Below are positions 1 through 64,000 of a DNA stretch of 64,000 nt, in pieces. Source of the stretch: Candidatus Woesearchaeota archaeon (GTDB lineage Archaea; Nanobdellota; Nanobdellia; SCGC-AAA011-G17; GW2011-AR18); assembly GCA_018302545.1 (NCBI GenBank), contig JAGVZM010000002.1, positions 2,198 through 66,197 on the forward strand, given 5' to 3'. Numbering within the stretch: the first letter of the stretch is position 1; every line of letters starts with the position of its first letter. The position numbers were made by a program, and so were the translations under genes. The notes beneath the pieces are model-generated. The model was not told the DNA's origin. It ran no database searches and saw only the letters and a list, made by a program, of their open reading frames with translations.

Positions 1-131
1 CTCTCAGCATCTAGTTCAGTATTATAAATAGAACTTCCTACATCATCCACTCTATAACTATCTAATACAAAACCAACATAAGCTCCTGCAAGAAAAATAA
101 AGATAGCTATTAAAAAAGCAGTTAGCAGCAT
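1..131 (-). CDS. partial CDS, N-terminal fragment of a membrane protein (continues past window start)
   Basis: ATG at 131-129 (minus) opens a hydrophobic frame MLLTAFLIAIFIFLAGAYVGF... that runs off the window edge; lies 17 nt downstream of the co-directional GT2 gene. Confidence 0.3.
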   Translation of the reverse strand, partial: MLLTAFLIAIFIFLAGAYVGFVLDSYRVDDVGSSIYNTELDAE

Positions 132-148
132 AATTTTTCTAAATACTT

Positions 149-1393
149 TCACCATTTCTTTTCAGCTCCACTAAACTCTAAAATAAAAGCATGCAACCAT
201 TGCATACTTCTAAACAAGGGATATATAAAGATGTAAATAAGGGAAGGTATATAAAACTTCCATTTCTCGCCAACATATTTATGTGCTGCTAAGTATAGAT
301 ATAACCCTAAGAACAAAACAACTAAACTTGGAAAAAGTAAATTCCAGTTTAAATTTAAAATAAATTGAAGGAGTGTAGGAAAATCAAATTCAAGAAAAGC
401 AAGTTTCATTATATAAATCTTAAAAGCTAAATCAAGAAATAAAGTAACTATATGATAACCAAACAGACCAATAGAAAAGAATACACAAAGTAAAACAAAA
501 ACTTCTAAAGGAATTTGAAACATGCCTAATAGACCATAGTTTTTATTTAATATCATTTTTTTGTATTTTAAATTGTTATACATAAATCCTCTAAACCATC
601 TAACTCTCTGCATCCACATTGTTTTTATTTTAGTAGGCACTTGAGTTCTAAAATTGCCATGTTCACACATTACAATCCTATAATCATTATATCTTAGTCT
701 CATAGCAATCTCAAAGTCTTCAGTTAAATTGCCAACATCAAAGCCGCCAATCTTTTTTAAAATACTAGTTCTAAATAAACTAAGTGCATTAGTAATATGT
801 AGAGTATCTGCAGTTCCTAATAATTTCCTAACAAAAGCAGCCATTACATATTCCAAGTTTTGCATCCTAGCAATGAAATTTCCTTTATTCTTGATTAAAG
901 TAATAGCAACAACAGCCGCAACATCAGAATTATTTTTATCATAAAAATATTTAACCATATTTTTTAATAAATTTTTATCAGAAACAGAATCAGCATCATA
1001 AACCCAAAAATATTCTCCAGTTGCTTCCTTGAGAGCAGTATTCAATGCTCCGCCTTTGCCTAAATTTTGATTGTGTTTAATTAGTTTAATTTTAAACTTA
1101 GACTTAGAAATAAAATTATTAAGAACTTTAATAGTATTATCCTTACTTTTATCATCAACAACAATAACCTCTAAATTATTAGTAGGATAATCCTGAGAAA
1201 AAATGGATTTTAAAGTTTGAATAACAGCTTTTTCCTCATTCCAAACAGGAACAGCAACAGTAATATTAGGAAAGGTTTTGAGATCTGGGAGTTTCTTATC
1301 ATAATATTTAGTAGCAAAGTTAAGTATAATCCATAGTATAGCTACAAAAGTAGATATAAATGAGATAATCCAAATATAAATTTCAAATAGCAT
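149..1393 (-). CDS. family-2 glycosyltransferase, processive (membrane-integrated) synthase type
   Basis: 414 aa; N-terminal TM; GT-A core VAVPVWNEE...VVDDKSKDNT, YDADSV (DxD), and QRVRWFRG (QxxRW processivity motif) followed by several TM helices. Confidence 0.8.
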   Translation of the reverse strand: MLFEIYIWIISFISTFVAILWIILNFATKYYDKKLPDLKTFPNITVAVPVWNEEKAVIQTLKSIFSQDYPTNNLEVIVVDDKSKDNTIKVLNNFISKSKFKIKLIKHNQNLGKGGALNTALKEATGEYFWVYDADSVSDKNLLKNMVKYFYDKNNSDVAAVVAITLIKNKGNFIARMQNLEYVMAAFVRKLLGTADTLHITNALSLFRTSILKKIGGFDVGNLTEDFEIAMRLRYNDYRIVMCEHGNFRTQVPTKIKTMWMQRVRWFRGFMYNNLKYKKMILNKNYGLLGMFQIPLEVFVLLCVFFSIGLFGYHIVTLFLDLAFKIYIMKLAFLEFDFPTLLQFILNLNWNLLFPSLVVLFLGLYLYLAAHKYVGEKWKFYIPSLIYIFIYPLFRSMQWLHAFILEFSGAEKKW

Positions 1394-2842
1394 TTATTGA
1401 ACGCTCCTATTAATACTCCACAATCCAACATCATCATTAACAACTAAGGGTATAAAGTAATTACCCCCATAAGTTAACAAAAACATAAATTTTTCATTAT
1501 TGTTATTAAAATATCTTATTTTAGTTTTTTTATCAAACAAAATATAAGTCACATTATAATTATTAAAATAACTTAAAGTTTTATTTAAATCAGTAGAGTT
1601 CATTATGACTTCAAAGTCATTAATTCTCTGGTCTATATCTGAAACATAAAGAGCATTTTCATCTAAAAAAGTTTTCTTGTTAGCATATTTTATAAAATCA
1701 GCATTACGATAGCTTGAAAAAACAACATCTTGATTGTCATGTGATTTCAAAAGCTTAATAGCTTGAAAATAGTTTTGATCAGGAGAAAAATTAGGAAGTT
1801 CATTATAATAAACTAAAAATGAAAATAAAATACCACAAATCAATACTAACAAAGTCATAAATTTAAATATGCCAGATTTCCAATTGTGTTTAAATAACAT
1901 GGAAAAAGCTAAAGCTGCAAAAAAAGCCATTAAAAAGGAGAGATAAAACAAGATATAATGATTATAAAAAGCAAATAACAACAAAAAGAACAAAACAAGA
2001 TAAATAAAAATAAATCTATAAAATCTATTATAGTAAAAATAAATTCCGATCAAAGCTAAAACAAAAATGAAAAGACTAAACCCATATTTTCCGCCAAATT
2101 CAAATATGATAAAAGAGATTAAGTTTACAAAGGAGAATTCTCTTAAACCCAACAAAAAGTCAGGAGGTAAACCAATAAATAAAAGTCTATAAAATTGTAG
2201 AATAAAAGAAATTAAAAAAAAAGTTAATAGTAAAGAAAATTCCTTATAACTCTTCTTTGTATAAGCATAAAAAAGAAAACTAAGTAAAACAAGGAATAAT
2301 CCAAATATAGAAAAGAAACCACTAAGTAAAAAAGATAAATAACTTAAAATTTTTTTGTCAGTTTTAAATAAATAAAAGCCTAAAATAATAAAAAAAACAG
2401 AAGCAAGATACTTAGTAGATACAGAAAAAAAATATAAAAAAGTAGGAGAGACAATTAAAATTAAAGATGCCATAAACTTTAATTCTGGCTTTACTTTATC
2501 TACTAAAAGATAAAATAAAACAAATGACAAAATACCTAAGAAAAAAGGTAAAATCCTGACTAAAAGTCCTGGACTAAAGCTAATTAGATAATACCAACCA
2601 AATTCTTCTAAGTTGACTCTGCCCCCATAACTAAGTTCATCAAAATTATTAATAGCATTTAAATTAGAGTAATCAGCCAGTCTTAAACTATTATAACTAT
2701 CCCCATCTAGAAGCAATCCATTTGTAGAGTAAAACCTAATATAATGAGATAAGCCTAGTAAAAATATACATAAAACAAGGAGGATCCAAAAATACTTCCT
2801 AGCAGTGAACAAAGTAATACCTCCCTTCTCTAAAAGATTCAA
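1394..2842 (-). CDS. polytopic GT-C-fold membrane protein, divergent AglB/STT3-like paralogue
   Basis: 482 aa, about 11+ TM helices then a soluble C-terminal domain; first-loop acidic motif LLLDGDSYNSLR resembles the STT3 DxxYFxxR loop; no WWDYG (region reads SSYRNADFIKYANKKTFLDEN). Confidence 0.45.
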   Translation of the reverse strand: MNLLEKGGITLFTARKYFWILLVLCIFLLGLSHYIRFYSTNGLLLDGDSYNSLRLADYSNLNAINNFDELSYGGRVNLEEFGWYYLISFSPGLLVRILPFFLGILSFVLFYLLVDKVKPELKFMASLILIVSPTFLYFFSVSTKYLASVFFIILGFYLFKTDKKILSYLSFLLSGFFSIFGLFLVLLSFLFYAYTKKSYKEFSLLLTFFLISFILQFYRLLFIGLPPDFLLGLREFSFVNLISFIIFEFGGKYGFSLFIFVLALIGIYFYYNRFYRFIFIYLVLFFLLLFAFYNHYILFYLSFLMAFFAALAFSMLFKHNWKSGIFKFMTLLVLICGILFSFLVYYNELPNFSPDQNYFQAIKLLKSHDNQDVVFSSYRNADFIKYANKKTFLDENALYVSDIDQRINDFEVIMNSTDLNKTLSYFNNYNVTYILFDKKTKIRYFNNNNEKFMFLLTYGGNYFIPLVVNDDVGLWSINRSVQ

Positions 2843-4307
2843 AACAGAGGTTATTCTTAGTATAACTCAAACCATTTATACCATAGAATTCTTTGGTTTC
2901 ATCAGAAACATAAATAAAATTAATATTATACTTCCTCAATAAATCTAAAGCTAATGCTTCACTAGGAGTAGTATAAATAAGTTCTATATCCCTATATCTA
3001 ACAACTGGATCAGGAGCAACTGCAAAATTAGTGTCTATCACATTTTTCCTCATGCCATAATAATTTATTAGATTACCCTCTTCAAAATTTCCCAAGATAA
3101 CATGCTCAGGTAGAGTATTAATACTTAACCACTTAATTTGCTTTACTTTATTATCTGTTAATTGTCGAGAATTATTAGCAGAATCATAAGAAGGAATAAA
3201 AGATAAAAAAATAAAAGAGAATATTAAAACAACTACGAATACTGTTCTCAATCTAATAAACTTAAAATTACTAAAATAGTCATAAACCAAAGTAAAAGTA
3301 GAAGAAGAAAACACACATAGAACTAAACCTAAAAAAATTAAACCAATAGATATTGATAAAAATCTAAAAAAAAGCAATATTAAAACTGAAAGACCAAAAG
3401 AAGCAAGTAAATAAGCAAGTTTCTTCTTTTCTCTTATAACACTAACATAAACCCCAAAAGCTCCCAAAACTAGAGGTAAAAGACCCAATCCAAAGATTAA
3501 ATCTGTAGAGGAAAATTGTCTAAAGAGATCATTAAAAATATTAGAAGGGATATTATTCCAGAGCAAGCCTAATCCATGTTGCAAAATCATTTTTTTATAT
3601 ATTAAAAGTTGTAATAATAAGATTAGAAAAGAAGAGAAGAAAATTGCTTCCTTTTTAATCCTAGTGGAAGATAAAGCTCCTCCAGATAATAAAAAAAGAT
3701 ACAAAAAACCCATAAAAACAAATAGTAGAGAAGAAGGATGTAATAAAGGCAACAAAAAGGAACCTAGAACAAAAAACCAAAGATATTTCTTATCATCCAA
3801 TCTAGTCAAACTATATACCATAAGTAATAAAAGTGGCAGAATAAATGTGTAAATAGAAAGATTATTTAGAGTTTCATAAAATATTAAAGGATAAAACCCA
3901 AAAAGCAAAGAAGAGAATAAAGCACCAAAAGAATTACCGCTTATATCTTTAGATACTAAATAAACCACAAAAACAGTTAAAGAAATTGCTAACTCAGGAA
4001 TCAACTTCAACATAAAAACAGAACCAAAACTAAATAACGCCATTAAAATATGAAATAAATGAGGATAGATTACATCAATACCACCATAACTCAAAGGATC
4101 ATAAATCATTACAGTTCCTTTTTCTAATATGTGTTCAATATACTTCAAGTGAAAATAAGCATCATCGGTATTGAAATATTCTACCTGAAAAGCAAAGTAC
4201 ATTCTAAATGCTAAAATAAATAAAAAGATAAGTAAAAGTAAAATATGTTCAACTTTTATCTTCTTCATTAGTTTTCTCCCCAGAGGATATATTTTCACTA
4301 TTAACAT
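2799..4307 (-). CDS. polytopic GT-C-fold membrane protein, short AglB/STT3-like oligosaccharyltransferase homologue with degenerate catalytic motif
   Basis: 502 aa; first loop FNTDDAYFHLKYIE (compare STT3 FDPYFNYR); WWDYG position reads LINYYGMR followed by KNVIDTNF (compare DNNTW); more likely start is M14 (MKKIKVEH) at 4268. Confidence 0.5.
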   Translation of the reverse strand: MLIVKIYPLGRKLMKKIKVEHILLLLIFLFILAFRMYFAFQVEYFNTDDAYFHLKYIEHILEKGTVMIYDPLSYGGIDVIYPHLFHILMALFSFGSVFMLKLIPELAISLTVFVVYLVSKDISGNSFGALFSSLLFGFYPLIFYETLNNLSIYTFILPLLLLMVYSLTRLDDKKYLWFFVLGSFLLPLLHPSSLLFVFMGFLYLFLLSGGALSSTRIKKEAIFFSSFLILLLQLLIYKKMILQHGLGLLWNNIPSNIFNDLFRQFSSTDLIFGLGLLPLVLGAFGVYVSVIREKKKLAYLLASFGLSVLILLFFRFLSISIGLIFLGLVLCVFSSSTFTLVYDYFSNFKFIRLRTVFVVVLIFSFIFLSFIPSYDSANNSRQLTDNKVKQIKWLSINTLPEHVILGNFEEGNLINYYGMRKNVIDTNFAVAPDPVVRYRDIELIYTTPSEALALDLLRKYNINFIYVSDETKEFYGINGLSYTKNNLCFESFREGRYYFVHC

Positions 4308-4812
4308 TTTCTGTTTTTTCTTCCAATACTTTATCCATTTTAATTTTTAATTGATTTTCAACTATGTCAAAATAATCAAAAAATTTGCTAGTTAATTTAA
4401 TTATTTTAGATCTACCAAAAGGTTCAGAAACAATAAAGTCTAATTCTTTCAAAAGTTTTATATGATCATAAGCTCCATTTCCCCTTATTTTTATTATTTC
4501 GCTTTGTAATGCTGGATTCTTATATGCAATAACTGCTAAAGTCTCTTGTGTAGCCCCATCAAATTCAGCTTCTTGTAATAATGATTGAGTCAGGTGAAGA
4601 TATTCTTTTCTTATATTCAATTTCCATTTATCTACCTGTTGGGTTATCTCCAAGGAACAATTCTTATTTTTGTAATCTTTCACTAATTCAAACAAAACTT
4701 CTTTCAAATAACCAACACTAGCAATTCCAGTCATCTTACTAATCTCATCTAATCCTATAAATCTACCAGTAGTAAACAAGATAGCCTCTACTTTATTTTT
4801 ATCTTCCTGCAT
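4249..4812 (-). CDS. scpB: segregation and condensation protein B (ScpB)
   Basis: 187 aa; N-terminal VEAILFTTGRFIGLDEISKMTG and second winged-helix ETLAVIAYKNPALQSEIIKIRG typical of ScpB. Confidence 0.75.
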   Translation of the reverse strand: MQEDKNKVEAILFTTGRFIGLDEISKMTGIASVGYLKEVLFELVKDYKNKNCSLEITQQVDKWKLNIRKEYLHLTQSLLQEAEFDGATQETLAVIAYKNPALQSEIIKIRGNGAYDHIKLLKELDFIVSEPFGRSKIIKLTSKFFDYFDIVENQLKIKMDKVLEEKTENVNSENISSGEKTNEEDKS

Positions 4813-4859
4813 GAGAGAAATAAAAACAATTTAATTTAAAAGACTTACGTAAGGTAAAT

Positions 4860-5255
4860 CTACCTAAAAGAATTAGGAGAACAAACTCTAAAGACAACAC
4901 CCTCCTCTCCAACAGACCTAACAAAGATATTAATTCCATTAATATTTTCAACACTATTAACATCTATATTCCCTAAAACCCCATTAATACCAAATGTAAC
5001 AACATCTGAAGTAAAGTCCTGCAAAATTATTGTTCTACCAACATTAGGAGCATTTAATGCAGAATTTCTTAAATTAGATCTAAAATCAACCCCATCACAA
5101 AGTTCAAAATCACTAGAATTGTTTTCACTTCCAACATCCTTAACAACATTTCCTGTAATAAGATCTCCACTTAAAATTTTATTTCCATAGAACCCTATAC
5201 TAAAAACTAATAAAACAATTACAATTCCAAAAACAGACCAAACCACTTTTTGCAT
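4860..5255 (-). CDS. hypothetical N-terminally anchored extracellular protein
   Basis: 131 aa; single N-terminal TM/signal anchor VWSVFGIVIVLLVFSIGFY; no recognisable family. Confidence 0.45.
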   Translation of the reverse strand: MQKVVWSVFGIVIVLLVFSIGFYGNKILSGDLITGNVVKDVGSENNSSDFELCDGVDFRSNLRNSALNAPNVGRTIILQDFTSDVVTFGINGVLGNIDVNSVENINGINIFVRSVGEEGVVFRVCSPNSFR

Positions 5256-5291
5256 ATTAAGAATAAACCTAATATAAATATATAAAATTAT

Positions 5292-6389
5292 CTAAAGTTC
5301 AACAGAATACCTTAGTATAGCTGCAACACCACCAAGTTCTTTTAATTGGGATCCTTCTTTAGTATCAAGACTAATAATAAATACATTAGTTCCCGTTTCA
5401 TTAGCTTTTTCTTCATATTCCTCAAGTTTAGAAAAACTCTCACTTAATAATAACTTATCAACTGCCCCATATTCTAAAGATTTTAAAACATCGGCAGGAC
5501 CATAAACCGCCTTATCTGAATTTTTAGATATTAGGGTAAAAAATTCATTAACAATCTTTTTTTCCTTTACAACTTCAGCTTCAGATAAAACATCCTGAGA
5601 TCTTTCAACTAATTCATTTAAACCTTCTTCATCAGTATAAGAGATATCCTTAATTGCTAAAACTTTCTTTCTTAATTCAGCATGAAGATGATTAGAATTA
5701 AAAAAAGTTTCTTTTGTTGGACCCGGACCACCTATTAATATACCCTTAAGATCCTTCCCTATTGCAGCAAATTCAATATTCGCAACATCAGAAACTCTCT
5801 TATAAAACTCATTAGCTGCCTCTTCTCTCAATCTTGCATACCTTTGTTGGGACCAGCCACCAACTTTCAATTTTCCAGGAACAGTAGAACTAAAATCTCT
5901 AATTACTTGTATGCTTTTCCCTTTTAATAAACCAAGTGTAGCTTCTCTATTATCCAAAACAAGCAATCCGTATATTTCATTTATTTGAATCATAGAATCC
6001 AAAGGATCTAAAATAAAAGTTTGATCACATCTATACATCCTAATGTTAACAGGAACAGGAGGCTCAACACTCCAGACTTGTATATCTTGTTTTCCTTCCT
6101 GCTCTGAAACATTACCAGAAAAAGCAGCCAATCCATTAGAAGGAGTAACCTTAAATAATCTCAAATGTCTTATCATCCTTTCTAAAGCATCTTGTACATT
6201 CTGTCTAGTAGTCTTGTCTTTTATATTAGAAGCAGTTCCTTGTTCCTGTGCCAAATGTTGAATTATTTTATTAAGATCATATCCTATAGGAATATAAACT
6301 GTAATAAGCTCAGTATGTCTAGCTCTATATTTTTTAAGTTCATTAACAAATTTCCTTAATTTAAATTGATTTTTTGTGTCCATATTCAA
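5292..6389 (-). CDS. prf1: peptide chain release factor aRF1 homologue with GGQ replaced by GGW and NIKS by NIKD
   Basis: 365 aa; GTASNIKDKTTRQNV (NIKS loop), YRCDQTF (YxCxxxF), PGKLKVGGWSQQRYARLREE aligns without gaps to eRF1/aRF1 PKKHGRGGQSALRFARLR; C-terminus GGVAAILRYSVEL; W codon is TGG at 5855-5853. Confidence 0.85.
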   Translation of the reverse strand: MNMDTKNQFKLRKFVNELKKYRARHTELITVYIPIGYDLNKIIQHLAQEQGTASNIKDKTTRQNVQDALERMIRHLRLFKVTPSNGLAAFSGNVSEQEGKQDIQVWSVEPPVPVNIRMYRCDQTFILDPLDSMIQINEIYGLLVLDNREATLGLLKGKSIQVIRDFSSTVPGKLKVGGWSQQRYARLREEAANEFYKRVSDVANIEFAAIGKDLKGILIGGPGPTKETFFNSNHLHAELRKKVLAIKDISYTDEEGLNELVERSQDVLSEAEVVKEKKIVNEFFTLISKNSDKAVYGPADVLKSLEYGAVDKLLLSESFSKLEEYEEKANETGTNVFIISLDTKEGSQLKELGGVAAILRYSVEL

Positions 6390-6403
6390 ACCCGAATTAA
6401 TTG

Positions 6404-8785
6404 CTAAAACTCTATTTTAAGTTCCTTTCCATATTTTATTTCTTTGGCTTGCGTAACTGCCTTTAAGTCTTTATCTAATAATTTAAGACTTGTATAACAA
6501 TTCAAAAGTTTTAAAGGTTCCTTTAAAGATTTACCTTTAGAAGACTTCTCCTTCCTAACAAAACTAACTACTTCTACAAATTCATTCCCAATTTTCTCAG
6601 ATTTCTTATCAACTAAATTTTTATCAAAAATAGGCCAGGTACTAATATGCAAACTTTTATCCTTCTCTTTATCCTTAAATATGTCTTGATATAACTGTTC
6701 TGTAATGTAAGGCATAATAGGAGCAAATAATTTTAAGATATTAAGTAAGCAAGTATATAAAGTAAATAAAGAACTATCACGTTCTTTACTCTTACCTTCA
6801 CTATAAATCCTATATTTAACAAACTCTAAGTAATTATCACAAAAATCTTTCCAAAAGAATATATCAATCGCAGCTTTAGCTTTACTATATTCATAAACTT
6901 CAAATGCTTGAGTGCAAATTTGAATAGTATTATTCAATTTATTCAAGATCCATTTATCTATAATTTCTAACTCAACTTTTTTCAATTTGTAATTATCCAA
7001 ATGTTGTCTTGCAAAATTAAAAGAGTTCCATAATTTAGTAACTGTTCTTTGTCCAGTACTCAATTCCTTCTCCAAGTATCTCAAATCATCTCCTAATTTA
7101 GAACCTGCTGCCCAAAATCTTAAAGCATCTGCACCGTATTTATCTAAAACTTCTGCAGGTTCTATAGCATTACCTTTACTCTTGTGCATAGCTTGCCCTT
7201 TAGGATCCAAAACATGCCCAGAAATAACTATATCTTTCCAAGGAAGTTTGTTATGATGATATAAACCTTTAACAATTGTATAAAAAGCCCAGGTTCTTAT
7301 TATATCATGTGCCTGAGGTCTTAAACTACAAGGATACATTTTATCAAAATCAAAATCATAAACATTATCCTTTACCCAATTTAAAATAATTTGAGGAGTT
7401 ACACTAGATGTAGCCCAAGTATCCATTACATCCTTTTCTGCTTCAAATTCATTATTACCACATTTACATTTAGTCTTAGGCTTATCATTTAAAGGATCAA
7501 CAGGAAGTTGTTTTTCATCAGCAATAATAACTTCAGAACAGTTCTTACAATACCAAACCGGAAAAGGAACTCCAAAATGTCTCTGCCTAGATATACACCA
7601 GTCCCATTGCAAACCTTGAATCCAATGCTCATATCTTAACCTCATAAATTGGGGATACCAATTTATTTTTTTACCTTCATCAATAAACTTCTTTTTATTA
7701 TCCAAAACTTTAATGAACCATTGTTTTGTACTTAAGAATTCTATTTCTGTTCCGCATCTTTCATGTACATTAACAACTTGTTTAAGAGGTTCTTGTTTAA
7801 CTAAAACTCCTGCCTCTTTCCAATCTTCTAAAACTAGTTCTCTAGCCTCTTTTACACTCATACCTTTATACTTTCCTGCTTTATCATTCAATTTTCCATC
7901 TTTATCAAGGATATGTATAACCTCTAATTCTGGATGTTTCCTTACAAATTGAAGATCATGAATATCTCCATAAGGACACCAATATACTGCACCTGTTCCA
8001 AATTCAATTTTAGAGAAGTCATCAGCTATTATTGGAACCTGAATATTACTAATAGGAATTGTTGCTTTCTTACCAATTAAATTCTTATATCTTTTATCCT
8101 CTGGATGAACAGAAATAGCAATACAAGCCATCATAAGTTCAGGCCTTGTAGTAGCAAAAGTTATGTTGCTTCCCCCCTCAACTTCAACTTTTACATAATT
8201 TAATTTAGATTCTCTTTCTTTGTCTTCCAAATCAGCTTGAGCTATAGCTGTTTGACAATGAACACACCACATAGTAGCGTCCTCACTTTGATAAACTAAT
8301 TTTTTCTTGAATAGATCAATGAAAGATTTTTGAGAAGTCCTTATGCAATGCTCATCTATCGTAGAATAAGTTTTAGAAAAATCACAGCTCATACCCACTA
8401 ATTTCCAATCATTAATAAAATCAGGTTTAATTTCCTCAATAGTCTTTTCACATAATTCTACAAATTCATGTCTACTCATTTTTGTAGACCTAACGTTCTT
8501 TAATTTCTCAACTAATTTCTCTGTAGGTAAACCATTATCATCTGTACCAAAAGGAAAAAAAACATTATCTCCTTTCATTCTATGATATCTAACAACAATA
8601 TCTTGTTGTGTATAACTAAAAGCATGTCCTAAATGCATCTTACCAGATACAGTAGGAGGAGGAGTATCTACAACATAAGGTTTAGCTTTAGATTTTTTAT
8701 TAAATACATAAACCTTTTCTTTTTCCCAAAATTCTCTCCATTTCTTTTCTACATCCTTAAAAACATATTTATTGTTACTATTCAT
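6404..8785 (-). CDS. valS: valyl-tRNA synthetase
   Basis: Class I aaRS; PPPTVSGKMHLGHAF (HIGH), CP1 editing region, AMHKSKGN (KMSKS variant); ORF opens at 8866 but MNSNNKYVFKDVEKKW at 8785 matches family N-termini. Confidence 0.9.
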   Translation of the reverse strand: MNSNNKYVFKDVEKKWREFWEKEKVYVFNKKSKAKPYVVDTPPPTVSGKMHLGHAFSYTQQDIVVRYHRMKGDNVFFPFGTDDNGLPTEKLVEKLKNVRSTKMSRHEFVELCEKTIEEIKPDFINDWKLVGMSCDFSKTYSTIDEHCIRTSQKSFIDLFKKKLVYQSEDATMWCVHCQTAIAQADLEDKERESKLNYVKVEVEGGSNITFATTRPELMMACIAISVHPEDKRYKNLIGKKATIPISNIQVPIIADDFSKIEFGTGAVYWCPYGDIHDLQFVRKHPELEVIHILDKDGKLNDKAGKYKGMSVKEARELVLEDWKEAGVLVKQEPLKQVVNVHERCGTEIEFLSTKQWFIKVLDNKKKFIDEGKKINWYPQFMRLRYEHWIQGLQWDWCISRQRHFGVPFPVWYCKNCSEVIIADEKQLPVDPLNDKPKTKCKCGNNEFEAEKDVMDTWATSSVTPQIILNWVKDNVYDFDFDKMYPCSLRPQAHDIIRTWAFYTIVKGLYHHNKLPWKDIVISGHVLDPKGQAMHKSKGNAIEPAEVLDKYGADALRFWAAGSKLGDDLRYLEKELSTGQRTVTKLWNSFNFARQHLDNYKLKKVELEIIDKWILNKLNNTIQICTQAFEVYEYSKAKAAIDIFFWKDFCDNYLEFVKYRIYSEGKSKERDSSLFTLYTCLLNILKLFAPIMPYITEQLYQDIFKDKEKDKSLHISTWPIFDKNLVDKKSEKIGNEFVEVVSFVRKEKSSKGKSLKEPLKLLNCYTSLKLLDKDLKAVTQAKEIKYGKELKIEF

Positions 8786-9097
8786 TTTATCAACTCCAAA
8801 TAAGATGGTATATAAAATATAATGTAAATGCAATAGCCTAAAGGCTATGCCACCACTACAGAACAAACTAATAAAAACAATACAACACTGAAATTATTGT
8901 TTCTAATCATAAAAAAAAGATAATTAAAAGATATTAAAACCTTTCGATTGAAAACATTTTTAGATTTTAAATAAAAAAGACATAAAAAACTATAATGAAA
9001 AACAGCAAAAACTTTAATAAGAGTAATTTAATCAAAAACAATATTGGGCCTGTAGCTTAACCTGGGAAAGTACACGACTGAAGCTCGTGTTATTGTG

Positions 9098-9129
9098 ACT
9101 GATTAACAGGAATTGTTAGTTGGCAATAA
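9098..9129 (+). other. tRNA-Phe intron 1 (32 nt, T-stem position 51/52), BHB type
   Basis: Central helix ATTG/CAAT (9092-95/9124-27), 5' bulge TGA (9096-98), 3' bulge AAG (9128-30), 9-bp inner helix CTGATTAAC/GTTAGTTGG (3 G-U); outer helix weak. Confidence 0.7.
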
Positions 9130-9137
9130 GGTTCAAA

Positions 9138-9155
9138 TGAGCTTGTCTCTGAAAT
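9138..9155 (+). other. tRNA-Phe intron 2 (18 nt, T-loop position 59/60), BHB type
   Basis: Outer helix GG/CC, central helix TTCA/TGAA (9132-35/9150-53), bulges AAT (9136-38) and ATT (9154-56), inner helix GAG/CTC with CTTGT loop; boundary could equally be written 9139..9156. Confidence 0.75.
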
Positions 9156-9329
9156 TCCCACCGGGCCCAGATTTTAATTTAAATCCAAAAATAAGATAAA
9201 ATACTTATATCCTACAAAAACATGAGGGTATCTCAACTTGCATTTAATTGTGAATATACTAGAAAGAATTCGGGAATATGGTGCAAATAAAAGAATAATC
9301 AAACTTAAAAAGAAATCAAAATCTAAAAA

Positions 9330-9890
9330 ATGATGAAACATATAACTAACTTTATCTATGAATTAGGACAATTAAAAAGAATAAAACATGAGGGTTGGAG
9401 ATTGATAGGTGTTGAAAACCCTGAATCTGTAGCAGACCATACAACAAGAGCAGCACAAATTGCATTCATATTAGCAAATTTAGAAAATTACAAAAATCCC
9501 TATGAAGTTTGTACTCTAGTAGTTTTTCATGATATTGGAGAAACAAGAGTTGGAGACATACATAAAGTAGCAAATAGTTATATTAAAGTTGAAGAAGAAA
9601 AAGCAGTTGAAGATCAAACAAGTAAATTAAATGAAATTGGAAAAGAAATTTTAAAGATTTGGAAGGAATCAGAAAATAGAAATACTCTAGCAGGAGAGAT
9701 AGCAAGGGACGCAGATTTATTAGAACAGGCATTTACAGCAAAAGAATTAATAGAAATAGGCCACGAAAAAGCACAAGATTGGATAAATAACGTCACAAAA
9801 GCACTAAAAACTGAATCAGCAAAAAGATTACTTAAAGAACTACAAGAAATTAATTCCACAGATTGGTTCGATGGATTAAAAAAATTATGA
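9330..9890 (+). CDS. HD-domain phosphohydrolase (YfbR-like 5'-nucleotidase family)
   Basis: 186 aa; ESVADHTTRAAQIAF ... VVFHDIGETRVGDIH (H...HD...D metal-binding pattern). Confidence 0.75.
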   Translation: MMKHITNFIYELGQLKRIKHEGWRLIGVENPESVADHTTRAAQIAFILANLENYKNPYEVCTLVVFHDIGETRVGDIHKVANSYIKVEEEKAVEDQTSKLNEIGKEILKIWKESENRNTLAGEIARDADLLEQAFTAKELIEIGHEKAQDWINNVTKALKTESAKRLLKELQEINSTDWFDGLKKL

Positions 9891-9929
9891 ATAAAAAACT
9901 TTAAATATAATTCAAAACTAAAATTAAGT

Positions 9930-10448
9930 ATGAATTCAAAAAAAGGTGCGATTGAACTTTCTATGACTACTATCATAGTTATTGTATTAGGAGTAACTTT
10001 ACTAATTTTAGGTTTGGTTTTTGTAAGAGGAATATTTGATAAGTTAGGAGGATTAACAGAAAAGTCCTTCTTGATAGCAGATAAAGAATTACAAGATAGA
10101 ATTGGAGCTTCAGATAGAATCTATGTCCCCGGAGTGGACTTTGAATTAGAACCGGGAGCATCAACAACAATCACAATTGGAATACAAAATCTTGCAACAA
10201 ACGACGAAGCAACACCATCAACTTTTAAATTAGAAGTGAAACCTGGAGATGAAGCAAGTAAAAGATTAAAAGTAACTCTACCTCCAGAACAAAGCCTAAG
10301 GATAGGACAAAGTAAAGGATTACCTCTAAAGGTGCAATTACCAGAAGGTTCAAATCCTGGAACAAGTTATTCTTTAACTATTAGAGTTCTAAAAAATAAA
10401 GAATTATATGATGAACAATCAATATTCATTTCTGTAAAAAAATCTTAA
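9930..10448 (+). CDS. putative archaeal type IV pilin-like protein (class III signal peptide)
   Basis: 172 aa; N-terminus MNSKKG|AIELSMTTIIVIVLGVTLLILGLVF (basic residues, Gly, then a long hydrophobic helix) followed by a beta-rich domain. Confidence 0.45.
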   Translation: MNSKKGAIELSMTTIIVIVLGVTLLILGLVFVRGIFDKLGGLTEKSFLIADKELQDRIGASDRIYVPGVDFELEPGASTTITIGIQNLATNDEATPSTFKLEVKPGDEASKRLKVTLPPEQSLRIGQSKGLPLKVQLPEGSNPGTSYSLTIRVLKNKELYDEQSIFISVKKS

Positions 10449-10681
10449 AAGTAAAGTCTAGGGACATCTTCTCGTAATTCATGATCTAAACTATCCCTTA
10501 AATCCATATAGGATCTAACAGCAGGACGATAAAACTGAGAAAGAGAGATCATACCACTAGAAGCATTAACTCTTTCAGCAAGATCCATTAGAATAAGCGC
10601 TAAATCTTCTCCACAAAGGTCTTCTTTCTGAATTCGATTAAGTTCATTAGAGAGATTTTCCGCAGTTATTGGTTTTGCCAT
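10445..10681 (-). CDS. hypothetical protein (orphan cluster, gene 5)
   Basis: 78-aa acidic ORF, co-directional with four upstream orphans; no family recognised. Confidence 0.4.
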   Translation of the reverse strand: MAKPITAENLSNELNRIQKEDLCGEDLALILMDLAERVNASSGMISLSQFYRPAVRSYMDLRDSLDHELREDVPRLYF

Positions 10682-10717
10682 AAAATAAAAAGAAAATAAA
10701 GAAATTAATAAAATTAT

Positions 10718-11257
10718 CTAAGCAGCTTCCGGAATATTATTTAACTCATTATAATTATCTAAACTCTCTTTAGCTCTCTTCAAATAATTAATAGAAGTAA
10801 TTAAATATCCACAAACTAATATCTTATTTTTAGGTATAGGAAACATTCTTCTTTCCATCTCAGGACCCCACATATCTTTATTTAGGGTTTTTAAAATTCC
10901 AGAATCTTCAGATTCAAGAGCTAAAATCCAATTGTTAATCATATCTCTAAGTTGATCTAAACTCTTTATAGTATTCATAGTATTTACAGTATTCTTCAGT
11001 TTCTCTTCAATAAAAATAATTCCATTTCTAATCTCTTTCCTAATATTAATTAATTTAGCTTTAACATCTGTGTTATACATCTCATAATGCCTATGGGCTG
11101 GCTCAAATCCTTTCAAACCATCTAAGAAATTACCCATAAACTCAAAACCGCTCCTTAAATTAGTCTTAGCCACATCCAAATAAGAATTCATTTCCTCATC
11201 CATAACCTTTTTTCTTGTAGAAGGTAAACCCCCTTTAAAAAAATCAATGATTCCCAT
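10718..11257 (-). CDS. hypothetical protein (orphan cluster, gene 4)
   Basis: 179-aa soluble helical ORF; no family recognised. Confidence 0.5.
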   Translation of the reverse strand: MGIIDFFKGGLPSTRKKVMDEEMNSYLDVAKTNLRSGFEFMGNFLDGLKGFEPAHRHYEMYNTDVKAKLINIRKEIRNGIIFIEEKLKNTVNTMNTIKSLDQLRDMINNWILALESEDSGILKTLNKDMWGPEMERRMFPIPKNKILVCGYLITSINYLKRAKESLDNYNELNNIPEAA

Positions 11258-11298
11258 AATACTAGAATAACTATTTTTAATTTAAATAGATTTCCATA

Positions 11299-11568
11299 CT
11301 ATATTTCATCTAATCTAAAAGATTTAGAAAAACTCTCAATTCTTTTATTAATCCTAAATCCTCTAAGGTTTATACCATATATTGAAGGCTTACCTTTATC
11401 TACAAACTTAACCCCACATTCAAGGGAGCTTAGTTTATTCTTTCTAACTTCACAATATAAATCCCCCTTATGTTCTTGATATTTAGTAAATACATAGTCT
11501 AATATCCCAAAATTATAACTAAAAGCAATTAAAAAAGCACTATATTTAATAGTCTGCCCCAATGTCAT
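11299..11568 (-). CDS. hypothetical protein (orphan cluster, gene 3)
   Basis: 89 aa with a hydrophobic N-terminus; start overlaps the stop of the upstream gene by 4 nt (ATGA-type coupling). Confidence 0.4.
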   Translation of the reverse strand: MTLGQTIKYSAFLIAFSYNFGILDYVFTKYQEHKGDLYCEVRKNKLSSLECGVKFVDKGKPSIYGINLRGFRINKRIESFSKSFRLDEI

Positions 11569-11957
11569 TTATATTTCCCTCCCTTAATACAACTATAAAA
11601 TTCAGACTCCAGTTCCATCCATCTAAAAACAAGCCTTCTCTTTTCTTCCTCAGTAAATTTTTCAAAAGTATAATCTGGATCACCAACCATGAGCCCATCT
11701 TCTCTTAAGTATATAGGAATTCTTCTCTGATAAAAGTTAAGGTATAGTTCATATCTAGAATTAAAATTAATTACTCCCAAAACTCCAATATTCCTCCCCT
11801 GTTCTTTTGTAGGAAAACCAGGTTCAGCTTCATAAGGAATAGATTTTACCCTATTTATTATGCTTTCAATATTTTCATGATAACTATAAGTCAAAGAGGA
11901 AATAGCTAAAGCACCAAAAACAAAACTTAAACTTCTTCTTGTATTATTTAACGCCAT
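11565..11957 (-). CDS. hypothetical exported protein (orphan cluster, gene 2), Tat-like N-terminus
   Basis: 130 aa; MALNNTRRSLSFVFGALAISSLT resembles a twin-arginine/signal peptide; preceded by the recurring 22-nt motif. Confidence 0.45.
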   Translation of the reverse strand: MALNNTRRSLSFVFGALAISSLTYSYHENIESIINRVKSIPYEAEPGFPTKEQGRNIGVLGVINFNSRYELYLNFYQRRIPIYLREDGLMVGDPDYTFEKFTEEEKRRLVFRWMELESEFYSCIKGGKYK

Positions 11958-11994
11958 AAGAAAAAATTTAAAACTAGATTAATAAATTCTAATA

Positions 11995-12016
11995 AAGAAT
12001 TTCCGAAAGATTTTCA
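11995..12016 (-). promoter_or_regulatory. recurring promoter-proximal motif, instance 3 (TGAAAATCTTTCGGAAATTCTT)
   Basis: Motif centre is 47 nt upstream of the ATG at 11957, with TTTTAAAT TATA-like box in between; near-identical to 14074-14095 and 24991-25012. Confidence 0.5.
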
Positions 12017-12024
12017 AAAAAGTT

Positions 12025-12333
12025 TTAATCATCACTCTTTATGCCTAATCTTTCCTCTAATTCTCTTATCCTTTCATTATTTTTAATTCCAGAAGCAATA
12101 CCCATAACAGCAGCACCACCTATAACTTGAAGAGAAGAAAATAACTGACGCTGTTCTTCTAGAAGAGCACCTAGTATAGGTCCCTTTGAGATTTCATAAA
12201 GTTGTGTAGCCTCACTAGGAGCAACATATTTCAATAAAGAAATCCCCGTATAAAGACCTTGAATAGCATCCAAAACTCCAAAACCAACGGTGCTAAGACC
12301 AGCATACCACAAGAAATCATAATATTTTGCCAT
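12025..12333 (-). CDS. hypothetical membrane protein (orphan cluster, gene 1)
   Basis: 102 aa, two hydrophobic segments, C-terminal charged helix. Confidence 0.45.
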   Translation of the reverse strand: MAKYYDFLWYAGLSTVGFGVLDAIQGLYTGISLLKYVAPSEATQLYEISKGPILGALLEEQRQLFSSLQVIGGAAVMGIASGIKNNERIRELEERLGIKSDD

Positions 12334-12453
12334 GTATAAATGACAAAAAGAAAAATATATAAAGGATGTGTAGAAACCTTTTTAAATACCTTAAAAGTCA
12401 CAAATTAATCTTAAAGGGCTAAAACCCAATTACTCCGAAAGGAGCTCAAGAAA

Positions 12454-12879
12454 ATGGTAACAATATACGACGGAGATATACAAAAATCTATAGAAAAACT
12501 TAGTTCTAGTTTAAAATCTAGTATTAAAGTACCAGAATGGGCAAAATTTGTCAAAACAAGCTCAGGAAAACAAAGACTTCCTGAAAATCCAGATTGGTAT
12601 TATATAAGGGCAGCATCTATTCTAATAACAGTATATAAAAGAGGTCCTATTGGAGTCTCAAAATTAAGAATGAAATATGGAACAAAAAAAGATAGGGGCC
12701 ATAAACCAGAAAAGTTTGTAAGAGCTTCTGGAAAAATAATAAGGGATATCTTACAACAATTAGATAAAGCAGATTTAACTATTTACAAAAAAGACGGAAT
12801 TCACAAAGGAAGAATAATTGCTCCTAAAGGAAGATCATTAGTTGATAAAAATGCAGTTATTATAAAAAATGAAAACTGA
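12454..12879 (+). CDS. rps19e: 30S ribosomal protein S19e
   Basis: 141 aa; VPEWAKFVKTSSGKQRLPENPDWYYIRAASIL...GPIGVSKLRMKYG; TGA stop. Confidence 0.9.
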   Translation: MVTIYDGDIQKSIEKLSSSLKSSIKVPEWAKFVKTSSGKQRLPENPDWYYIRAASILITVYKRGPIGVSKLRMKYGTKKDRGHKPEKFVRASGKIIRDILQQLDKADLTIYKKDGIHKGRIIAPKGRSLVDKNAVIIKNEN

Positions 12880-13114
12880 AAATAATTTAGAAGAAATGAA
12901 AAAAATGCAAGAACAAATAGCAAAGCTAGAGTTAATTGCAAAAAATCAAATGACTAATTCAGCAGTATCCAGATATGGAACATTAAAATCTGCACATCCA
13001 AAAAAAGCATTGCAAGCTGCAACAATAATTGCCCAATTAGTCTCACAAAATCAAATTCAAGAAAAAATAACAGATGAACAATTCAAACAATTATTAATAA
13101 GTATGGAGCAATAG
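12869..13114 (+). CDS. PDCD5/TFAR19-like DNA-binding protein
   Basis: 81 aa; ...[45 protein letters not shown]; conserved archaeal position between S19e and L39e. Confidence 0.75.
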
Positions 13115-13115
13115 A

Positions 13116-13289
13116 ATGGCAAGAAACAAACCAAAAGCAAAAAAACTAAGATTAGCAAAAGCAGCAAAACAAACAAAGTGGGCTCCCCTTTGGTTAGTTC
13201 CAAAAATAGAAAAAGGATTAAGAAAGGTTCATCCAGCAAGATATACAACTAAAAAAAGACACTGGAAAAAACATAAAATAAGTGCATAA
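13116..13289 (+). CDS. rpl39e: 50S ribosomal protein L39e (not in supplied ORF track)
   Basis: Hand translation gives [57 protein letters not shown] (57 aa); expected position before L31e. Confidence 0.85.
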
Positions 13290-13293
13290 GAAA

Positions 13294-13824
13294 ATGGCAG
13301 AAGAAAAAACATTCACAATAAATTTAAGAAGAGAATTCATAAAAAAGCCTAATTATAAGAGAAGTAAGAAGGCAATAACTGCAATAAAAGAATATACATT
13401 AAAACATTTAAAGACAAAGGAAGTAAAAATAGGGCCAAAATTAAACCTAAAAATATGGGAAAGAGGAAGAAAGAATCCTCCACCAAAAGTAAAAGTAAAG
13501 GCAATCGTCGAAGATAATATAGCTTATGTTGAACTTCCAGGTTTCGAATTCATTAAACAAAAGCCAAAAGAAGAAAAAAAGTCAGTAGCAGATAAATTAT
13601 TAGGTAAAAAAACACAATCAGAACAAAAACAAGAAGAAAAGAAAGCTGAAGAAAAAGAATTAGCAAAAGAAGCTGAAAAGGAAATAGAAGTTAAAGAAAA
13701 AAAAGAACATAAAAAGGGGATAACAGCCCAAAAAACAAAAACTCAAGAAGAAATGATTGAAAAAGTTAAAGACGAAGGTCAAAAAATAGGCAGAACAGGT
13801 AAAAAAGGTTCAAAGAGTCAATAA
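13294..13824 (+). CDS. rpl31e: 50S ribosomal protein L31e with long K/E-rich C-terminal extension
   Basis: MAEEKTFTINLRREFIKKPNYKRSKKAITAIKEY...KIWERGRKNPPPKVKV; about 90 extra K/E-rich residues; ORF opens at 13282 but that overlaps the L39e stop. Confidence 0.85.
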   Translation: MAEEKTFTINLRREFIKKPNYKRSKKAITAIKEYTLKHLKTKEVKIGPKLNLKIWERGRKNPPPKVKVKAIVEDNIAYVELPGFEFIKQKPKEEKKSVADKLLGKKTQSEQKQEEKKAEEKELAKEAEKEIEVKEKKEHKKGITAQKTKTQEEMIEKVKDEGQKIGRTGKKGSKSQ

Positions 13825-13863
13825 AATCAAAATCCTTTAATATATTTCTAAAATACATTTTCC

Positions 13864-14064
13864 ATGGAAAAAAATCTAAGTTATGAAAAAGAATTAGAAT
13901 TAGCTGAAGATTATGCAAATGATGGCCCTTATGATTGGGATGAAGAACATATGGAAAGATGTCTCAGAAAGGCAATAGAGAAAGCTAAGAAAGAAGGTGT
14001 TGATATCTCAAAAGAAGTAGAGCGTATAAGAAAAATTTGGAAGGATCAAGAAAATGGAAAATAA
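13864..14064 (+). CDS. hypothetical small acidic protein
   Basis: 66-aa ORF, no family recognised. Confidence 0.35.
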   Translation: MEKNLSYEKELELAEDYANDGPYDWDEEHMERCLRKAIEKAKKEGVDISKEVERIRKIWKDQENGK

Positions 14065-14073
14065 ATTACCTTA

Positions 14074-14095
14074 TGAAAATCTTTCGGAAATTCTT
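14074..14095 (+). promoter_or_regulatory. recurring promoter-proximal motif, instance 1 (TGAAAATCTTTCGGAAATTCTT)
   Basis: Motif centre is 57 nt upstream of the ATG at 14142, with TATA-like GATTATATAAG in between; flanked by inverted CCTTAT/ATAAGG. Confidence 0.5.
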
Positions 14096-14141
14096 AGTAA
14101 ATCATTATAAGGGATAAAAGATTATATAAGTTAATTCTAAA

Positions 14142-15557
14142 ATGAAAGTAATAGCTAGAGAGATAATCCAAAATAAAATATTATATGATTTAATATACAA
14201 AGAAAAGTATGACTTTAAAACAAAATTAAAGATTTTTTTGGGTAATCGTCCTTTCATTACAATATTAAAAAAACAAAGAGAAAGAAATAAACTTTATGAA
14301 GGAGAATTAGTTGTAGTAAGGATTAATAAAGAAAATAGAATATACGAATTCATAACAAAAATTAGGGAATGGGGAAAAATAAATATCCCCATTAAAATAA
14401 TTAAAGATTTATCAATAAAAAACAAAGAAAAATTAAAGATAGAATTAATTAAAAATAAAGAATTTAAAAACATAAACAGAGAAAACACTATAAATCTAAC
14501 GAACATAATAAGGTTTAATAAGAAGTTAGAGATTATAAATAGAAATGAAAAGTATATAACAATTTACAAAACAAGTTGTATACCAATTACAATTCCTAGA
14601 ATAATAAAGATAAATGAAGATTTGATAGAAGCAATTTATTTACTGCATGGAGATGGACATTATCAAAAAAAATTATATTTTTCAAACAAGAATTATGATC
14701 TACATAAATTTATAATAAACACTTTCAATAAACAATTATTTATTCCTAAAAAACTATGGAGATATAGAATTAACCACAATAAAAGAGAATTAATAGATAA
14801 AGCAAAAAATTTTTGGATAGAAAATTTAAAGGCAAATAAAAAGAGATTTTATGAAACAAGAAAATTAAGCAGTTTTAATACAGTAAAATATGGAAACTTA
14901 AGATCAATAATAGATAATACAATAGTTTCAGAAATATTCAATTATTTAATTCATAAAATCAAAATAGATAAAGAAAGACTAAGTTTAATTGCTTTAAATG
15001 GAATACTCTCAGCAGAGGGGAATGCTCAAATAGATAAAAAAGGTTTGCACAAAATAACAATTGCATATAACGAAGACGAGAAACAAATGTTCATTAATTT
15101 ATTAATAAAATCAAACCTAAAGAATTTCAAAATAGAACAGAATAAAAGGTTTTGTATTAGAAAATGGGAGCACCAATACAAATTCATCAAAAAATTTCTT
15201 TCAAATAATCTTATACCCTTCAATAAACATAGTGAGAGAAGATTAAACCTTATAATAGGTTTTCTAAATCATTCATACACAAGATCTGCAATAAAATATC
15301 TAGAGATATTAAAACAAGGAAAGAGTTATGAAGAGATAGCAAAAACATTAAATCATAGAAAGGATTCAGTTTTAGAGTTACTCAAAAAAGATAGATATAA
15401 AAAGTTTACTAAGAAAACAATTTCAGGTAAGATTAAGATAAATAAGAGAGGTAAAGAGTTTATAGAAATAACAGAAAAATTAAAAAACATGTTAAAAGAA
15501 ACAGAAAAAGAATATTTAGAGTACATAAAACCAATAAACAAATTCAAGGAGGAGTAA
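14142..15557 (+). CDS. free-standing double-motif LAGLIDADG homing-endonuclease-like protein with extra N- and C-terminal domains
   Basis: 471 aa; LAGLIDADG-type motifs AIYLLHGDGHY and LNGILSAEGNA about 110 aa apart; N-terminal about 150 aa includes WGKINIPIKIIKDLSIKNKEKLKIEL (AbrB/SpoVT-like hairpin, weak); C-terminal HTH-like GKSYEEIAKTLNHRKDSV; its stop TAA abuts the cbf5 ATG. Confidence 0.7.
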   Translation: MKVIAREIIQNKILYDLIYKEKYDFKTKLKIFLGNRPFITILKKQRERNKLYEGELVVVRINKENRIYEFITKIREWGKINIPIKIIKDLSIKNKEKLKIELIKNKEFKNINRENTINLTNIIRFNKKLEIINRNEKYITIYKTSCIPITIPRIIKINEDLIEAIYLLHGDGHYQKKLYFSNKNYDLHKFIINTFNKQLFIPKKLWRYRINHNKRELIDKAKNFWIENLKANKKRFYETRKLSSFNTVKYGNLRSIIDNTIVSEIFNYLIHKIKIDKERLSLIALNGILSAEGNAQIDKKGLHKITIAYNEDEKQMFINLLIKSNLKNFKIEQNKRFCIRKWEHQYKFIKKFLSNNLIPFNKHSERRLNLIIGFLNHSYTRSAIKYLEILKQGKSYEEIAKTLNHRKDSVLELLKKDRYKKFTKKTISGKIKINKRGKEFIEITEKLKNMLKETEKEYLEYIKPINKFKEE

Positions 15558-16562
15558 ATGAAATTACCGTTTGAAGAAGAAAATAGAAAAATTTTAGTGA
15601 AGAAAGAAGCTTCCACAGATCCCAAATTTGGGAAAAAACCAGAAGAACGAACAGTAAGAGAACTGTTAGAGTCTTCGGTAATATGTTTAAACAAAGTAGA
15701 AGGTCCTTCTTCACACCAAGTAGCAGACTATGCAAAAAAAGCTCTAGAAGTAGAAAAAATCGGTCACGGCGGGACACTTGGAATCTTTTAAGATTAGTGA
15801 AATCCTGCAGTAACTGGGGTTCTACCTATATCTATAGGAAAAGCTACAAGAATAATGGAGGCTCTTCTAAAATCAGGAAAAGAATATATTTGTTTAATGC
15901 ACATACATACTAAAGTTCAACAATCAAAGATACACAAAGTAGCTAAACAATTCTTAGGAAAAATAACCCAAATGCCTCCTGTAAAGTCTGCAATTAAAAG
16001 ACAATTAAGACAAAGAGAAATTTATTACTTAGAAATCCTAGAAATAAAAGATCAAGATGTACTTTTCAAAGTAGGATGTCAAGCAGGAACCTACATAAGA
16101 ACACTCTGTGTTGGATTTGGAAAAGAATTAGGAACCAATGCGCACATGCAGCAATTGATAAGAACAAAGGCAGGACCATTTAATGACAAAGAATGGTATT
16201 CTCTACAAGACATAAAAGACGCATATCAATTATACAGAGAAGAAAAAGAAGAACAATTAAAGAAAATTCTAAAACCAATAGAGTTTGCCATACAACATTT
16301 ACCTAAAGTATGGGTAAATGATAATACTATAGATTCAATATGCCATGGCGCATCATTAAAAGTCCCAGGAATAATAAAAGTCCATTCAAAGATAGAAAAA
16401 GAAGAATTAGTAGCTATAATGACTTTAAAAGAAGAATTAGTTGCTTTAGGAACATCAAAGATGAATTCAGAAGAAATGATAAAAAATCAAAAAGGATTAG
16501 CAATAAAAACAACAAAAGTCTTTATGGATCGAAATACATACCCTAATTTTAAAAAAGCTTAA
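15558..16562 (+). CDS. cbf5: tRNA/rRNA pseudouridine synthase Cbf5 (TruB family + PUA), CDS join(15558..15780,15802..16562) after removal of a 21-nt BHB intron
   Basis: Both ORF-track pieces share one frame. Exon 1 ends ...EKIGHGGTL and exon 2 begins (D)PAVTGVLPISIGKATRIMEALLKSGKEYICLMHIH. The spliced product is 327 aa with GTLDP restored and a C-terminal PUA domain. Confidence 0.85.
15781..15801 (+). other. BHB (splicing-endonuclease type) intron within the cbf5 coding sequence
   Basis: GAATCTTTTAAGATTAGTGAA; in-frame TAA, TAG and TGA; outer helix 15769-74/15803-08, bulge TGG, central helix CACT/AGTG, bulge AAA, inner helix AATCT/AGATT with a TTTA loop. Confidence 0.8.
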
Positions 16563-16586
16563 AAATATTTCTGATAAACTTTTAAA

Positions 16587-16808
16587 ATGACAAAATGTAA
16601 ATATGAATATCAACAAATAGGATACATTAATTGCAATTATAATGGAGAATGTCCATATAAAAAATTAAATGAAGGAATTAGATGGGAATTAGATGAACTA
16701 GGTCCTACCTGTGAAAGACCTAAAGACCTAGAACCCCCAAAATTAGTAGATCTCCCAAATAAAAATAGAAGGCTAGAAACAATATTAGAATTTCTTCACC
16801 TAGTATAA
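16587..16808 (+). CDS. hypothetical small Cys-containing protein (weak)
   Basis: 73-aa ORF; its 3' end overlaps the convergent HerA-like gene; no family recognised. Confidence 0.25.
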   Translation: MTKCKYEYQQIGYINCNYNGECPYKKLNEGIRWELDELGPTCERPKDLEPPKLVDLPNKNRRLETILEFLHLV

Positions 16809-18868
16809 ACAACATCATACTTAACTAGATTACATTCCTTATGACTCTTAACCTCAACGAAATTCTTCAAAATTTTCAAAACATCTTCAAGATTATATTT
16901 AATCTCCAATTTATCATCAAAACTAAAGGGAATAAATTCATTCTTTTCATAACAAACAAATTCATTCAATCTCAATAAGGTATTCAAATTATTATGAAAA
17001 ACAAACCCATTACCTTCCTGAACTAAAAACATTTTACTAACTAAACTAGTTAATAAACTCAAAGCTTTAGAAAATTGTATTCCTGTTTTAGCAAATACAT
17101 CTGCAGCAGTAAATTTTTTATTCATTTCTATACAAGTAGCTAAAACTTTTATCTCTTCTTTACTCAATTTATCAAAATCCAAGAAAAAATCAACACCAAC
17201 TCCCCTCTCAAGATCGTTAATTATCTGCCCATTATATAGATTAATTAAAAGATTAAACTCTTTATTATTTTTTATACAAGTAAACATATAACATGGGATC
17301 ATAATAGCTTTCAGACTCTCAATCTTCCTATTAACCAAACCTTTAATCTCTTCTTTAGTAACCTTAGGTCTTATCATACTAACAACTTCCTTACCAGTAT
17401 CATTCCATTGTCTTTTTTTAACTTCAACATCTTCAGAAATTAATTGTTTAGGTAATTCTTCATATTCAATATCCGCATCAACAAAAGTACCAACAACATC
17501 TATACTTTGACCACCATGCAAAGTCATTCTAGGTCTGACATCAATAAACAAAGGCATATCAGAAATACCCACAAGCATAGCAGTTCCTACATGCAAATTA
17601 ACAATTTCCTTCTCAGTCTCAGAAGTTATACCTTCAACAGAATTACTTATAGATTTAAGATCATTAGGATTAGTTATTTTTAATATAAATTGAGTACTAC
17701 ATTGTGAAAGAACAGTCTTGTCTAAACGTGCAGGTCTTTGTGTAACTAAAGCAACACCTAAACCGAACTTTCTACCTTCAGCTATTACTTGTCTTAAAAT
17801 AGGAGAGCTTTTAGCTTCTCCAAAATTTCTTTCAGGAGAATAATTATGAGCTTCCTCCACAACCAAAAAAAATGGTGGAATTTCCCCTCTTTTTCTAGCA
17901 CTAAATAAATCATTAACTAATTTATAAACAATAATCTCTTGCACTTCTTGGGGCACCCCTCTTAAATTAAGAATACTACATTTTCCAACTTTAACCAAAT
18001 CATTTGGAGTTGTACCATCAGATTCAGAAAATATATTTAAACTTTTCAAATAATCAATAACATTTATTAAAGTCCATTTAGCATTATTCTCTTCTGATTG
18101 TAAACTCAGCATTAATTGATCAAAATCATTTACTCTATTAATATTACTTAAAGCACCATACAATAAACCCATTTGACTGCCGCTTAATTTAGCAGGAAGC
18201 ATATGCATTAATTCACTTCCAGTCATGCCTTTTGTATTTAATTTTAAAAGTTTAGCTTCTGGATTTTTCTCAACATCAGGACTAAATTCTTGTATTTGTT
18301 TAAAATAACCTTTAGGTTCTAATCCGAATTTTTTTAACATCTCTCCATCTTTACTAGGATACTTTAAACTAGAATATTCTCCATGTGGATCAATAACAAC
18401 AATTGGAATTTTTCTTTCTAAAATTTCTTCTAAAAGAATAGAAACCAAATATGACTTTCCAGATCCAGACTTAGCTAATACTGCTAGATGTTTAGTAATT
18501 ATTTTATTTAAATCCAAATAAACTTTAATATTTTCTCTATCTTCTAACACCCCCACATAAGCACCCCTTTTACTTTCTTTTAAACCCAAAATATTCCTAA
18601 CTATCTCATCTTCAGCATATTCTATCTCTGCACCGGGTTCCAATGGTGTCCTTAAATTTCTTAAAATACCAAATTTATCTCTATAACCCATAATATTACA
18701 TTTAGCTTTAGTTTCTTCTTTCTCTTTTTGAACATCTACAATTTGAGCTAAAACAATATAATCTTCTTTATGTTTCGCTTTAACATACATAAATTTCTTA
18801 GCAGTATCCTCTACTAGAAAGTAAAATTCATTAGTACCACTTTTTCCAATTATATGTCCAAGGACCAT
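16796..18868 (-). CDS. herA: HerA-like (DUF87/FtsK-HerA superfamily) ATPase with about 230-aa C-terminal extension
   Basis: 690 aa; N-terminal HAS-barrel-like MVLGHIIGKSGTNEFYFLV; Walker A AKSGSGKSY; Walker B FFLVVEEAH; arginine-finger region LVTQRPARLDK; extra C-terminal domain with possible winged helix. Confidence 0.7.
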   Translation of the reverse strand: MVLGHIIGKSGTNEFYFLVEDTAKKFMYVKAKHKEDYIVLAQIVDVQKEKEETKAKCNIMGYRDKFGILRNLRTPLEPGAEIEYAEDEIVRNILGLKESKRGAYVGVLEDRENIKVYLDLNKIITKHLAVLAKSGSGKSYLVSILLEEILERKIPIVVIDPHGEYSSLKYPSKDGEMLKKFGLEPKGYFKQIQEFSPDVEKNPEAKLLKLNTKGMTGSELMHMLPAKLSGSQMGLLYGALSNINRVNDFDQLMLSLQSEENNAKWTLINVIDYLKSLNIFSESDGTTPNDLVKVGKCSILNLRGVPQEVQEIIVYKLVNDLFSARKRGEIPPFFLVVEEAHNYSPERNFGEAKSSPILRQVIAEGRKFGLGVALVTQRPARLDKTVLSQCSTQFILKITNPNDLKSISNSVEGITSETEKEIVNLHVGTAMLVGISDMPLFIDVRPRMTLHGGQSIDVVGTFVDADIEYEELPKQLISEDVEVKKRQWNDTGKEVVSMIRPKVTKEEIKGLVNRKIESLKAIMIPCYMFTCIKNNKEFNLLINLYNGQIINDLERGVGVDFFLDFDKLSKEEIKVLATCIEMNKKFTAADVFAKTGIQFSKALSLLTSLVSKMFLVQEGNGFVFHNNLNTLLRLNEFVCYEKNEFIPFSFDDKLEIKYNLEDVLKILKNFVEVKSHKECNLVKYDVVYTR

Positions 18869-18970
18869 TACAAAACTTGATTTCTTAGCTTATTTATAAA
18901 ATTTTGTCATAAAAATAATAAAAAAGAAAAAATAAGTAAAATAAGATTAAAACCAATATAATTATTAGAA

Positions 18971-19156
18971 TTATTGCTCTTTCTTATTTCTATAGCAGTC
19001 TTTACAAAAAACCTCTCTTCCTTCAGATGGCTTGAATGGTACTTCACATTCCTGTCCGCATGAAGAACAAGTTGCTTTGTGCATCTCTCTAGGGCCTCTA
19101 TTAAAGTTGCCTCTACTACCGCCTCTGTGGCCTCTGTGCTCAAAACTATTTTCCAT
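18971..19156 (-). CDS. small zinc-ribbon protein (CxxC-x17-CxxC type) with RGG-like N-terminus
   Basis: 61 aa; HRGHRGGSRGNFNRGPRE... CSSCGQECEVPFKPSEGREVFCKDC; preferred over the overlapping 104-aa low-complexity ORF 18907..19221. Confidence 0.6.
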   Translation of the reverse strand: MENSFEHRGHRGGSRGNFNRGPREMHKATCSSCGQECEVPFKPSEGREVFCKDCYRNKKEQ

Positions 19157-19317
19157 TTATCTCTCCTAAATAATACAAAGAACGAAACCTTCATATCATT
19201 TAAAAAATGCAATAAAATCACTATTTATATAAGTTACGTTTCTAAAAATAGCTTAAAAAAAGGCAATTGATGAGAATAAATAGAATCTTTTATAATTCTT
19301 TCCAAATTTAATACATT

Positions 19318-20337
19318 ATGAAAACACTACCAATCCAAAAAGAAATCCCAAAATTTAAAGGCTTAATTAAAATAGATAGAGAATCCCAAATACCCCTTAT
19401 AGGAATAATTCAAATAGGCATAATTGATAGAGGTTCTTCATTATTGCAAATAAGAGCTTCAACTGCATGTAATATGAAATGCCAATTTTGCTCAACAGCC
19501 GCAAATTCTTATGATATTCACCCATATAACTACGAAGTAGAATTATTTTATTTAATAGATTGGGTTAAAGAAGTTATTAGATTAAAAGACAACCAAGTAA
19601 ATCAGATAAACATAGATTCCGTAGGAGAACCAACTGCATATAAAGATATAGTAAACTTAGTCAGAGAATGTAAGAAAATTCCAGAAATAAAATTAGTAAC
19701 GATGCAAAGCAATGGAACCTTATTAAACGAAGAATTGATAAAAAAACTAGAAAAGGCAGGCCTAGATAGAATAAACCTATCCGTACATTCTTTAGAAGAT
19801 CAACAATCAAAAGAACTATTTGGATCAAATAATTATAATCTAAAAAAAATATTAGAAAATGCTAAACTAATAAACAAATCAAAGATAGAGTTAAATCTAA
19901 CTCCAGTATATCTCCCAAATATAAACGATAAACAAATTTCAGACTTAATTGAATTCGCAAAAGAGATCAATTGCAGAATTTCCATTCAAAAATATGAAAT
20001 TTATAAATATTCAAGAAAGATGAAAAAAGTAAAAGAGCAGAATTGGTTTAAATTTTATAGAAAATTAGAAGAATTAGAAAAAAAACATGATTATAAGTTA
20101 AAAATTGGACCTACAGATTTCGAGATTTATAAATCAAAGAGAATACCTTTAGAATTTAAAAGAGGAGATATAATAACTGCAGAGGTAATAATGCCTGGAT
20201 GGATTAAACAGGAGAAGATTGCAAAAGCAAACAATAGAGTTATAACAATCGTAGATTCAGATGCAAAGATGGGAGATAAAATAAGAGTAAAAATTCTCGA
20301 ATCTAAAGATTCAATCTACATAACTAAAAAAGTTTAG
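19318..20337 (+). CDS. radical SAM domain protein
   Basis: 339 aa; CNMKCQFC (CxxxCxxC) cluster motif, GEP motif DSVGEPTAY; C-terminal beta-rich domain; TAG stop. Confidence 0.8.
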   Translation: MKTLPIQKEIPKFKGLIKIDRESQIPLIGIIQIGIIDRGSSLLQIRASTACNMKCQFCSTAANSYDIHPYNYEVELFYLIDWVKEVIRLKDNQVNQINIDSVGEPTAYKDIVNLVRECKKIPEIKLVTMQSNGTLLNEELIKKLEKAGLDRINLSVHSLEDQQSKELFGSNNYNLKKILENAKLINKSKIELNLTPVYLPNINDKQISDLIEFAKEINCRISIQKYEIYKYSRKMKKVKEQNWFKFYRKLEELEKKHDYKLKIGPTDFEIYKSKRIPLEFKRGDIITAEVIMPGWIKQEKIAKANNRVITIVDSDAKMGDKIRVKILESKDSIYITKKV

Positions 20338-20492
20338 TGAATTCCAATTTCTCAAAACAATAAATACCCTATATAGATTATATATAACTACTAATAAGTA
20401 AACAACGAAAAAAATAACATTTAAATAGAAAAAATTACAAAAATCTAATTAAATAAAGATCAAAAATAAAAGATATAGGAGGTAGATAAAAA

Positions 20493-20861
20493 ATGGCCAA
20501 AAATAATTCAACATCCGAAATGATTGGCGGTTGGTCCTTTATAGTTGGTGCATTAATTGCATTAATTCTAGGAGTTATACCATCAACAGCAAATAAGCCA
20601 TGGGTAATTGGTTTATTATTAGTACTTGGTGTGATTGTTGGATTAATCAATATAACAGATAAAGAAATTGTTCCATTTTTAATAGCCTGTGTTGCATTTT
20701 TAGTTGCCGCCCCTACATTCGGAGCAGCAGTAGCAGCAGGAGGATTTGGAGCAACCTTTAGTTGGTTAACAAGAATATTAACACATATAGGTGTTTTCGT
20801 AGTTCCAGCAGCTGTTATAGCATCAATTAAAGCAATTATGGCTTTAGCAGGTTCAAAATAA
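20493..20861 (+). CDS. hypothetical integral membrane protein
   Basis: 122 aa, four Gly/Ala-rich TM helices; antisense ORF 20435..20650 rejected. Confidence 0.55.
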   Translation: MAKNNSTSEMIGGWSFIVGALIALILGVIPSTANKPWVIGLLLVLGVIVGLINITDKEIVPFLIACVAFLVAAPTFGAAVAAGGFGATFSWLTRILTHIGVFVVPAAVIASIKAIMALAGSK

Positions 20862-20925
20862 ACCTGTTTTTTTCTTTTTTATTATTTTAGAAAACCTTAA
20901 TTAATCAAACAAAAACAATTTCTTA

Positions 20926-21924
20926 ATGCAAATAATAGCACAGTGTATTCCAAACCTAGAAGAAATCTCAATAAAAGAGATTAAAGAGTTAATAAATCAA
21001 GAATCAAAAATAATAATTCCAGGAAGAATAAAATTTAATGCAACAAAAGAAGAAATAAAAAAATTAGCTAAGAAAACAAGGAGTATACTAAAAATTTATT
21101 TATTCATAGAAAAAATAGAATTCAAAGAGTTAGATGATTTAGAAGAACAAATAAAAAAGATAAAATTCCCAGAAATAAAAGAACCATTTGCTGCAAAATG
21201 TGAAAGAAAGGGAAATCACAATTTTACATCTAACGATATAGAAATAATAATAGGTGATTCTATAAAAAATAAGAAAGTAGATTTAAAAAATCCAGAAACT
21301 ATAATAATAGCAGATATACTAAAACAAGATTGTCTAATAGGCATAGAAATTTCAAATAATTTAAGTAAGAGAGATTATAGAATAAAGATATTGTCTAATT
21401 CTATAAATCCTTGTTTAGCTTATTGTATGTTAAGAATCTCAGAAGTTAAAGAAAAAGAAACAATTTTAGATCCTTCCTGTAAATCAGGAGAAATTATAAT
21501 AGAAGCATTTTTATCATTTAAGACCTTAAAAGGTTACGCAACAGATTCTTTACTTAATCACTTAAAAGCGCTTGAGATTAATTCTAAAATAGCGCAAGTA
21601 TATAAAAAAATAGAAATAAGTAGGCAAGACATAGAATGGTTAGATACTAAATTTAATGAAGAAGAAATAGATCATATAATAACATTTCCACCATATCCTT
21701 CCAAAATTTTTAAAGAAAAAAAAGCAGAGAGATTATACAAAGACCTATTTCATGCAGGTTCTTACATCTTAAAAGAAAAAGGAAACATAACAATATTAAC
21801 AAATTCCCCAAAGTTACTAGAAAAAACAGCAAATTCAGAAAATTTCAAACTCAAAAAACAATATAAATTAAATTATATGAATCAAGAATTTTATATCTTG
21901 GTATTCAGTAAATCTTTTAAATAA
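20926..21924 (+). CDS. THUMP-domain RNA (tRNA m2G-type, Trm14/COG0116-like) methyltransferase
   Basis: 332 aa; N-terminal ferredoxin-like/THUMP region, SAM-binding ILDPSCKSGEIIIEA, motif IV ITFPPYP. Confidence 0.65.
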   Translation: MQIIAQCIPNLEEISIKEIKELINQESKIIIPGRIKFNATKEEIKKLAKKTRSILKIYLFIEKIEFKELDDLEEQIKKIKFPEIKEPFAAKCERKGNHNFTSNDIEIIIGDSIKNKKVDLKNPETIIIADILKQDCLIGIEISNNLSKRDYRIKILSNSINPCLAYCMLRISEVKEKETILDPSCKSGEIIIEAFLSFKTLKGYATDSLLNHLKALEINSKIAQVYKKIEISRQDIEWLDTKFNEEEIDHIITFPPYPSKIFKEKKAERLYKDLFHAGSYILKEKGNITILTNSPKLLEKTANSENFKLKKQYKLNYMNQEFYILVFSKSFK

Positions 21925-21942
21925 ATATAAAGTCGTAAAAAC

Positions 21943-23814
21943 ATGACAAATCCAGAAAATCAACTAATAGACCAAAGATTACAAAAATTAGAAGAAATAA
22001 GAAAGTTAGGAATAGAGCCATATCCCTATTCATACAAAACAAATACTACAGCAAAAGAAATTAAAGAAAAGTTCTCAAAATTAAAGAATGAAGAAAAAAC
22101 TAAAGCTAAAGTATCCCTCTCTGGAAGATTAATGACTATTAGGAGAATGGGTAAAGCATCTTTTGCTCACTTACAAGATCACACAGACAAGGTACAATTC
22201 TACATAAGAGAAGATGAAGTAGGAAACTCTGAATATGAAATATTTAAAAAATTAGATATGGGCGACATTATAGGAATAGAAGGAATAATATTCAAAACAA
22301 AGACAGGAGAAGTTTCTATATGGATAAAAAAATTAACTTTCTTATCTAAGTGCCTACGTCCCTTACCAGAAAAATGGCATGGATTAAAAGATGTAGAAGC
22401 AAGATACAGACAAAGATATCTAGACTTAATAGCAAATCCAGAAGTAAAGGAAATATTCATAAAAAGATCTAAAATAGTATCTGCTGTAAGAGAATTTTTA
22501 GAGATGAAAGGTTATATTGAAGTAGACATTCCAACTTTACAACCTCAATATGGGGGAGCAAATGCAAAACCATTCAAAACCCATATTAATGCTTGGAATA
22601 TAGATCTATATTTGAGTATTTCACCAGAGTTATATTTAAAAAAATTAATAGTTGGAGGATTTGATAAGGTCTTTACTATTTGTAAAAATTTTAGGAATGA
22701 AGGGGTTGACAAAACGCATAATCCAGAATTCACAATGATGGAGTGTTATGCAATAAATGAAGACTATAATTATTTATTAGAATTAATCGAAGATTTATAC
22801 ATATATGCAGCTGAAAAAGTTTTAGGAACAACAAAGATAACTTATCAAGGACAGAAAATTGATTTGAAAAAACCATGGAAAAGACTAACAATGTATGAAT
22901 CACTAAAACAATATGCTAATTTAGATGTCTCAAAAATGTCAGATAAAGAATTAATAAAACAAGCAAACTCACATGGGGTTCAAATAGAGAAAAATACACC
23001 AAGAGGATTAATAATTGAAGCATTATTTGGAGAACTAGTAGAAAAACATCTTATTCAGCCCACTCACCTAATAGATCATCCAAAAGAGACAACACCACTA
23101 TGCAAAGTAAAAAGGGGAGATGAATGTCTAATCGAAAGAGTCGAACCTTATATTAATGGATGGGAAATTGGAAATGGTTATTCTGAATTAAACGATCCAA
23201 AGATACAATATGAATTATTCAAAGAACAAGAAGAAAGAGGAAGAGCGGGAAATGAGGAATTCCATCCAATGGACGAAGATTATGTTAAAGCTTTAGAAAC
23301 AGGTTTACCTCCAACAGCAGGAGTTGGCTTAGGAATTGATAGAATGGTAATGTTACTAACAGATTCCACTACAATAAGAGATGTAATATTATTCCCTACA
23401 ATGCGTCCAGAAAATAAAGATGAGGAAAAAATAACAAAAGAAAATATTTTAGAACAAGAAGGAATAATAGTTGGCAAAGTAGTAAAAATAGAGAAACACC
23501 CAAATGCAGATAATTTAAAAATATGTACTATAAACATAGGAAATAAAGAGGTAATTTCTGTAACAAACTGTAAAAATGCAAGAGAAGGAATGATAATTCC
23601 AACAATATTAACAGGAACAAAATATTTTGATTGGAAAGGTTCAGGAAAAATATTAGTAGCAAAAAGATCAGAGTTAAGAGGAATAGAAAGCAACGCTATT
23701 ATGGGCGCTGGAGAAGAAATAGGATTGCCAACTCCAGAAGACAAAAGAGAATTAATATATGAACTAAAATCCGGAAAACCAGGAGACAAAGTAAAAGATC
23801 ATATACATAGATAA
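21943..23814 (+). CDS. lysS: class II lysyl-tRNA synthetase with C-terminal Trbp111/EMAPII-like tRNA-binding domain
   Basis: 623 aa; RYRQRYLDLI, FRNEGVDKTHNPEFTMMECY (motif 2), GLGIDRMVMLL (motif 3); residues about 510-623 GKVVKIEKHPNADNLKICTINIG...LRGIESNAIMGAGEEIGL match the tRNA_bind OB fold. Confidence 0.9.
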   Translation: MTNPENQLIDQRLQKLEEIRKLGIEPYPYSYKTNTTAKEIKEKFSKLKNEEKTKAKVSLSGRLMTIRRMGKASFAHLQDHTDKVQFYIREDEVGNSEYEIFKKLDMGDIIGIEGIIFKTKTGEVSIWIKKLTFLSKCLRPLPEKWHGLKDVEARYRQRYLDLIANPEVKEIFIKRSKIVSAVREFLEMKGYIEVDIPTLQPQYGGANAKPFKTHINAWNIDLYLSISPELYLKKLIVGGFDKVFTICKNFRNEGVDKTHNPEFTMMECYAINEDYNYLLELIEDLYIYAAEKVLGTTKITYQGQKIDLKKPWKRLTMYESLKQYANLDVSKMSDKELIKQANSHGVQIEKNTPRGLIIEALFGELVEKHLIQPTHLIDHPKETTPLCKVKRGDECLIERVEPYINGWEIGNGYSELNDPKIQYELFKEQEERGRAGNEEFHPMDEDYVKALETGLPPTAGVGLGIDRMVMLLTDSTTIRDVILFPTMRPENKDEEKITKENILEQEGIIVGKVVKIEKHPNADNLKICTINIGNKEVISVTNCKNAREGMIIPTILTGTKYFDWKGSGKILVAKRSELRGIESNAIMGAGEEIGLPTPEDKRELIYELKSGKPGDKVKDHIHR

Positions 23815-23937
23815 ATTAACTTCCGAATAGAAGCAAAGAAAACTTTATAAACACTCAAAAACGGTAATTTCAATGAAAAACGAGGTTTTAAGCTAATATT
23901 CTCGTTTTCAATAAAAATAATTGAGGAGGCAAACAAG

Positions 23938-24108
23938 ATGGGTGAACTGTTAGTTGTAAGAAGTAAAATAAAAGACGTTGCAAAGGGAATGAACGTTGCT
24001 GGTGATTTTGCAGACGCTTTAAGTGAAAAAGTAGAAATGTTAATTAAAGACGCTTGTAGAAGAGCTAAAGAAAACAAAAGAAGCACTATTCAACCTAGAG
24101 ACTTATAA
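23938..24108 (+). CDS. small histone-fold (DUF1931-like) protein (not in supplied ORF track)
   Basis: Hand translation gives MGELLVVRSKIKDVAKGMNVAGDFADALSEKVEMLIKDACRRAKENKRSTIQPRDL* (56 aa); GAGGAGG-like element 8 nt upstream; overlapping antisense ORF 23799..24086 rejected. Confidence 0.55.
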   Translation: MGELLVVRSKIKDVAKGMNVAGDFADALSEKVEMLIKDACRRAKENKRSTIQPRDL

Positions 24109-24182
24109 ATCTCTAGTATATTTTCTTTTTTTATTTAATTTTCATAAACTATTTATATTAATAAATTAAATTCTATCTATAA

Positions 24183-24599
24183 ATGACATCAAAAATTAAA
24201 GGTTCTAGAACTGAAAGAGAATTAGTTCAACTATTCCAAAATACAGGAAATTGGAGTGCAATTAGAGTAGCAGGCTCAGGTTTAACTAAAAATCCAAATC
24301 CAGATGTTTTAGCAGGAAACGGTAAAAGATATTTAGCACTAGAATGCAAAGCAACTAAAAAAACCTCCAAACACATATATGAAGAAGATGTAATACAAAT
24401 AATAACATTTTCAAACAAATTCGGAGCAGAACCCTGGTTTGCAATAAAATTCAATAGAAAACCATGGTTATTCCTAAAACCAGAGCAATTAAACAAAACA
24501 AAAAGTTCAAATTCAAGTATTAATTTAAGATTAGCAGAAGAAATAGGTTTAACATTTGAGAGATTAATAGAAGGAGGAGAATTATGCAAAACACAATAA
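24183..24599 (+). CDS. hjc: Holliday junction resolvase Hjc
   Basis: 138 aa; GSRTERELVQLF...AIRVAGSG...PDVLAG...LALECKATKK (archaeal Hjc E...D...ExK nuclease core). Confidence 0.8.
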   Translation: MTSKIKGSRTERELVQLFQNTGNWSAIRVAGSGLTKNPNPDVLAGNGKRYLALECKATKKTSKHIYEEDVIQIITFSNKFGAEPWFAIKFNRKPWLFLKPEQLNKTKSSNSSINLRLAEEIGLTFERLIEGGELCKTQ

Positions 24600-24964
24600 A
24601 ATATAGCGGTTTAAAAAATCTTAATCCTATAGAACAACAGATAATAAATCAGATATTAGAAAGAGAATATCCAAGAATTCAAAGAATGATAAAAAATGAA
24701 TCAGATTTGCATGTCCATATAAAAACAGTAAAGAAAGATACAAGAAAAAGATACATAATAAGTATACGTTTAGAAGCTGCTACAAAAATGTATTCTACAA
24801 AAACAAAAGACACAGAAGAAGCAGGCGACTGGGATATAAAAAAAGCAACACACAAAGCAATAGAACATTTAGAATCAGAAATAAAAAGAAGTATAAAACC
24901 AGATGAAGGAAAATGGAAAAAAAGCAAATTAAGAAAGATCTTAGAAAAAATCAGGGGAGAATAA
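24584..24964 (+). CDS. hypothetical protein, possibly HPF/RaiA-like fold
   Basis: 126 aa; the pattern DLHVHIKTV...RYIISIRLEA...ATHKAIEHLESEIKR weakly resembles ribosome hibernation factors; overlaps the hjc stop by 16 nt. Confidence 0.4.
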   Translation: MQNTIKYSGLKNLNPIEQQIINQILEREYPRIQRMIKNESDLHVHIKTVKKDTRKRYIISIRLEAATKMYSTKTKDTEEAGDWDIKKATHKAIEHLESEIKRSIKPDEGKWKKSKLRKILEKIRGE

Positions 24965-24990
24965 ACCTCCCAAAAATTTTTCAAGATTTT

Positions 24991-25012
24991 TGAAAATCTT
25001 TCAGAAATTTCT
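24991..25012 (+). promoter_or_regulatory. recurring promoter-proximal motif, instance 2 (TGAAAATCTTTCAGAAATTTCT)
   Basis: Motif centre is 47 nt upstream of the ATG at 25050; TATA-like CTTTTTAAC in between. Confidence 0.5.
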
Positions 25013-25049
25013 ACTAAACCCTTTTTAACCAAAGAAGTTAATTAGTTTT

Positions 25050-26042
25050 ATGAAAAAAATAATATACATAATAATAACTTTAATTTTTTTGCCATTAGTA
25101 TATGCAGAATGTGATTGTACTTGTGAAGATCCAAAAGCAAATCTATCCTTACCAGAAGGCCATTGCAATATTTCATTAACATTAAAAACAGATAAAGATA
25201 GGTACAAAAATGAAGAGAAAATAACAATTTTCAATGAATTGACAGAAAAAAAACAAGACTTTACTATTGAATATTGGATAGAGGATATAAAAGGAGAGAT
25301 AATAAAAGAAAAAACTGAGACAAAAAATACAAATAAAAAACAATTCACACCAAAACTAACTGAGAATACAACTTTAGTAATAAAAAACAACTTAACTTAT
25401 TTAGATTGTAAAAATATAATAGTAGAGAACTATAATAAGGTAGAAGTATTCATAGAAGTCCAGCCAAAAAAAGAACCAGAATTAGAATTAATTAATTATT
25501 CAAAGAAATTAAATTTATCAGACGAATTAAACATCTCTTTAATGATATATTCAGGAGATAATATAAACTATTCAATAGCCTTTTGGATTGACAATATAAC
25601 AAAAACAGAAGATTATAAGATAGATCAAAGATACAAAAATGAAACAGTAAATCTAAGTATTAAGATCCCAAATAACTGTAGTATAGAATCAAAAAAGTAT
25701 GATTTAATAATAAAATCTCAAGAAAAAGAAATAAAGAAAAAAATAGATATAGAAAACAATTGCAAGGAAAAAGAGGAAGAACTAGAGGAAAATACAGAAA
25801 AATGCATTTTAAGCATACATTCAGAAGAAAATAACTCCGAAAACATTATAAATCAAAGTGCAAACCCAATCACAGGATTCACAATATATGAATCCACAAC
25901 AATAAAATCAAAGGAAATAGCTAAATACTTATTGATGATTATATTAGCATCAATTTTAGTATTTATAATCACAATAAACAAAGGAGTAGGAAAAGCAATA
26001 AAAGAATATTCACAAAAATGGTCTTCACAATTAGAGCACTGA
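25050..26042 (+). CDS. hypothetical secreted, C-terminally anchored surface protein
   Basis: 330 aa; signal peptide MKKIIYIIITLIFLPLVYA; many N-x-S/T sequons; C-terminal TM YLLMIILASILVFIITI. Confidence 0.55.
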   Translation: MKKIIYIIITLIFLPLVYAECDCTCEDPKANLSLPEGHCNISLTLKTDKDRYKNEEKITIFNELTEKKQDFTIEYWIEDIKGEIIKEKTETKNTNKKQFTPKLTENTTLVIKNNLTYLDCKNIIVENYNKVEVFIEVQPKKEPELELINYSKKLNLSDELNISLMIYSGDNINYSIAFWIDNITKTEDYKIDQRYKNETVNLSIKIPNNCSIESKKYDLIIKSQEKEIKKKIDIENNCKEKEEELEENTEKCILSIHSEENNSENIINQSANPITGFTIYESTTIKSKEIAKYLLMIILASILVFIITINKGVGKAIKEYSQKWSSQLEH

Positions 26043-26407
26043 TTGAAGTTCTGGGTTTTCCTGAAGAACACATTAAAGAAATTGTAAAAAAAGTATTAGA
26101 AAAACTAGAAAAAGAAGACGGGATAGAAATAATAAATAAAGAGATACATGAAACCCAAAAAGTAAAGGAAACCTTCTTCTCGTGTTTTACAGAATTAGAA
26201 TTAAAGATACATGATTTAAGTATACTATTAAAGTTCTGTTATGATTATCTTCCCTCAAATATTGAGATATTAGATGCAGATAACATAACTATACCCTCAA
26301 GAGAGTTCAACTTAAGTATAAATGAAATGTTAGAGAGGTTGCACCAATATAATATAATAGTAAACAACCTATCAAACCAAGTCAAAAAATTAGAAAAGCC
26401 TCAGTAG
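26018..26407 (+). CDS. hypothetical protein
   Basis: 129-aa soluble ORF overlapping the upstream gene by 25 nt; no family recognised. Confidence 0.45.
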   Translation: MVFTIRALIEVLGFPEEHIKEIVKKVLEKLEKEDGIEIINKEIHETQKVKETFFSCFTELELKIHDLSILLKFCYDYLPSNIEILDADNITIPSREFNLSINEMLERLHQYNIIVNNLSNQVKKLEKPQ

Positions 26408-27738
26408 TTCTTTCTCTTTTGAACGCTCTCAACAAAACCCTCAAATTTATCTTTTTTAGGTTTCATTTTTCTATAAACAATAAATATTATTAACAAAAAG
26501 ATTATCAAAAATATAAACAAAAGAATAAAACCATATCCTCCTTCATCTCCATTTTTAATTGTAGTCTTATTAAATTCAACAAAAGAGTTATTAACAGAAT
26601 TATTAATTTCATTATCAACTTGAACATTAATAGATTTATTAAGAACATTCAAACTAACAGGGATACTAACAAAAGCATTTTCTGCACTTCTAACTTTTAA
26701 GGTACCGTAATAATTTCCAGGTTTTAAATTACTACTATCCTTAAACCCAAAAGAAAATGAAATACTATTATTAGCACTTAAAAAGCTAATCTTAGAGGGT
26801 TCAATCTCAAAAAGATCATCATCAAAACCTTCAGTATAATAACTCAAATTATGCAAATCCACACTGGCATTATTAACAACGACAATTTGTCCTGGAGGAT
26901 AATAATCTCCTATGTTTGTATTTGGCAAACTTATATTTATTAATTTTATACCAGAACCTCTAGTTAAGTAAATTGCATCATTAATTCCAGTCAAATCAAT
27001 ATTTTTTTTAGCCAAGTCATCTGGTTTAACATTAGTATCATTATTATTTTCAGATTTTTCAACATAATTAGTATCAATAATAAAAGGAATGATATAATTA
27101 CCAGAACCATAATCAACAAGAATTCTTCCATTAAATCTAGAAGCCCTCTTATTAAATAAAGAAGTTCTGACTTGAACATTTTTAGATTTATCAGGAGCAA
27201 GATTAAAATTAGATTCATCTAAACTAAAAAAGCCGCCTTCTGCAACTAAAGAGATAGAAACAGAATTATTCATTTTATTACTAAAAACTAAAACAAAAGG
27301 CACTTCATCTCCAGAATTTACAGCCTGATAAAAATATCCAGGCCTTATACTAACACTAGATTTATTAACAATCTTAAGATTAGAAAAAAAATCCTGTCTC
27401 TTCAATATCCCCTTTTCAATATAATTTATATTTTTAAAGCCAATCATATATTCCCCAGAAACAACTTGAGGCAAATCAAAATAAAAAGCATAAAAAGTAT
27501 TGTTAATCTTAACCTTATTTTTAATAATATTCAAAGAATTATTATTCATGTCTAATAATACTATATCAGAAACAGAAAGATCCCTATTTAAAGACAAATT
27601 TGTAAAAACTTCAAATTGAACAGTTTCAAAAGAACCATAGTCATTTTTATAAAGATTAATTTCAAAATCAGAAGCATTAACAAAAGAGATAATTAATAAA
27701 AATGAAACAACAACCAAAAAAAGATTTCTAAAAAACAT
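26401..27738 (-). CDS. hypothetical secreted beta-rich surface protein with C-terminal TM anchor
   Basis: 445 aa; signal peptide MFFRNLFLVVVSFLLIISFVNA; C-terminal TM GFILLFIFLIIFLLIIFIVY plus basic tail; starts 1 nt after the stop of the upstream gene. Confidence 0.6.
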   Translation of the reverse strand: MFFRNLFLVVVSFLLIISFVNASDFEINLYKNDYGSFETVQFEVFTNLSLNRDLSVSDIVLLDMNNNSLNIIKNKVKINNTFYAFYFDLPQVVSGEYMIGFKNINYIEKGILKRQDFFSNLKIVNKSSVSIRPGYFYQAVNSGDEVPFVLVFSNKMNNSVSISLVAEGGFFSLDESNFNLAPDKSKNVQVRTSLFNKRASRFNGRILVDYGSGNYIIPFIIDTNYVEKSENNNDTNVKPDDLAKKNIDLTGINDAIYLTRGSGIKLINISLPNTNIGDYYPPGQIVVVNNASVDLHNLSYYTEGFDDDLFEIEPSKISFLSANNSISFSFGFKDSSNLKPGNYYGTLKVRSAENAFVSIPVSLNVLNKSINVQVDNEINNSVNNSFVEFNKTTIKNGDEGGYGFILLFIFLIIFLLIIFIVYRKMKPKKDKFEGFVESVQKRKNY

Positions 27739-27739
27739 A

Positions 27740-29602
27740 TTAACCTTTAAGTAATTTTTGAGCTTCCTTTAAGGATTTATCTAAATCATCTTCCCCTTTA
27801 ACTCTAGGGCTAGGGCCTAAGGGTCTTAAAGGCCTTGTGGGAGTAAAAGGCTTTGTAGCAGGTTTAACAGGTTGTATAGTTGGTCTTTGAACAGGTTTAA
27901 ATTCTGCTTGTCTCCTAAAGTTTTCAAAATTGGGCCTATCAGATTTTTTCTTAAACAAACTTCCTAAATCTACTTTACCAGTTTTAACATATTTAAAGTA
28001 AAAGAAAGCTCCTCCTCCCCCTAAGATTACCAAGATAATTAACAACCATAACCACCATAAACTACTAGGCTCATCTTCAATAGGAGGTAATGTGGTGTCA
28101 TCTTCATCATCATCCTTAGGAACCTTAAATGGTTCCTCCTCTTTATCATCATCAGAATCTAAACAAGCAACTCTACATCTGCCGCCACAATCAACACCTT
28201 CCTCATCACCATCTTGTCTTCCATTATCGCAAACACATAAAGGATCCTCAACACATGCAGAATCACCACAATCAGTTAAACCATCTCTATCATTATCAAT
28301 ATCATCTCCACAAACCTCAACATCTAAACTAACTCCATCTGAAGGAGTACTGGGTAAAGAAACCCTAGATAATTCAGCACCATGTAAAGCAATTAAAGCC
28401 CAGGAAGTACTCTCTATACTATTCCCCCAATGACCTTCATCTTTATCAACCCTTTTTTGTAAAAAATCAATGCCTTTAGAGACTGCTTCACCTGCTCCTC
28501 CCAAATCAGTTCCAAGTAAACCAAAAATAGAAACACTTGTATCTTTAATACTTCCTCCCCAACTACCATCAACAGCTCTTTGTAATTTAACTAGATCATT
28601 GATAAAAGAAGGCAATACATTAGAAGCTTTAAATCTAATCCTATTCAAAAAACCCAATTTATCTGCTTGATTTCTTTTAGTTAGAGATTGACTCTCTAAA
28701 TAAATGTGTGTTCCTAAATTATCTAAACTTAACTCACTATTACTTCTAACAGAACCAACTTCAAGTAATGCCCAAGTAGCATATAATGTACTTTCATAAT
28801 CACATCTAGAATCTGTTTTAGTTCTACCAAAACAAGCATTAGCAATTTTTAGATTCGTATTAAAACCCGCATCACTCCTTTGAATAAAAAAAGTACTTGC
28901 ACTTGGTTTAAAAACTAAAGTAATAACTGGATCTCCTAAATCTTGATTACAAGATATTCCAATATTTGGCTGAACTTCTGTTCTAACTAAATTTCTACTA
29001 AGTTCATTTAGACTTATATAATACCCGCTTCTTCCACCTGTTGATTTTATTTTATCTCCCTCAATAGTATATGTTTTGGTCCTTGTACCTCCGTAATTAA
29101 CTTCACAAGTACCATTATTCCCTTTAACAACAATCCACCAATCTCCAGTTGGGGGCATAGCAACCCTAGAACTCCTTAACCAGTTTACTTCTTCACTAAC
29201 ATTCCTTCCAGCCAAAGCTAAAGTCAAAGTAGCTAAAGAAGTATCCTTAACATTACAATTACCTGCAGGCCAACAACCATCAGAATCCCTATTGCTTTCA
29301 ATTCTTTCAATCATACCTTGTACATTAATATCACCTTTTTGCATCAAAGCTATAGTTGATAAAGACATTTCATCCACACTTAAAGATGAAGTATTACTAA
29401 CTTTATCATAGAGCCATTTGTAAGATTTATCTTGACTAAATCCTGAAGATTGAACTCTAAACCTAGAACCAGTACTAGAATCTTGATCTGAACTAGAATC
29501 TTCTTCATCAGAAGAAGTATGGTTTTCTGCATAAGCAAAAGACAGACACATTAAAAAAACCAGAATAATGACTAAAGACTTAAAAAACACACCTCTTTCC
29601 AT
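27740..29602 (-). CDS. secreted prenyltransferase/terpene-cyclase-like (alpha/alpha toroid repeat) surface protein with Cys/Asp-rich module, TM anchor and Pro-rich cytoplasmic tail
   Basis: 620 aa; signal peptide; repeats DGCWPAGNCNVKDTSLATLTLALAG, DGSWGGSIKDTSVSIFGLLG, EGHWGNSIESTSWALIALHG; CGDDIDNDRDGLTDCGDSAC...CGGRC; TM WWLWLLIILVILGGGGAFFYF; tail PVQRPTIQPVKPATKPFTPTRPLRPLGPSPR. Confidence 0.65.
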   Translation of the reverse strand: MERGVFFKSLVIILVFLMCLSFAYAENHTSSDEEDSSSDQDSSTGSRFRVQSSGFSQDKSYKWLYDKVSNTSSLSVDEMSLSTIALMQKGDINVQGMIERIESNRDSDGCWPAGNCNVKDTSLATLTLALAGRNVSEEVNWLRSSRVAMPPTGDWWIVVKGNNGTCEVNYGGTRTKTYTIEGDKIKSTGGRSGYYISLNELSRNLVRTEVQPNIGISCNQDLGDPVITLVFKPSASTFFIQRSDAGFNTNLKIANACFGRTKTDSRCDYESTLYATWALLEVGSVRSNSELSLDNLGTHIYLESQSLTKRNQADKLGFLNRIRFKASNVLPSFINDLVKLQRAVDGSWGGSIKDTSVSIFGLLGTDLGGAGEAVSKGIDFLQKRVDKDEGHWGNSIESTSWALIALHGAELSRVSLPSTPSDGVSLDVEVCGDDIDNDRDGLTDCGDSACVEDPLCVCDNGRQDGDEEGVDCGGRCRVACLDSDDDKEEEPFKVPKDDDEDDTTLPPIEDEPSSLWWLWLLIILVILGGGGAFFYFKYVKTGKVDLGSLFKKKSDRPNFENFRRQAEFKPVQRPTIQPVKPATKPFTPTRPLRPLGPSPRVKGEDDLDKSLKEAQKLLKG

Positions 29603-29652
29603 CTTTCATATTCAGCGTAATATATTTATAAAAGTTTCTATAAAGATAAATA

Positions 29653-30156
29653 ATGATGCCTAAAAAATTTATTAAATATAATCCCGAATTATTTGCAAAA
29701 GGAAAGAGAGGTTTGATTTATGTATTTAAAAAAGATAATAAAAAGATAGCAATAAAAATAAAAAATCCAAAATCAGAGGCAAAAGATAGAATTCAAAATG
29801 AAGCAAAGTTTTTAAAAATTTTAAATAAATATAAAATAGGTCCAAAGATAATGACATCTGGTAAAGACTATTTTTGTTATGAGTTTATAGAAGGAAAATT
29901 ATTAAGAGATTATTTAAAAGAAAATAAAAATCCAGAAAAAGTATTAAAACAAATTATGCAACAATGTAAAATTTTAGATAAATTAAAGATAAACAAAAAA
30001 GAGATGCATAAACCTATAAAGAATATAATAATCAAAAAAGATAAAGTAATATTATTAGATTTTGAAAGATGTTATTATGCAAAAAAACCACACAATGTAA
30101 ATCAATTTAAAGAATTTCTAAGAAGATTTAACGAGCATAAGAAGTTTTCCCAGTAG
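29653..30156 (+). CDS. small protein-kinase-like (Bud32/RIO-like) protein, catalytic loop degenerate
   Basis: 167 aa; GKRGLIYVF...IAIKIK (P-loop/VAIK-like), ...HKPIKNIII...LLDFE (HxD/DFG-like positions, HGD lost); 3' end overlaps the convergent gene by 29 nt. Confidence 0.4.
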   Translation: MMPKKFIKYNPELFAKGKRGLIYVFKKDNKKIAIKIKNPKSEAKDRIQNEAKFLKILNKYKIGPKIMTSGKDYFCYEFIEGKLLRDYLKENKNPEKVLKQIMQQCKILDKLKINKKEMHKPIKNIIIKKDKVILLDFERCYYAKKPHNVNQFKEFLRRFNEHKKFSQ

Positions 30157-30979
30157 AACTACTTCTTCTAGGAGGAACGCTACTTGCTCTTCTAAGGGGT
30201 TTTAGAGCAGCCCTCAAATCTCTTTGATAAGCCTCACTAGGAACATAACCAGGAACTACAGGCTCTATAATTCCATATTTTCCAGCTAACATTCTACTAA
30301 GCTCATCTCTTGAAAAGATTCCTAATCTATCATCTGGATCTTGATCACTAAAGCCTTTAATAATTTGTTCTGGATTGTATATCCCTGTTCTTTCAATTAA
30401 ACTAAGTAAAGACAAAATAGACCCTCCCCATTCTGGGTTTCTATTATCATTAACTCTAGGATTTTCTATTAAACCTAAATTCCTTTTAATCATAACCAAA
30501 GGATCTTCAACTGTAAATTCAATTCCAAATAATCCATTAGTTTGAGTTCTAGAATAACGATCTTCATAACTTGCATAAGTATCAAAATGATAACTACCTC
30601 TTGAAGGGTCTTCCTCTATCAAAAAATTTGAGGAAGAAGCTATACCTATAGTTTCCTCCCTTTTAGCAGCAAGACCATAAGAACGATGTAATTGAATTAA
30701 GGAATCTGAAGAACCTAATAAAACAACATGATCATTACCTTTCCAATGAGTTAAAACCTCAGTTCCAAATTTATCAACTAAATGCATCAAAGCACCATAA
30801 GCACCAACAAAAGTAAGATTTGATAAAAGTCCAGAACGAATATAAGCATTCAAATCTAAAGCAGATAAAAAAGTTCTTCTTGGAGCAGAATTATCCAAAG
30901 CATCTTGTAAAGCTAAAAATTCTTCAAGTGTTTTTTCACCACTCTTAAAAACAGCTTCTTCTAAATGCCCCAAAACCAT
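30128..30979 (-). CDS. hypothetical protein (partner of the Fic gene; less AT-rich)
   Basis: 283 aa, no motif I can name; Ser/Arg-rich C-terminal tail LRRASSVPPRRSSSTGKTSYAR; TATA-like TTTATAAAT about 25 nt upstream. Confidence 0.55.
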   Translation of the reverse strand: MVLGHLEEAVFKSGEKTLEEFLALQDALDNSAPRRTFLSALDLNAYIRSGLLSNLTFVGAYGALMHLVDKFGTEVLTHWKGNDHVVLLGSSDSLIQLHRSYGLAAKREETIGIASSSNFLIEEDPSRGSYHFDTYASYEDRYSRTQTNGLFGIEFTVEDPLVMIKRNLGLIENPRVNDNRNPEWGGSILSLLSLIERTGIYNPEQIIKGFSDQDPDDRLGIFSRDELSRMLAGKYGIIEPVVPGYVPSEAYQRDLRAALKPLRRASSVPPRRSSSTGKTSYAR

Positions 30980-31046
30980 TCAAAAATAAAAAAATTAATC
31001 ATTTATAAATTTTTATATTGACAAAAAAATAGATCCAAAAGAAGAA

Positions 31047-32024
31047 TTATTCAGATTTAGAATGAACACTAGTTTTAAAACCATAATCAAGTGCACATTT
31101 AGTAACAATCCCATTAACTTGTTTATAACCTATATCTCCTGTGACATCCAATACTTTATCCTTTCTACCAGAACATTCAATATCTAAAATTCTAACTTTT
31201 ACTCCCTGTCCTCCAATATGATGGCCATAACTTCTAATCCTTTGTGCAGTAGAAATAACAATTGCCCTATCAGGAACATCTACTAAAGTAACAACATATT
31301 TCCTCTGAGCCCTTAGATCCTCTTCTAATCTCCTAGCAGAACCCAAAACCTTTGTAGCTACAAATGTTCTAAACAAATTTTCACCATCACTTGGTTTTTC
31401 AAAAGAACTAGTTTTTGCATATCGATCTTTTAAAGCAATATTCAACAGAGCTATGTAATGTTCTCTATCAGAGGGAACTATAATTCCTGGAGTGTATCCT
31501 GATTTTTTCAAGCAATAACCTTGTACTAATCTAGCAGATCTACCATTACCATCTACAAAAGGATGAACTTGAACAATTTCTAAATGTGCTTCTATCGCTT
31601 TTAAAACAGGATGAGCTTGACTGTGTTCCATCAATTCTACTAAACTTTTCATTCTGCCAGCAATTTGATCATAATCATGTGGAGGATTAAAACTCCCAAA
31701 TTGAACTTCAGTAATTCTAAAATTTCTTGTTTTATTTTTATCTGGTTCTATTAAATAACCTAAAGCAGCTAAAGTCCCTAAACTTAAACCATACATATCT
31801 AAATGACTTGAAGCAGAATCTAAATTTTGGAGGGCTACTCTCTCCCTCTTTCTCAAAGCAGATTTTTTTAGATTTTCTTCCTCTAACTCTAAGGACAATG
31901 AATGTTTGGCTGCCTCAGCAAGCAAAGTGTTAAACTCTCTAGTTCTTAATGAACTAGAATATTCTGGATGAACATTAATTCTCTCTACTACTTCATCTAT
32001 TTTAGCAAGTAACTTTTTCATCAT
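31047..32024 (-). CDS. Fic/DOC family protein (predicted AMPylase) with extra C-terminal domain
   Basis: 325 aa; canonical Fic motif HPFVDGNGRSARL (HxFx[DE]GNGRxxR); about 100-aa C-terminal domain of unknown family. Confidence 0.85.
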   Translation of the reverse strand: MMKKLLAKIDEVVERINVHPEYSSSLRTREFNTLLAEAAKHSLSLELEEENLKKSALRKRERVALQNLDSASSHLDMYGLSLGTLAALGYLIEPDKNKTRNFRITEVQFGSFNPPHDYDQIAGRMKSLVELMEHSQAHPVLKAIEAHLEIVQVHPFVDGNGRSARLVQGYCLKKSGYTPGIIVPSDREHYIALLNIALKDRYAKTSSFEKPSDGENLFRTFVATKVLGSARRLEEDLRAQRKYVVTLVDVPDRAIVISTAQRIRSYGHHIGGQGVKVRILDIECSGRKDKVLDVTGDIGYKQVNGIVTKCALDYGFKTSVHSKSE

Positions 32025-32089
32025 TCAGAAAAAATAATAGTCAATTTATAAATCTTTCTATTAGATTACCACCATTAAATAGTAAAAAA

Positions 32090-33397
32090 TTAATGACGGT
32101 TTGATTTCTTCTTAACATTACTAGAAGCCATTTTAAGCATTTTTAAAGCATAATTAACAGGATTCTTGCATTTACTACAAATACCGTCATCACATTTAAT
32201 GCTCATAGTTTTATAATAACTAGGGTTATCACAATTAGGAGGCAAAACCAATTTCTTCTGCCTTTTAAACCAACTTATCTGAGCCTTAACATAACCTTCT
32301 CTTAAAGGTTCAGCATTTCTTTTATTCCACTCAAGCATAAACTTCTCTATATCTTCTAGATTCCAACCAACATTTTGTAAAAAGTTAACTAAAATAAAAA
32401 TGCCTCTCTTCCTTCCATCTTCCTCTACGCCTTGCATTAATTTTAAAATACAAGGAGGAAAATAATCAACCTTTATTGGAACCTTAGGAGCCTCAAACTT
32501 TCTAGTAATTGTTATTTGTTTCTCTTCAATATAATTAGTTTTTCTAGCCCAATCAAAAGCTTGTATCAACAAATTTTTAGCTTCATCCTTTTCAACATTC
32601 TCTGAATCTAAAAATTTCAATCCAAATTTGACATTATCTATCTTTGCCTGTCTAATGTCAAAATCCTTAATAGTCTTCAAAGGTATACTAACTAACCCAG
32701 ATTTTTCATTTATACTATAAGCACATCTAAACAAATGTCTACTAGATATTAAAACACTATCGATATCTACTAACTTAAAAGGATCCAATTTATTCTCTTT
32801 AATAACATCTTCAACTTTTTTTCCAACACTCTTAGCAGCATCTTCTACTGTATGAGTCTCTAAAATCTTAGCACTTAAATGTTCTTTAATCATATTCTTA
32901 AGATATTCAGAAATAACTCTCACACCATCAGGAAAATAATCTTTTATATTAACATTATTAACATTAGAAGGGAAAGCTTCAAAAGGAATACCAATATGGA
33001 ATCCACGATTACCTGAATATTTTATAGAAAAATTCTTAACATCATTAAACCTTAAAGCATCTTCTAAAAATTCAGCGCACATAATACTAAAGTTTAAATT
33101 TTTACTATCCAAATCCAAGATACAACTCCAACCAATCCTTAAGTTATCTAATTCTTTCTTACTCAAACCACTTTCAAGCATCATAGGATCTTTCCAAATT
33201 TCCTCACTAACATGAAAAGAAGTCATACCTTGTTTAACTAAATCATTAATATCTCCCTGAAAATTAACAATCTCTGGTCTTTTTCCCCTAATATCTCCAA
33301 ACCAAGCCTGAACCTCTCTATTTTGAGATAGTCTCATCAATTCTTTTTGAACTTCGTTTTGAGAATAATACTCTTTTATTTTTTTAAGATCAGACAT
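32090..33397 (-). CDS. priS: archaeo-eukaryotic DNA primase, PriS catalytic domain fused to PriL-CTD-like domain
   Basis: 435 aa; AEP motifs ILDLDSKN (DxD), YSGNRGFHIGIP, SRHLFRCAYSINEKSG; C-terminal FPPCILKLMQG...RGIFILVNFLQNVGW...PPNCDN...C..C..C resembles the PriL Fe-S C-terminal domain. Confidence 0.8.
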   Translation of the reverse strand: MSDLKKIKEYYSQNEVQKELMRLSQNREVQAWFGDIRGKRPEIVNFQGDINDLVKQGMTSFHVSEEIWKDPMMLESGLSKKELDNLRIGWSCILDLDSKNLNFSIMCAEFLEDALRFNDVKNFSIKYSGNRGFHIGIPFEAFPSNVNNVNIKDYFPDGVRVISEYLKNMIKEHLSAKILETHTVEDAAKSVGKKVEDVIKENKLDPFKLVDIDSVLISSRHLFRCAYSINEKSGLVSIPLKTIKDFDIRQAKIDNVKFGLKFLDSENVEKDEAKNLLIQAFDWARKTNYIEEKQITITRKFEAPKVPIKVDYFPPCILKLMQGVEEDGRKRGIFILVNFLQNVGWNLEDIEKFMLEWNKRNAEPLREGYVKAQISWFKRQKKLVLPPNCDNPSYYKTMSIKCDDGICSKCKNPVNYALKMLKMASSNVKKKSNRH

Positions 33398-33465
33398 AAA
33401 ATAAATAGATTTACAATATTTATAAAAACTTCCAAGAAAAAGATATGATATCTACAAAATATATT

Positions 33466-34005
33466 TCATCTTCTATTATAAATACTAACCCCTGCATTAG
33501 TCAATCTAAATTTAACAAAATATTTTCTTAAATCTAAATTTCTAACTACGCATTCAAAGACTCCTAAAGCCCCTTGATGACTAACAATTAAAATAGTTCC
33601 AGAATTATGTTTCTGTAATATGTAACTATAAAATTTCTTAATCCTCTTTTGGACGTCCAACCAATTCTCACCACTAAAAGATTTCTGATGAAATTTATCT
33701 CCTTTCAAATCAGCATGTTCATATTCTTCCTTGCTTTTACCTTCAAAGATACCATATCTTTTTTCTCTTAATAACCTGTTCTTAATAATCTTAACATTAT
33801 GATATTTAGCGATAATTTTAGCAGTATCAAGACATCTTTTCAAATCACTTGTATAAATAATCTCAATTTTATTATTTTTTAAAGATTTAGCAGTCTTCTC
33901 AACTTGATCCTTTCCTTTCTGAGTTAAATGCCCAGGTAACCAACCTTGAATTATATGTTTTCTATTTTCTCTAGTTTGACCATGCCTGACAAAAATTAAT
34001 TTCAT
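33466..34005 (-). CDS. histidine phosphatase (phosphoglycerate mutase-like) family protein
   Basis: 179 aa; MKLIFVRHGQTRENRK (RHG motif) ... IVSHQGAL. Confidence 0.8.
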   Translation of the reverse strand: MKLIFVRHGQTRENRKHIIQGWLPGHLTQKGKDQVEKTAKSLKNNKIEIIYTSDLKRCLDTAKIIAKYHNVKIIKNRLLREKRYGIFEGKSKEEYEHADLKGDKFHQKSFSGENWLDVQKRIKKFYSYILQKHNSGTILIVSHQGALGVFECVVRNLDLRKYFVKFRLTNAGVSIYNRR

Positions 34006-34036
34006 AATAATAAAAAGAAGAGGATTACTTATAAAT

Positions 34037-34441
34037 CTAATTCATACCTTGTATTTCTTTTTGTAATTGCATTAATTTATTTCTAGTATTATTAATCTCA
34101 GTTTTTAATTGAATCATAAAATCACTAACTTCTTGCATTTGGATATTGACTGTCTGTTTAGCTTCATGCAAACTCTTTTCAACACAAAGATTACTACCAA
34201 CATTCATTACAACACTTTGATTATCATTTAAAGAACCTTTCAAAAAAATCCCATTACCTAAGGGAATTAAAGATTCAGTATCTTTTTTAGTATTAGAAAT
34301 AACATCTAAATTCTCATTTAATTTCATAAGATCATTTATGTGTTTTTCTATGTTTTCAGAATTTTGCTCTAATTGTTGTAATTGCTGCATTAACATCTGA
34401 AATTCCATATACTTATGTTGCATTTGATTATTTTCAGACAT
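34037..34441 (-). CDS. pfdA: prefoldin alpha subunit
   Basis: 134 aa; coiled coils flanking ESLIPLGNGIFLKGSLNDNQSVVMNVGSNLCVEKSLHEA (double beta-hairpin of the alpha class). Confidence 0.75.
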   Translation of the reverse strand: MSENNQMQHKYMEFQMLMQQLQQLEQNSENIEKHINDLMKLNENLDVISNTKKDTESLIPLGNGIFLKGSLNDNQSVVMNVGSNLCVEKSLHEAKQTVNIQMQEVSDFMIQLKTEINNTRNKLMQLQKEIQGMN

Positions 34442-34836
34442 TATTCTTTTTTAGAAGAAGTTTTCTTCTTAACTACTTTTTTAATTTTAGACTCTTTTTT
34501 ATTGTCAAGTTTAGATTCCTCAGGCTTATCCAAATGTTTTTGTAAAGATTTTCTAATCTTAACAGGCTTTTGTTTTTTATCTCTAGCCTCTCCTTCCTTA
34601 GGTTCTTTAAAATCGAAACCTGCTTCTTTCAAAGCTTTTCTAACTTCTTCTGTTTTGGCTCCTTTTTTAATCTTAGCTTGGCTACCTAAAAATTCCAAAT
34701 GAATTAAATTACATTTTTTTCTTCTTGTTAATCCATCCACTAAAACAAATTTATCATCAACAACATCAACAACTGCGCACAATTGCCCAGCATCTCTTCC
34801 AGCAATCTTCAAAGCAATTTCCCCAACTTTAACCAT
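34441..34836 (-). CDS. rpl14e: 50S ribosomal protein L14e with K-rich C-terminal tail
   Basis: MVKVGEIALKIAGRDAGQLCAVVDVVDDKFVLVDG...RRKKCNLIHLE (KOW). Confidence 0.85.
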   Translation of the reverse strand: MVKVGEIALKIAGRDAGQLCAVVDVVDDKFVLVDGLTRRKKCNLIHLEFLGSQAKIKKGAKTEEVRKALKEAGFDFKEPKEGEARDKKQKPVKIRKSLQKHLDKPEESKLDNKKESKIKKVVKKKTSSKKE

Positions 34837-35119
34837 CTTGTTTCACCATGCCTTTTGCTTTTTGAACCATAACCTTCCTCATGCAACCACTACAAAGAAC
34901 CCCTCCATAAGGTCTCTCTGGTCTTTTTTGAGTCTTACTTAATTTTTTAATTTGAGCAACTATTCCTCTAGCAACCCCAATTAAATATTTGCCACAATCT
35001 CTACATTGAGGTTTACCTGGTTTTCTTCTCTCATAATGAATGACATTATCCCCAGTAGGAGTTCTTCTATGAACTCTTCTCAAACTTCTTGATCTAAATC
35101 TTGGTTGTACCATTTTCAA
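34829..35119 (-). CDS. rpl34e: 50S ribosomal protein L34e
   Basis: MVQPRFRSRSLRRVHRRTPTG...CRDCGKYL...LCSGC zinc-ribbon pattern. Confidence 0.85.
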   Translation of the reverse strand: MKMVQPRFRSRSLRRVHRRTPTGDNVIHYERRKPGKPQCRDCGKYLIGVARGIVAQIKKLSKTQKRPERPYGGVLCSGCMRKVMVQKAKGMVKQDG

Positions 35120-35571
35120 TGCACCTTCAAAATCTTTCTTAATATTAAACTAAATATAAGGGAAAAGACAATATAATTACCTATTCCCCCCATACCTAAA
35201 AAGACAGTACCAAAAGGTTCATAAATGTTTCTTATCCAAGTAAATATCAATATAAAAGGAATAAGAGTAACTAACATAGGTTTTAAGCTCTGTTTAAATT
35301 GTTGAATTATTAAATCCATTTGCTCTGCTTGTACTTTCTTATTAACTTCCATCATTTTCTTAGGATCATTCTTATGCTTCTTAATTTCATTCTGCATTTC
35401 TTTAGACCTTTCCTTAAAAGATTTCATCAGTTCTTGATCTGTCAAATATTTAAAAGCCAATAAAGAAACTAAAGATAAAATAAAAGAGATTACAATTATC
35501 CCAAATAATGGGCTTATATTTATAGCCCAACCAAACAAAAATCCTAAAATCTGATCTACAAAACTAACCAT
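35116..35571 (-). CDS. DUF106 / EMC3-TMCO1-like membrane protein (archaeal YidC/Oxa1-like insertase)
   Basis: 151 aa; TM, then coiled coil QELMKSFKERSKEMQNEIKKHKNDPKKMMEVNKKVQAEQMDL, then 2 TM; conserved position after secY. Confidence 0.7.
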   Translation of the reverse strand: MVSFVDQILGFLFGWAINISPLFGIIVISFILSLVSLLAFKYLTDQELMKSFKERSKEMQNEIKKHKNDPKKMMEVNKKVQAEQMDLIIQQFKQSLKPMLVTLIPFILIFTWIRNIYEPFGTVFLGMGGIGNYIVFSLIFSLILRKILKVH

Positions 35572-35572
35572 T

Positions 35573-36946
35573 TTAACTATCCCCCCCCATCATCTTTCTC
35601 AAAGAAGGATGCATATCCATCATATGTTGTTTAGCTATATCCTCATATAATTTATATATAATCATAACAGCTAATAAGATACCTGTACCTCTTGACAAAG
35701 CTCCAAGCAAATCTGCTCCTGCAGCAATCAAACCAATAGATAAACCACCCATAACAGTCAAAGGAAAAATATATCTCTCTAGTATTCTCTCTAAAATTCT
35801 TTGATCAGTCCTAAATCCAGCTACATGCAATCCAGCAGCCCTAATCTGTTTAGCTTGACTTTGTGCATTCATACCTGCACTTTGCACCCAAAAAATAGAG
35901 AACACAACAGAACCCAAAGCTAAAACAACCATATAAACCATTGCCTTGAAAACATCACTTGCCACTAAACTTCCGGAGATAGCATTAAGTACTATAGGAC
36001 TACCACTAACCCAAGATGCAATTGAAGTAGCAGTAGCAGAACTAACTATTTCCCTTGTTTGTAAAAAAGTAACTGCTAGTTGTATATTAGCCAACAAAGC
36101 AGCTATTAATATAACTGGAATATTACTTGTGTATAAAAAATTCAGAGGCCATCTAACCCCATACCCTCTCACTCTTCCAAAACTTAAAGGAATTTCTACT
36201 TTCATAGCTTGTCCATAGACACTTATAACAAATACAATAATAGTCGCAATTATTGCAAAAGCAGCTGTAAAAGCCTCACTAGTAGAACCATTAATCAAAC
36301 TTAAAATAAAAACAAAGAATGCGCCAATAGGAGCACCATCAGAACCAACTCCAAAAGCAAAAGTGCCACTACTAGTCAAAGGACTAAAAGCCCTAATAAA
36401 GATCTCAGCAGCAACACCTGAAGCTATAAACAGACTAACACCTGAACCAAAACCCCATTTGTTAGTAACTTCATCCATATAAAATATTAAAATACCTCCA
36501 ATAATCAACTGAGTTATTAAAATATATTCCATACCAGGTTGTGCTCTTAAACCATTTAACATAACATAGACAATTGCTTCAAAAATAATAAAAAACCAAG
36601 TAGTTAATTTTTGTAAACTCTGAAAAAAAGTCCTACCATCATGTGTAGTTGTATCTATCTTTAAGATACCAGAACCAACAAGTAACTGTAAAACAATAGA
36701 TCCGGTAACAATAGGACCTATTCCTAAACTTAAAATAGAACCAAAGCTAGCACCAAGGATAATAGATAATTCTCTAAATTGTGAAAGTGCATTACTTTCT
36801 AAACCATATAAAGGAATCACTCCTAAAATAAAAAAAGAAACTAAAATCATTAAAGTCCATTTTAACTTAACTTTAAAATCCAACTTTTTCTCTGGTTTTC
36901 TTACCTCTGGTATAAAAGAAACTACCTTAGTTACTAGATCCTTCAT
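35573..36946 (-). CDS. secY: preprotein translocase subunit SecY
   Basis: 457 aa, 10 TM; follows L15 as in all archaeal spc clusters. Confidence 0.9.
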   Translation of the reverse strand: MKDLVTKVVSFIPEVRKPEKKLDFKVKLKWTLMILVSFFILGVIPLYGLESNALSQFRELSIILGASFGSILSLGIGPIVTGSIVLQLLVGSGILKIDTTTHDGRTFFQSLQKLTTWFFIIFEAIVYVMLNGLRAQPGMEYILITQLIIGGILIFYMDEVTNKWGFGSGVSLFIASGVAAEIFIRAFSPLTSSGTFAFGVGSDGAPIGAFFVFILSLINGSTSEAFTAAFAIIATIIVFVISVYGQAMKVEIPLSFGRVRGYGVRWPLNFLYTSNIPVILIAALLANIQLAVTFLQTREIVSSATATSIASWVSGSPIVLNAISGSLVASDVFKAMVYMVVLALGSVVFSIFWVQSAGMNAQSQAKQIRAAGLHVAGFRTDQRILERILERYIFPLTVMGGLSIGLIAAGADLLGALSRGTGILLAVMIIYKLYEDIAKQHMMDMHPSLRKMMGGDS

Positions 36947-37397
36947 CTTTATTTATGATAACACCACCCTTTTCTTGAATTTTCTTACTTGCACTATTTG
37001 AAATATGCTCAGCATCTAATTTTAATTTAACACTCAATTCTCCTGTTCCTAACAATTTTTGATAACCTAACTTACTCAAATTCACAATATACATATCTTT
37101 CTCTTTGCTAATCAGCTTACTTTCCAAATAAAAGTTTAATTTCTTTTGTAAATCTTTTATATTAATAGCTTTAACTTTTTTAATCATCTTCTGAGGTCTA
37201 TGAAATCCTCTTTTACCAAAATATTCATTACCATATAATTTTAAAATAGTAGGCTTTTTTTGATCAGCCCTCTTTCCAGTTCCAGCCATGCCCTTACCGC
37301 CCCTATTACCTGCACCTCTTCTCTTCTTTTTACTGCCACAACCATGTGTATGACTTCCTCTGTACCTTGAAAGCTTTCCTCTCTTATTTACTGTCAT
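36927..37397 (-). CDS. rpl15: 50S ribosomal protein L15 (uL15)
   Basis: GSHTHGCGSKKKRRGAGNRGGKGMAGTGKR; operon position. Confidence 0.9.
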   Translation of the reverse strand: MTVNKRGKLSRYRGSHTHGCGSKKKRRGAGNRGGKGMAGTGKRADQKKPTILKLYGNEYFGKRGFHRPQKMIKKVKAINIKDLQKKLNFYLESKLISKEKDMYIVNLSKLGYQKLLGTGELSVKLKLDAEHISNSASKKIQEKGGVIINKDEGSSN

Positions 37398-37861
37398 AGC
37401 ATTTTCCTCACAAGATTATTTATTTCTTTACCCCTATATCCTAAAGAACCACCTAAACTAAAAGGTTTTTTTATACCTTCTCTCTCAAAGCCCCCGCGAG
37501 GTGGAGTCAATCTAAAAAAAGGTTTTAAACCTGGAACTTCTTTTAGTTTAACTTTTCCTTCAATAAAATTATTAATAAATTCATCAAATCCTGCTTTAGC
37601 ATTATCTTTTAAATATTTTTCAGTTAGAGGATGGTTGCCTACTATCTTGCCTCTTTTCTCAAATAATAATTTAACAGTCTCTTTATCTGCCTCTCCCCAA
37701 GTAATATAATCCTTAAGTCTCGCCAACATACCTATTCTTTCAGGAGTATTATCAACAAGCACACAACTATTTTTCTTTATTAGTTTAAGAGATTTCAAAG
37801 TATCTTTAAAATTTCTATTAATATTTAAAACTCCTCTAACTTGAACAACAGCTAATTTCAT
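37394..37861 (-). CDS. rpl30: 50S ribosomal protein L30 (uL30)
   Basis: LAVVQVRGVLNINRNFKDTLKSLKL; operon position. Confidence 0.9.
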   Translation of the reverse strand: MKLAVVQVRGVLNINRNFKDTLKSLKLIKKNSCVLVDNTPERIGMLARLKDYITWGEADKETVKLLFEKRGKIVGNHPLTEKYLKDNAKAGFDEFINNFIEGKVKLKEVPGLKPFFRLTPPRGGFEREGIKKPFSLGGSLGYRGKEINNLVRKML

Positions 37862-38586
37862 AATTCACTCCTAACAAAAGCACCATCAACAACTCCAGAT
37901 TGAGCACAAAAATCATCATTAACCTTAACTTTATTCAATTCTCTCAAAGCTTCGAAAGTAGCCATGAAAAAATTCAGTTTTGTTGAAGTATTCCCTAAAC
38001 TCTTAGAATAAACATCTTTAATACCCGCTAATTCTAGAATCTTTCTACACTTTCTTTCTGCATTCAAACCAGTTCCCCTAGGTGCAGGTTTAAATGTTAC
38101 TTCTACACTACCATGTTTTCCATAAACTCTAAAAGGAATTGAATGATGGGTTTTACAACCACAGTCCCAAGATCCACAACCTCTTCTAATCTTAATAAGA
38201 TTTAATTTAGCATTTCTAATAGCCTTCTCTCTTGCAGGTACAGTTTCTTTACTACTTCCAAAACCAACACCAACAAAACCATTTTTGTTACCCACAACAG
38301 CAAATGCAGAAAACTTCATTCTAGATCCCTCTGAAGTTATTTTTTGAGTTTGTTTCCAAATACTCCCTTTACCACCACCAAACTTACCCTTACTTTGACC
38401 AACTTCTAAAAGTTGTGTCTCTAAATCAGGCAATAAAGCATCTACTAACTCAGCCTCAAGAATTCTATAACCACTATCAAGGATGTAAGCAATATCTGTT
38501 ATCTCTCCAGATTTCACTCTTCTACCTAACTCAGTCTTAGGATTCCACTCCTCCAAATTAAATGTTTTACCTTTTAACATTTGCAA
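37858..38586 (-). CDS. rps5: 30S ribosomal protein S5 (uS5)
   Basis: FAVVGNKNGFVGVGFGSSKETVPAREKAIRNAK; operon position. Confidence 0.9.
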   Translation of the reverse strand: MQMLKGKTFNLEEWNPKTELGRRVKSGEITDIAYILDSGYRILEAELVDALLPDLETQLLEVGQSKGKFGGGKGSIWKQTQKITSEGSRMKFSAFAVVGNKNGFVGVGFGSSKETVPAREKAIRNAKLNLIKIRRGCGSWDCGCKTHHSIPFRVYGKHGSVEVTFKPAPRGTGLNAERKCRKILELAGIKDVYSKSLGNTSTKLNFFMATFEALRELNKVKVNDDFCAQSGVVDGAFVRSEL

Positions 38587-39154
38587 TCATCTTCTCCTTA
38601 GCTTGATCAAAATATTTGCTTAAATCTTCTGGTTTAAATCCATTTTTAAGATAAACAGAAAACTGCTTCTTATAAACTTCACTATCTTTAACCTTTTTAG
38701 CATAATCCTCTATATGTTTACCAGAAACTCTATCTTCACTTGGTAAAAAAGATTCATTAACCTTAACTTTAAATCCTGAATCAATCAATCCTTTAGAAAC
38801 ACCAAATAAAGAAGAGCCCTTAACAACCCTATTAAATCCAAAATCAATAATTCCAGTATCAATACCTTTTTGTAAAGCTTTAAGACCACATAAAAAACCA
38901 ACAAGATAAGAAGAAGGTAAATTTCCTCTATGAGCTTTCCAACCATATTTAATAAGTTCTCTCGAATGGCTAGAAACCAAAACTTTGTCACCTTTTAAAT
39001 CAAAACCTACAATCTGAACAAGTATATTATTCAAAGAAATCCTAACAATCACTCTAAACATATTAGAAGATATAAGTTTCAACCTAGTCCTATAATCTGT
39101 TTTCCCTTCTCTCTTTCTTCTATAAGCCAAAGTATATGCATTTCCTTTTTTCAT
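38567..39154 (-). CDS. rpl18: 50S ribosomal protein L18 (uL18)
   Basis: YRRKREGKTDYRTRLKL; operon position. Confidence 0.9.
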   Translation of the reverse strand: MKKGNAYTLAYRRKREGKTDYRTRLKLISSNMFRVIVRISLNNILVQIVGFDLKGDKVLVSSHSRELIKYGWKAHRGNLPSSYLVGFLCGLKALQKGIDTGIIDFGFNRVVKGSSLFGVSKGLIDSGFKVKVNESFLPSEDRVSGKHIEDYAKKVKDSEVYKKQFSVYLKNGFKPEDLSKYFDQAKEKMIANVKR

Positions 39155-39612
39155 TTTTTATCCTTCTTTAACCATAATTCATGTTCTGTTAAGTAAAGTT
39201 TTATATGTCTTCTGCTTCTGAAAAATCCCCCTCTAGATTTAACTCTCAAGTGCCTATAAGTTTCTCTAGAGATTTTTTGATCAGTAACCAATGAAGAAAC
39301 TAAGTCTCTCTGAGCTCTAATAGAATTCATCCAATTTTGTTTTCTAGACAATCTTGCAGTTTCTTTTCCTTTCTTATTACCTGGACCATTTCTTCTACCC
39401 TTACGTTTTTGGATTATTCTCTTTCTTATTCTAGATCTTGATATTCCTCTTTTAGGTTTAACTAAAATTACTCCATTAGAGATTAAACCTCTTAAATCTT
39501 CTTTAGTCACAGCTTCTTTAATTTCATTAGACTTCTCAGGATTAAACCAAACTCTACCCAAACCAATATCTAGTAACCTAGCAACCATTTCTTTTTTACT
39601 TCTTAGGTTCAT
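39151..39612 (-). CDS. rpl19e: 50S ribosomal protein L19e
   Basis: LLDIGLGRVWFNPEK...RKGRRNGPGNKKG; operon position. Confidence 0.9.
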   Translation of the reverse strand: MNLRSKKEMVARLLDIGLGRVWFNPEKSNEIKEAVTKEDLRGLISNGVILVKPKRGISRSRIRKRIIQKRKGRRNGPGNKKGKETARLSRKQNWMNSIRAQRDLVSSLVTDQKISRETYRHLRVKSRGGFFRSRRHIKLYLTEHELWLKKDKK

Positions 39613-40270
39613 TCTTCTTCACTCCTTTCTTCTTTGGCTTAGATTCTTTAGTTGATTCCGTATTTTCTGCATAAGGATCTATCCTATGATCATCTTTATC
39701 TAATCCTTTAGAATTGCTAGTATCTTCTTTCGAATCTTTATGATGTGAATGATCATGATCTTTATGTTCATGAGATTCTTCTTTCTTTTTTTCTTTTGCT
39801 TCACTTAATTTTTTCTTTTTCTGCTCTTTTCTAGATGCAGAACCTTGTTTTTTAGAAATCAAAATATCTTTAACACTAACAACATAAGCTTCTATATCTT
39901 TAACACCCAAGACTTTAAGGCCTAAAGATTTAGCCTTATCTAAAATTAATAATCTCTTTTTAATGCCTACTCCAGAAGAGATAATCACACAACAATTTTC
40001 TACTACTTTACTGAGATCATTAATATTAGAAACAAGAATAGGCATTAATCCATGTTTGGTTAAACCTTTAACTAAATTAGGACCCGCATAACCTATTGAA
40101 GGAATATTCCTATGCCCTCTAAAACCTCTTCTTAATTTACTTTGAATACCTTTAGGTTTTCTCCACTTTCCTCTAAATTGTTTAATCTTATTAGCTTCTT
40201 GTCTCTCAAAAGGAGGAGTTTTATCTTTAATTTTCTTTCTCAAATCCAATAAAGGTTTTATTTTATTCAT
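39596..40270 (-). CDS. rpl32e: 50S ribosomal protein L32e with about 80-aa K/E/H-rich C-terminal tail
   Basis: FERQEANKIKQFRGKWRKPKGIQSKLRRGFRGH; tail ...SHEHKDHDHSHHKDSKED... Confidence 0.9.
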   Translation of the reverse strand: MNKIKPLLDLRKKIKDKTPPFERQEANKIKQFRGKWRKPKGIQSKLRRGFRGHRNIPSIGYAGPNLVKGLTKHGLMPILVSNINDLSKVVENCCVIISSGVGIKKRLLILDKAKSLGLKVLGVKDIEAYVVSVKDILISKKQGSASRKEQKKKKLSEAKEKKKEESHEHKDHDHSHHKDSKEDTSNSKGLDKDDHRIDPYAENTESTKESKPKKKGVKKNEPKK

Positions 40271-40818
40271 TCTTCATCTCCTGGTTTTAAAATAATAAAA
40301 CAACCATCTTGGAATATTCTTCTATCCCTATTTGTAATTCTAGTGTTTTGCTCTATCTTAGCAGCAGTCTGACCTACCTTCTCTTTATCTAATCCATCGA
40401 CTAAAATAAGGTCACCTTGAACCTTTACAGATACCCCATCAACAAAGCTTGTCTTTCTAGGAACTTTTTCACCTAAAAAATTCTTAATAACAAGAGAATT
40501 ACCTTCAACAGTAACAGTCATAGGGAAATATCCTGAACATATCTTCAACTTAGCTTTATATCCTTCTTGAACTCCTATAAACATATTTCTTACATGTGCT
40601 TTATAAGTATTCATAAACATTTTATCAGAATTAGAAAATCTAACACCATTCTTATTCTTAAAAATAACTACCCCATTTTCAACAACCATAACAATTCTTG
40701 GGTTCAAAAAAGTTCTTTCTAAACTACCTTTAGTTCCCTTAACAAAGATAGTATTATTCTCTACTTTAACTTCCACTCCTTGTGGAATACTAAGTTGAGC
40801 AACGTAAATTTTCTTCAT
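40267..40818 (-). CDS. rpl6: 50S ribosomal protein L6 (uL6)
   Basis: 183 aa, two-domain uL6 pattern; operon position between S8 and L32e. Confidence 0.9.
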   Translation of the reverse strand: MKKIYVAQLSIPQGVEVKVENNTIFVKGTKGSLERTFLNPRIVMVVENGVVIFKNKNGVRFSNSDKMFMNTYKAHVRNMFIGVQEGYKAKLKICSGYFPMTVTVEGNSLVIKNFLGEKVPRKTSFVDGVSVKVQGDLILVDGLDKEKVGQTAAKIEQNTRITNRDRRIFQDGCFIILKPGDEE

Positions 40819-40819
40819 T

Positions 40820-41212
40820 TTAATAACAATAAGCTATAAGCTTGCCTCCAATGCCTTTATCTAAAGCCTCTTTATGAGTCATAATTCCTTTTGAAGTAGT
40901 CACAATAAATAAACCAAAATTTTTAGAAGGTAAATATCTTTTTTCAAAAGTTTCATAATTATCCTTTGTAAAAGAAAATCTAGGTTTGACAACTCCACAT
41001 TTATTTATATTACCTATTAAATTAATTTTTATCCATCCCCCTCTAGACTCATCAACAACAGAAAAGTCACCAATATAATTACTATCCTTAAGTAATGTTA
41101 ACACTGAAACCAAAATTTTAGATTTAGGTCCAACTAAACATTCATTCTTACCCTGTTTCTCACTGTTTAAAATATGACTTAAACAATTTGCTAATGGATC
41201 ATTCAAACTCAT
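40820..41212 (-). CDS. rps8: 30S ribosomal protein S8 (uS8)
   Basis: NDPLANCLSHILNSEKQGK; operon position. Confidence 0.9.
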   Translation of the reverse strand: MSLNDPLANCLSHILNSEKQGKNECLVGPKSKILVSVLTLLKDSNYIGDFSVVDESRGGWIKINLIGNINKCGVVKPRFSFTKDNYETFEKRYLPSKNFGLFIVTTSKGIMTHKEALDKGIGGKLIAYCY

Positions 41213-41220
41213 TTTTCCTC

Positions 41221-41451
41221 CTAGCTAAATTTCTTAAAACCAATTTTCTTAGCATCCTCCCTAAAACACATTCTACACATCTGAATTCCATAACATCTTA
41301 TATGAGCACCAAATCTACCACATCTTCTACACCTTCTCAAACCAATTCCAGTAGTCCTAATTTTAGGTGAATTATGCTTCAAAAATTTCTTCTTTTTAGA
41401 TTTTTTCGCATCTAGTTGTTTAAAAACCTTAGTAAATTCTTTAATAGTCAT
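41221..41451 (-). CDS. rps14: 30S ribosomal protein S14 (uS14, zinc-ribbon type) with N-terminal extension
   Basis: [25 protein letters not shown]; 76 aa. Confidence 0.85.
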
Positions 41452-41963
41452 TATTCATCCTCCAACACCAAACTAAATTCTTTTTTCATGAAATCCATAG
41501 CTTGAACATCACTAATATTGTGCCTGCTAGGAATCTTTCTTTTTAATTTGGATCTTCTCTTAATTCTAAATCCTTTTCTGCTTAAAGTAACAGCCGCTTC
41601 TAAACCTATAACTCCTATACTCGCTTCATAAGGAACTTCAGGAATATCTATATACTCTTTAATACCAAATGAAAAATTACCAAACTTATCAAACTTTCTC
41701 ATAGAAATACTATTATCCATTGCACTCAACAATCTTTTCAGGAGTTTAGAAGCTTCCTTTCCTCTAACCGTAACTTTACATGCAATAGGTAATTTAGGTC
41801 TAACCCCCCAAGTAGGAATTCTCTTATCACTACTTGTTTGAACAGGTTTCCTTCCAGAGATATTTTTAAGTAATCTCATAGCCTTATCTAATTTATCTCC
41901 AGGACTACCAACCCCAATGTTAAGGGTAACTTTTTCAACATGTATTTCTCTCATTAGATTCAT
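41451..41963 (-). CDS. rpl5: 50S ribosomal protein L5 (uL5)
   Basis: [22 protein letters not shown]...; operon position. Confidence 0.9.
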
Positions 41964-42676
41964 GATTTAGCCTCCAAGCCAACTTCAACTTTTCCATTAC
42001 CAACAACAAAAACATAATTCCTCAAAGTAATATAATCTTTATCACCAATCTCAAGAACAAGTTTAGCAGCCTTCATATCTTTAGAAGGAACTAATTCTTT
42101 GACCTTTGCAATAACCCCAACATAACTGCCATCTACCAAATAAACAAAAGATCCTTTGTCTAGAGAAAATAATTTATTTATCTTCTTATTTTTTAGATCA
42201 TATAATACACTATCTCCGATTTTTGCATCAGATTTATCCAATAAAATATTTCTGCCATCATGGAAAGTTATCTGTAATTTCCCATTTTTAACAATAGACT
42301 TTTTAATAACTTTCAAGAGTTTAGTATTTTGTTCATCTTTATCTAAAGGAATTAAAACAAAATTTCCTTTTTTATTAAACACTATTTTATAAGACTCTTT
42401 CAATTTAGGAAGTTCTATAATATCCATTATACCTATTGGAAACTTATAATCTTTTCTAACAACACCATCAATTAAAAGACCACCAGAATTAATTATATTT
42501 TTAACTTCTTTAGCAGTCTTTGCATAATTTAATAAATTTTTAAGTAAAAAATTCACAGTCAAGCATCTTGACAGAGGGTGCGGTCCCGCTAAAGGTCTTG
42601 TTATATATTTGTTTTCCTTTCTAGCTAATTTCCAATTTTTTGGCGATGCCAACCTAGATAAATGATTTTGTCCCAT
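41960..42676 (-). CDS. rps4e: 30S ribosomal protein S4e
   Basis: GQNHLSRLASPKNWKLARKENKYITRPLAGPH. Confidence 0.9.
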   Translation of the reverse strand: MGQNHLSRLASPKNWKLARKENKYITRPLAGPHPLSRCLTVNFLLKNLLNYAKTAKEVKNIINSGGLLIDGVVRKDYKFPIGIMDIIELPKLKESYKIVFNKKGNFVLIPLDKDEQNTKLLKVIKKSIVKNGKLQITFHDGRNILLDKSDAKIGDSVLYDLKNKKINKLFSLDKGSFVYLVDGSYVGVIAKVKELVPSKDMKAAKLVLEIGDKDYITLRNYVFVVGNGKVEVGLEAKS

Positions 42677-42677
42677 T

Positions 42678-43055
42678 TTATTTCCTCTCTAATATTTTCT
42701 TTCTATATTTATCCTCCATATTTAACTCAGTTATAAGTAAATTAGAAGGATCTATAGGTCTGGTTAACTTAGTTCCATCTCTTTTAACATTAACAACCCC
42801 CTCAACATAAACAGAGTGGTTTACTAAACTAACCCTAGTAACTTTAGCAACTCTCCCTTTAAACTCTCCAACAATAACTTTAACAAGATCTCCCTTTCTA
42901 ACAGGAAGATTTCTCTTTCCATATTTTTGTTTTAAATCTTTACTTAACCTAACACTCATAAATTTTCTAATTATGTGTAAAGGAGCATTATATCTATACT
43001 TCCTTTGTTTTCTAGGATTTTTACTCCCAACCCATTTTCTACTCCACAATTTCAT
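42678..43055 (-). CDS. rpl24: 50S ribosomal protein L24 (uL24)
   Basis: KOW VRKGDLVKVIVGEFKGRVAKV; ORF opens at 43067 but MKLWSRKW at 43055 avoids overlap with L14. Confidence 0.88.
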   Translation of the reverse strand: MKLWSRKWVGSKNPRKQRKYRYNAPLHIIRKFMSVRLSKDLKQKYGKRNLPVRKGDLVKVIVGEFKGRVAKVTRVSLVNHSVYVEGVVNVKRDGTKLTRPIDPSNLLITELNMEDKYRKKILERK

Positions 43056-43056
43056 T

Positions 43057-43458
43057 TTACACCACAAGTTTAGCTATTTTAGTAACAGCAGGCCACCTTT
43101 GTGATACCTCCTTAGCAATTGGACCTTTAATTAATGTTCCTTTTGGATTTCCTTTATCATCCTTTAAAACGACTGCAGCATTATCTTCAAATTTAACCCT
43201 AGTACCATCAGATCTTCTATATTCTTTTTTTTGTCTAACTATAATTGCACTAACAACCTTCTTTCTCATTTCAGGATTCCCTTTTCTAACAGACGCAACA
43301 ATATGATCGCCAACGCCCCCACTTAAGTTTCTTCCCTTAACAGTTTTAGCTCTTTTAAAAGACATAACAAATAAAATCTTAGCTCCTGAATTATCACACG
43401 CGAGTACATAAGATCCTTTTTGTATTCCTTTTGTTATATTTGCTTTTAATGCTTTCAT
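43057..43458 (-). CDS. rpl14: 50S ribosomal protein L14 (uL14)
   Basis: GGVGDHIVASVRKGNPEMRKKV. Confidence 0.9.
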   Translation of the reverse strand: MKALKANITKGIQKGSYVLACDNSGAKILFVMSFKRAKTVKGRNLSGGVGDHIVASVRKGNPEMRKKVVSAIIVRQKKEYRRSDGTRVKFEDNAAVVLKDDKGNPKGTLIKGPIAKEVSQRWPAVTKIAKLVV

Positions 43459-43772
43459 TATAATTTCTCCACAATTACAAAGTTTTTAGTTTTACTTATA
43501 GGCCTAGTCTCAACTATCCTTACTTTATCTCCTACTTGTGCATTTATGCATATAGGATTATGAACTTGTATCTTACTTCTCCTTTTTTCATATCTTTGAT
43601 ATTTGGGCAAGTAAACAATTCTACTCCACTGTACTACTGCAGATTTTTGAGCACCAGATTTAACAACTTGAGCAATAAACTCTCTACCTCTAAGTTTCAA
43701 ACCAGTCTCCTCTACTACCATCTGCACAGAGCCCTTTTCAACTTCCATTATTTTTTGTTTTTTCTTAACCAT
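43458..43772 (-). CDS. rps17: 30S ribosomal protein S17 (uS17)
   Basis: VRIVETRPISKTKNFVIVEK. Confidence 0.9.
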   Translation of the reverse strand: MVKKKQKIMEVEKGSVQMVVEETGLKLRGREFIAQVVKSGAQKSAVVQWSRIVYLPKYQRYEKRRSKIQVHNPICINAQVGDKVRIVETRPISKTKNFVIVEKL

Positions 43773-44091
43773 TTTTACCTTGACTTTCTTTGATTATTAT
43801 TGAATCAGCGTTGAATCCTAATTTCTGCAACTCTGCTTTGACCTTTTCAACATGATTACCTTGTAACTCTATAACACCATTCTTAGATGTTCCGCCACAA
43901 GCAAGTTTAGTCTTAAGTTTTTTACTAAGATCCTTAAGATCAATAGTCTTTTCATCAAAGCCTTCCACTACAGTTGCTAATTTACCATATCTTTTTTTAA
44001 CAACTTTAATAGTTATCTTTTGACCTTCCCTGGCAATAGTTTGACAAACACAAAGGTCTTTAGGTAAACTACAAACACTGCATATTTCCAT
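43765..44091 (-). CDS. sui1: translation initiation factor SUI1 (aIF1)
   Basis: 108 aa; N-terminal CSVCSLPKDLCVC, core LKTKLACGGTSKNGVIELQGNHVEKVKAELQKLGF. Confidence 0.85.
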   Translation of the reverse strand: MEICSVCSLPKDLCVCQTIAREGQKITIKVVKKRYGKLATVVEGFDEKTIDLKDLSKKLKTKLACGGTSKNGVIELQGNHVEKVKAELQKLGFNADSIIIKESQGKNG

Positions 44092-44316
44092 TTATTTTGT
44101 CGTTACCTCCTTCTTATTTTTCATATTCAAAATTGTCTTCATTCTAGCAATATTTTTTCTAATTACTTTAACTTTTCCTGGATTCTCAGGAGGAGTACCT
44201 CTTGAGATTTGAGATCTATATTTAATTAGTTCCATATTTAGTTCTTGCATATTTTTTCTAATTTCTTCTTCTCCCATATTTTTTAATTCATTCTTCTTTA
44301 GTTTCGCCATTTTCAA
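44092..44316 (-). CDS. rpl29: 50S ribosomal protein L29 (uL29)
   Basis: 74 aa helical; LKNMGEEEIRKNMQELNMELIKYRSQ; operon position. Confidence 0.88.
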   Translation of the reverse strand: MKMAKLKKNELKNMGEEEIRKNMQELNMELIKYRSQISRGTPPENPGKVKVIRKNIARMKTILNMKNKKEVTTK

Positions 44317-45121
44317 CTTCCTGTTTTACTTCTTTTGTTTTTTTCTTTGTTCTCTTTTTAGGTTTTTCCCCAGTTTCAACTTCAGTAGTCTTAATTTCCT
44401 CTTTGACATCAACTGATTTTTCTTCAACAACTGGTTTAGGTTGATCTAAAACCTCAGAAGATTTTTTAGCTTGTACAATTATATCTTGTTCACTAACTGG
44501 AGTGCTAACAACTTTAATTTGATCTTCTCTAATTTTTATATCATCAGGCAAAACAACCTCTGAATGCAATATACTAACCTTTATTCCAATAGTACCACTT
44601 CTTAAGTTACAAGACTCATAAGACCTATCCATATAATTTTCTGAAACATCACCTGATTTTTTCAAATAGCCTGCTGAAAATCTCCAAGTTTTAGCTCTTT
44701 CACCAGGAACTCCCCTTCCAGATATAACAATTTCTATTCCTTTTGCTCCTGCCCTCATAGCATCCTCTAAGGCTTTGTAAGCCATAGCCTTAAATCTCTT
44801 AGGACCAAACCTATCAAATCCAGTAATCAAAGATCTAGATACAGATGAAGCATCAACTAAAGGATTAGGAATTTCTAAAACTTCTAGCTGAGGATTTTCC
44901 ATATTAAACTTAGTTTTCAAAATATCTGTTAATTTCTTAATGTTAGCTCCTTTTCTACCAACTATTAAACCAGGTCTAGAGGTATAAACACTAATCTTCT
45001 CTCCTAAAGGAGTTCTCTGCATAGCAATATAACTACAGCTAGTTGCACCTAAGAAACTAAATACAAAATCTTGTATTTGTTTTTCCTTCACTTTTTCAGC
45101 AATAATCTGTCTTTCAATCAT
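44288..45121 (-). CDS. rps3: 30S ribosomal protein S3 (uS3) with K/E-rich C-terminal tail
   Basis: KH domain GLIVGRKGANIKKLTDIL; about 60-aa charged tail. Confidence 0.9.
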   Translation of the reverse strand: MIERQIIAEKVKEKQIQDFVFSFLGATSCSYIAMQRTPLGEKISVYTSRPGLIVGRKGANIKKLTDILKTKFNMENPQLEVLEIPNPLVDASSVSRSLITGFDRFGPKRFKAMAYKALEDAMRAGAKGIEIVISGRGVPGERAKTWRFSAGYLKKSGDVSENYMDRSYESCNLRSGTIGIKVSILHSEVVLPDDIKIREDQIKVVSTPVSEQDIIVQAKKSSEVLDQPKPVVEEKSVDVKEEIKTTEVETGEKPKKRTKKKTKEVKQEVENGETKEE

Positions 45122-45558
45122 TTTTTACCTTCCTTTTTATCTTCCACATTTCTCTCTTCAACAATCAATTCAACATGAGTATTTTTCATTTTAGTTCTAC
45201 CCTTCCTAGTAGAATGCCATCTAGCCTCAGCCTTATCAGCTTTAGCATGAACTAAATATAAACTATTAACATTCAATCCCTTATTTTCAGCATTAGCCTC
45301 TAATGAATTAAACAAATTCAAAAATTCAGTACCTGCTTTAACTGGATATTTACCAGGACCAACACCTTTCCTATGGCCTCTATTCCAACTATATCTCCTA
45401 ACAGGAACAGCCCTCTCCTGATCAACAGTATATTGAATCATTTGTTTAGCTTGTTTTAGAGATTTACCTCTAATATAATTACAAATCTCAACAGACATTT
45501 TAGTAGAGATATTTAAAGATCTTCCACTAACCTTTGCAGTATTATTCTTATCAACCAT
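45118..45558 (-). CDS. rpl22: 50S ribosomal protein L22 (uL22)
   Basis: 146 aa; ...VPVRRYSWNRGHRKGVGPGKYP...; operon position. Confidence 0.9.
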   Translation of the reverse strand: MVDKNNTAKVSGRSLNISTKMSVEICNYIRGKSLKQAKQMIQYTVDQERAVPVRRYSWNRGHRKGVGPGKYPVKAGTEFLNLFNSLEANAENKGLNVNSLYLVHAKADKAEARWHSTRKGRTKMKNTHVELIVEERNVEDKKEGKK

Positions 45559-45559
45559 T

Positions 45560-45958
45560 TTACTTCACACTAACTGATGAACTTGATTTAGTTGCACCAA
45601 TACCTGGAGCATTATGTCCAACTTTCTTTCTTGTTAAGGCAAATTCACCTAAATACATACCTAACATATCAATTGTGATTTCAATAGGAACAAACTCCTT
45701 TCCATTATAAATATGAATAGTAGTTCCTAAAAATTCAGGAAGTATAATCATGTTTCTACAGTGAGTTCTTACAGGTTTCTTTAATTTTCCTTCTTTACCT
45801 TTCTTGACTTTTAACAAAAGTCTTTTTTGAGCATCAGTCAATCCTCTTTTCAAAGTTCTTCTAGCTCTTGCAGGAACGTATTTCGCAAAATCAACTAAAC
45901 TCATATTCGCCAGTTCCTCTACAGTCTTTCCTTTAAAATTTACTTCTTTCCTTGCCAT
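45560..45958 (-). CDS. rps19: 30S ribosomal protein S19 (uS19)
   Basis: GKEFVPIEITIDMLGMYLGEFALTRK. Confidence 0.9.
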   Translation of the reverse strand: MARKEVNFKGKTVEELANMSLVDFAKYVPARARRTLKRGLTDAQKRLLLKVKKGKEGKLKKPVRTHCRNMIILPEFLGTTIHIYNGKEFVPIEITIDMLGMYLGEFALTRKKVGHNAPGIGATKSSSSVSVK

Positions 45959-45960
45959 AT

Positions 45961-46674
45961 TTACTTCTTCCTACCTGTTCTTCTCGGTGCTACTTTTCCT
46001 ACCTTTCTTCCTGGTGGAGCATGTCTAGGCGCAATACTTGATTTACCTTTATGCCTACCTCTTCCTGAACCAAAAGGATGTTCAACTGCATTCATCGCTA
46101 CAGCAGAAGTAACAGGATATAATTTACCTCTAGCTCTCATAGCATGCCATTTTTTTCCAGCTTTGACAAATGGTTTTTCAAGTCTACCACCGCCAGCTAC
46201 TTGTCCAACAGTTGCCCTACACTTAGCATTAAATTCTTTTTCTTTTTTACTAGGCATTAATAATTTAACCTTACCCTCTGTTCTCGCCAAAATTTTTGCA
46301 AAAACTCCAGAAGATCTAACAAACTTACCACCGTCTCCTGGTTTAGATTCTATATTATAAACAAAAGTTCCTTCTGGGATCTCAGATAATGAAAGTGTAT
46401 TCCCATTATTGATACTAGACTTATTTCCTGTAAACACTTGATCACCAACAGCCAATCCTTCTGGAGCAATCATATAACAAATTTCTCCATCTTCATATTG
46501 AACAACTGCTAAAGGAGCACTATGACTAACACTATGCATTAACTCAACAATTACTCCAAAACAACCTTCACTATTAAAAGATTTATTCTTAGCTCTAGCA
46601 AAATATCTATGACTAAGTGCTACATATCTCCTAGTTCCTCTTCCTCTCTTCTGTGAAGTTATTCTTTTTCCCAT
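45961..46674 (-). CDS. rpl2: 50S ribosomal protein L2 (uL2)
   Basis: HPFGSGRGRHKGKSSIAPRHAPPGRKVG. Confidence 0.92.
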   Translation of the reverse strand: MGKRITSQKRGRGTRRYVALSHRYFARAKNKSFNSEGCFGVIVELMHSVSHSAPLAVVQYEDGEICYMIAPEGLAVGDQVFTGNKSSINNGNTLSLSEIPEGTFVYNIESKPGDGGKFVRSSGVFAKILARTEGKVKLLMPSKKEKEFNAKCRATVGQVAGGGRLEKPFVKAGKKWHAMRARGKLYPVTSAVAMNAVEHPFGSGRGRHKGKSSIAPRHAPPGRKVGKVAPRRTGRKK

Positions 46675-46935
46675 TTACATTAACCCCAATTTAGTCATTA
46701 TATCAATTGCTGGATTAGCCTCATTTAATTTGACATATGCTCTTTTTTTTCCATCAACATTCAAAAAAGTATTTACTTTATCAACTTTAACATCAAATAA
46801 TTTTTCAACAGCCTGTTTAATCTCTTCTTTTTTAGACTTCAAATCTACAACAAATAATAATTTATTTTCCCTATCCATAAGTCTAATCGCTTTTTCTGTA
46901 GCCAGAGGATATTTTATAACTTGATCTTTTTTCAT
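46675..46935 (-). CDS. rpl23: 50S ribosomal protein L23 (uL23)
   Basis: IKYPLATEKAIRLMDRENKLLFVVD. Confidence 0.9.
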   Translation of the reverse strand: MKKDQVIKYPLATEKAIRLMDRENKLLFVVDLKSKKEEIKQAVEKLFDVKVDKVNTFLNVDGKKRAYVKLNEANPAIDIMTKLGLM

Positions 46936-47702
46936 TTCTTCACTCCAATAAACAACTTCTCTTTATCCATAGTTTCCAAAGCATTTTTAGTAAATATGCA
47001 GGCTCTAGGTAAGTTGTAATTCAAAGACAATAAATGCGCATTCAAACTCTTAACGTCAATAGTATCATAACCAGGAAGATTATTCAGAGCTTTAACAACA
47101 TCACAATTCTTTGTAACGACAACTAAAGGATTCTTCTTATATCTAACAGCCCTTCCTCTAGATTTACCCCTTCCAGCTTTAAAAATTTTTTTTCCATCAA
47201 CATCAAAACCTAAAGTCTCCAAAACTTTCTTAACATCTTTAGTAACTTTAATACTTTCAAACTTAGAATCAATAATAGTCAATTTATTTTGTTGCTGAAT
47301 ACCACTTAAAGCACTTCTAATAGCCTTTCTTCTTTCCTTAACATTAATCTTTAATTCCCAATTTTTACTAGCTTTAGGAGGATGCGCCCTTCTACCTCCA
47401 ACAGTACTTGATATTAAAGCACCAACCCATCCAAACTGCATACCTCTTCTCCACATTGTTTTTCTTGGAACTCTAGATATTCCCTTACCATAAGAACCTT
47501 TATAATTCCTTCTTCTTCTAGATAATTTAGCAGAATAATTCTTTCCAGCCCTAGGCATAGTTCCATAAGGCTGTCTTAAATGACTAAATATAGCTAATTT
47601 AGCTCTATTGACCAAACCAGGCTCATATTCTTCAGTAAATTGAATAGGCAATTCTATACTACTTAGTTTTTTCCCATCCAATCCTAAAACATCAACTTTC
47701 AT
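46932..47702 (-). CDS. rpl4: 50S ribosomal protein L4 (uL4)
   Basis: RQPYGTMPRAGKNYSAKLSRRRRNYKGSYGKGISRVPRK. Confidence 0.9.
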   Translation of the reverse strand: MKVDVLGLDGKKLSSIELPIQFTEEYEPGLVNRAKLAIFSHLRQPYGTMPRAGKNYSAKLSRRRRNYKGSYGKGISRVPRKTMWRRGMQFGWVGALISSTVGGRRAHPPKASKNWELKINVKERRKAIRSALSGIQQQNKLTIIDSKFESIKVTKDVKKVLETLGFDVDGKKIFKAGRGKSRGRAVRYKKNPLVVVTKNCDVVKALNNLPGYDTIDVKSLNAHLLSLNYNLPRACIFTKNALETMDKEKLFIGVKK

Positions 47703-48703
47703 TGCTTACTCTCCTTACTAATATAATCTACATTTATTCCAGCGCCAAATCCCTTTGTTTGCCTTATAGGACTAGTAAAAGTAATTAATCTTTTAACATG
47801 ACCTGGCAAGCTTCCTTTTATTAATAAATAATCATTCTTAACTAAACCATAATGTAAAAATCCACCTTTAGGATTAACTTTTTCAGGATCAGAACTAACA
47901 AATAAAATATCTTTATTATATTCTGTTCTCAAATGTATACCCATTCCACCAGGCATTTTAACTCCCCACCAAACACGTCCAGGACTCTCAGGACCAAGAA
48001 TATTACCTCTTCTTTTCTTCTCTGTTTTATGGTTTCTTAAATTAATTCCAAATCTCTTAACTGTACCTTGAAATCCTTTACCTATAGTAACAGCATGAGC
48101 ATCAACTTTAATACCTTCTTTTAAAATATCACTAACTTTAATCTCTCTATCAAACAATGTTTTAGCATAATCAAGTTTATCTTTTACATTATTTCCACCC
48201 ACACCTAATTCAAGAACTTCAGGCTTTTTCTTGCCAATTCCTGTTTTTTTAGGCTGTGTGTATATTTTAACTCTTAAATCATAAAACTCTCCAATTTTAG
48301 ACTCTAACTCCTTTATTTTAGAGTCATAATCCTGCTTTTTTGGAAGTTTAATCTTCTTAGCAAGCTCTTTGTCTAATTTTGGATTCATAATTTCAGAAAC
48401 TAAAACTAAATGATTAAATGAATTTTTTTTATAAAATTTTAAAGAAAGAACCTTAATAGAAGGACATTCAACAACAGTAACAGGCCAAATAAGACTCTCA
48501 TTTTTTGTCATTGAATTTGATCTTGTATCCTTAACATTAACATGGGTCATACCAACTTTATAACCAACAAATCCTTGTAAACCAACATCTTTACTTTTAA
48601 CCCAAGATCTAACTCTAGCAACCATTTTCTTAGCCCTCTTTCTAGGCCAAAATTGCTTACTTCCATGTTTAGGATTATTTCTCCTATTTTTTGTGTGTCC
48701 CAT
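47699..48703 (-). CDS. rpl3: 50S ribosomal protein L3 (uL3)
   Basis: GSKQFWPRKRAKKMVARVRSW...; first gene of the cluster. Confidence 0.92.
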   Translation of the reverse strand: MGHTKNRRNNPKHGSKQFWPRKRAKKMVARVRSWVKSKDVGLQGFVGYKVGMTHVNVKDTRSNSMTKNESLIWPVTVVECPSIKVLSLKFYKKNSFNHLVLVSEIMNPKLDKELAKKIKLPKKQDYDSKIKELESKIGEFYDLRVKIYTQPKKTGIGKKKPEVLELGVGGNNVKDKLDYAKTLFDREIKVSDILKEGIKVDAHAVTIGKGFQGTVKRFGINLRNHKTEKKRRGNILGPESPGRVWWGVKMPGGMGIHLRTEYNKDILFVSSDPEKVNPKGGFLHYGLVKNDYLLIKGSLPGHVKRLITFTSPIRQTKGFGAGINVDYISKESKQ

Positions 48704-48725
48704 TGTTCTTCTCGACCTTTATCGG

Positions 48726-48735
48726 TTTTATAAAT
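48726..48735 (-). promoter_or_regulatory. TATA-box-like element of the ribosomal protein cluster promoter (probably leaderless or very short leader)
   Basis: ATTTATAAAA on the minus strand; its proximal edge is 22 nt upstream of the L3 ATG (48703). Caveat: TATA-like words are common in this AT-rich DNA. Confidence 0.4.
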
Positions 48736-49027
48736 CTTTTGCTAAATCCTAGCCTCAAAATCGATAATACACTCTAGAATCAGCGACTAATTACAATCAG
48801 TAGGGTAATAATAAAGACCCAAGAACTTATTTATAAATTTATTGGTAAAAAATAAGTATATACTGTATATGATAAAGTCCTATATTTAAAAATTCTAAGT
48901 AAATATTGGGACAACCTCAAAAAATAAAGTCACCCTTAAGAATTTCAAGAAATAACAAGTACAACAAATTTAGATTCAAAAGACGAGGTTGCCACCCCCA
49001 TAAAAATAAATTTAATAGTAAACAAAA

Positions 49028-49477
49028 ATGAAAGATTGCCTAAGAATGTTATTACCACTAGTTGCAATGGCTAGTTGTTTAGAATCAGGTTGTATAAATC
49101 CAAGAGGAACATATCAAGAAGTAACTAGAACAAAAGGCCCAAGTTCGATAAATTCAAAAACAATTAATTATGGTTTTGCTAGTTCAAAAAATAATGAAGG
49201 ACGAATACAAGTAGCAACCTTATCTTATGGAATAACAAGAGATAAAACTTTCAGAAATTTAAATGATAAATTAGCACAAGCAAAATATGATCCAAAAAAA
49301 TGTTCAGAATTGCCAATATATATAGAAATAACAAGCCATTCTCTAGGAAGATTAGAAAGCAATTTAGAGAGAGGGATAAAAGGCCTAGAAAACTCAAGAG
49401 ATTATCAAGAACTAAAATTGGCAACAAGATTAGAAATGAAAGTTTATAAAGATGAAGCAAGAAAAATATGTAACTAA
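49028..49477 (+). CDS. hypothetical lipoprotein-like exported protein
   Basis: 149 aa; MLLPLVAMASCLESGC signal/lipobox-like N-terminus. Confidence 0.45.
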   Translation: MKDCLRMLLPLVAMASCLESGCINPRGTYQEVTRTKGPSSINSKTINYGFASSKNNEGRIQVATLSYGITRDKTFRNLNDKLAQAKYDPKKCSELPIYIEITSHSLGRLESNLERGIKGLENSRDYQELKLATRLEMKVYKDEARKICN

Positions 49478-50178
49478 GCCTCAAAATCAAATTCATTAAT
49501 TATCTCTTTTCCATCTAGATCTAACTTTCTAACTATCTTACCCTTTTTCTTTGCATGGATTCTAGCCAAAGCAAAATCATTTTGATATTCTTTAGGAACT
49601 ATTATCTCATTAATTATAAAAGTATGATTTATTTTACAAGATTTGAAAGAATCATGAACATCAAAAACAAAGTCTCTAAGAAGGTTCTTATCTGAAGTAG
49701 TAAAAGTACAATAATCTGCCTTAGCATCTTCATCTCCTTTCCCAGGTTTAGCAGACTTAGGACTCTTAACTTTTGTTTTCAAAGAACCATAATCATTAGT
49801 AAAAGTTAAACAATAAACAGCATCTGAAAACTTATTCATCGCATTCAAAATATCATCTTTAGATAAATCCGTATTAATCATATAAGTTCTAACACCTTGA
49901 AATTGTTTAGTCTTATCAATAGGAATTCCTGTAACTTGTTCAAAATCTTTAGCTGTTGTTATAATACCCCCTGTAACATTAACTTTAGTTGTTATTTTTT
50001 CAGCCAATAATCTAACAAATCCTTCTGCGTATTCAAAGCTGGTCTTAATCTTAATTTTAGAACCAACAGTAATTTCCATTATGGCCCTATCTTTAAATTC
50101 GCCTTTACTAAATCTCTTAAATTGTCTATGCTCAAAATCCCCAACAGTTCCCTCAAAAATATTTTTAATAAAATTCAT
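49474..50178 (-). CDS. hypothetical protein (downstream of the giant surface protein gene)
   Basis: ORF opens at 50223; MNFIKNIFEG at 50178 is the more plausible start; soluble, no family recognised. Confidence 0.5.
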   Translation of the reverse strand: MNFIKNIFEGTVGDFEHRQFKRFSKGEFKDRAIMEITVGSKIKIKTSFEYAEGFVRLLAEKITTKVNVTGGIITTAKDFEQVTGIPIDKTKQFQGVRTYMINTDLSKDDILNAMNKFSDAVYCLTFTNDYGSLKTKVKSPKSAKPGKGDEDAKADYCTFTTSDKNLLRDFVFDVHDSFKSCKINHTFIINEIIVPKEYQNDFALARIHAKKKGKIVRKLDLDGKEIINEFDFEA

Positions 50179-50289
50179 CTTCCAAACATTTCCTTGTATT
50201 TTTTTTCTCCAAATAAAATCCAATATATAGTTAATATAAAAGTAACAAAGATTAAACTTAATAAAAATAAATTAACCATAAAAAATAAA

Positions 50290-53241
50290 TTATTTACTCT
50301 TTTTTAAATCTTTTCTATTCCTAACATTAAAAATAGAGTAGTAAACAATCAATAAAACTAAAGCAAAAACTAAAGCCCCTATGCCCCAACCAGGAATATT
50401 GTTGGATTCAAAACCAGTAGCACAAACCCCTACAACTCTAAGCGGACTACTCAAACCCATTGCTGTAGCTTCTGCTTGAGTTATTTGATTGGTATTACAA
50501 ACATCAAAACCTAAAGCTGCAAAATTCTGACCACAAGTAACCTCAACATCATCCAACTCTCCATCATTATCTAAATCAATACAACTCTTAAGATTAACAA
50601 AGGACGTCCCAGGAATACCTCTTGTACAAGATTGGCAACAATTAGGTTCATTTATATTACCAGATAAAGAAAGATTACCATTACAAGCTTCACCAACACC
50701 GCATAAATATCCTCTAACACTACCGCAACTAACTGATCCTCCACCAGGACCTCTACCTATTATACTTCCACAATCGTTTCTACAAACACCATCACCACAA
50801 CAAGTCATTCCTCCAAGACAGTCATTATTATTAAGACACTGCCCTCCTATATTAGTAATTCCAGTATACAAAAGACAACTAGGACAAAAACTAGAATTAA
50901 ATCCTCCTAAAGCATTTTCTAGATCAGAAACAGGACCATAATGAATCCAACCTAAGTAAAGATAAGTAGCATTCATAGGAGCAACATAATTAAAATTTAT
51001 TATACCATTCAAAACAGGTATAGCTGTTAGAGTATCTAAAACTACAAGAGAATTAGTATCATTAAATCCAACAACAAAGCTAGTTGCATATCCTGAGAAT
51101 ATTGAAGAACCTCCTCCAAAAGTTGGATCTTCTCTTACACAACTACACTGCAAACTAACTGTTTGACCAACAACAGCTGTAACCATCATTCCTCTATTAG
51201 TTATTGCAGTTCCATTGTTCCAGACACATTCAGTTTGACAAGTATTAGAACAAATAGGATCAGGAAGAACTCTACAAATACCAGAATTCGCACCTTGTTG
51301 AAGAGCGCTACTTCCACTATTAAGATCACAATAAAATCCAGTGCCTAAGGAAGAACAATCATTATTACTACTACAAGTAACAACCTCACATAAACTAGTT
51401 GAAGGATTACAAACCTCAGTTAACCCACAGTCATTATTGGTATTACAAATTGAACAAGTTCCAGTTTGACAAATCAGACATTGCCCAACTAAAGGATTGC
51501 TAGTTCTTAAACATCTTGCATCAGGATAATTCTGACAAGTTCTACCAATCCTACAACCAGAAACACACTGACATCCATCACAAACTTCCCCAATACTACA
51601 ATCACTATCAAAAACACAACTAGCATTAACAATATGAAGTAATTGATCATTTCTATTTCCAGAATCACAAATTAAATTATTATTTGTAGAATTTAGAAAA
51701 TTAAAAGCATATCTTCCCTCATCTAAAAAAGCAGAAGATAAGAAACCAGTACTACCAAAACGAATTGGTGAATAATTACCATATGAAAAAGAGTTATTAT
51801 CTAAATCTCTTAAAGTAAAATTCAAAGATCCACTATTCAAAACATTTCCTTGTGAATCTAACAAACAAGAAAGATAACCTATAGCAGAGTCTCCCTCTTC
51901 AATCGTTAAATTATATCCATTACCGCTATGTAAAATACGGCCGTCAGTCCAATTACAAGAAGGATTACAATTTAAACCTAAATTAGGATCTCTAACTTGT
52001 AAAACCCCTCTAAAGTTATCTACAGAATTACAATTAGGATTAGGAGCACCACCAACTGTAAATATATAAACCCCAGGAGTAGAAGGAACAAAAGATCTAA
52101 TAGCATTACCATTAGTAACACCAATATTAGTATCCACTAAAACAGGGGCAGTTAAACTATTAAAGATATTATAAATCACCAAATTTGTATTTGTGCTATC
52201 TAACAAAGCACCAGAAGAATCTTGTAAACATGAAGCATTTATCATAACATTATCTCCTGTGTTTACACTAACAACATTAGGACCTGAAAGATAATTCCCT
52301 CCTTCCCACTGACAACCAAGATTACATGATACACTAGAAGCTGCCCTAAGAAGACAACTAACTTTATTTCCATCATTATTACAAGAGTAATTAGGATCAC
52401 AAAAATATTGTCCTAATTGATAAACATTTTTACAAGAAGCAAAATCACCAGAACAACTCCATCCATCAGAGACATAACCACAAAGACCTTGATGAGTACC
52501 ACCACCAATTTGAGGACTAACACAAATATTAGTAGAAATATCACAAGTTTCTCCAAGATTACAATCAGAGTTACTCAAACATCCAGGTCTACAAAGACCA
52601 CTAGAAAAATCACAAAAATTACCACTAGGACAAGTAAAACTTTGAGAAGAACAAGTAAAAGTACAAATACCAGGGCTAGCAACTCTTAAATCACAAGTTT
52701 CTCCAAGATTACAATTATTGTTGCTCAAACATCCAGGTCTACAAATTCCAGAAATAGTATCACAATAATTTCCCGAAGTACAAGGAGCATTTTGTCCACA
52801 ATTGTTAGGTGATTGAATTCCACAAATTCTAGTATTAGGATCACAATAATTAGAGCTACACTCTATGTTATTATTACATGAAAGTCCATCAGTTTTTTTA
52901 GGATCACACGAAACACCACTTCCTATATTACTGCAATAATAATTAGTATTACAAAAATATTCTGATGCAGTTAGACCCGAAACTTGTTTACAAGAAGTAA
53001 AATCCCCTGAACAATACCATCCATTTATAGTATCCCCACAATATCCAATATAATTAGTTATAGTAGTTCCACCACTTTGTTGTCCAATAACACAAGTATT
53101 AGTAGTAAAGTCACAAGTCTCACCAGTATCACAAAATTGATTTATTTGTCCACAAGGAGCTCCAGGTATAGCAAAAACAAGTTCAATAGAAAATAAACTA
53201 ATTAAAACAGCAATAAGTAAAAATAATCCCCTCTTTAACAT
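50290..53241 (-). CDS. giant cysteine-rich secreted surface protein with C-terminal TM anchor
   Basis: ORF opens at 53304; signal peptide MLKRGLFLLIAVLISLFSIELVFA starts at 53241; dozens of Cys in recurring C..G(E/N)(T/Y)CD.....C modules (e.g. GLCRPGCLSNSDCNLGETCD twice); DLDNDGELDD; C-terminal TM GIGALVFALVLLIVYYSIF plus basic tail. Confidence 0.75.
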   Translation of the reverse strand: MLKRGLFLLIAVLISLFSIELVFAIPGAPCGQINQFCDTGETCDFTTNTCVIGQQSGGTTITNYIGYCGDTINGWYCSGDFTSCKQVSGLTASEYFCNTNYYCSNIGSGVSCDPKKTDGLSCNNNIECSSNYCDPNTRICGIQSPNNCGQNAPCTSGNYCDTISGICRPGCLSNNNCNLGETCDLRVASPGICTFTCSSQSFTCPSGNFCDFSSGLCRPGCLSNSDCNLGETCDISTNICVSPQIGGGTHQGLCGYVSDGWSCSGDFASCKNVYQLGQYFCDPNYSCNNDGNKVSCLLRAASSVSCNLGCQWEGGNYLSGPNVVSVNTGDNVMINASCLQDSSGALLDSTNTNLVIYNIFNSLTAPVLVDTNIGVTNGNAIRSFVPSTPGVYIFTVGGAPNPNCNSVDNFRGVLQVRDPNLGLNCNPSCNWTDGRILHSGNGYNLTIEEGDSAIGYLSCLLDSQGNVLNSGSLNFTLRDLDNNSFSYGNYSPIRFGSTGFLSSAFLDEGRYAFNFLNSTNNNLICDSGNRNDQLLHIVNASCVFDSDCSIGEVCDGCQCVSGCRIGRTCQNYPDARCLRTSNPLVGQCLICQTGTCSICNTNNDCGLTEVCNPSTSLCEVVTCSSNNDCSSLGTGFYCDLNSGSSALQQGANSGICRVLPDPICSNTCQTECVWNNGTAITNRGMMVTAVVGQTVSLQCSCVREDPTFGGGSSIFSGYATSFVVGFNDTNSLVVLDTLTAIPVLNGIINFNYVAPMNATYLYLGWIHYGPVSDLENALGGFNSSFCPSCLLYTGITNIGGQCLNNNDCLGGMTCCGDGVCRNDCGSIIGRGPGGGSVSCGSVRGYLCGVGEACNGNLSLSGNINEPNCCQSCTRGIPGTSFVNLKSCIDLDNDGELDDVEVTCGQNFAALGFDVCNTNQITQAEATAMGLSSPLRVVGVCATGFESNNIPGWGIGALVFALVLLIVYYSIFNVRNRKDLKKSK
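52541..52744. repeat. intragenic tandem duplication (two ~54-nt near-identical units 150 nt apart)
   Basis: 52541-52594 tcacaagtttctccaagattacaatcagagttactcaaacatccaggtctacaa versus 52691-52744 tcacaagtttctccaagattacaattattgttgctcaaacatccaggtctacaa; encodes the repeated CRPGCLSN(S/N)(D/N)CNLGETCD module. Confidence 0.8.
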
Positions 53242-53281
53242 ATAAAATAGAACATCAAAATAGCTATTTAAAATTATTCTT

Positions 53282-53689
53282 TTAATCAGACCAGATAGAA
53301 ACAAACATTAAGATAGTAACTAAAGGAAATAAATTTGTTATAAATGCATATTGTGGGAAAAACCAAACACCCACCATTATTTCAACAACAGCAATAATTG
53401 CAAAAATTTTGCTCATGTGATGTCCCCTTCTAGCAAATACCCAAAATAAAACAAAAGCACCTATCGCACCAGCAAGATCAAATAAACCATTATCAAAACT
53501 TAATAGATCTATAGCATCAACAGCAATTGCAAAAGGTAGTTTCCACAAATCCAAAGCAATATCTAAAAAGTGTTTTAAAGAAAACAAAACAGCAAAAGCC
53601 AGAACAATACCAAAAATAACCCAACCATAATCAAAAGGTTTACTAACAGAATTAACAACAAAACCTGTTAAATCATCTAAACCGAACAT
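53282..53689 (-). CDS. hypothetical integral membrane protein
   Basis: 135 aa, 4 TM; immediately upstream of and co-directional with the giant surface protein gene. Confidence 0.5.
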   Translation of the reverse strand: MFGLDDLTGFVVNSVSKPFDYGWVIFGIVLAFAVLFSLKHFLDIALDLWKLPFAIAVDAIDLLSFDNGLFDLAGAIGAFVLFWVFARRGHHMSKIFAIIAVVEIMVGVWFFPQYAFITNLFPLVTILMFVSIWSD

Positions 53690-53798
53690 GAATTAATTCT
53701 GAATTAATTAATATTTAATACTTTTTAATTAAAGAAAAAGGAGAAGTAAGAAAAATTAAAATAGTGAATGAAAACATTTTATTCATTCATAGAAAAAA

Positions 53799-54212
53799 TT
53801 AATCTTTAGAAATTATTGCATAAATAGCTTTTCCAGGCAACCTCTTTCTAAACCCAGACTTAGCATATTTAATATAACTATTTTTCAAATTAAAATTTAA
53901 CCAAGAATCCATCCAACCTTGAGCAGTATAAACTAAATAATGCCCAGAAGGATATTTTTTAGATCTCTGGATAAAAACAATAGTATTTTCTTTATATCTA
54001 ATTCTTTTATTTCCAATGTATCTATAAAAATATTCTCTTCCAGAAATTCTTAAAGCATTAACAAGGTCTTTACAAATAAATCCCCTAATTCTAGCTAGTG
54101 TAGAATATCTAAAATAATTCTTTTTGGAATAATTATAAGAGTTACCGCAAATGAAAGAAACACATGCAATACCACAACCTAAAGGATCCTTTTGGACAAC
54201 AGCATTTTTCAT
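53799..54212 (-). CDS. stand-alone C39-like (papain-fold) cysteine peptidase domain protein
   Basis: 137 aa; QKDPLGCGIACVSFI (Q...CG.AC catalytic Cys context) and SGHYLVY (catalytic His context). Confidence 0.5.
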   Translation of the reverse strand: MKNAVVQKDPLGCGIACVSFICGNSYNYSKKNYFRYSTLARIRGFICKDLVNALRISGREYFYRYIGNKRIRYKENTIVFIQRSKKYPSGHYLVYTAQGWMDSWLNFNLKNSYIKYAKSGFRKRLPGKAIYAIISKD

Positions 54213-54263
54213 ACAATAAAAGAGTTAGTAAAGTTTATAACAATTAGGATCAATTAGTTAACA

Positions 54264-55061
54264 ATGAAAAAGTTCATACTAATTCTAGTGATGTTAATTC
54301 TAATAATAAGTTGTACTAACAAAGATAAACCTACAAAAGAGGATAAAAGAACAGAGATATACCTCCCATCCCCAGGAACAACTTGGCAATGGCAATTATC
54401 AGGAAAAATAAATACCAATTATAATGTAGAATTATATGATGTTGACCTATTTGAGACATCAATAGAAACAATTAATGAATTACATAATAGAAATATAAAA
54501 GTAATCTGCTATTTCTCAGCAGGTACATTAGAAGAATACAGAGAAGATTATGAAAATTTTCCCAAGGAGATAATAGGTAAAAGCTTATTAGAATGGCCAG
54601 ATGAAAAATGGTTAGATATATCTAATTATAAAAAGTTTTCAGATATCATGGCAAAGCGTATGGATTTAGCTGTAGAAAAAAATTGTGATGGTATTGAACC
54701 AGATAATGTAGATGCATATACTCAGGATAGTGGCTTCAATTTAAGCTACGATAATCAATTAGAATATAATAAGTGGTTAGCAGAAGAAGCACACAAAAGA
54801 AATTTATCTATTGCGTTAAAAAATGACCTAAATCAAGTTAAGGATTTGGTAAATTATTTTGATTTTGCAATAAATGAACAATGCTTTTTATATAATGAAT
54901 GTGAATTACTCCTTCCCTTTATTAAACAAAATAAAGCAGTTTTAGGAGTAGAATACGAATTAGATTTACACCAATTTTGTAAAGAAGCAAATTCATTAAA
55001 TTTTAGTTGGTTGAAAATGGATTTAGAATTAGACGGCAGTAGAGAATCTTGCAACAATTAA
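54264..55061 (+). CDS. GH114-like endo-alpha-1,4-polygalactosaminidase family lipoprotein
   Basis: 265 aa; lipobox-like LILIISC; WQWQL...YDVDLFE...KVICYFSAGT.EEYRED...WPDEKWLDI...CDGIEPDNVDAY...YNKWLAEEAHKRNLSIALKND. Confidence 0.65.
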   Translation: MKKFILILVMLILIISCTNKDKPTKEDKRTEIYLPSPGTTWQWQLSGKINTNYNVELYDVDLFETSIETINELHNRNIKVICYFSAGTLEEYREDYENFPKEIIGKSLLEWPDEKWLDISNYKKFSDIMAKRMDLAVEKNCDGIEPDNVDAYTQDSGFNLSYDNQLEYNKWLAEEAHKRNLSIALKNDLNQVKDLVNYFDFAINEQCFLYNECELLLPFIKQNKAVLGVEYELDLHQFCKEANSLNFSWLKMDLELDGSRESCNN

Positions 55062-55108
55062 GTATTTAAAGTTTCATAAAATTTTGAAATCATAGTCCCG
55101 TCGTCTAG

Positions 55109-55131
55109 ATTAGTTTAAAAACTAAAGACAA
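55109..55131 (+). other. tRNA-Gln intron 1 (23 nt, D-loop after A14-G15), canonical hBHBh' motif
   Basis: Outer helix GTC/GGC (55100-02/55133-35), central helix GTCT/AGAC (55103-06/55126-29), bulges AGA (55107-09) and AAC (55130-32), inner helix TTAGTT/AACTAA with a TAAA loop. Confidence 0.75.
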
Positions 55132-55154
55132 CGGCCCAGGATCGAGGACTCTGG

Positions 55155-55167
55155 ATCAATAGGAGAA
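55155..55167 (+). other. tRNA-Gln intron 2 (13 nt, position 37/38)
   Basis: Anticodon stem as outer helix, central helix CTCT/GGAG (one G-U), bulges GGA and AAA; no real inner helix (relaxed hBH). Confidence 0.7.
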
Positions 55168-55403
55168 ATCCTTGGACGGCAGTTCGAATCTGCCCGGGAC
55201 TATTTTTCCAATAAATTTAAATAACTTTAGTCTTAATCTATTTTCATGAAAACATCAAAGCTAATACAAAATAAGTATTTTTTCTTAGCCATGCTTATGA
55301 TGTTCTAATAGCCTAAAATATTTAGGAGGCCATTGCAATGATAAAAAACAACAAACAGATAGAAGAAGGAACTTTTAAATATCTAGAACTATCAAAGAAA
55401 AAA

Positions 55404-57527
55404 ATGAAGAAAAAGTTTTATATCACAACACCAATTTACTATGTAAATGATAAACCTCATGTTGGTCATGCATATACTACAATAATAGCAGATATTCTAG
55501 CAAGGTGGCATAGATTAAAACAAGAAGATGTATTTTTCCTAACTGGATTAGATGAAAACGGACAAAAAACAGTCGAAGCTTCTATAAAGTTCGGATTTAA
55601 AAGTCCACAAGCATGGTGTGATTATATAGCAGAAGAATATCTAAAAACATGGAAAAATCTAAACATAAGCAATGATGATTTTATAAGAACAACAGAAGAA
55701 AGACACCATAAACTTTCTATAGAGTTCACAAAAAAAGTTCAAAAAAAAGGAGACATCTATAAAGGAAACTATATAGGATTATATTGTGAAGGTTGTGAAG
55801 CATACATAACAGAATCAGAATTAACAAAAGAAGGTTTTTGTCCAAATCACAATAAAAAACCAAAGGAGTTACATGAAGAAAATTACTTTTTCAAATTAAG
55901 TAAATATGATAAACAATTACTAGAACATATAGAGAATAATCCAAGTTTCATACAACCCGAGTTCAGGAAAAAAGAAATTATTAATTTCATAAAGCAAGGA
56001 TTAAAAGATATAAGTATCTCTAGGCAGAGTTTAACATGGGGAATTCCTTTTCCTGGAGATGAATCTCAAAGAATTTATGTTTGGTTTGATGCATTATTAA
56101 ATTATTTGCACCCAAAGGAATATTGGCCTGCAAATATACAAATGATGGGTAAAGAAATAATAAAATTTCATTGTATAATCTGGCCGGCAATGCTTCTCTC
56201 AGCCGGATATAAACTTCCAAAAAAAGTATTTGCTCATGGATGGTTAACAATAAATGGAGAAAAGATGTCTAAATCTTTAGGCAATGCTATAGACCCAAAT
56301 CACCTTACTAAAACATTTGGAACAGATGCATTAAGATACTATTATGCAAGAGAAGTACCTTTAGGAAATGATGGAGATTTTTCAGAAAAACAATTAGTAG
56401 CTAGATTAAACAATGAGCTAGCAAATGAACTAGGCAACTTAATTTCAAGAACCTTAACTTTAATAGAAAAAAAATTAAATTCAGAAATAAAAAAAGATAA
56501 GGTAGATAAAACATTATTCAAAGATTTAAAGGTTAAACAAATCGACAAGTTCATCCAAGATATAGAACCCCATAATGCAATTGCATTAATTTTTCATTTT
56601 ATACATTCATGTAATCAATATATTAGCGAAAAAGAGCCATGGAACATCAATAAAGAAAATGAATTAAATAAAATACTCTATAATTTAACAGATGCTATTA
56701 GAATAATATCAATATTGCTCTATTCATTTCTACCAGAAACATGTGAAAAGATTCATAAACAATTATCTTTAGACACTAAAAAATTAAGTTTAGCTCAGGC
56801 TATTCCTGGAATATTAACAACAACAAAAATAAACAAAGGAGAAATTTTATTCCAAAAAGTAATTTTCAAAGAAACAAAAGATGTTTTCAAAAATCCTAAA
56901 TGTTATGTAACTCCAGAAGTGCAAAGATTAGGAATTAAAGTTAAATTTGCAGAATTAATCAACCTAAATATAAAAAAGAAACATATGGGTTTAGAAAAAT
57001 TAAAATCTGAAATAAAGAAAAGTTTCAAACCGAACATAAGAGTACTAAAAGGATATGATAATTACTCTAGATTATTAAACATAGAAGAAGGACAATGCTC
57101 AGTCTACAATTTAATGGATTTAGTTGAAGAAAACGGAAAACTTCCAACAATAAATACAGCTGTAGATAGTTATAATATTATATCTCTTGCTAAAAGCCTT
57201 GTTGTAGGTGCTCATGATAGAGAACATGTAAAGGGACCAGTGAGGTTTGATATTTTTAAAGGAAATGAATTATACATCCCATTATTCACAAATGAAAAAA
57301 AATCAGTTAATAAAGGAGAATTTGGTTGTATTGATGATGAAAAAGTTCTTTGTAGACTAGATATTAAACAAGGCGATCAAACAAAGGTGACAGAAAAAAC
57401 AAAGAATATTATTCTTTATGTACAAGGAAATGAATATACTTCAGAAGAATATTTGCAGGAAGCAATAGAAGAAATTTGTAAGTTAATGATTAGATTTTGT
57501 GATGGAGAATATAAAATATTAAATTAA
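55404..57527 (+). CDS. metG: methionyl-tRNA synthetase fused to a C-terminal B3/4 (COG3382-like) domain
   Basis: FYITTPIYYVNDKPHVGHAY (HIGH), Zn knuckle CEGCEAY...CPNH, KMSKSLGN; C-terminal about 200 aa LPTINTAVDSYNIISLAKSLVVGAHD...GEFGCIDDEKVLCRLDIKQGDQTKVTEKTKN match the B3/4 pattern; ORF opens at 55338 but MKKKFYITTP (55404) fits the family. Confidence 0.9.
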   Translation: MKKKFYITTPIYYVNDKPHVGHAYTTIIADILARWHRLKQEDVFFLTGLDENGQKTVEASIKFGFKSPQAWCDYIAEEYLKTWKNLNISNDDFIRTTEERHHKLSIEFTKKVQKKGDIYKGNYIGLYCEGCEAYITESELTKEGFCPNHNKKPKELHEENYFFKLSKYDKQLLEHIENNPSFIQPEFRKKEIINFIKQGLKDISISRQSLTWGIPFPGDESQRIYVWFDALLNYLHPKEYWPANIQMMGKEIIKFHCIIWPAMLLSAGYKLPKKVFAHGWLTINGEKMSKSLGNAIDPNHLTKTFGTDALRYYYAREVPLGNDGDFSEKQLVARLNNELANELGNLISRTLTLIEKKLNSEIKKDKVDKTLFKDLKVKQIDKFIQDIEPHNAIALIFHFIHSCNQYISEKEPWNINKENELNKILYNLTDAIRIISILLYSFLPETCEKIHKQLSLDTKKLSLAQAIPGILTTTKINKGEILFQKVIFKETKDVFKNPKCYVTPEVQRLGIKVKFAELINLNIKKKHMGLEKLKSEIKKSFKPNIRVLKGYDNYSRLLNIEEGQCSVYNLMDLVEENGKLPTINTAVDSYNIISLAKSLVVGAHDREHVKGPVRFDIFKGNELYIPLFTNEKKSVNKGEFGCIDDEKVLCRLDIKQGDQTKVTEKTKNIILYVQGNEYTSEEYLQEAIEEICKLMIRFCDGEYKILN

Positions 57528-57529
57528 AG

Positions 57530-57727
57530 TCAATCTTTCTTTAAACCAATTCTAATTAATTCAAACCCGATAATTGAAAATATGGAAGACAAAATAACTG
57601 AAATAAAAACAGCATTTCCTAAACTACTTCTTTGGCCGCCAAATAAAGGTTGTGTCATGTAAAAAACACTAATATAAAATAGGAGTAATATAAAAACCCC
57701 AAAAATCAAAGAAATAATTTTTTTCAT
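57530..57727 (-). CDS. hypothetical small membrane protein
   Basis: 65 aa, 2 TM. Confidence 0.35.
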   Translation of the reverse strand: MKKIISLIFGVFILLLFYISVFYMTQPLFGGQRSSLGNAVFISVILSSIFSIIGFELIRIGLKKD

Positions 57728-57765
57728 GTTAAATAATATTTAAATATTAAAAAAATAAAGAAAAT

Positions 57766-58011
57766 TTAAGCAGAGCCTTTAAAGCCCCACCATAACATTT
57801 TCAAACCCCATAAAAATACTAACAATCCCAAAGATCTTTCAAATGTAAACCATCCAACTGGAAACATCATTAATAACCCTAGAACAGCAGTTAACAAAGC
57901 ACATAAAACCATACACCAGCTGCCACTCATACACTTACAAGGACTACAATTACACATAGAACACATGTTCTTATTCATTGATTTCATTTCTTTTTTAGCC
58001 ATAAATATCAC
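57766..58011 (-). CDS. hypothetical small Cys-rich membrane protein
   Basis: 81 aa; CSMCNCSPCKCMSGSWC then 2 TM. Confidence 0.4.
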   Translation of the reverse strand: MIFMAKKEMKSMNKNMCSMCNCSPCKCMSGSWCMVLCALLTAVLGLLMMFPVGWFTFERSLGLLVFLWGLKMLWWGFKGSA

Positions 58012-58086
58012 ACTCCCTTTAATAGATTATTGATAAAAATTAGATTTAAAATACTTTCCAAAAATAGCTATAAGTTCATATTAAAA

Positions 58087-59409
58087 TTATTTTAAGATCT
58101 TTTGACAAATTATTAAAGTAAATAAAGAAACTGGCAATGAAATTACTGCTGTTTCCGGATTAATTAAATTTGTAATAAACAAAATTAAAACTGTAATTAT
58201 ACCCATCATAAGACTATAAAAAACTGCCTTTTCTTTAAGTTTCCAATAAAAAGATCCAAATACCACTGGAAAAAGAACAAGAGATAAACTGCCTAATGAA
58301 AAACCTATTCTAATAATATCCTGATAAAACGAAGCAATTAAAACTGCTAAAGAAACAAAAATAACCATAAAGACTCTTGTTAATTTTATCATTGAATATT
58401 CACTACATCTTATTGAGTAATTTTTTAAATCCCTAGTTACAATAGAAGATACTACAAAAGTAATCGTATCTGAAGAAGATAAACTAACAGCATAAAGTAA
58501 AATAATTCCAAATTCTTTTAATCCTAAAGGTAATAAGTTTGAAAAACCAGTAAGAAGAGCATCTTCTGGAACTATATTTGGAAAGAACTGCTTAGTTACA
58601 AGTCCAACAACACTTATAATAACTGCTAGAAAAGGAAGTATAAATGCAGAATAGCTTAACCCTTTTTTTACACTTTTCTCATCTTTAGCAGCAAAAATTC
58701 TCTGCCATAAGTCTGGGGCAACAACAATACTAAAGGCACCAATAAGAACAAAACCTAAGATATTTCCAAATCCTAAATTTGTTAAATTTATGTCCAAACT
58801 AGGAACGTCTGCCTTTCCAAAAAGAAATAACCCAACAGTCAAGCTCATTAAAATCATAATCATAAATTGAAAATAATCTGTTCTTAAGACAGCTTTAAAG
58901 CCTGCTAAAAACAAGTAAGTAAGAACAACAAGCCCCCCAATACTAACTGCAATATACAGAGGCAAAGAAAAAATACTTGAAAGAATTTTACCACTAATAA
59001 TAAGATTTACTATTAAGATTCCAAAAAATTGAATGATGAGAATAATGGAAAAAAGAAGGCCATTAGACTTACCAAAAATATTATAAAAGAATTCAGGCAT
59101 AGAATAAGAGTTTGTTAAATCTGCCTTAGTTTTGATATTTATAGCATATTTTCTTAATAATATAAACCCAAAAGCTAAACCTATAAAGAGCCAAATTGCA
59201 GAGAATCCAAATTGATAAATATAAGCCACAAATATAGCTAAGGTTGCACCATCAAAAAAACCTGCACTCATTGTTGCAGCTAATTGCACCCCTTTAACTT
59301 TTCTTTCAGCAATCATAAAACTGTCTTCAGTTTTGCTTCTAGAAGAAATAATACCTATTAAAAAAACTACTAAAAAGTACAATAAGAAAAATACAATCGC
59401 CCAATTCAT
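58087..59409 (-). CDS. sodium:solute symporter family (SSF) transporter
   Basis: 440 aa, about 12 TM; N-terminal pattern ...FMIAERKVKGVQLAATMSAGFFDGATL typical of SSF. Confidence 0.7.
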   Translation of the reverse strand: MNWAIVFFLLYFLVVFLIGIISSRSKTEDSFMIAERKVKGVQLAATMSAGFFDGATLAIFVAYIYQFGFSAIWLFIGLAFGFILLRKYAINIKTKADLTNSYSMPEFFYNIFGKSNGLLFSIILIIQFFGILIVNLIISGKILSSIFSLPLYIAVSIGGLVVLTYLFLAGFKAVLRTDYFQFMIMILMSLTVGLFLFGKADVPSLDINLTNLGFGNILGFVLIGAFSIVVAPDLWQRIFAAKDEKSVKKGLSYSAFILPFLAVIISVVGLVTKQFFPNIVPEDALLTGFSNLLPLGLKEFGIILLYAVSLSSSDTITFVVSSIVTRDLKNYSIRCSEYSMIKLTRVFMVIFVSLAVLIASFYQDIIRIGFSLGSLSLVLFPVVFGSFYWKLKEKAVFYSLMMGIITVLILFITNLINPETAVISLPVSLFTLIICQKILK

Positions 59410-59443
59410 AAAATAAAAATCTAAAATTTACTTATAAATAATA

Positions 59444-59462
59444 GTTGTTTTTAAAAAACAAC
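59444..59462. promoter_or_regulatory. near-perfect palindrome in divergent promoter region, candidate TrmB-family operator
   Basis: GTTGTTTTT-A-AAAAACAAC (9-bp arms) lies between the divergent SSF transporter (start 59409) and TrmB-like regulator (start 59495). Confidence 0.35.
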
Positions 59463-59494
59463 ATATTTAAATAAACCAAAAATAAACATAACTT

Positions 59495-60214
59495 ATGGAA
59501 TATCAAAGCTTAAACTATTTAGGATTAAATGAAAAAGAAAAAGAAGTTTATATTTTACTTTTAAAACTAGGAACTAGTAGAGCAAGTAATTTATTACAAA
59601 AAATAAATATCAATAGAAGTGTTCTTTACTCTATATTAAATTCCTTAGAAAATAAAGGATTTATAACAAAAATAATAAAACAAAATCTAACTTATTTTAA
59701 TCCAATAAATCCAAATTTATTATTAAAAAAATACAAAGAAAATGAAAAAATTTTAGAAAAAGAAATAAAAAAATTAACTGAAATTTCTAGTATAAAAATA
59801 GAAAAACCAAAAATACAAATTTTATCTGGACATAATGGAATATTAACTCTTATGCAAGATATTATAGATTCAAAAGAAGAAAATTTAGTAATAGGAGAAG
59901 AAAAGCATTATCATCAAATAGTAGAAATCTATTCAAAACAATTTTTAACAACAATAGAAGAATTAGATTTAAAAGAAAGAGTACTTGTAACTCATGGTCT
60001 TAAAACTTCTCCAAATACTAAAAATTCTGAGAAAAGATATTTACCAAAAGGATATGAATTTTCTTCTTCAGTAGGGATTTATGGAAATAAAGTAGTAATT
60101 GCTTTTTGGAAAGATCCTTTAACATTTCTTTGGATTGAAGATAAAGATTTAGCAGAGAGTTATAAAAATATTTTTGAGATTCTTTGGAAAATAAGAAAAA
60201 AAAGAATTAATTAA
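59495..60214 (+). CDS. TrmB-family transcriptional regulator
   Basis: 239 aa; N-terminal wHTH LGLNEKEKEVYILLLKLGTSRASNLLQKININRSVLYSILNSLENKGFI; C-terminal effector-type domain. Confidence 0.7.
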   Translation: MEYQSLNYLGLNEKEKEVYILLLKLGTSRASNLLQKININRSVLYSILNSLENKGFITKIIKQNLTYFNPINPNLLLKKYKENEKILEKEIKKLTEISSIKIEKPKIQILSGHNGILTLMQDIIDSKEENLVIGEEKHYHQIVEIYSKQFLTTIEELDLKERVLVTHGLKTSPNTKNSEKRYLPKGYEFSSSVGIYGNKVVIAFWKDPLTFLWIEDKDLAESYKNIFEILWKIRKKRIN

Positions 60215-60237
60215 ATGGTAGGCTATGTTAGATTTCC

Positions 60238-60286
60238 TCTGCCTCTAAAAAGGGCTTTTCCGTAAAGGAAGAACTTTGGAGGCAGA
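60238..60286. terminator. GC-enriched long hairpin between convergent genes (terminator or small structured RNA)
   Basis: TCTGCCTC (60238-45) pairs with GAGGCAGA (60279-86); internal AAAG/CUUU and UUUUCC/GGAAGA helices. Confidence 0.3.
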
Positions 60287-60337
60287 CAATGCTTAATATT
60301 TTGATTACGTTCTCAAATAGGAAAAATCTTCATACAA

Positions 60338-61321
60338 TCAAGACTTTAAAGAAATATCTACATAATTAAAATATAACTTATGTAATCTAAAAAATTCTCC
60401 TAGGATTATTCTATTATTTTTTTCATAATTATCAAAAATAAGCCTCGCTTCATAAAAGAATAATCTTAAAATTTGTTGATTCGTATTTAAGGCCACTTTA
60501 TAATCATTTTTAAAATTTTTAAGTTCTTTCAAGTATAAATTCCGTACTTCTTTAATTATAAAACTAAATTTCCTTTTCTTGATTCTAAGTTCATGAGAAT
60601 CTAAGAGTACTTTATTTAGTTCTCTCTCATTAAGCAAAGTAAATGAAGTCGATACAAGTTCTAAATAACCAATCATTAAAGATTGGAAATTCTTTCTTTT
60701 TATGAGTGAAAGTTTCTTTGCAAGTAGATCAATGAGTTTTTTCTCTTCTTTAAATGAAAAAAATTCCAAAAAATCTTTAATAATATCCTTATTTTTTCCC
60801 CGAATAAGACTTATAAAAGGAGGTTGATTTTCTAAGGAAGTACTCCATAAAATTGCTGGAAATTCTTCAAGAATTGAAGTAACTTCAGATCCTTTAACTT
60901 TTAAAAATGTTGGAGTTGTTGTTGATTTATTCTTTCTATTTTTTTTAATATTATTTAATATTGATGAGAAAAAAATATGAATAAGGTCGTGTGCAGCAAG
61001 TAGGGAAAGTTCTTTTTTTAATTTTTCTAAAGCTTGTTTTCGGTCAACACCTTCCTGTCTCCATTTTTTGAAAGCCGCGACTAACAATTTTTTTCCTGCA
61101 TACTTAACATAGGATTTAAGAAATAATACTTCTTTTTTAGAGAGCTGATTTTTTGTTACTCCCAGGCCTTTCAAAAACAAATCAAAACATTTTCCCTTAA
61201 TGTAAATATTTTCTATCGATTCTCTAATCTCTTTCTGAGAAAGCAAATAATCAACTCTTGATTTAAAAGTTCTCATGTCAAAAACTAAATATAAAAAGTA
61301 TTTAAAGAATTGTTTTCTCAT
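60338..61321 (-). CDS. hypothetical protein
   Basis: 327-aa K-rich helical ORF; no family recognised. Confidence 0.5.
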   Translation of the reverse strand: MRKQFFKYFLYLVFDMRTFKSRVDYLLSQKEIRESIENIYIKGKCFDLFLKGLGVTKNQLSKKEVLFLKSYVKYAGKKLLVAAFKKWRQEGVDRKQALEKLKKELSLLAAHDLIHIFFSSILNNIKKNRKNKSTTTPTFLKVKGSEVTSILEEFPAILWSTSLENQPPFISLIRGKNKDIIKDFLEFFSFKEEKKLIDLLAKKLSLIKRKNFQSLMIGYLELVSTSFTLLNERELNKVLLDSHELRIKKRKFSFIIKEVRNLYLKELKNFKNDYKVALNTNQQILRLFFYEARLIFDNYEKNNRIILGEFFRLHKLYFNYVDISLKS

Positions 61322-61456
61322 CGCAAGTTCAAATCACAAGAGTTTCGCAATATTTAAGTAATACAAGCCATAAGTACAATATAACTAGGAGAAAACAAAA
61401 CAAGAGGGTGAAGCGTTATTCGTCAAAACCCACTCTCGAAAGTTCAGATCATAAAG

Positions 61457-61530
61457 TGGGCCCGATGTGATTTGAACACACGACCCCTACCTTATCAGAG
61501 TAGTGCTCCACCAAGCTGAGCTACGGGCCC
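61457..61530 (-). tRNA. tRNA-Ile(GAU), intronless
   Basis: Minus strand GGGCCCG TA GCTC AGCTTGGTG GAGC A CTACT CTGATAA GGTAG GGGTC GTGTG TTCAAAT CACAT CGGGCCC A; 74 nt; no encoded CCA. Confidence 0.9.
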
Positions 61531-61557
61531 TTTAGTTAAAAAAGCTCTAAAGAAGAT

Positions 61558-62373
61558 TTATAAAGATTTTGGGAAGCTTTTATAGAAAGAATAAGGGTCT
61601 AAATCTCCTTTAAGAATTAATTCTCTTTGTGGCAAATTAGTATGAGTAGGACAAAAACCAAATTTTTTCCAAACTAAATATTTAGTTAAATGCTTTCGAG
61701 AATTAAAACTAATAGTTTTCATCCATTTTTCTAACATATATTCACCAGAAATTTCTAATTGATTAGAGATATGGGTCTTTTCATATCTTTTCTTTGGAAA
61801 ATTAAATAAAGTAGATGTTTTGAAATTTAATTCTAATAATTTTTCATTAATTTGAGAAACTAAAGAAAATGAGCTAGAATTAAAACTAATAACTGGATAA
61901 GAATGATAAGTATTTTTTCGTTCCTTAAATGTTAAACAAAAATCAGAATCAGCCAAACCTCTAATAAAATCATTAAGAAATCTAGGTTCGAGTATAATAG
62001 AAGATATAAGATGATTAACTTTTGGACCAACTGGAAAATTAAGGGAAGTACTAAGAAAAGTAAAAATACCTTTGGATTGAGTAGACAATTTAAGGAAATC
62101 TCCTGAGTCCCTATAAATTTCATAGATCCTCAAGTTTTTATTAAATAATTTTTTAAACAATTTTACAAAAAAAATTCTATAAAAAATAGATTCATCTATC
62201 AAATGTCCGGCATATTCTAAAGAATAATAATATTTTTTAGGGTTTCCAAGATGGCCGTCACCCCAATGAATCCCTGAAAAATAACTTAATTCTCTAGTTA
62301 ATTTTGTGGGAATATTGATCTTATGAGAGAGGTCATAATTACTATATTGCACATTAGAAACGTCTAAATTCAT
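61558..62373 (-). CDS. free-standing double-motif LAGLIDADG homing-endonuclease-like protein
   Basis: 271 aa; motifs YFSGIHWGDGHL and FIRGLADSDFCL about 110 aa apart; lies between tRNA-Asn and tRNA-Ile on the same strand. Confidence 0.65.
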   Translation of the reverse strand: MNLDVSNVQYSNYDLSHKINIPTKLTRELSYFSGIHWGDGHLGNPKKYYYSLEYAGHLIDESIFYRIFFVKLFKKLFNKNLRIYEIYRDSGDFLKLSTQSKGIFTFLSTSLNFPVGPKVNHLISSIILEPRFLNDFIRGLADSDFCLTFKERKNTYHSYPVISFNSSSFSLVSQINEKLLELNFKTSTLFNFPKKRYEKTHISNQLEISGEYMLEKWMKTISFNSRKHLTKYLVWKKFGFCPTHTNLPQRELILKGDLDPYSFYKSFPKSL

Positions 62374-62411
62374 TTAACTAATTAAAGAAAAAAGATTTAA
62401 AAGCTATATTT

Positions 62412-62433
62412 GAATTTTTCCGAAAATATTTCA
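62412..62433 (-). promoter_or_regulatory. recurring promoter-proximal motif, instance 4 (degenerate: TGAAATATTTTCGGAAAAATTC)
   Basis: Motif centre is 48 nt upstream of the ATG at 62373; TATA-like CTTTTAAATC in between; about 15/22 identity to instance 1, with a conserved TTTCGGAAA core. Confidence 0.4.
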
Positions 62434-62491
62434 GAAAAGTTGTGAAGAACATAAACGCCCTAGGCGGGACTCGAACCTGCGACCCCTTGAT

Positions 62492-62505
62492 CTCTGCTCA
62501 GTAAG
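62492..62505 (-). other. tRNA-Asn intron 3 (14 nt, position 37/38)
   Basis: Central helix CTGT/GCAG (one G-U), bulges TAC and AGA; cuts leave CTGTTA|A. Confidence 0.65.
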
Positions 62506-62512
62506 TAACAGT

Positions 62513-62534
62513 TTCACAGTCGTTATGTAGAACA
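62513..62534 (-). other. tRNA-Asn intron 2 (22 nt, anticodon stem 30/31)
   Basis: Bulges TGT and AAA flank CAC(T)/(T)GTG; inner helix GTT/GAC; removal turns CTTG...A into the 5-bp stem CTTGA/TCAAG. The 31/32 alternative would leave a U-U mismatch. Confidence 0.55.
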
Positions 62535-62549
62535 CAAGTGCTCTACCTG

Positions 62550-62565
62550 TTGCTCCCTAATAGGT
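62550..62565 (-). other. tRNA-Asn intron 1 (16 nt, D-loop after A14-G15)
   Basis: Central helix GCTC/GAGC, bulges AGA and AAC (identical to the tRNA-Gln D-loop intron), inner helix CCT/AGG; outer helix poor (relaxed BHB). Confidence 0.65.
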
Positions 62566-62779
62566 CTGAGCTACTAGGGCGTCTAAGAATTAGGCAACTA
62601 AAATTCTTTAAAAGCTTTTCTAAGATAAAAAATAGAATAAAAAAGAGTAAAATTATAAATTAGAGTGTAGCCCTGCTGATTACGCTTATTTTCATAAAAA
62701 GCCAAAGCTTCAATCAACAAGCTTAAGTACAGGGCCTTAAAAAAGAAACCTTTTTTTAATATAAAGTTTTCTAAAAAAT

Positions 62780-63337
62780 ATGATAGAAGCAAGATGGAAA
62801 ATAGAGTCTTATGAAGATACAAGAAATAAAATTCTAGAACTAAAAGCAAAACAAAAAGGAAAATACTCAGCAACAGATATAATTTTTATTCCTAAGAATA
62901 ATAAAAGCCTAAATAAAGAATTTATAAGAGTAAGATCCTACATTGTAAACAATTGGAATACCAAAAATGTTGTGCTAACACATAAAGAAACAAGATGGAT
63001 TAATAATTTTAAAGAGGATATAATTGCAATTAAAAGAGAATTTGACAAAGAACAAGAAGCTATAAAATTTATAGAAGAACAATATAAAAATAGCTTAAAA
63101 GAGTTAGTAAGATTCAAAAGGGAAGGAGAAGATTTTGAAATAAATAATAACAAATTATTTTTAGAAACATTAGAATATTTAGGACCAACAATAGAAATAG
63201 AAACAGATTCAAAAGAATTATTAATAGATTTAGAAAAACAACTAGCTTTAAAAGAAAGAATAACACAGTCTATACCAGAAACAATAAGGTTATTGAAAAA
63301 CAATGAAAGTTTATCACGGTTCTCCAAAAAAGATTGA
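62780..63337 (+). CDS. CYTH-domain protein (class IV adenylyl cyclase / triphosphatase family)
   Basis: 185 aa; N-terminal IEARWKI (ExExK-like), FIRVRS, LTHKE, RFKREGEDF, LEYLGPTIEIE. Confidence 0.5.
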   Translation: MIEARWKIESYEDTRNKILELKAKQKGKYSATDIIFIPKNNKSLNKEFIRVRSYIVNNWNTKNVVLTHKETRWINNFKEDIIAIKREFDKEQEAIKFIEEQYKNSLKELVRFKREGEDFEINNNKLFLETLEYLGPTIEIETDSKELLIDLEKQLALKERITQSIPETIRLLKNNESLSRFSKKD

Positions 63338-63713
63338 AGTTTTAATTCCAAAACAAGCAAAAGGTCATAATGGTTTTCAGAATTTAGAAGCAGTATTCCT
63401 AACAGATAATTTCTTAGAAGCTAGTTTATATGCAATAGGAAAATCACTCAAGGGAAAAGCGCATTTTGGAATACAAAAAGGTAAATTAGTAATTATAGGA
63501 AACGCCTCAACTGCTTCAGAGGGGTATGTATATGAGTTTGATCTTCCAGAAAGTGAATTGATTAAAGGAGAACAGAAAGAAGATTTGGGAGTTTATGCAT
63601 ATCAAAATACTCTAATCTGCCAAGATCCAAAAATTGTCAAAATTGAAGAAATTCAAAGTTACATAATTTATGTAAAAAATAAAAATGAATTAATGCAAGT
63701 TCTCTACAGTTAA
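63303..63713 (+). CDS. hypothetical protein
   Basis: 136-aa ORF overlapping the upstream gene by 35 nt; no family recognised. Confidence 0.4.
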   Translation: MKVYHGSPKKIEVLIPKQAKGHNGFQNLEAVFLTDNFLEASLYAIGKSLKGKAHFGIQKGKLVIIGNASTASEGYVYEFDLPESELIKGEQKEDLGVYAYQNTLICQDPKIVKIEEIQSYIIYVKNKNELMQVLYS

Positions 63714-64000
63714 TCTAAAAATTCTCTCTTCTTTATTTTTTCTGGCAAGTAAGTTTCAGAAATAAAACTAATACCTTTAGAGCTTAAAGACTGTATTTCA
63801 ACTTTAGCTTTATATTCCTTCATTTTCTTAAATTGTCTCTGCCATTCCTTATTGTCTTTAAACCATTCATATTCACTAACTTGTTTTATTCTAGCATAAT
63901 CTGCTTCTTTTAATTTAATAAAATGTTTTTGTAATTGATATTTTTCAACATCATCCATTGTTATTCCAACATACCTGACACTAGGAATTGTTAACCGCTC
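63710..64000 (-). CDS. top6A: DNA topoisomerase VI subunit A, C-terminal fragment (5' end beyond window)
   Basis: The frame is open from 64000 (no stop upstream of the first Met at 63958). ERLTIPSVRYVGITMDDVEKYQL...IKLKEADYARIKQ...WFKDNKEWQRQFKKM...KAKVEIQSLSSKGISFISETYLPEKI matches the Toprim C-terminus of Top6A/Spo11. Confidence 0.6.
   Translation of the reverse strand, partial: ERLTIPSVRYVGITMDDVEKYQLQKHFIKLKEADYARIKQVSEYEWFKDNKEWQRQFKKMKEYKAKVEIQSLSSKGISFISETYLPEKIKKREFLD

Follow-up and report, generated by a model that had tools for sequence, protein, structure and literature searches.

The DNA analysed here, a stretch of 64,000 nucleotides (the window; 29% GC), carries at positions 55094-55202 of its forward strand an intact tRNA acceptor stem and T arm with 36 nucleotides (nt) too many between them. 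The question raised by this locus is whether it represents a functional tRNA gene interrupted by introns, a gene in decay, or a chance resemblance. From the sequence and from comparison with related genes, we conclude, with a probability of roughly 0.9, that it is a functional tRNA-Gln(CUG) gene of the Woesearchaeota (DPANN) in which three colinear exons are split by two bulge-helix-bulge (BHB) introns.

Exons, introns, and putative flanking signals of the tRNA-Gln locus

At the raw locus, ARAGORN made no tRNA call with its intron options on or off, and Rfam returned no tRNA match at the gathering threshold or at E ≤10. Across the whole 64-kb window, ARAGORN reported one tRNA only, a tRNA-Ile at 61456-61530 on the reverse strand, and Rfam concurred. 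Deletion of 55109-55131 and 55155-55167 leaves a 73-nt sequence that ARAGORN calls tRNA-Gln(ctg) with a full cloverleaf. The identity and the coordinates of the 109-nt gene (55094-55202, forward strand) in a preliminary description of this DNA were exact, and its account of a canonical acceptor stem and T arm with 36 additional nucleotides was borne out letter by letter, the excess falling into segments of 23 and 13 nt.

In gene order, the forward strand of 55094-55202 reads AGTCCCGTCGTCTAG / ATTAGTTTAAAAACTAAAGACAA / CGGCCCAGGATCGAGGACTCTGG / ATCAATAGGAGAA / ATCCTTGGACGGCAGTTCGAATCTGCCCGGGACTA, alternating exon and intron. Exon 1 (55094-55108; 15 nt, tRNA positions 1-15) comprises the 5' strand of the acceptor stem (AGTCCCG), U8, C9, the 5' strand of the D stem (GTCT), A14, and G15. 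Intron 1 (55109-55131; 23 nt, ATTAGTTTAAAAACTAAAGACAA), placed by BHB scan, fold, and comparison, interrupts the D-loop at position 15/16; it consists of an A, the hairpin TTAGTT-TAAA-AACTAA (inner helix h'), AGAC (the intronic strand of the central helix H), and AA. Exon 2 (55132-55154; 23 nt, positions 16-37) supplies the remainder of the D-loop (CGGCCCA), the 3' strand of the D stem (GGAT), C26, the 5' strand of the anticodon stem (GAGGA), and the loop CUCUGG, with the anticodon CUG at 55151-55153. Intron 2 (55155-55167; 13 nt, ATCAATAGGAGAA), placed by BHB scan, occupies the canonical position 37/38. Exon 3 (55168-55202; 35 nt, positions 38-73) contains A38, the 3' strand of the anticodon stem (TCCTT), the variable loop GGAC, the T arm, the acceptor strand CGGGACT, and A73. 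All features lie on the forward strand. Already in the raw DNA, the acceptor stem (AGTCCCG paired with CGGGACT) and the T arm (GGCAG-TTCGAAT-CTGCC) are complete. The discriminator A is at 55202, with no CCA encoded.

A BRE/TATA-like sequence, AAGTATTTAAAGTTT (55060-55074, forward strand), with TATTTAAA at 55063-55070, precedes the gene, 23 nt separating the TATA-like box from tRNA position 1. The motif recurs 23 to 24 nt upstream of orthologous genes in three related contigs (L001, L156, and L157) and in variant form in a fourth (L158), and it may serve as the promoter. Archaea use oligo-T terminators, and the five T residues directly after the discriminator (55203-55207, forward strand) are a likely transcription termination signal. 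Among the open reading frames (ORFs) of the window, none of at least 60 amino acids (aa) overlaps the gene, which is flanked by a 265-aa ORF ending at 55061 and by a methionyl-tRNA synthetase (MetRS) gene, metG, starting at 55338. In a protein search, this MetRS was 100% identical to a Candidatus Woesearchaeota protein, and its next relatives (62-69% identity) came from Woesearchaeota/Nanoarchaeia metagenome bins; the 100% match identifies the host as archaeal.

The exon boundaries were fixed by comparison with intronless tRNA-Gln genes of related archaea. Those of L040, L075, L086, and L111 were supplied, among the matches listed, by a pattern search of contigs with two free gaps, a loose search that also returned many chance bacterial matches and bacterial tRNA-Glu and is not a census. 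Relative to the intronless genes, the raw gene has two insertions only, of 23 and 13 nt, and the spliced product is colinear with them, aligning without gaps with tRNA-Gln of L158, L086, L040, L075, and L111. The spliced D arm joins UCGUCUAG to CGGCCCAGGAU at the 15/16 junction; written as GTCT-AGCGGCCCA-GGAT, it matches GTCT-AGCGGCC[A/T]A-GGAT in L040, L075, L086, and L111 (among the matches listed), and the sole difference in the L158 D arm is a compensated D-stem change. Within the D-loop, the lone difference is a C in the window gene versus A or T in these five genes, one position before A21. The conserved D-loop features that the preliminary description had noted in the spliced product are those of intronless archaeal tRNA-Gln D arms: the form UCGUCUAGCGGCCNAGGAU (as RNA, UCGUCUAGCGGCC[A/U]AGGAU) is common to Woesearchaeota, Ainarchaeum, and Desulfurococcales among the matches listed. 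With this D arm, a cloverleaf, the anticodon CUG, an A1-U72 pair, and A73, the product has the features of an archaeal tRNA-Gln.

BHB motifs and folding of the precursor

By definition, a BHB motif has a 3-4-3 layout: a central helix of 4 bp is flanked by two 3-nt bulges, one on either strand, and splicing takes place within the bulges (PMC4090602, PMC3239211). A scanner for 3-4-3 motifs, with cleavage set after the second bulge nucleotide, found both introns with ends identical to those given above (outer helix h = 3 and h' = 6 for intron 1; h of at least 5 and h' = 1 for intron 2). Both introns fit the 3-4-3 definition, and removal of the DNA between the bulge cleavage sites yields the canonical tRNA-Gln cloverleaf.

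Judged by its letters, intron 1 is a strict hBHBh' motif. Its outer helix pairs GTC (55100-55102) with GGC (55133-55135), its central helix pairs GTCT (55103-55106) with AGAC (55126-55129) through four Watson-Crick pairs, its bulges are AGA (55107-55109) and AAC (55130-55132), and its inner helix of 6 bp pairs TTAGTT (55110-55115) with AACTAA (55120-55125). Every helix and bulge of the motif that the preliminary description had called perfect is present; the adjective was slightly generous for h, since G55100 doubles as acceptor-stem G7 and the helix is effectively 2 to 3 bp long. For intron 2, the position, the helix CTCT/GGAG, and the bulges GGA/AAA were all as described. Its outer helix is the 5-bp anticodon stem (55144-55148 with 55169-55173), its central helix pairs CTCT (55149-55152; C32, U33, C34, and U35 on the exon side) with GGAG (55162-55165) and includes one U.G pair, and its bulges lie at 55153-55155 (GGA) and 55166-55168 (AAA). 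There is no real inner helix, one U-A pair being possible at most, and the motif is of the hBH (bulge-helix-loop) type and not hBHBh'.

When the 109-nt precursor was folded as a ViennaRNA ensemble, H of intron 1 formed with a probability of ∼0.63 and h' with probabilities of 0.73 to 1.0, the pairs of the intron 1 helices spanning 0.62 to 1.0, while the mature D stem had a probability of 0; the minimum free energy (MFE) fold of the raw sequence includes both intron 1 helices. The ensemble probability of the second BHB is ∼0.05, a value that carries little weight because the same nearest-neighbour model also misses the mature cloverleaf (−22.4 versus an MFE of −34.8 kcal/mol). For the same reason, a thermodynamic ordering of the two splicing steps was considered and set aside as uninformative.

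The strength of the GTCT/AGAC pairing bears on what counts as the D stem. With the mature partner GGAU, GUCU forms two Watson-Crick and two G.U pairs, while with AGAC it forms a perfect 4-bp helix that appears in the raw MFE fold. AGAC (55126-55129) could thus be taken for the genuine 3' half of the D stem, with the hairpin kept as an expanded D-loop or extra arm and another segment removed downstream. Such a tRNA, however, would have a 19-nt D-loop without G18G19 and 14 unexplained nucleotides (AACGGCCCAGGATC) between the D stem and the anticodon stem, and CGGCCCAGGAT would be misplaced or discarded, although it equals the conserved D-loop and D stem of intronless tRNA-Gln orthologues. Moreover, the equivalents of AGAC in orthologues differ (GGAC, GGAT, AGAA) and are always paired with GTCT, which fits an intronic strand of H. 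No orthologue supports the alternative, which we consider very improbable, and the preliminary description rightly treated AGAC as intronic. Its further claim, that AGAC is a decoy pairing with the exonic D-stem strand, holds for the pairing; the supposed decoy is no more than the intron's contribution to the central BHB helix, one that to our knowledge every BHB intron makes.

A trivial explanation for these motifs would be that they are BHB look-alikes arising by chance in AT-rich DNA and that the tRNA is an artefact of fitted deletions. Loose motifs (h ≥2, h' optional) are indeed very common, with ∼100 in 300 nt and 14,446 on the forward strand of the window, and ARAGORN with introns allowed and arbitrary deletions gives many contradictory calls. 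Strict motifs (h ≥3, h' ≥5, length ≤40), in contrast, number 10 on the forward strand of the 64-kb window, and a blind scan of both strands, in which each BHB candidate was removed before ARAGORN was run, returned the tRNA-Gln locus alone. Furthermore, the two deletions coincide with gaps relative to independent intronless orthologues and with covarying introns elsewhere (see below). We regard an origin by chance as scarcely credible.

Several other assignments were considered and rejected. With intron 1 alone removed, ARAGORN -i reported a tRNA-Pyl(cta), a call that arises from a misplaced second intron: the uninterrupted anticodon loops of orthologues without a 37/38 intron (L125, L131, L132, L146, L152, and L158) read [C/U]U[C/U]UGGA. 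A split or permuted tRNA gene is ruled out by three exons that are colinear within 109 nt, with one promoter-like motif and one oligo-T run. Group I and group II tRNA introns are catalytic RNAs of hundreds of nucleotides; self-splicing introns of these kinds are ruled out by lengths of 23 and 13 nt and by Rfam, which gave no match at E ≤10.

Related introns in tRNA-Gln and tRNA-Asn genes

A metagenome scan for tRNA-Gln genes with an insertion of 12 to 42 nt between the D-stem strand and GGCCNAGGAT gave 31 loci. The intron lies exactly at 15/16 in 10 of the 31, which represent nine distinct sequences (L125, L126 [identical to L129], L127, L131, L132, L137, L138, L146, and L152). These nine genes are of low to medium GC content and include both CUG and UUG isoacceptors; no MetRS gene adjoins them within the flanking DNA examined. 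All follow a common design, GTCT-AG↓A-hairpin-(A/G)GA(C/T/A)-NN↓(C/T)GGCC (arrows mark splice sites), and their hairpins are unrelated in sequence, as illustrated by TTAGTT/AACTAA in the window gene and by TCGA/TCGA, CTAGCTAA/TTAGTTAG, and CCAGT/GCTGG.

Covariation was evaluated in an alignment of ten genes, the window gene and the nine distinct 15/16 genes. All six pairs of the inner helix change on both sides in a compensatory manner. Cells of h' are paired in 93.6% of cases, compared with 82% in shuffled alignments (0 of 500 reached the observed value) and 32-53% in slid controls, and the covariation score is 0.415, compared with 0.190 in shuffles (again 0 of 500) and 0.06-0.15 in slid controls. 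The central helix is retained in 97.5% of cells, with U13 pairing with G or A, and RNAalifold recovers H and h' independently. The outer helix of this motif consists of invariant exon sequence and lies beyond the reach of covariation. Introns homologous to intron 2 and ending in [A/G]GAGAA occur at the same 37/38 site in L001, L003, L127, and L138, and the L157 intron ends in AGAGTA. The 37/38 central helix of L126, a UUG isoacceptor, uses AAAG on its intronic side instead of the [A/G]GAG of CUG genes, so that the pair at position 34 changes on both sides; AAAG compensates for U34 of the UUG anticodon.

Relatives carry tRNA-Gln(CUG) upstream of or near the MetRS gene, and the window gene occupies the same position. 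Among these orthologues, the L158 gene (1143-1214) has no intron and lies ∼0.8 kb upstream of metG with a toxin-antitoxin pair between them; L157 (1882-1967) has only a 14-nt intron at 37/38; L156 (1781-1869) has only a 17-nt intron at 21/22; L003/L004 (2886-2987) combine 15 nt at 21/22 with a 37/38 intron; and L001 (1525-1633) combines 24 nt at 25/26 with a 13-nt 37/38 intron, ATGAATAAGAGAA, that is clearly homologous to intron 2 of the window gene. A 3-4-3 motif can be written by hand for every intron in the set.

These comparisons also bear on whether the gene is active. The silence of the standard finders, the existence of intronless tRNA-Gln in a relative (L158), and the fact that 64 kb of the genome is in view, with another copy possible, would be compatible with a decaying, nonfunctional pseudogene that has acquired insertions while a separate intact gene supplies tRNA-Gln(CUG). 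Yet each insertion is an exact BHB intron, and every conserved tRNA feature reappears once the two are taken out. Nine further distinct genes keep a 15/16 intron, with compensatory changes. Conservation extends to the promoter motif and the oligo-T tail, and the gene sits in the same place upstream of metG as tRNA-Gln(CUG) of its relatives. A pseudogene is accordingly an unlikely account of the locus, and we favour a functional, intron-containing gene.

The metG-linked orthologues present five intron configurations in addition to the intronless one. MetRS identity across these Woesearchaeales ranges from 63 to 86%, and sister pairs in the MetRS tree that are ∼86% identical differ in their introns (L157 versus L156, and L158 versus L003). 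Such differences between close relatives point to fast turnover of introns by gain, loss, or relocation. We tentatively suggest that these processes are acting on BHB introns in this lineage today and that 15/16 might be a recurrent insertion site so far unlisted. The site is absent from the examples given in one review (20/21, 22/23, 25/26, 29/30, 30/31, 45/46, continuing with 53/54, 56/57, 59/60, 3/4, and "etc."; PMC4090602), a list that offers examples only, and we make no claim of novelty for 15/16.

A second disrupted gene lies near the first. At 62456-62580 on the reverse strand, a tRNA-Asn(GUU) gene contains three introns (15/16, 30/31, and 37/38) and measures 73 nt when spliced; the blind BHB-removal scan missed it, and its introns were resolved by hand with the L001 orthologue as a guide. 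Its 15/16 intron follows the plan of tRNA-Gln intron 1, GCTC-AG↓A-hairpin-GAGC-AA↓C, and is kept in the window and in L001 with different hairpins. The design shared by the Gln and Asn introns is AG↓A-hairpin-copy of the D-stem partner-AA↓C. Comparison of the Gln and Asn introns revealed no sequence similarity beyond that imposed by the motif and no evidence of transposition between them.

Proposed splicing and relation to known systems

In archaea, EndA cleaves the bulges of BHB introns, RtcB ligates the exons, and CCA is added. Starting from the observed motifs, exon boundaries, covarying conservation, and product cloverleaf, we infer a corresponding pathway here, in which transcription, EndA cleavage, ligation, and any order of splicing are predicted steps. 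A single precursor would be transcribed from the conserved TATA-like promoter. In this precursor, the D-stem strand GUCU would pair with intronic AGAC and not with mature GGAU, with which it makes two G.U pairs, and the 6-bp hairpin, along with a short outer helix between G18, G19, and C20 on one side and U8, C9, and perhaps G7 on the other, would complete a 3-4-3 BHB. A second BHB would form as C32-U35 pair with intronic GGAG above the anticodon stem. EndA would cut after the second nucleotide in each of the four bulges, and an RtcB-type ligase would join G15 to C16 and G37 to A38. The D stem could then re-pair with GGAU, yielding the D-loop AGCGGCCCA, and CCA would be added.

Classical alpha4 and alpha2 EndA enzymes reportedly require a strict hBHBh' motif (PMC3239211). 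Because intron 2 lacks h', its removal presumes a more tolerant enzyme. In a survey that took in a Woesearchaeota genome, DPANN lineages were reported to possess an alpha4-type EndA bearing an additional L3 loop, along with more extensive tRNA disruption (PMC5829648). A strict D-loop BHB beside a 37/38 hBH motif would make this gene a substrate pair for the specificity of the DPANN alpha4/L3-loop endonuclease.

The gene belongs to a known class, that of archaeal multi-intron tRNA genes with noncanonical BHB introns (PMC4090602, PMC4033280, PMC8450103), and both D-loop introns and tRNAs with several introns are already well documented for Crenarchaeota, Methanopyrus, and DPANN. Methanopyrus kandleri pre-tRNA-Glu(UUC) has a D-loop intron at 20b/21 and a canonical one at 37/38; in vitro, Aeropyrum pernix EndA spliced both, whereas those of M. 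kandleri itself and Archaeoglobus fulgidus were inefficient at excising the one in the D-loop (Kaneta et al. 2018, PMC5829648). Like that gene, ours combines D-loop and anticodon-loop BHB introns in one colinear gene. It differs in the tRNA concerned, in the site (15/16 instead of 20b/21), in having a strict hBHBh' motif with 3-nt bulges on both sides instead of a relaxed HBh' motif, and in its low-GC DPANN host as opposed to a hyperthermophilic euryarchaeon.

[quoted passage not shown] 2011, PMC3241643), a likeness that holds at the level of the D-loop and not of the exact site. There, the D-loop intron is cut more slowly than an anticodon-loop intron (PMC3241643), and the case is that of a single-intron gene of a crenarchaeon with an (alpha-beta)2 EndA bearing a Crenarchaea-specific loop. 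Thermoproteales tRNAs, as summarized in two reviews, contain up to three canonical and noncanonical BHB introns, and their intron content shifts quickly between related species (Sugahara 2008 and Fujishima 2010, via PMC4033280 and PMC4090602). Unlike these TACK archaea, the host here is a DPANN archaeon, and our comparisons between tRNAs found no intron similarity suggestive of transposition.

Within the DPANN superphylum itself, the gene resembles disrupted tRNAs for which frequent noncanonical or multiple introns have been described, with Pacearchaeota and Woesearchaeota among the groups surveyed (PMC3239211, PMC5829648) and ARMAN-2 providing such examples as sites 53/54 and 59/60 (Fujishima 2011, PMC3239211). 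The main texts of these two papers contain no description of the 15/16 intron family of tRNA-Gln. Counterparts in our data are tRNA-Gln introns at 21/22 (GGCCAA↓...GGCT.G↓GGAT), found in L003/L004, L156, L043 (Woesearchaeota), and L077 (Nitrosopumilales). They too lie in the D-loop of the same tRNA, and in them the exon 5' of the splice site likewise pairs with an intronic copy of its partner; they differ in being six nucleotides further 3' and in using G18-C20a (GGCC), not a D-stem strand, for the central helix.

ARAGORN and Rfam overlook both the tRNA-Gln gene and the nearby three-intron tRNA-Asn gene, so that genomes of this lineage would seem to lack tRNA-Gln(CUG) and tRNA-Asn. The predicted tRNA sets of DPANN archaea have been found incomplete, which the authors of that survey attribute to unidentified disrupted genes (PMC5829648).

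Current understanding stands, since the mechanism and the gene class are already known, and the intron-turnover series holds rather more promise as a lead than the tRNA-Gln gene itself. The insertion of noncanonical introns is an open question in the field. With introns at 15/16, at 21/22, at 25/26, at 37/38 alone, or nowhere, the metG series may provide snapshots of intron insertion of the kind that reviews have sought (PMC4033280). If BHB introns are indeed being gained, lost, or relocated in these Woesearchaeota, the lineage would be a natural system for catching noncanonical intron insertion events.

Intron configurations of tRNA-Gln genes

The comparison covered tRNA-Gln(CUG) genes of related Woesearchaeales, all on the plus strand, that lie near metG, the methionyl-tRNA synthetase (MetRS) gene, or upstream of it. 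Five configurations were found besides the combination of introns at tRNA positions 15/16 and 37/38 (the canonical site) seen in the window: 25/26 plus 37/38 (database locus L001, 1525-1633), 21/22 plus 37/38 (L003, 2886-2987), 21/22 only (L156, 1781-1869), 37/38 only (L157, 1882-1967), and none (L158, 1143-1214). These configurations differ between sister genomes whose MetRS proteins are ~86% identical, and the comparison suggests that introns of this gene are gained and lost fast in these archaea.

A different D-loop intron is present in the tRNA-Gln genes of a set of GC-rich metagenome contigs, mostly from JGI (L128, L133-L136, L139-L145, L147-L151, and L153-L155), which are probably from Thermoproteota. 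These genes read GTCTAGCGGCCAA, followed by an insert ending in a second GGCCAA before GGAT; owing to the repeated GGCCAA, the exact splice site is ambiguous. Most of the set also carry an anticodon-loop intron of 31-37 nt, and L134 and L151 have the D-loop intron only. D-loop introns of tRNA-Gln are therefore widespread and occupy several sites. In another database locus, L119, a tRNA-Gln(UUG) gene (2680-2798, minus strand, counted on the reverse complement) has two insertions: a long one interrupts the anticodon loop, and another lies within the T loop, in the context GGCGGTTCGAA-ATTCAAACGAAA-ATCCGCC. The latter resembles a T-loop intron located near 58/59-59/60.

Other disrupted tRNA genes

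The window holds a second disrupted tRNA at 62456-62580 (minus strand), where neither ARAGORN nor Rfam gave a tRNA call. Split at its junctions (slashes), it reads GCCCTAGTAGCTCAG/ACCTATTAGGGAGCAA/CAGGTAGAGCACTTG/TGTTCTACATAACGACTGTGAA/ACTGTTA/CTTACTGAGCAGAG/ATCAAGGGGTCGCAGGTTCGAGTCCCGCCTAGGGCG. We read it as containing three introns (15/16, 30/31, and 37/38), removal of which gives a 73-nt tRNA-Asn(GUU) with G73. At 30/31, a T.T mismatch falls within the central helix of the motif; the corresponding helix of the orthologue at L001 7165-7294 (minus strand) is perfect. CTGT occurs twice in the window gene, and using the first copy as the helix strand would yield the anticodon GUG, not GUU. The T stem contains an A.C mismatch. 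Since GTGAAAC is present here, this is probably the gene that the preliminary description had named tRNA-Phe; our reading is tRNA-Asn(GUU), not tRNA-Phe.

Three long disrupted tRNAs, all on the minus strand, share the start GGGCC[C/T]GTAGCTTAG: L001 6631-6809 (179 nt), L158 5303-5458 (156 nt), and L157 5741-5851 (111 nt). They are apparently related to the window tRNA-Ile(GAT) (61456-61530), which is intronless, whereas its counterparts carry large insertions, which include an internal hairpin in L001 and L158.

Protein-coding regions and a promoter-like motif

For the window MetRS (729 amino acids; 55338-57527, plus strand) as well as its closest relatives, precomputed Pfam annotation gives a match to PF03483 (B3_4), familiar as a domain of the PheRS beta subunit. 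In the match list, many further archaeal MetRS proteins have PF01588 (tRNA_bind) or lack such an extra domain; MetRS with PF03483 would be an unusual domain combination. Cys, Asn, Gly, and Ser are very abundant in the product of a 1,004-amino-acid open reading frame (50290-53304, minus strand), which also contains repeated modules of the C-x-C type. This product has a hydrophobic segment in its N-terminal part and a hydrophobic anchor at the C terminus, and is likely a secreted or surface protein.

Upstream of the tRNA-Gln gene, 23-24 nt before position 1, the window and several relatives have in common the conserved sequence A[A/C][G/T]TATTTAAA[G/C]TTT, which is promoter-like (window 55060-55074, plus strand; L157, about 1845-1859; L156, about 1744-1757). 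This motif could serve as an anchor for locating further unannotated tRNA genes of the lineage.

Follow-up and report, generated by a model that had tools for sequence, protein, structure and literature searches.

Organization of the locus

The sequence analysed, referred to below as the window, is the entire 64 kb stretch of DNA, with a GC content of about 29%. It contains four tRNA genes, namely those for tRNA-Phe, tRNA-Gln, tRNA-Ile and tRNA-Asn, and a cbf5 gene (Table 1). Eight BHB introns are distributed over these genes, seven of them in tRNAs and the eighth in the cbf5 mRNA. The original prediction had placed two of these introns in the D-loops of tRNA-Gln and tRNA-Asn and had counted six more in the window. 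All six were recovered, as Phe 51/52 and 59/60, Gln 37/38, Asn 30/31 and 37/38, and the insert in the cbf5 mRNA. It had also called the intron density very high, and this is borne out: seven introns in four tRNA genes, a small sample, compare with a mean of 0.21 introns per tRNA gene over 217 archaeal genomes and of 0.84 in the Thermoproteales (PMC8450103).

The host belongs to Candidatus Woesearchaeota (DPANN), as the MetRS encoded in the window matches a Candidatus Woesearchaeota protein at NCBI with 100% identity. After this identical protein the next relatives are 62–69% identical, and the nearest genomes are those of DPANN archaea. Three other assemblies contain the same organism at 99.98–100% identity. 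Independent assemblies of other samples reproduce without change the regions that were checked (the tRNA genes for Gln, Asn and Ile together with the intron of cbf5), and these regions are therefore not assembly artefacts.

Only tRNA-Ile was recovered in the window by ARAGORN, whether run in default or in intron mode, and by Rfam, at gathering as well as at permissive thresholds. Inferences about genome completeness and codon usage for MAGs of this kind are affected, since standard tools recover only one of the four tRNA genes. The interrupted genes were rebuilt by hand and with a custom script that searches for BHB motifs and splice combinations together. This script is over-permissive, and solutions were picked by motif quality and by agreement across orthologues. 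Bare BHB geometry is frequent by chance, with dozens of matches per 130 nt, and was never used as the sole evidence. Other gaps of the window with weak ARAGORN calls or GC peaks were inspected and judged to contain no tRNA. One of them led to the cbf5 intron.

Table 1. Positions of genes, introns and neighbouring open reading frames in the window. B1 and B2, 5' and 3' bulges; H, central helix; h' and h, inner and outer helices; the arrow marks the predicted cut.
Feature	Position	Strand	Length	Remarks
tRNA-Phe(GAA) gene	9046–9169	+		T-arm introns 51/52 and 59/60; tRNA detectable only without both inserts
tRNA-Phe intron 51/52	9098–9129	+	32 nt	
tRNA-Phe intron 59/60	9138–9155	+	18 nt	
cbf5 gene (H/ACA pseudouridine synthase)	15558–16562	+		BHB-interrupted
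cbf5 mRNA intron	15781–15801	+	21 nt	Strict BHB
Ribosomal-protein operon	33466–48703	-		Long; confirmed members include L4
ORF	50290–53304	-	1004 aa	Between ribosomal-protein operon and tRNA-Gln locus
tRNA-Gln(CUG) gene	55094–55202	+	109 nt	Two introns; 73 nt when spliced; ARAGORN tRNA-Gln(ctg) only without both inserts
tRNA-Gln intron 15/16	55109–55131	+	23 nt	ATTAGTTTAAAAACTAAAGACAA; strict hBHBh'
tRNA-Gln intron 37/38 (canonical)	55155–55167	+	13 nt	B1 = GG↓A; H = CTCT/GGAG; B2 = AA↓A; h' = 1, h = 7 (hBH type)
MetRS gene	55338–57527	+		C-terminal B3/4 domain (PF03483)
tRNA-Ile(GAU) gene	61457–61530	-		Intron-free; sole tRNA found by standard tools in the window
tRNA-Asn(GUU) gene	62456–62580	-	125 nt	Three introns; 73 nt when spliced
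tRNA-Asn intron 37/38 (canonical)	62492–62505	-	14 nt	B1 = TA↓C; H = CTGT/GCAG; B2 = AG↓A
tRNA-Asn intron 30/31	62513–62534	-	22 nt	H = CACT/TGTG (3/4 pairs); B2 = AA↓A
tRNA-Asn intron 15/16	62565–62550	-	16 nt	ACCTATTAGGGAGCAA; relaxed HBh'

Structure of the two 15/16 introns

The acceptor stems and T-arms of the Gln and Asn genes are intact, and each gene is interrupted directly after A14-G15. In the Gln gene, nucleotides G10–T13 (GTCT) are located at 55103–55106 and are followed by A14 and G15 (55107–55108), while the exon resumes with C16 at 55132. Bulge B1 is AG↓A, the central helix H is GTCT/AGAC with all four pairs formed and bulge B2 is AA↓C. The inner helix h' comprises 6–7 bp (TTAGTT/AACTAA) and the outer helix h comprises 3 bp. 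In the Asn gene, which lies on the minus strand, G10–C13 (GCTC) is followed by A14 and G15 at 62567–62566, and C16 is found at 62549. Here B1 is again AG↓A, H is GCTC/GAGC (4/4 pairs) and B2 is AA↓C; h' is limited to 3 bp (CCT/AGG) and there is no outer helix (h = 0). The description given in the original prediction, with a common insertion site, AGA and AAC bulges, a decoy helix and differing hairpins, is accurate in every item.

The splice register places the cut between the second and the third base of each 3 nt bulge, which is confirmed by the structure of the ARMAN-2 enzyme–RNA complex (PMC12397907). After excision of all introns, ARAGORN returns a 73 nt tRNA-Gln(ctg) and a 73 nt tRNA-Asn(gtt). 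The unspliced genes give no call for Gln and a spurious tRNA-Ser for Asn. In the minimum-free-energy folds of both full precursors, nucleotides 10–13 are paired with the intronic decoy, AGA is bulged and the inner hairpin is stacked on the decoy. Both elements thus contain two 3 nt bulges on opposite strands, a 4 bp helix and a cut between bases 2 and 3, and their flanking helices correspond to the strict form for Gln and to the relaxed HBh' form for Asn. Removal of the other introns lengthens the outer helix of the canonical Asn 37/38 intron from 1 to 5 bp. A 16/17 register, shifted by one base (H = CTCA/TGAG), is possible in two of the related loci (L001 and L003) and impossible in the window, L002 and L208, which leaves 15/16 as the only register common to all Asn genes.

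Both elements are most likely to be ordinary archaeal BHB introns between D-loop positions 15 and 16, with predicted cleavage and ligation, and we assign this reading, together with the adenine preference and the separate gain described below, a probability of about 0.8. Pairing of the intron's 3' portion with the 5' strand of the D-stem (nucleotides 10–13) would form the central 4 bp helix of the precursor. This helix would be flanked by the 3 nt bulges A14-G15↓A and A-A↓Y16, with the intronic hairpin closing the motif. EndA would cut after G15 and before Y16, and a ligase would join the exons. After ligation, the D-stem would pair again with its native 3' strand.

A large part of the resemblance between the two introns is imposed by these constraints. 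The 'decoy D-stem' arises because nucleotides 10–13 necessarily form half of the central helix in any BHB motif at 15/16. Of the six bulge nucleotides, three are the conserved tRNA bases A14, G15 and Y16, and only intron positions +1, -2 and -1 are free. The shared design put forward in the original prediction consequently survives as a description, since its features are present, and falls as an argument: the helix partner and A14, G15 and Y16 are forced and hence are not independent evidence. The likeness of the two introns is mostly splicing geometry and invariant tRNA bases, and the remainder is a lineage-wide preference for adenine at cut sites.

An origin of the introns through duplication of the 3' strand of the D-stem was also considered and rejected. 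In tRNA-Gln the decoy AGAC is not a copy of the native strand GGAT, which makes a local duplication unlikely. In tRNA-Asn the only string in common is GAGCA, which is forced.

Comparison with related genomes

The Gln and Asn genes could be compared with their orthologues because the synteny of the ribosomal-protein operon with MetRS and the tRNA-Gln, tRNA-Ile and tRNA-Asn cluster is kept in relatives. The syntenic operon in L205, L208 and L209 contains L3, L23, L2, S19, L22, S3 and L29. The tRNA-Gln gene is located immediately upstream of MetRS in the window and likewise in five relatives.

The two 15/16 introns differ strongly in their distribution. The Asn intron is present in six of the six related genomes (window included) in which the gene could be reached, with a length of 15–29 nt and always with bulges AG↓A and AA↓C/T; the five relatives are L001, L002, L003, L205 and L208, and it recurs in at least 35 tRNA-Asn genes from metagenomes. 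The full set of introns at 15/16, 30/31 and 37/38 is common to the tRNA-Asn(GUU) genes of the window, L002, L205 and L208. The 30/31 intron is absent in L001, which has introns at 15/16 and 37/38, and in L003, where introns are found at 15/16, 37/38 and 53/54.

The tRNA-Gln(CUG) orthologues are far more variable, with seven different intron positions across six genomes. Next to the 15/16 and 37/38 introns of the window, an intron is found at 37/38 in L001, at 25/26 and 37/38 in L002 and L205, at 21/22 in L206/L207, and at 29/30 and 52/53 in L208. A 15/16 intron was not found in these five orthologues (L001, L002, L205, L206/L207 and L208), in which the D-loop is intact and the introns lie elsewhere. 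Orthologous tRNAs in relatives, a comparison to which the original prediction had pointed, therefore do separate the two cases, as Asn 15/16 is general and Gln 15/16 is confined, among six orthologues, to the lineage of the window.

The simplest reading of these patterns is that the Asn intron is old and vertically inherited, while the Gln intron would be a recent and separate gain. That the Gln intron was gained here, and not lost repeatedly elsewhere, is inferred by parsimony across the six orthologues and not from a tree. It would have been gained in a gene whose orthologues show fast intron turnover.

Relationship between the Gln and Asn introns

The original prediction had offered two explanations for the resemblance, of which the first was a spread of introns between tRNA genes. 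In this case, the Gln intron would derive by transposition from the Asn intron or from some other intron at 15/16, and its helix partner would afterwards have been adapted to the D-stem at the new location. Such a history would agree with the insertion site and free bulge bases common to both introns, and with the fact that the Gln intron is lineage-specific and that the Asn intron was already there. There is also a precedent in the Thermoproteales, where transposition of introns between different tRNAs has been inferred (Fujishima 2010, as summarised in PMC4090602 and PMC4033280).

The sequences of the introns, however, do not point in this direction. Their inner hairpins are unrelated and their lengths are 23 and 16 nt. 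The best local alignment score of the Gln hairpin with any of 69 further introns collected is 9, compared with a shuffled-null maximum of 8.1 ± 1.2 (p ~0.35), and the number of near-copies of the 23 nt Gln intron elsewhere in the window is six versus 5.25 expected from shuffled queries. All features that the two introns share are either forced or common to every intron of this genome. The intron families of the Thermoproteales resemble the present case in that one position is occupied in different tRNAs of an intron-rich lineage. According to the same two sources (PMC4090602, PMC4033280), those families are nevertheless defined by similarity between introns of different tRNAs, and this similarity was tested here and not found. 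With no shared sequence beyond the forced parts, transfer between the Asn and Gln genes is not supported and we regard it as unlikely. A separate gain of the Gln intron is thus preferred on the sequence comparison.

Adenine bias in the bulges

The second explanation in the original prediction was selection for a preferred bulge context. For an enlarged view of the free bases, metagenome contigs were scanned with a pattern that fixes the exon bases and the forced helix partner and leaves the three free bases open. The scan covers tRNAs with a GCTC D-stem and yielded at least 120 matches. Among the matches listed, an inner helix of at least 3 bp is present in 50 of 64 with low-GC flanks and in 7 of 60 with higher-GC flanks, and the low-GC class has hairpins of 3–10 bp. 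High-GC matches that form no hairpin were discarded, being chance hits to bacterial coding sequence or to tandem tRNA-like repeats. Five metagenomic loci (L137, L172, L178, L186 and L192) contain head-to-tail D-arm-like units, made up of GGGATAGCTCAGTGGGTAGAGC and a short spacer, with a GC fraction of about 0.45–0.5. These tandem arrays were rejected as introns, being chance matches to the search pattern.

The matches listed include 56 unique hairpin-bearing introns, of which at least 35 belong to tRNA-Asn(GTT), seven to tRNA-Lys, three to tRNA-Thr and one each to tRNA-Tyr and tRNA-Met. As the sample consists mostly of tRNA-Asn genes, probably with one shared ancestral intron, the p-values given below overstate independence.

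In the 60 unique low-GC matches listed, to which no hairpin filter was applied, the free bases are adenine in 92% (-2), 82% (-1) and 77% (+1) of cases. For comparison, the hairpin loops of the metagenomic 15/16 introns contain 42% A among the matches listed. The dinucleotide AA at -2,-1 is found in 48 of the 56 hairpin-bearing introns listed, where a fraction of about 0.18 is expected (binomial p = 5e-28, ignoring shared ancestry). The inner helices of the 60 low-GC matches listed behave as expected for BHB introns, with structure kept and sequence varying: pairs 1–5 are formed in 86–93% of cases versus 53–68% after shuffling, with four to six pair types per position.

A matched control is provided by the canonical 37/38 introns of the same Asn genes, again among the matches listed. 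AA at -2,-1 occurs in 89% of the 15/16 introns and in 62% of the 37/38 introns (Fisher p = 0.016), and A at +1 in 92% and 48%, respectively (Fisher p = 1.6e-4). The canonical introns of these genes thus show the same bias in a weaker form. Within the window, A is present at -2 in all eight introns, AA in six of the eight, and a purine lies 5' of the 5' cut in all eight. The AA↓C bulge is therefore a habit of the lineage that is tightest at 15/16, and it does not constitute a private link between the Gln and Asn introns.

In the complexes of the ARMAN-2 and A. fulgidus enzymes, the first bulged base is held in a π-cation sandwich and the third is stacked on the catalytic histidine (PMC12397907). 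The biased bulge positions coincide with these contact positions in EndA–RNA structures of other species, and in 15/16 introns it is the invariant A14 that occupies the clamped position of the 5' bulge. At the free bulge bases the lineage prefers adenine, and the preference is strongest where the 3' bulge opens, at its first base. By analogy, from the substrates and from structures of the enzymes of other species, we infer that a preference of the endonuclease may be the cause of this bias. The A-richness of the genome contributes as well.

Whether A-richness could account for the whole effect was weighed separately. The shared A and AA would then be a coincidence in an AT-rich genome, without any selection on the bulge bases. 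Given a window of about 29% GC and intron loops with 42% A (among the matches listed), three adenines have a probability of about 0.07 per intron of arising by chance. This explanation does not fit well with adenine frequencies of 77–92% at the free bases in 60 matches listed whose hairpins have diverged beyond alignment, nor with a bias significantly above that of the 37/38 introns of the same genes. It also leaves aside the adenine at -2 in eight of eight window introns and the match between the biased positions and those that are clamped and stacked in the crystal structures (PMC12397907). We consider coincidence to be very unlikely, and selection on bulge context, the second explanation of the original prediction, is supported.

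Finally, it is hardly credible that the inserts stay unspliced, with the genes being pseudogenes or the tRNAs keeping an enlarged D-loop: standard tRNA finders do reject both genes, but the 3-4-3 BHB geometry is exact and excision yields canonical 73 nt cloverleafs, the Asn intron has been kept, with hairpins that covary, in many lineages, the genes occupy conserved syntenic positions with TATA-like boxes upstream, and their sequences are identical in independent assemblies.

Splicing endonuclease

Two of the motifs in the window are relaxed, namely Asn 15/16, which is without an outer helix (HBh'), and Gln 37/38, which is without an inner helix (hBH). Experiments in other archaea indicate that a relaxed motif outside the canonical position depends on a broad-specificity endonuclease (PMC3241643, PMC3239211, PMC5829648), and by analogy it is reasonable to expect the same need in the present host. 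A phmmer search with M. jannaschii EndA as the query, validated against PDB entry 1A79, gave no match to an EndA homologue in the 64 kb of the genome that make up the window or in 208 fetched loci. The architectures described for DPANN EndA are α4, (αβ)2 and ε2, and α4 with an L3 loop has been linked to heavy tRNA disruption (PMC5829648). An α4-type EndA with an L3 loop may therefore be counted as a third DPANN option besides the heterotetramer, (αβ)2, and the three-unit enzyme, the two options named in the original prediction, which had expected a broad-specificity endonuclease.

The intron in cbf5

The cbf5 gene of the window is split by gene callers into pieces of 77 and 235 aa. Splicing is predicted to give a continuous Cbf5 of 327 aa with the catalytic motif GHGGTLDP, in which the intron divides the codon of the catalytic Asp as G↓AT. 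A crenarchaeal cbf5 intron has been reported at the same position (PMC2738675). Full-length, uninterrupted proteins (about 328 aa in most cases) account for 119 of the 120 closest Cbf5 homologues, with L205 and L208 among the genomes represented. The remaining homologue, which is truncated, is that of the organism itself (P0139), and the cbf5 intron is for this reason taken to be lineage-specific. The sequence comparison suggests either a parallel gain at the same site or transfer.

Discussion

D-loop BHB introns, tRNAs with multiple introns and intron-rich DPANN genomes are already described, and D-loop BHB introns are known to be cut in vitro by broad-specificity EndA (PMC3241643). The closest experimental parallel is A. 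pernix pre-tRNA-Thr2(UGU) (Hirata et al. 2011; PMC3241643), in which, as here, the BHB motif lies in the D-loop. Its intron is removed by the protein endonuclease alone, whereas the strict A. fulgidus enzyme hardly cuts it (PMC3241643). A. pernix is, however, a crenarchaeon with an (αβ)2 enzyme that contains a Crenarchaea-specific loop, and cleavage is experimental there and predicted here (PMC3241643). [quoted passage not shown] 2018; PMC5829648) also contains several introns, including a relaxed HBh' motif in the D-loop that is similar to Asn 15/16. In this case the intron is located at 20b/21, on the other side of the D-loop, and accompanies a canonical intron; M. kandleri is a euryarchaeon, and its enzyme, which is without the specificity loop, cuts the 20b/21 intron poorly (PMC5829648).

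Among the DPANN, ARMAN-2 (Candidatus Micrarchaeum; Fujishima et al. 2011; PMC3239211) has introns at 53/54 and 59/60 and an ε2 endonuclease. It resembles the present organism in having multiple non-canonical introns, two of them in one T-arm, to be compared with Phe 51/52 and 59/60 here and with Asn 53/54 in L003. It differs in that a D-loop intron at 15/16 is not described in the text consulted (PMC3239211). The ε2 enzyme has been reported for ARMAN-1, ARMAN-2 and Mancarchaeum only. Position 15/16 was not found in the reviews consulted, which name other positions; the notation defeats text searches, and priority cannot be claimed. The present analysis adds how widely the Asn 15/16 intron occurs and is conserved in Woesearchaeota-like lineages, the adenine signature at the positions in contact with the enzyme and the contrast with the fast turnover in tRNA-Gln.

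The locus bears on how archaeal BHB introns are gained. We tentatively put forward, as a possibility that we consider open to serious doubt, that 15/16 is a recurrent birth site for BHB introns in DPANN, that their endonuclease has a real specificity for bulge adenines, and that the organism is in a phase of active intron gain. The last element is based on the Gln 15/16 and cbf5 introns, which are both found only in this lineage. If this were true, A14-R15 and Y16 would already provide half of both bulges, including the adenine clamped by the enzyme, and a small insertion consisting of a hairpin, a complement to the D-stem and AA would become spliceable even without an outer helix. The locus would then be a natural system in which the mechanism of BHB-intron gain can be caught.

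More immediate uses concern gene annotation and enzymology. DPANN tRNA sets are incompletely predicted (PMC5829648), and the training sets for the intron models of tRNAscan-SE comprised Crenarchaeota/Euryarchaeota and Thaumarchaeota but no DPANN (PMC8450103). The Asn 15/16 intron, if it is as old as its wide conservation suggests, can be used as a marker and as training data. The tRNA-Gln orthologues form a compact data set on intron turnover, and the bulge-base bias leads to a direct prediction on substrate recognition by DPANN endonucleases.

Other features of the region

The MetRS encoded downstream of tRNA-Gln ends in a B3/4 domain, which is normally found in the β subunit of PheRS. Many other MetRS homologues listed have a C-terminal tRNA-binding domain (PF01588) instead. 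The combination of MetRS with B3/4 is common to many DPANN homologues, from Woesearchaeota, Diapherotrites, Undinarchaeota and Aenigmarchaeota. When reference genomes were scanned with the catalytic core, the next best matches after the closest Woesearchaeota-like genomes came from Acidobacteria, at about 43% identity.

No Pfam match was obtained for the ORF of 1004 aa located between the ribosomal-protein operon and tRNA-Gln; in the organism's ENA assembly the same gene is called with a length of 983 aa. In L205 (GCA_016179945.1), an apparently interrupted tRNA gene lies just upstream of tRNA-Gln, at about 8340–8470 on the minus strand, with a T-arm GGGTTCAAATCCCAG and a long AT-rich insert.

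Several relatives contain a large ORF with helix-turn-helix or weak LAGLIDADG matches (L003, 3900–5260; L032, 8900–10000; L205, 8766–10004; L208, 8075–9097), none of which has a counterpart in the window. This ORF adjoins tRNA-Gln or is located directly upstream of MetRS, and from its sequence it looks like a free-standing homing-endonuclease-like insertion.

Follow-up and report, generated by a model that had tools for sequence, protein, structure and literature searches.

That a single archaeal tRNA gene can hold up to three BHB introns is established, chiefly for the Thermoproteales (PMC8450103, PMC4033280), and the statement in an initial annotation of the present locus that three-intron tRNAs are rare and known mainly from that group agrees with this literature. 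The Thermoproteales average 0.84 introns per tRNA gene, and Pyrobaculum calidifontis carries 71 introns in 46 genes (PMC8450103). Sites 30/31, 53/54 and 59/60 are among the published non-canonical positions, while the mechanism by which such introns arise, disappear and change position in archaea is unsettled (PMC4090602). Interdependent splice motifs, in which one intron is lost before the motif of its neighbor is completed, have been described in the Thermoproteales (PMC8450103), and such splicing dependence has been shown experimentally in C. merolae (PMC3728597). For DPANN archaea, including one Woesearchaeota genome, a published survey reports an L3-loop EndA, numerous disrupted tRNA genes and predicted tRNA sets with gaps; it attributes the gaps to undetected disrupted genes and calls for manual curation (PMC5829648). 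The gene described here therefore adds another case to types already known, namely archaeal tRNAs with three introns and DPANN tRNA genes that are heavily disrupted.

The overall layout of the locus in the 64-kb window (the whole stretch of DNA analysed, 64,000 nucleotides) is best read as a functional gene for tRNA-Asn(GUU) that belongs to a Candidatus Woesearchaeota archaeon (DPANN) and contains three putative protein-spliced introns of BHB type at 15/16, 30/31 and 37/38, a reading to which we give a probability of about 0.9. The window is archaeal and AT-rich (~29% GC), with topoisomerase VI genes and an archaeal-type tRNA-Ile nearby, and for the ORF downstream of the tRNA there is an identical protein whose annotation names a Candidatus Woesearchaeota archaeon. 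On the minus strand, the coordinates, segments, intron lengths and 73-nt product of the initial annotation are exact (Table 1), and its other sequence details are correct too, with one qualification for the 30/31 helix given below. The spliced product, GCCCTAGTAGCTCAGCAGGTAGAGCACTTGACTGTTAATCAAGGGGTCGCAGGTTCGAGTCCCGCCTAGGGCG, is recognized by ARAGORN as tRNA-Asn(gtt), and the D-loop AGCAGGTA, the perfect anticodon arm CTTGA-CTGTTAA-TCAAG and the G73 discriminator that had been proposed are all found in it. It forms 20 of 21 stem pairs and carries the conserved tertiary nucleotides U8, A14, G18G19, U33, A37 and UUCGAGU. The sole exception among the pairs, A51·C63 in the T-stem, recurs in five further tRNA-Asn genes with the same GCAGG/CCCGC T-stem, that is, in all six such genes, which come from different genomes, and is therefore a trait of the lineage and not a sign of decay. 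In the E. coli system, the identity elements of tRNA-Asn are the anticodon G34 U35 U36 and the discriminator G73. Both are present here, the former within the CUGUUAA loop, and both are invariant in all orthologues.

Table 1 Coordinates of the predicted tRNA-Asn gene, its segments and other features of the window
Feature	Position	Strand	Length or sequence	Remarks
Predicted tRNA-Asn(GUU) gene	62456..62580	(-)	125 nt	Four exons and three introns; CCA not encoded
Exon 1, positions 1-15	62566..62580	(-)		Acceptor 5′ strand, U8 A9, D-stem 5′ strand GCUC, A14 G15
Predicted intron 1 (15/16, D-loop)	62550..62565	(-)	16 nt, ACCUAUUAGGGAGCAA	HBh' motif
Exon 2, positions 16-30	62535..62549	(-)		Remainder of D-loop, D-stem 3′ strand, A26, anticodon-stem 5′ strand C27-G30
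Predicted intron 2 (30/31, anticodon stem)	62513..62534	(-)	22 nt, UGUUCUACAUAACGACUGUGAA	Relaxed BHB; holds decoy UCU
Exon 3, positions 31-37	62506..62512	(-)		A31 C32 U33 G34 U35 U36 A37; GUU anticodon
Predicted intron 3 (canonical 37/38)	62492..62505	(-)	14 nt, CUUACUGAGCAGAG	BHB, 4/4 pairs
Exon 4, positions 38-73	62456..62491	(-)		A38, anticodon-stem 3′ strand, variable loop GGGUC, T-arm (A51·C63), acceptor 3′ strand, G73
Archaeal promoter-like element (putative)	62606..62620	(-)	GAAAAGC-TTTTAAAG	BRE-like and TATA-like; read from sequence
LAGLIDADG-like ORF	61558-62373	(-)		Free-standing; 83 nt downstream of the tRNA in nearly all these genomes
tRNA-Gln(CUG)	55094-55202			Introns 15/16 and 37/38; unannotated
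tRNA-Phe(GAA)	9046-9169			Introns 51/52 and 59/60; unannotated

The element GAAAAGC-TTTTAAAG is a putative promoter, with its TATA-like part centered ~29 nt ahead of the first tRNA position; the orthologues at L004, L025, L027, L037, L038, L040 and L042 have a comparable (A)AAGNTTTTTAA(A) motif at a similar upstream distance. The region just upstream of the tRNA also contains a conserved RNA of ~71 nt that is organized like an archaeal H/ACA guide and for which Rfam gives no significant match.

The three junctions were examined for BHB geometry, taken as a 4-bp helix between two 3-nt bulges with G·U allowed. At intron 1, the intron strand GAGC (62555-62552) pairs with G10-C13 GCUC (62571-62568) in all four central positions, flanked by bulges AG/a and aa/C (AGA and AAC) and by a 3-bp inner helix CCU/AGG; the motif is without an outer helix and is accordingly of the HBh' form. 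The same GAGCAA 3′ intron end occurs at the 15/16 site of L004, L033 and L038. At intron 2, C25-U28 (62540-62537, CACU) faces UGUG (62518-62515), the bulges are UG/u and aa/A, the inner helix is GUU/GAC (3 bp) and the outer helix pairs A23G24 with C32U33 (2 bp). The bulges and the CAC/GTG helix thus stand as proposed, but the strictness of this motif was overstated, as the fourth pair is U28·U and the 3/4 core is a relaxed form and not a strict BHB. Among relatives with a 30/31 intron, the core is 4/4 in L004, L036 and L042 and 3/4 in L008 and L033, and the fourth pair is A-U in L004 and L036, U·G in L042 and C·U in L008; in L033, an intron change makes the fourth pair G-C while the third is mismatched (U·C). 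The frequent imperfections of this helix are explained by the constraint that the mature partner, position 42, places on position 28. At intron 3, C32-U35 CUGU (62511-62508) pairs with GCAG (62497-62494) in 4/4 positions between bulges UA/c and ag/A (UAC and AGA), which bears out the helix and bulges first described; its outer helix is the anticodon stem, of which just 1 bp is available until intron 2 has been removed.

A single sequence does not settle the structure of this tRNA-Asn; its syntenic orthologues do. BHB geometry by itself is weak evidence, with 745 of the 4505 junction pairs in this gene (16.5%) showing at least 3/4 central pairs and 101 showing 4/4. An exhaustive search through all sets of up to three BHB-like deletions leaving 71-76 nt places the solution of the initial annotation first, with 20/21 stem pairs, 7/7 conserved nucleotides and the best BHB sum. 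Other three-deletion solutions tie with it on the crude score of stems and nucleotides, some of them with a UCU anticodon, and in a second search through all unconstrained one- and two-deletion products, two-deletion products likewise tie on the crude cloverleaf score. The splice solution is right, as the orthologues show, but its uniqueness on the basis of one sequence was overstated, and owing to these ties we do not use single-sequence uniqueness as evidence. The minimum-energy fold of the precursor (-42.8 kcal/mol) contains the motif of intron 1 and neither that of intron 2 nor that of intron 3, and forcing all three cores gives -32.9 kcal/mol, a cost of ~10 kcal/mol. A rival 8-bp helix, GUAGAGCA/UGUUCUAC, joins the 3′ side of the D-arm to the 5′ part of intron 2 and competes with the intron 2 core. 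Since the folding of the precursor and its intermediates supports intron 1 only, it is not used to back introns 2 and 3.

Orthologues were collected from metagenome contigs of related Woesearchaeota/Nanoarchaeia by pattern scans and by synteny, with homologues of the downstream ORF (61558-62373) as the anchor that yielded further loci. The pattern scan of the genome collection returned four irrelevant Marinococcus tRNAs and one useful archaeal match, and most matches of the metagenome scan, being bacterial tRNAs of high GC content or 3′ ends resembling tmRNA, were set aside. Two loci are uninformative: the contig of L041 ends before the tRNA, and no tRNA was found upstream of the homologous ORF in L043 (Diapherotrites). 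The syntenic tRNA-Asn orthologues sit upstream of the same LAGLIDADG-like gene, and a tRNA-Asn orthologue, intronless or differently interrupted, occupies the locus in every relative examined. The set 15/16, 30/31 and 37/38 is shared by the window, L004/L016 and L033. L008 has 17/18, 30/31 and 37/38; L036 has 30/31 and 37/38; and L038 has 15/16 alone. A single 37/38 intron is present in L007, L013 and L014, and a single 53/54 intron in L037, while L040 combines 37/38 with 53/54, and both L025 and L027 combine 53/54 with 59/60. L042 carries introns at 30/31, 37/38, 48/49 and 59/60, and L030 has none.

These sequences fix the junctions by exon homology, independently of any BHB criterion. The genomic DNA of L025 is contiguous over all three window junctions and matches the predicted product exactly at positions 6-49, the L030 gene is intronless, and the D-arm and anticodon stem are uninterrupted in L027, L037 and L040, so that all three proposed splice junctions are confirmed. 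The D-loop intron of L008 lies two bases later (17/18, with a TCAG/CTGA core), and its removal leaves an identical D-loop, AGCAGGTA. The spliced orthologue products are all tRNA-Asn(GUU) of 72-75 nt, and the exon segment ACTGTTA is invariant in the 14 of 14 orthologues examined. Over 10 spliced products, the cloverleaf is 98.6% paired, compared with 31-47% in slid controls; changes on both sides are found at 10 of 21 stem pairs, and the observed covariation score is reached by none of 500 shuffles. Pair 28:42, for instance, is seen as A-U, G-C, C-G and U-A, and pair 27:43 as C-G and U-A. Exon identity to the window is 93% in L008 and 88% in L033, while intron identity is 39-66% and 44-79%, respectively.

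With the junctions so placed, the splice motifs can be assessed in their own right. The central helix is 4/4 in 22 of 28 orthologue introns (after correction of the 59/60 boundary in L025), and the probability of obtaining cores of 4/4, 3/4 and 4/4 by chance at three homology-fixed junctions is ~8e-5. The canonical 37/38 intron is present in 10 orthologues, in which the intron strand varies among GCAG, ACAG, AUAG and GUAG with pairing kept. Between tRNA genes, too, the intron strand tracks the exon strand, as GCUC/GAGC in Asn versus GUCU/AGAC in Gln and as UUCG/CGAA in Asn versus UUCA/UGAA in Phe.

The same data bear on three other accounts of the locus. A tRNA-Arg(UCU) with two introns, namely the D-loop intron and one intron of 36-37 nt on the 3′ side of an anticodon loop GUUCUAC, is the identity returned by ARAGORN when introns are allowed and intron 1 has been removed (Arg(tct) i(38,36)), and unconstrained two-deletion products with the UCU loop score 20/21 pairs, equal to the Asn solution. 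The 37/38 junction of such an Arg gene is, however, without a BHB, as GUUC faces GCAG with 2/4 pairs; the sole 4/4 motif nearby (pre-tRNA coordinates 54/91) would leave an 8-nt loop, and G32 would be unusual. The UCU lies inside intron 2 and is not conserved, the corresponding segment being GTTCACC in L033 and unrelated in L008, L036 and L042, while ACTGTTA never varies, and the orthologues at L025, L027, L030 and L037 are plain tRNA-Asn genes at the same locus. The Arg(UCU) identity, which the initial annotation had also dismissed, is rejected as highly improbable, given the missing BHB motif, the unconserved UCU and the contradicting comparative data. A chance tRNA-like arrangement, with introns that merely reflect free choice among many deletions, might be suspected from the loose BHB criteria, which 16.5% of the junction pairs in the gene satisfy, and from the ~10,500 tested splice combinations that reach at least 18/21 stem pairs. 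It is refuted, and has next to no probability left, by orthologue junctions that need no BHB criterion and by covariation in the acceptor, D, anticodon and T stems alike; the exhaustive search, too, ranks the proposed solution first.

A decaying tRNA-Asn pseudogene, its insertions unspliced and a working tRNA-Asn located elsewhere in the genome, would accord with the A51·C63 mismatch in the T-stem, the imperfect BHB of intron 2 and a minimum-energy fold that is without two of the three motifs. Against it, conserved exons show compensatory changes while the introns diverge, six genes of different genomes have the A·C mismatch in common, relatives have kept the promoter-like element, and each relative examined has a tRNA-Asn at the same locus. 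In the related genome L004, the pattern scan of the genome collection turned up a single gene with such a 3′ half; for the present genome, the search for tRNA genes covered the 64-kb window. Decay is thus very unlikely, and a functional three-intron tRNA-Asn(GUU) gene best accounts for these observations.

For such a gene, we infer transcription, enzymes and splicing order from the established archaeal pathway and from the geometry of the motifs. The 125-nt precursor would be transcribed from the TATA-like promoter ~29 nt upstream, and each exon-intron junction would fold into a 4-bp helix with a 3-nt bulge on either side; EndA, the archaeal splicing endonuclease, would cut within these bulges. 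An RtcB-type ligase would then join the four exons into the 73-nt tRNA, to which CCA would be added post-transcriptionally. All three cores could be present at once in the primary transcript. The intron 2 core involves C25, the D-stem partner of G10, as well as positions 27 and 28, which have partners in the anticodon stem, and therefore excludes the mature D and anticodon stems; occupying C25-U28, it must form before either of them. While intron 1 is present it holds G10-C13, which leaves C25 free. Intron 2 would be removed early and intron 3 after it, because of this exclusion between core and stems and because the full outer helix of intron 3 needs the removal of intron 2. The motif of intron 1 would be independent of introns 2 and 3.

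The disrupted state of the gene also affects its detection. On the raw gene, ARAGORN in default mode found no tRNA and the score of the Rfam tRNA model, 14.1 bits, falls short of its cut-off of 29; with introns allowed, ARAGORN returns Ser(tga) on the raw gene and the Arg(tct) discussed above once intron 1 is removed. Automated mis-assignment, which the initial annotation had anticipated, thus does occur, one tool in its intron mode taking this gene for Ser or Arg. The tRNA-Gln and tRNA-Phe genes of the window were likewise missed by ARAGORN and by Rfam at the gathering threshold, both also by ARAGORN with introns allowed and tRNA-Gln by a sensitive Rfam scan as well. ARAGORN and the Rfam tRNA model therefore detect one of the four tRNA genes found in the window, and the three missed carry the 7 introns counted in these 4 genes, a very small sample to set beside the published averages given above. 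With three of four tRNAs missed, the absence of tRNAs from DPANN bins can be an artefact of detection and not a loss of decoding.

A comparison of the orthologues helps to place the locus in the wider question of intron gain, loss and movement in archaeal tRNA genes, for which this syntenic tRNA-Asn series is an unusually clean natural series. Near-identical mature tRNAs are interrupted by 0, 1, 2, 3 or 4 introns at seven insertion sites in all, in a lineage whose intron positions shift with unusual speed. The four predicted introns of L042, each with 4/4 central pairs, exceed the published maximum of three. In the literature searched, the coverage of which is incomplete, no description was found of this gene, of its orthologue series or of a four-intron archaeal tRNA. 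A neighbor-joining tree of the neighboring protein interleaves the 5′-half set (15/16, 30/31 and 37/38) and the 3′-half set (53/54 with or without 59/60) among close relatives. The tree is rough, some of its sequences being partial or frameshifted, and carries no support values, so we use it only as a hint of patchy intron patterns. The free-standing ORF downstream gave nothing in Pfam, NCBIfam or single-sequence PDB searches, and only the profile of its family reached LAGLIDADG domains, matching those of intein endonucleases and of I-DmoI at E = 2e-12; the ORF is frameshifted in some relatives. Free-standing endonucleases that act with neighboring introns are known from phages as 'collaborative homing'. 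By analogy, the tRNA-Asn locus might be a hotspot of ongoing intron gain, loss or exchange, with turnover driven by the LAGLIDADG-like gene through double-strand breaks and gene conversion. We regard this scenario as improbable, and any link between the LAGLIDADG-like gene and intron turnover is speculation.

Of the systems described previously, the three-intron tRNAs of the Thermoproteales (Pyrobaculum, Thermofilum and Caldivirga; Sugahara et al. 2007/2008, as cited in PMC4033280, PMC4090602 and PMC8450103) are among the closest. They likewise combine three introns with BHB or relaxed-BHB motifs, one canonical and two non-canonical. Their hosts are thermophilic crenarchaea, whereas the host here is an AT-rich (~29% GC) DPANN Woesearchaeote, and the 15/16 site is absent from the site list of PMC4090602. 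The endonucleases differ as well: the DPANN type is reported to have the L3 loop, to be mostly alpha4 and to be without the crenarchaeal loop (PMC5829648). An HBh' motif without outer helix and a 3/4 central helix, both found in this one gene, are suitable substrates to probe the broad specificity proposed for the DPANN L3-loop EndA (PMC5829648). From the same superphylum, disrupted tRNA genes with multiple non-canonical introns are described for ARMAN-1/2, Nanoarchaeum equitans and Woesearchaeota/Pacearchaeota (Kaneta et al. 2018, PMC5829648), for which the portion of the survey at hand gives proportions per genome and treats neither genes with three introns nor the turnover of any one locus.

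Two further genes resemble the window gene in layout. In Methanopyrus kandleri tRNA-Glu(UUC) (PMC5829648), an HBh' intron without outer helix in the D-loop is combined with a canonical 37/38 intron, like introns 1 and 3 here, and this layout also matches the tRNA-Gln gene of the window (55094-55202); the D-loop intron is at 20b/21 there versus 15/16 here, and there are two introns versus three. The C. merolae gene (PMC3728597), like the window gene, has three introns of BHB type, one in the D region, one at 37/38 and one at a further site. It differs in being a eukaryotic nuclear gene processed by the eukaryotic Sen complex, with its third intron in the T-loop and not in the anticodon stem. 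Its splicing order follows BHB stability, as shown experimentally, and provides a useful model for the order proposed here.

The tRNA-Asn orthologues, carried on metagenome contigs of related Woesearchaeota/Nanoarchaeia (loci L004, L008, L025, L027, L030, L033, L036, L037, L038, L040 and L042), contain between 0 and 4 introns per gene. Across this series seven insertion sites are used, 15/16, 17/18, 30/31, 37/38, 48/49, 53/54 and 59/60, and the intron patterns are interleaved on the neighbouring-protein tree, which is a rough one. The mature tRNA-Asn of the window is identical to that of L025 from position 6 to 49, and the intron sets of these two genes are wholly different, with those of the window gene confined to the 5′ half (15/16, 30/31 and 37/38) and those of L025 to the T-arm (53/54 and 59/60). 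The syntenic orthologue in L042 has four predicted introns, at 30/31, 37/38, 48/49 and 59/60, each with 4/4 central pairs and 3-nt bulges, and their predicted removal leaves a 73-nt tRNA-Asn(gtt). The maximum given for an archaeal tRNA gene in PMC8450103 and PMC4033280 is three introns.

Two further intron-containing tRNA genes lie in the window (see table). The tRNA-Gln(CUG) gene was undetected there by ARAGORN or Rfam, and its 73-nt spliced product is called tRNA-Gln(ctg) by ARAGORN. Splicing of the second gene yields a 74-nt product called tRNA-Phe(gaa). With the Asn, Gln and Phe genes, seven introns are distributed across the four tRNA genes found in the window.

Features of the window and of related loci (bulge-helix-bulge, BHB)
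Feature	Location	Strand	Details
tRNA-Phe(GAA), two T-arm introns, unannotated	window 9046-9169	+	124 nt
tRNA-Phe intron, site 51/52	window 9098-9129	+	32 nt; core AUUG/CAAU; inner helix 11 bp
tRNA-Phe intron, site 59/60	window 9138-9155	+	18 nt; core UUCA/UGAA
tRNA-Gln(CUG), two introns, unannotated	window 55094-55202	+	109 nt
tRNA-Gln D-loop intron, site 15/16	window 55109-55131	+	23 nt; core GUCU/AGAC; bulges AG|a, aa|C
tRNA-Gln canonical intron, site 37/38	window 55155-55167	+	13 nt; core CUCU/GGAG
Free-standing LAGLIDADG-like protein	window 61558-62373	-	271 aa; two LAGLIDADG-like motifs (GDGHL; GLADSDF)
Conserved structured RNA, directly upstream of tRNA-Asn	window 62666-62736	-	~71 nt
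Insert between H/ACA-like RNA and tRNA-Asn	L027/L028 1000-2700		~1.4 kb
Syntenic tRNA-Asn orthologue, four predicted BHB introns	L042 957-1116	+	ENA ERZ28563803, ANAN16-1 scaffold_145917

The LAGLIDADG-like gene lies 83 nt downstream of tRNA-Asn and upstream of tRNA-Ile(GAU), and its synteny with tRNA-Asn is kept in nearly all relatives. It is absent beside the tRNA-Asn genes of L007 and L013, which have the canonical intron only. In L004/L016 and L040 frameshifts break the gene into pieces. Pfam, NCBIfam and single-sequence PDB searches with the protein returned no match; a profile of its family matches the homing-endonuclease domains of inteins and of I-DmoI at E = 2e-12.

On the other side of tRNA-Asn, the structured RNA is kept in L004, L025 and L027, and is overlapped in the window by a spurious ORF (62598-62873). 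In L027/L028 the small genes of the insert have weak or faint Pfam matches (MazE-antitoxin-like and PBECR2-like), and the insert may be an integrated element adjoining the tRNA. An Rfam search with the RNA gave no significant match. In the RNA, an internal loop separates a lower stem of 9 bp from an upper stem of 7 bp; above these, a further internal loop, which contains GA (UGAUU / AUGAA), leads to an apical hairpin showing covariation, and ACA stands immediately 3′ of the lower stem. This layout is shared with archaeal H/ACA pseudouridylation guides.
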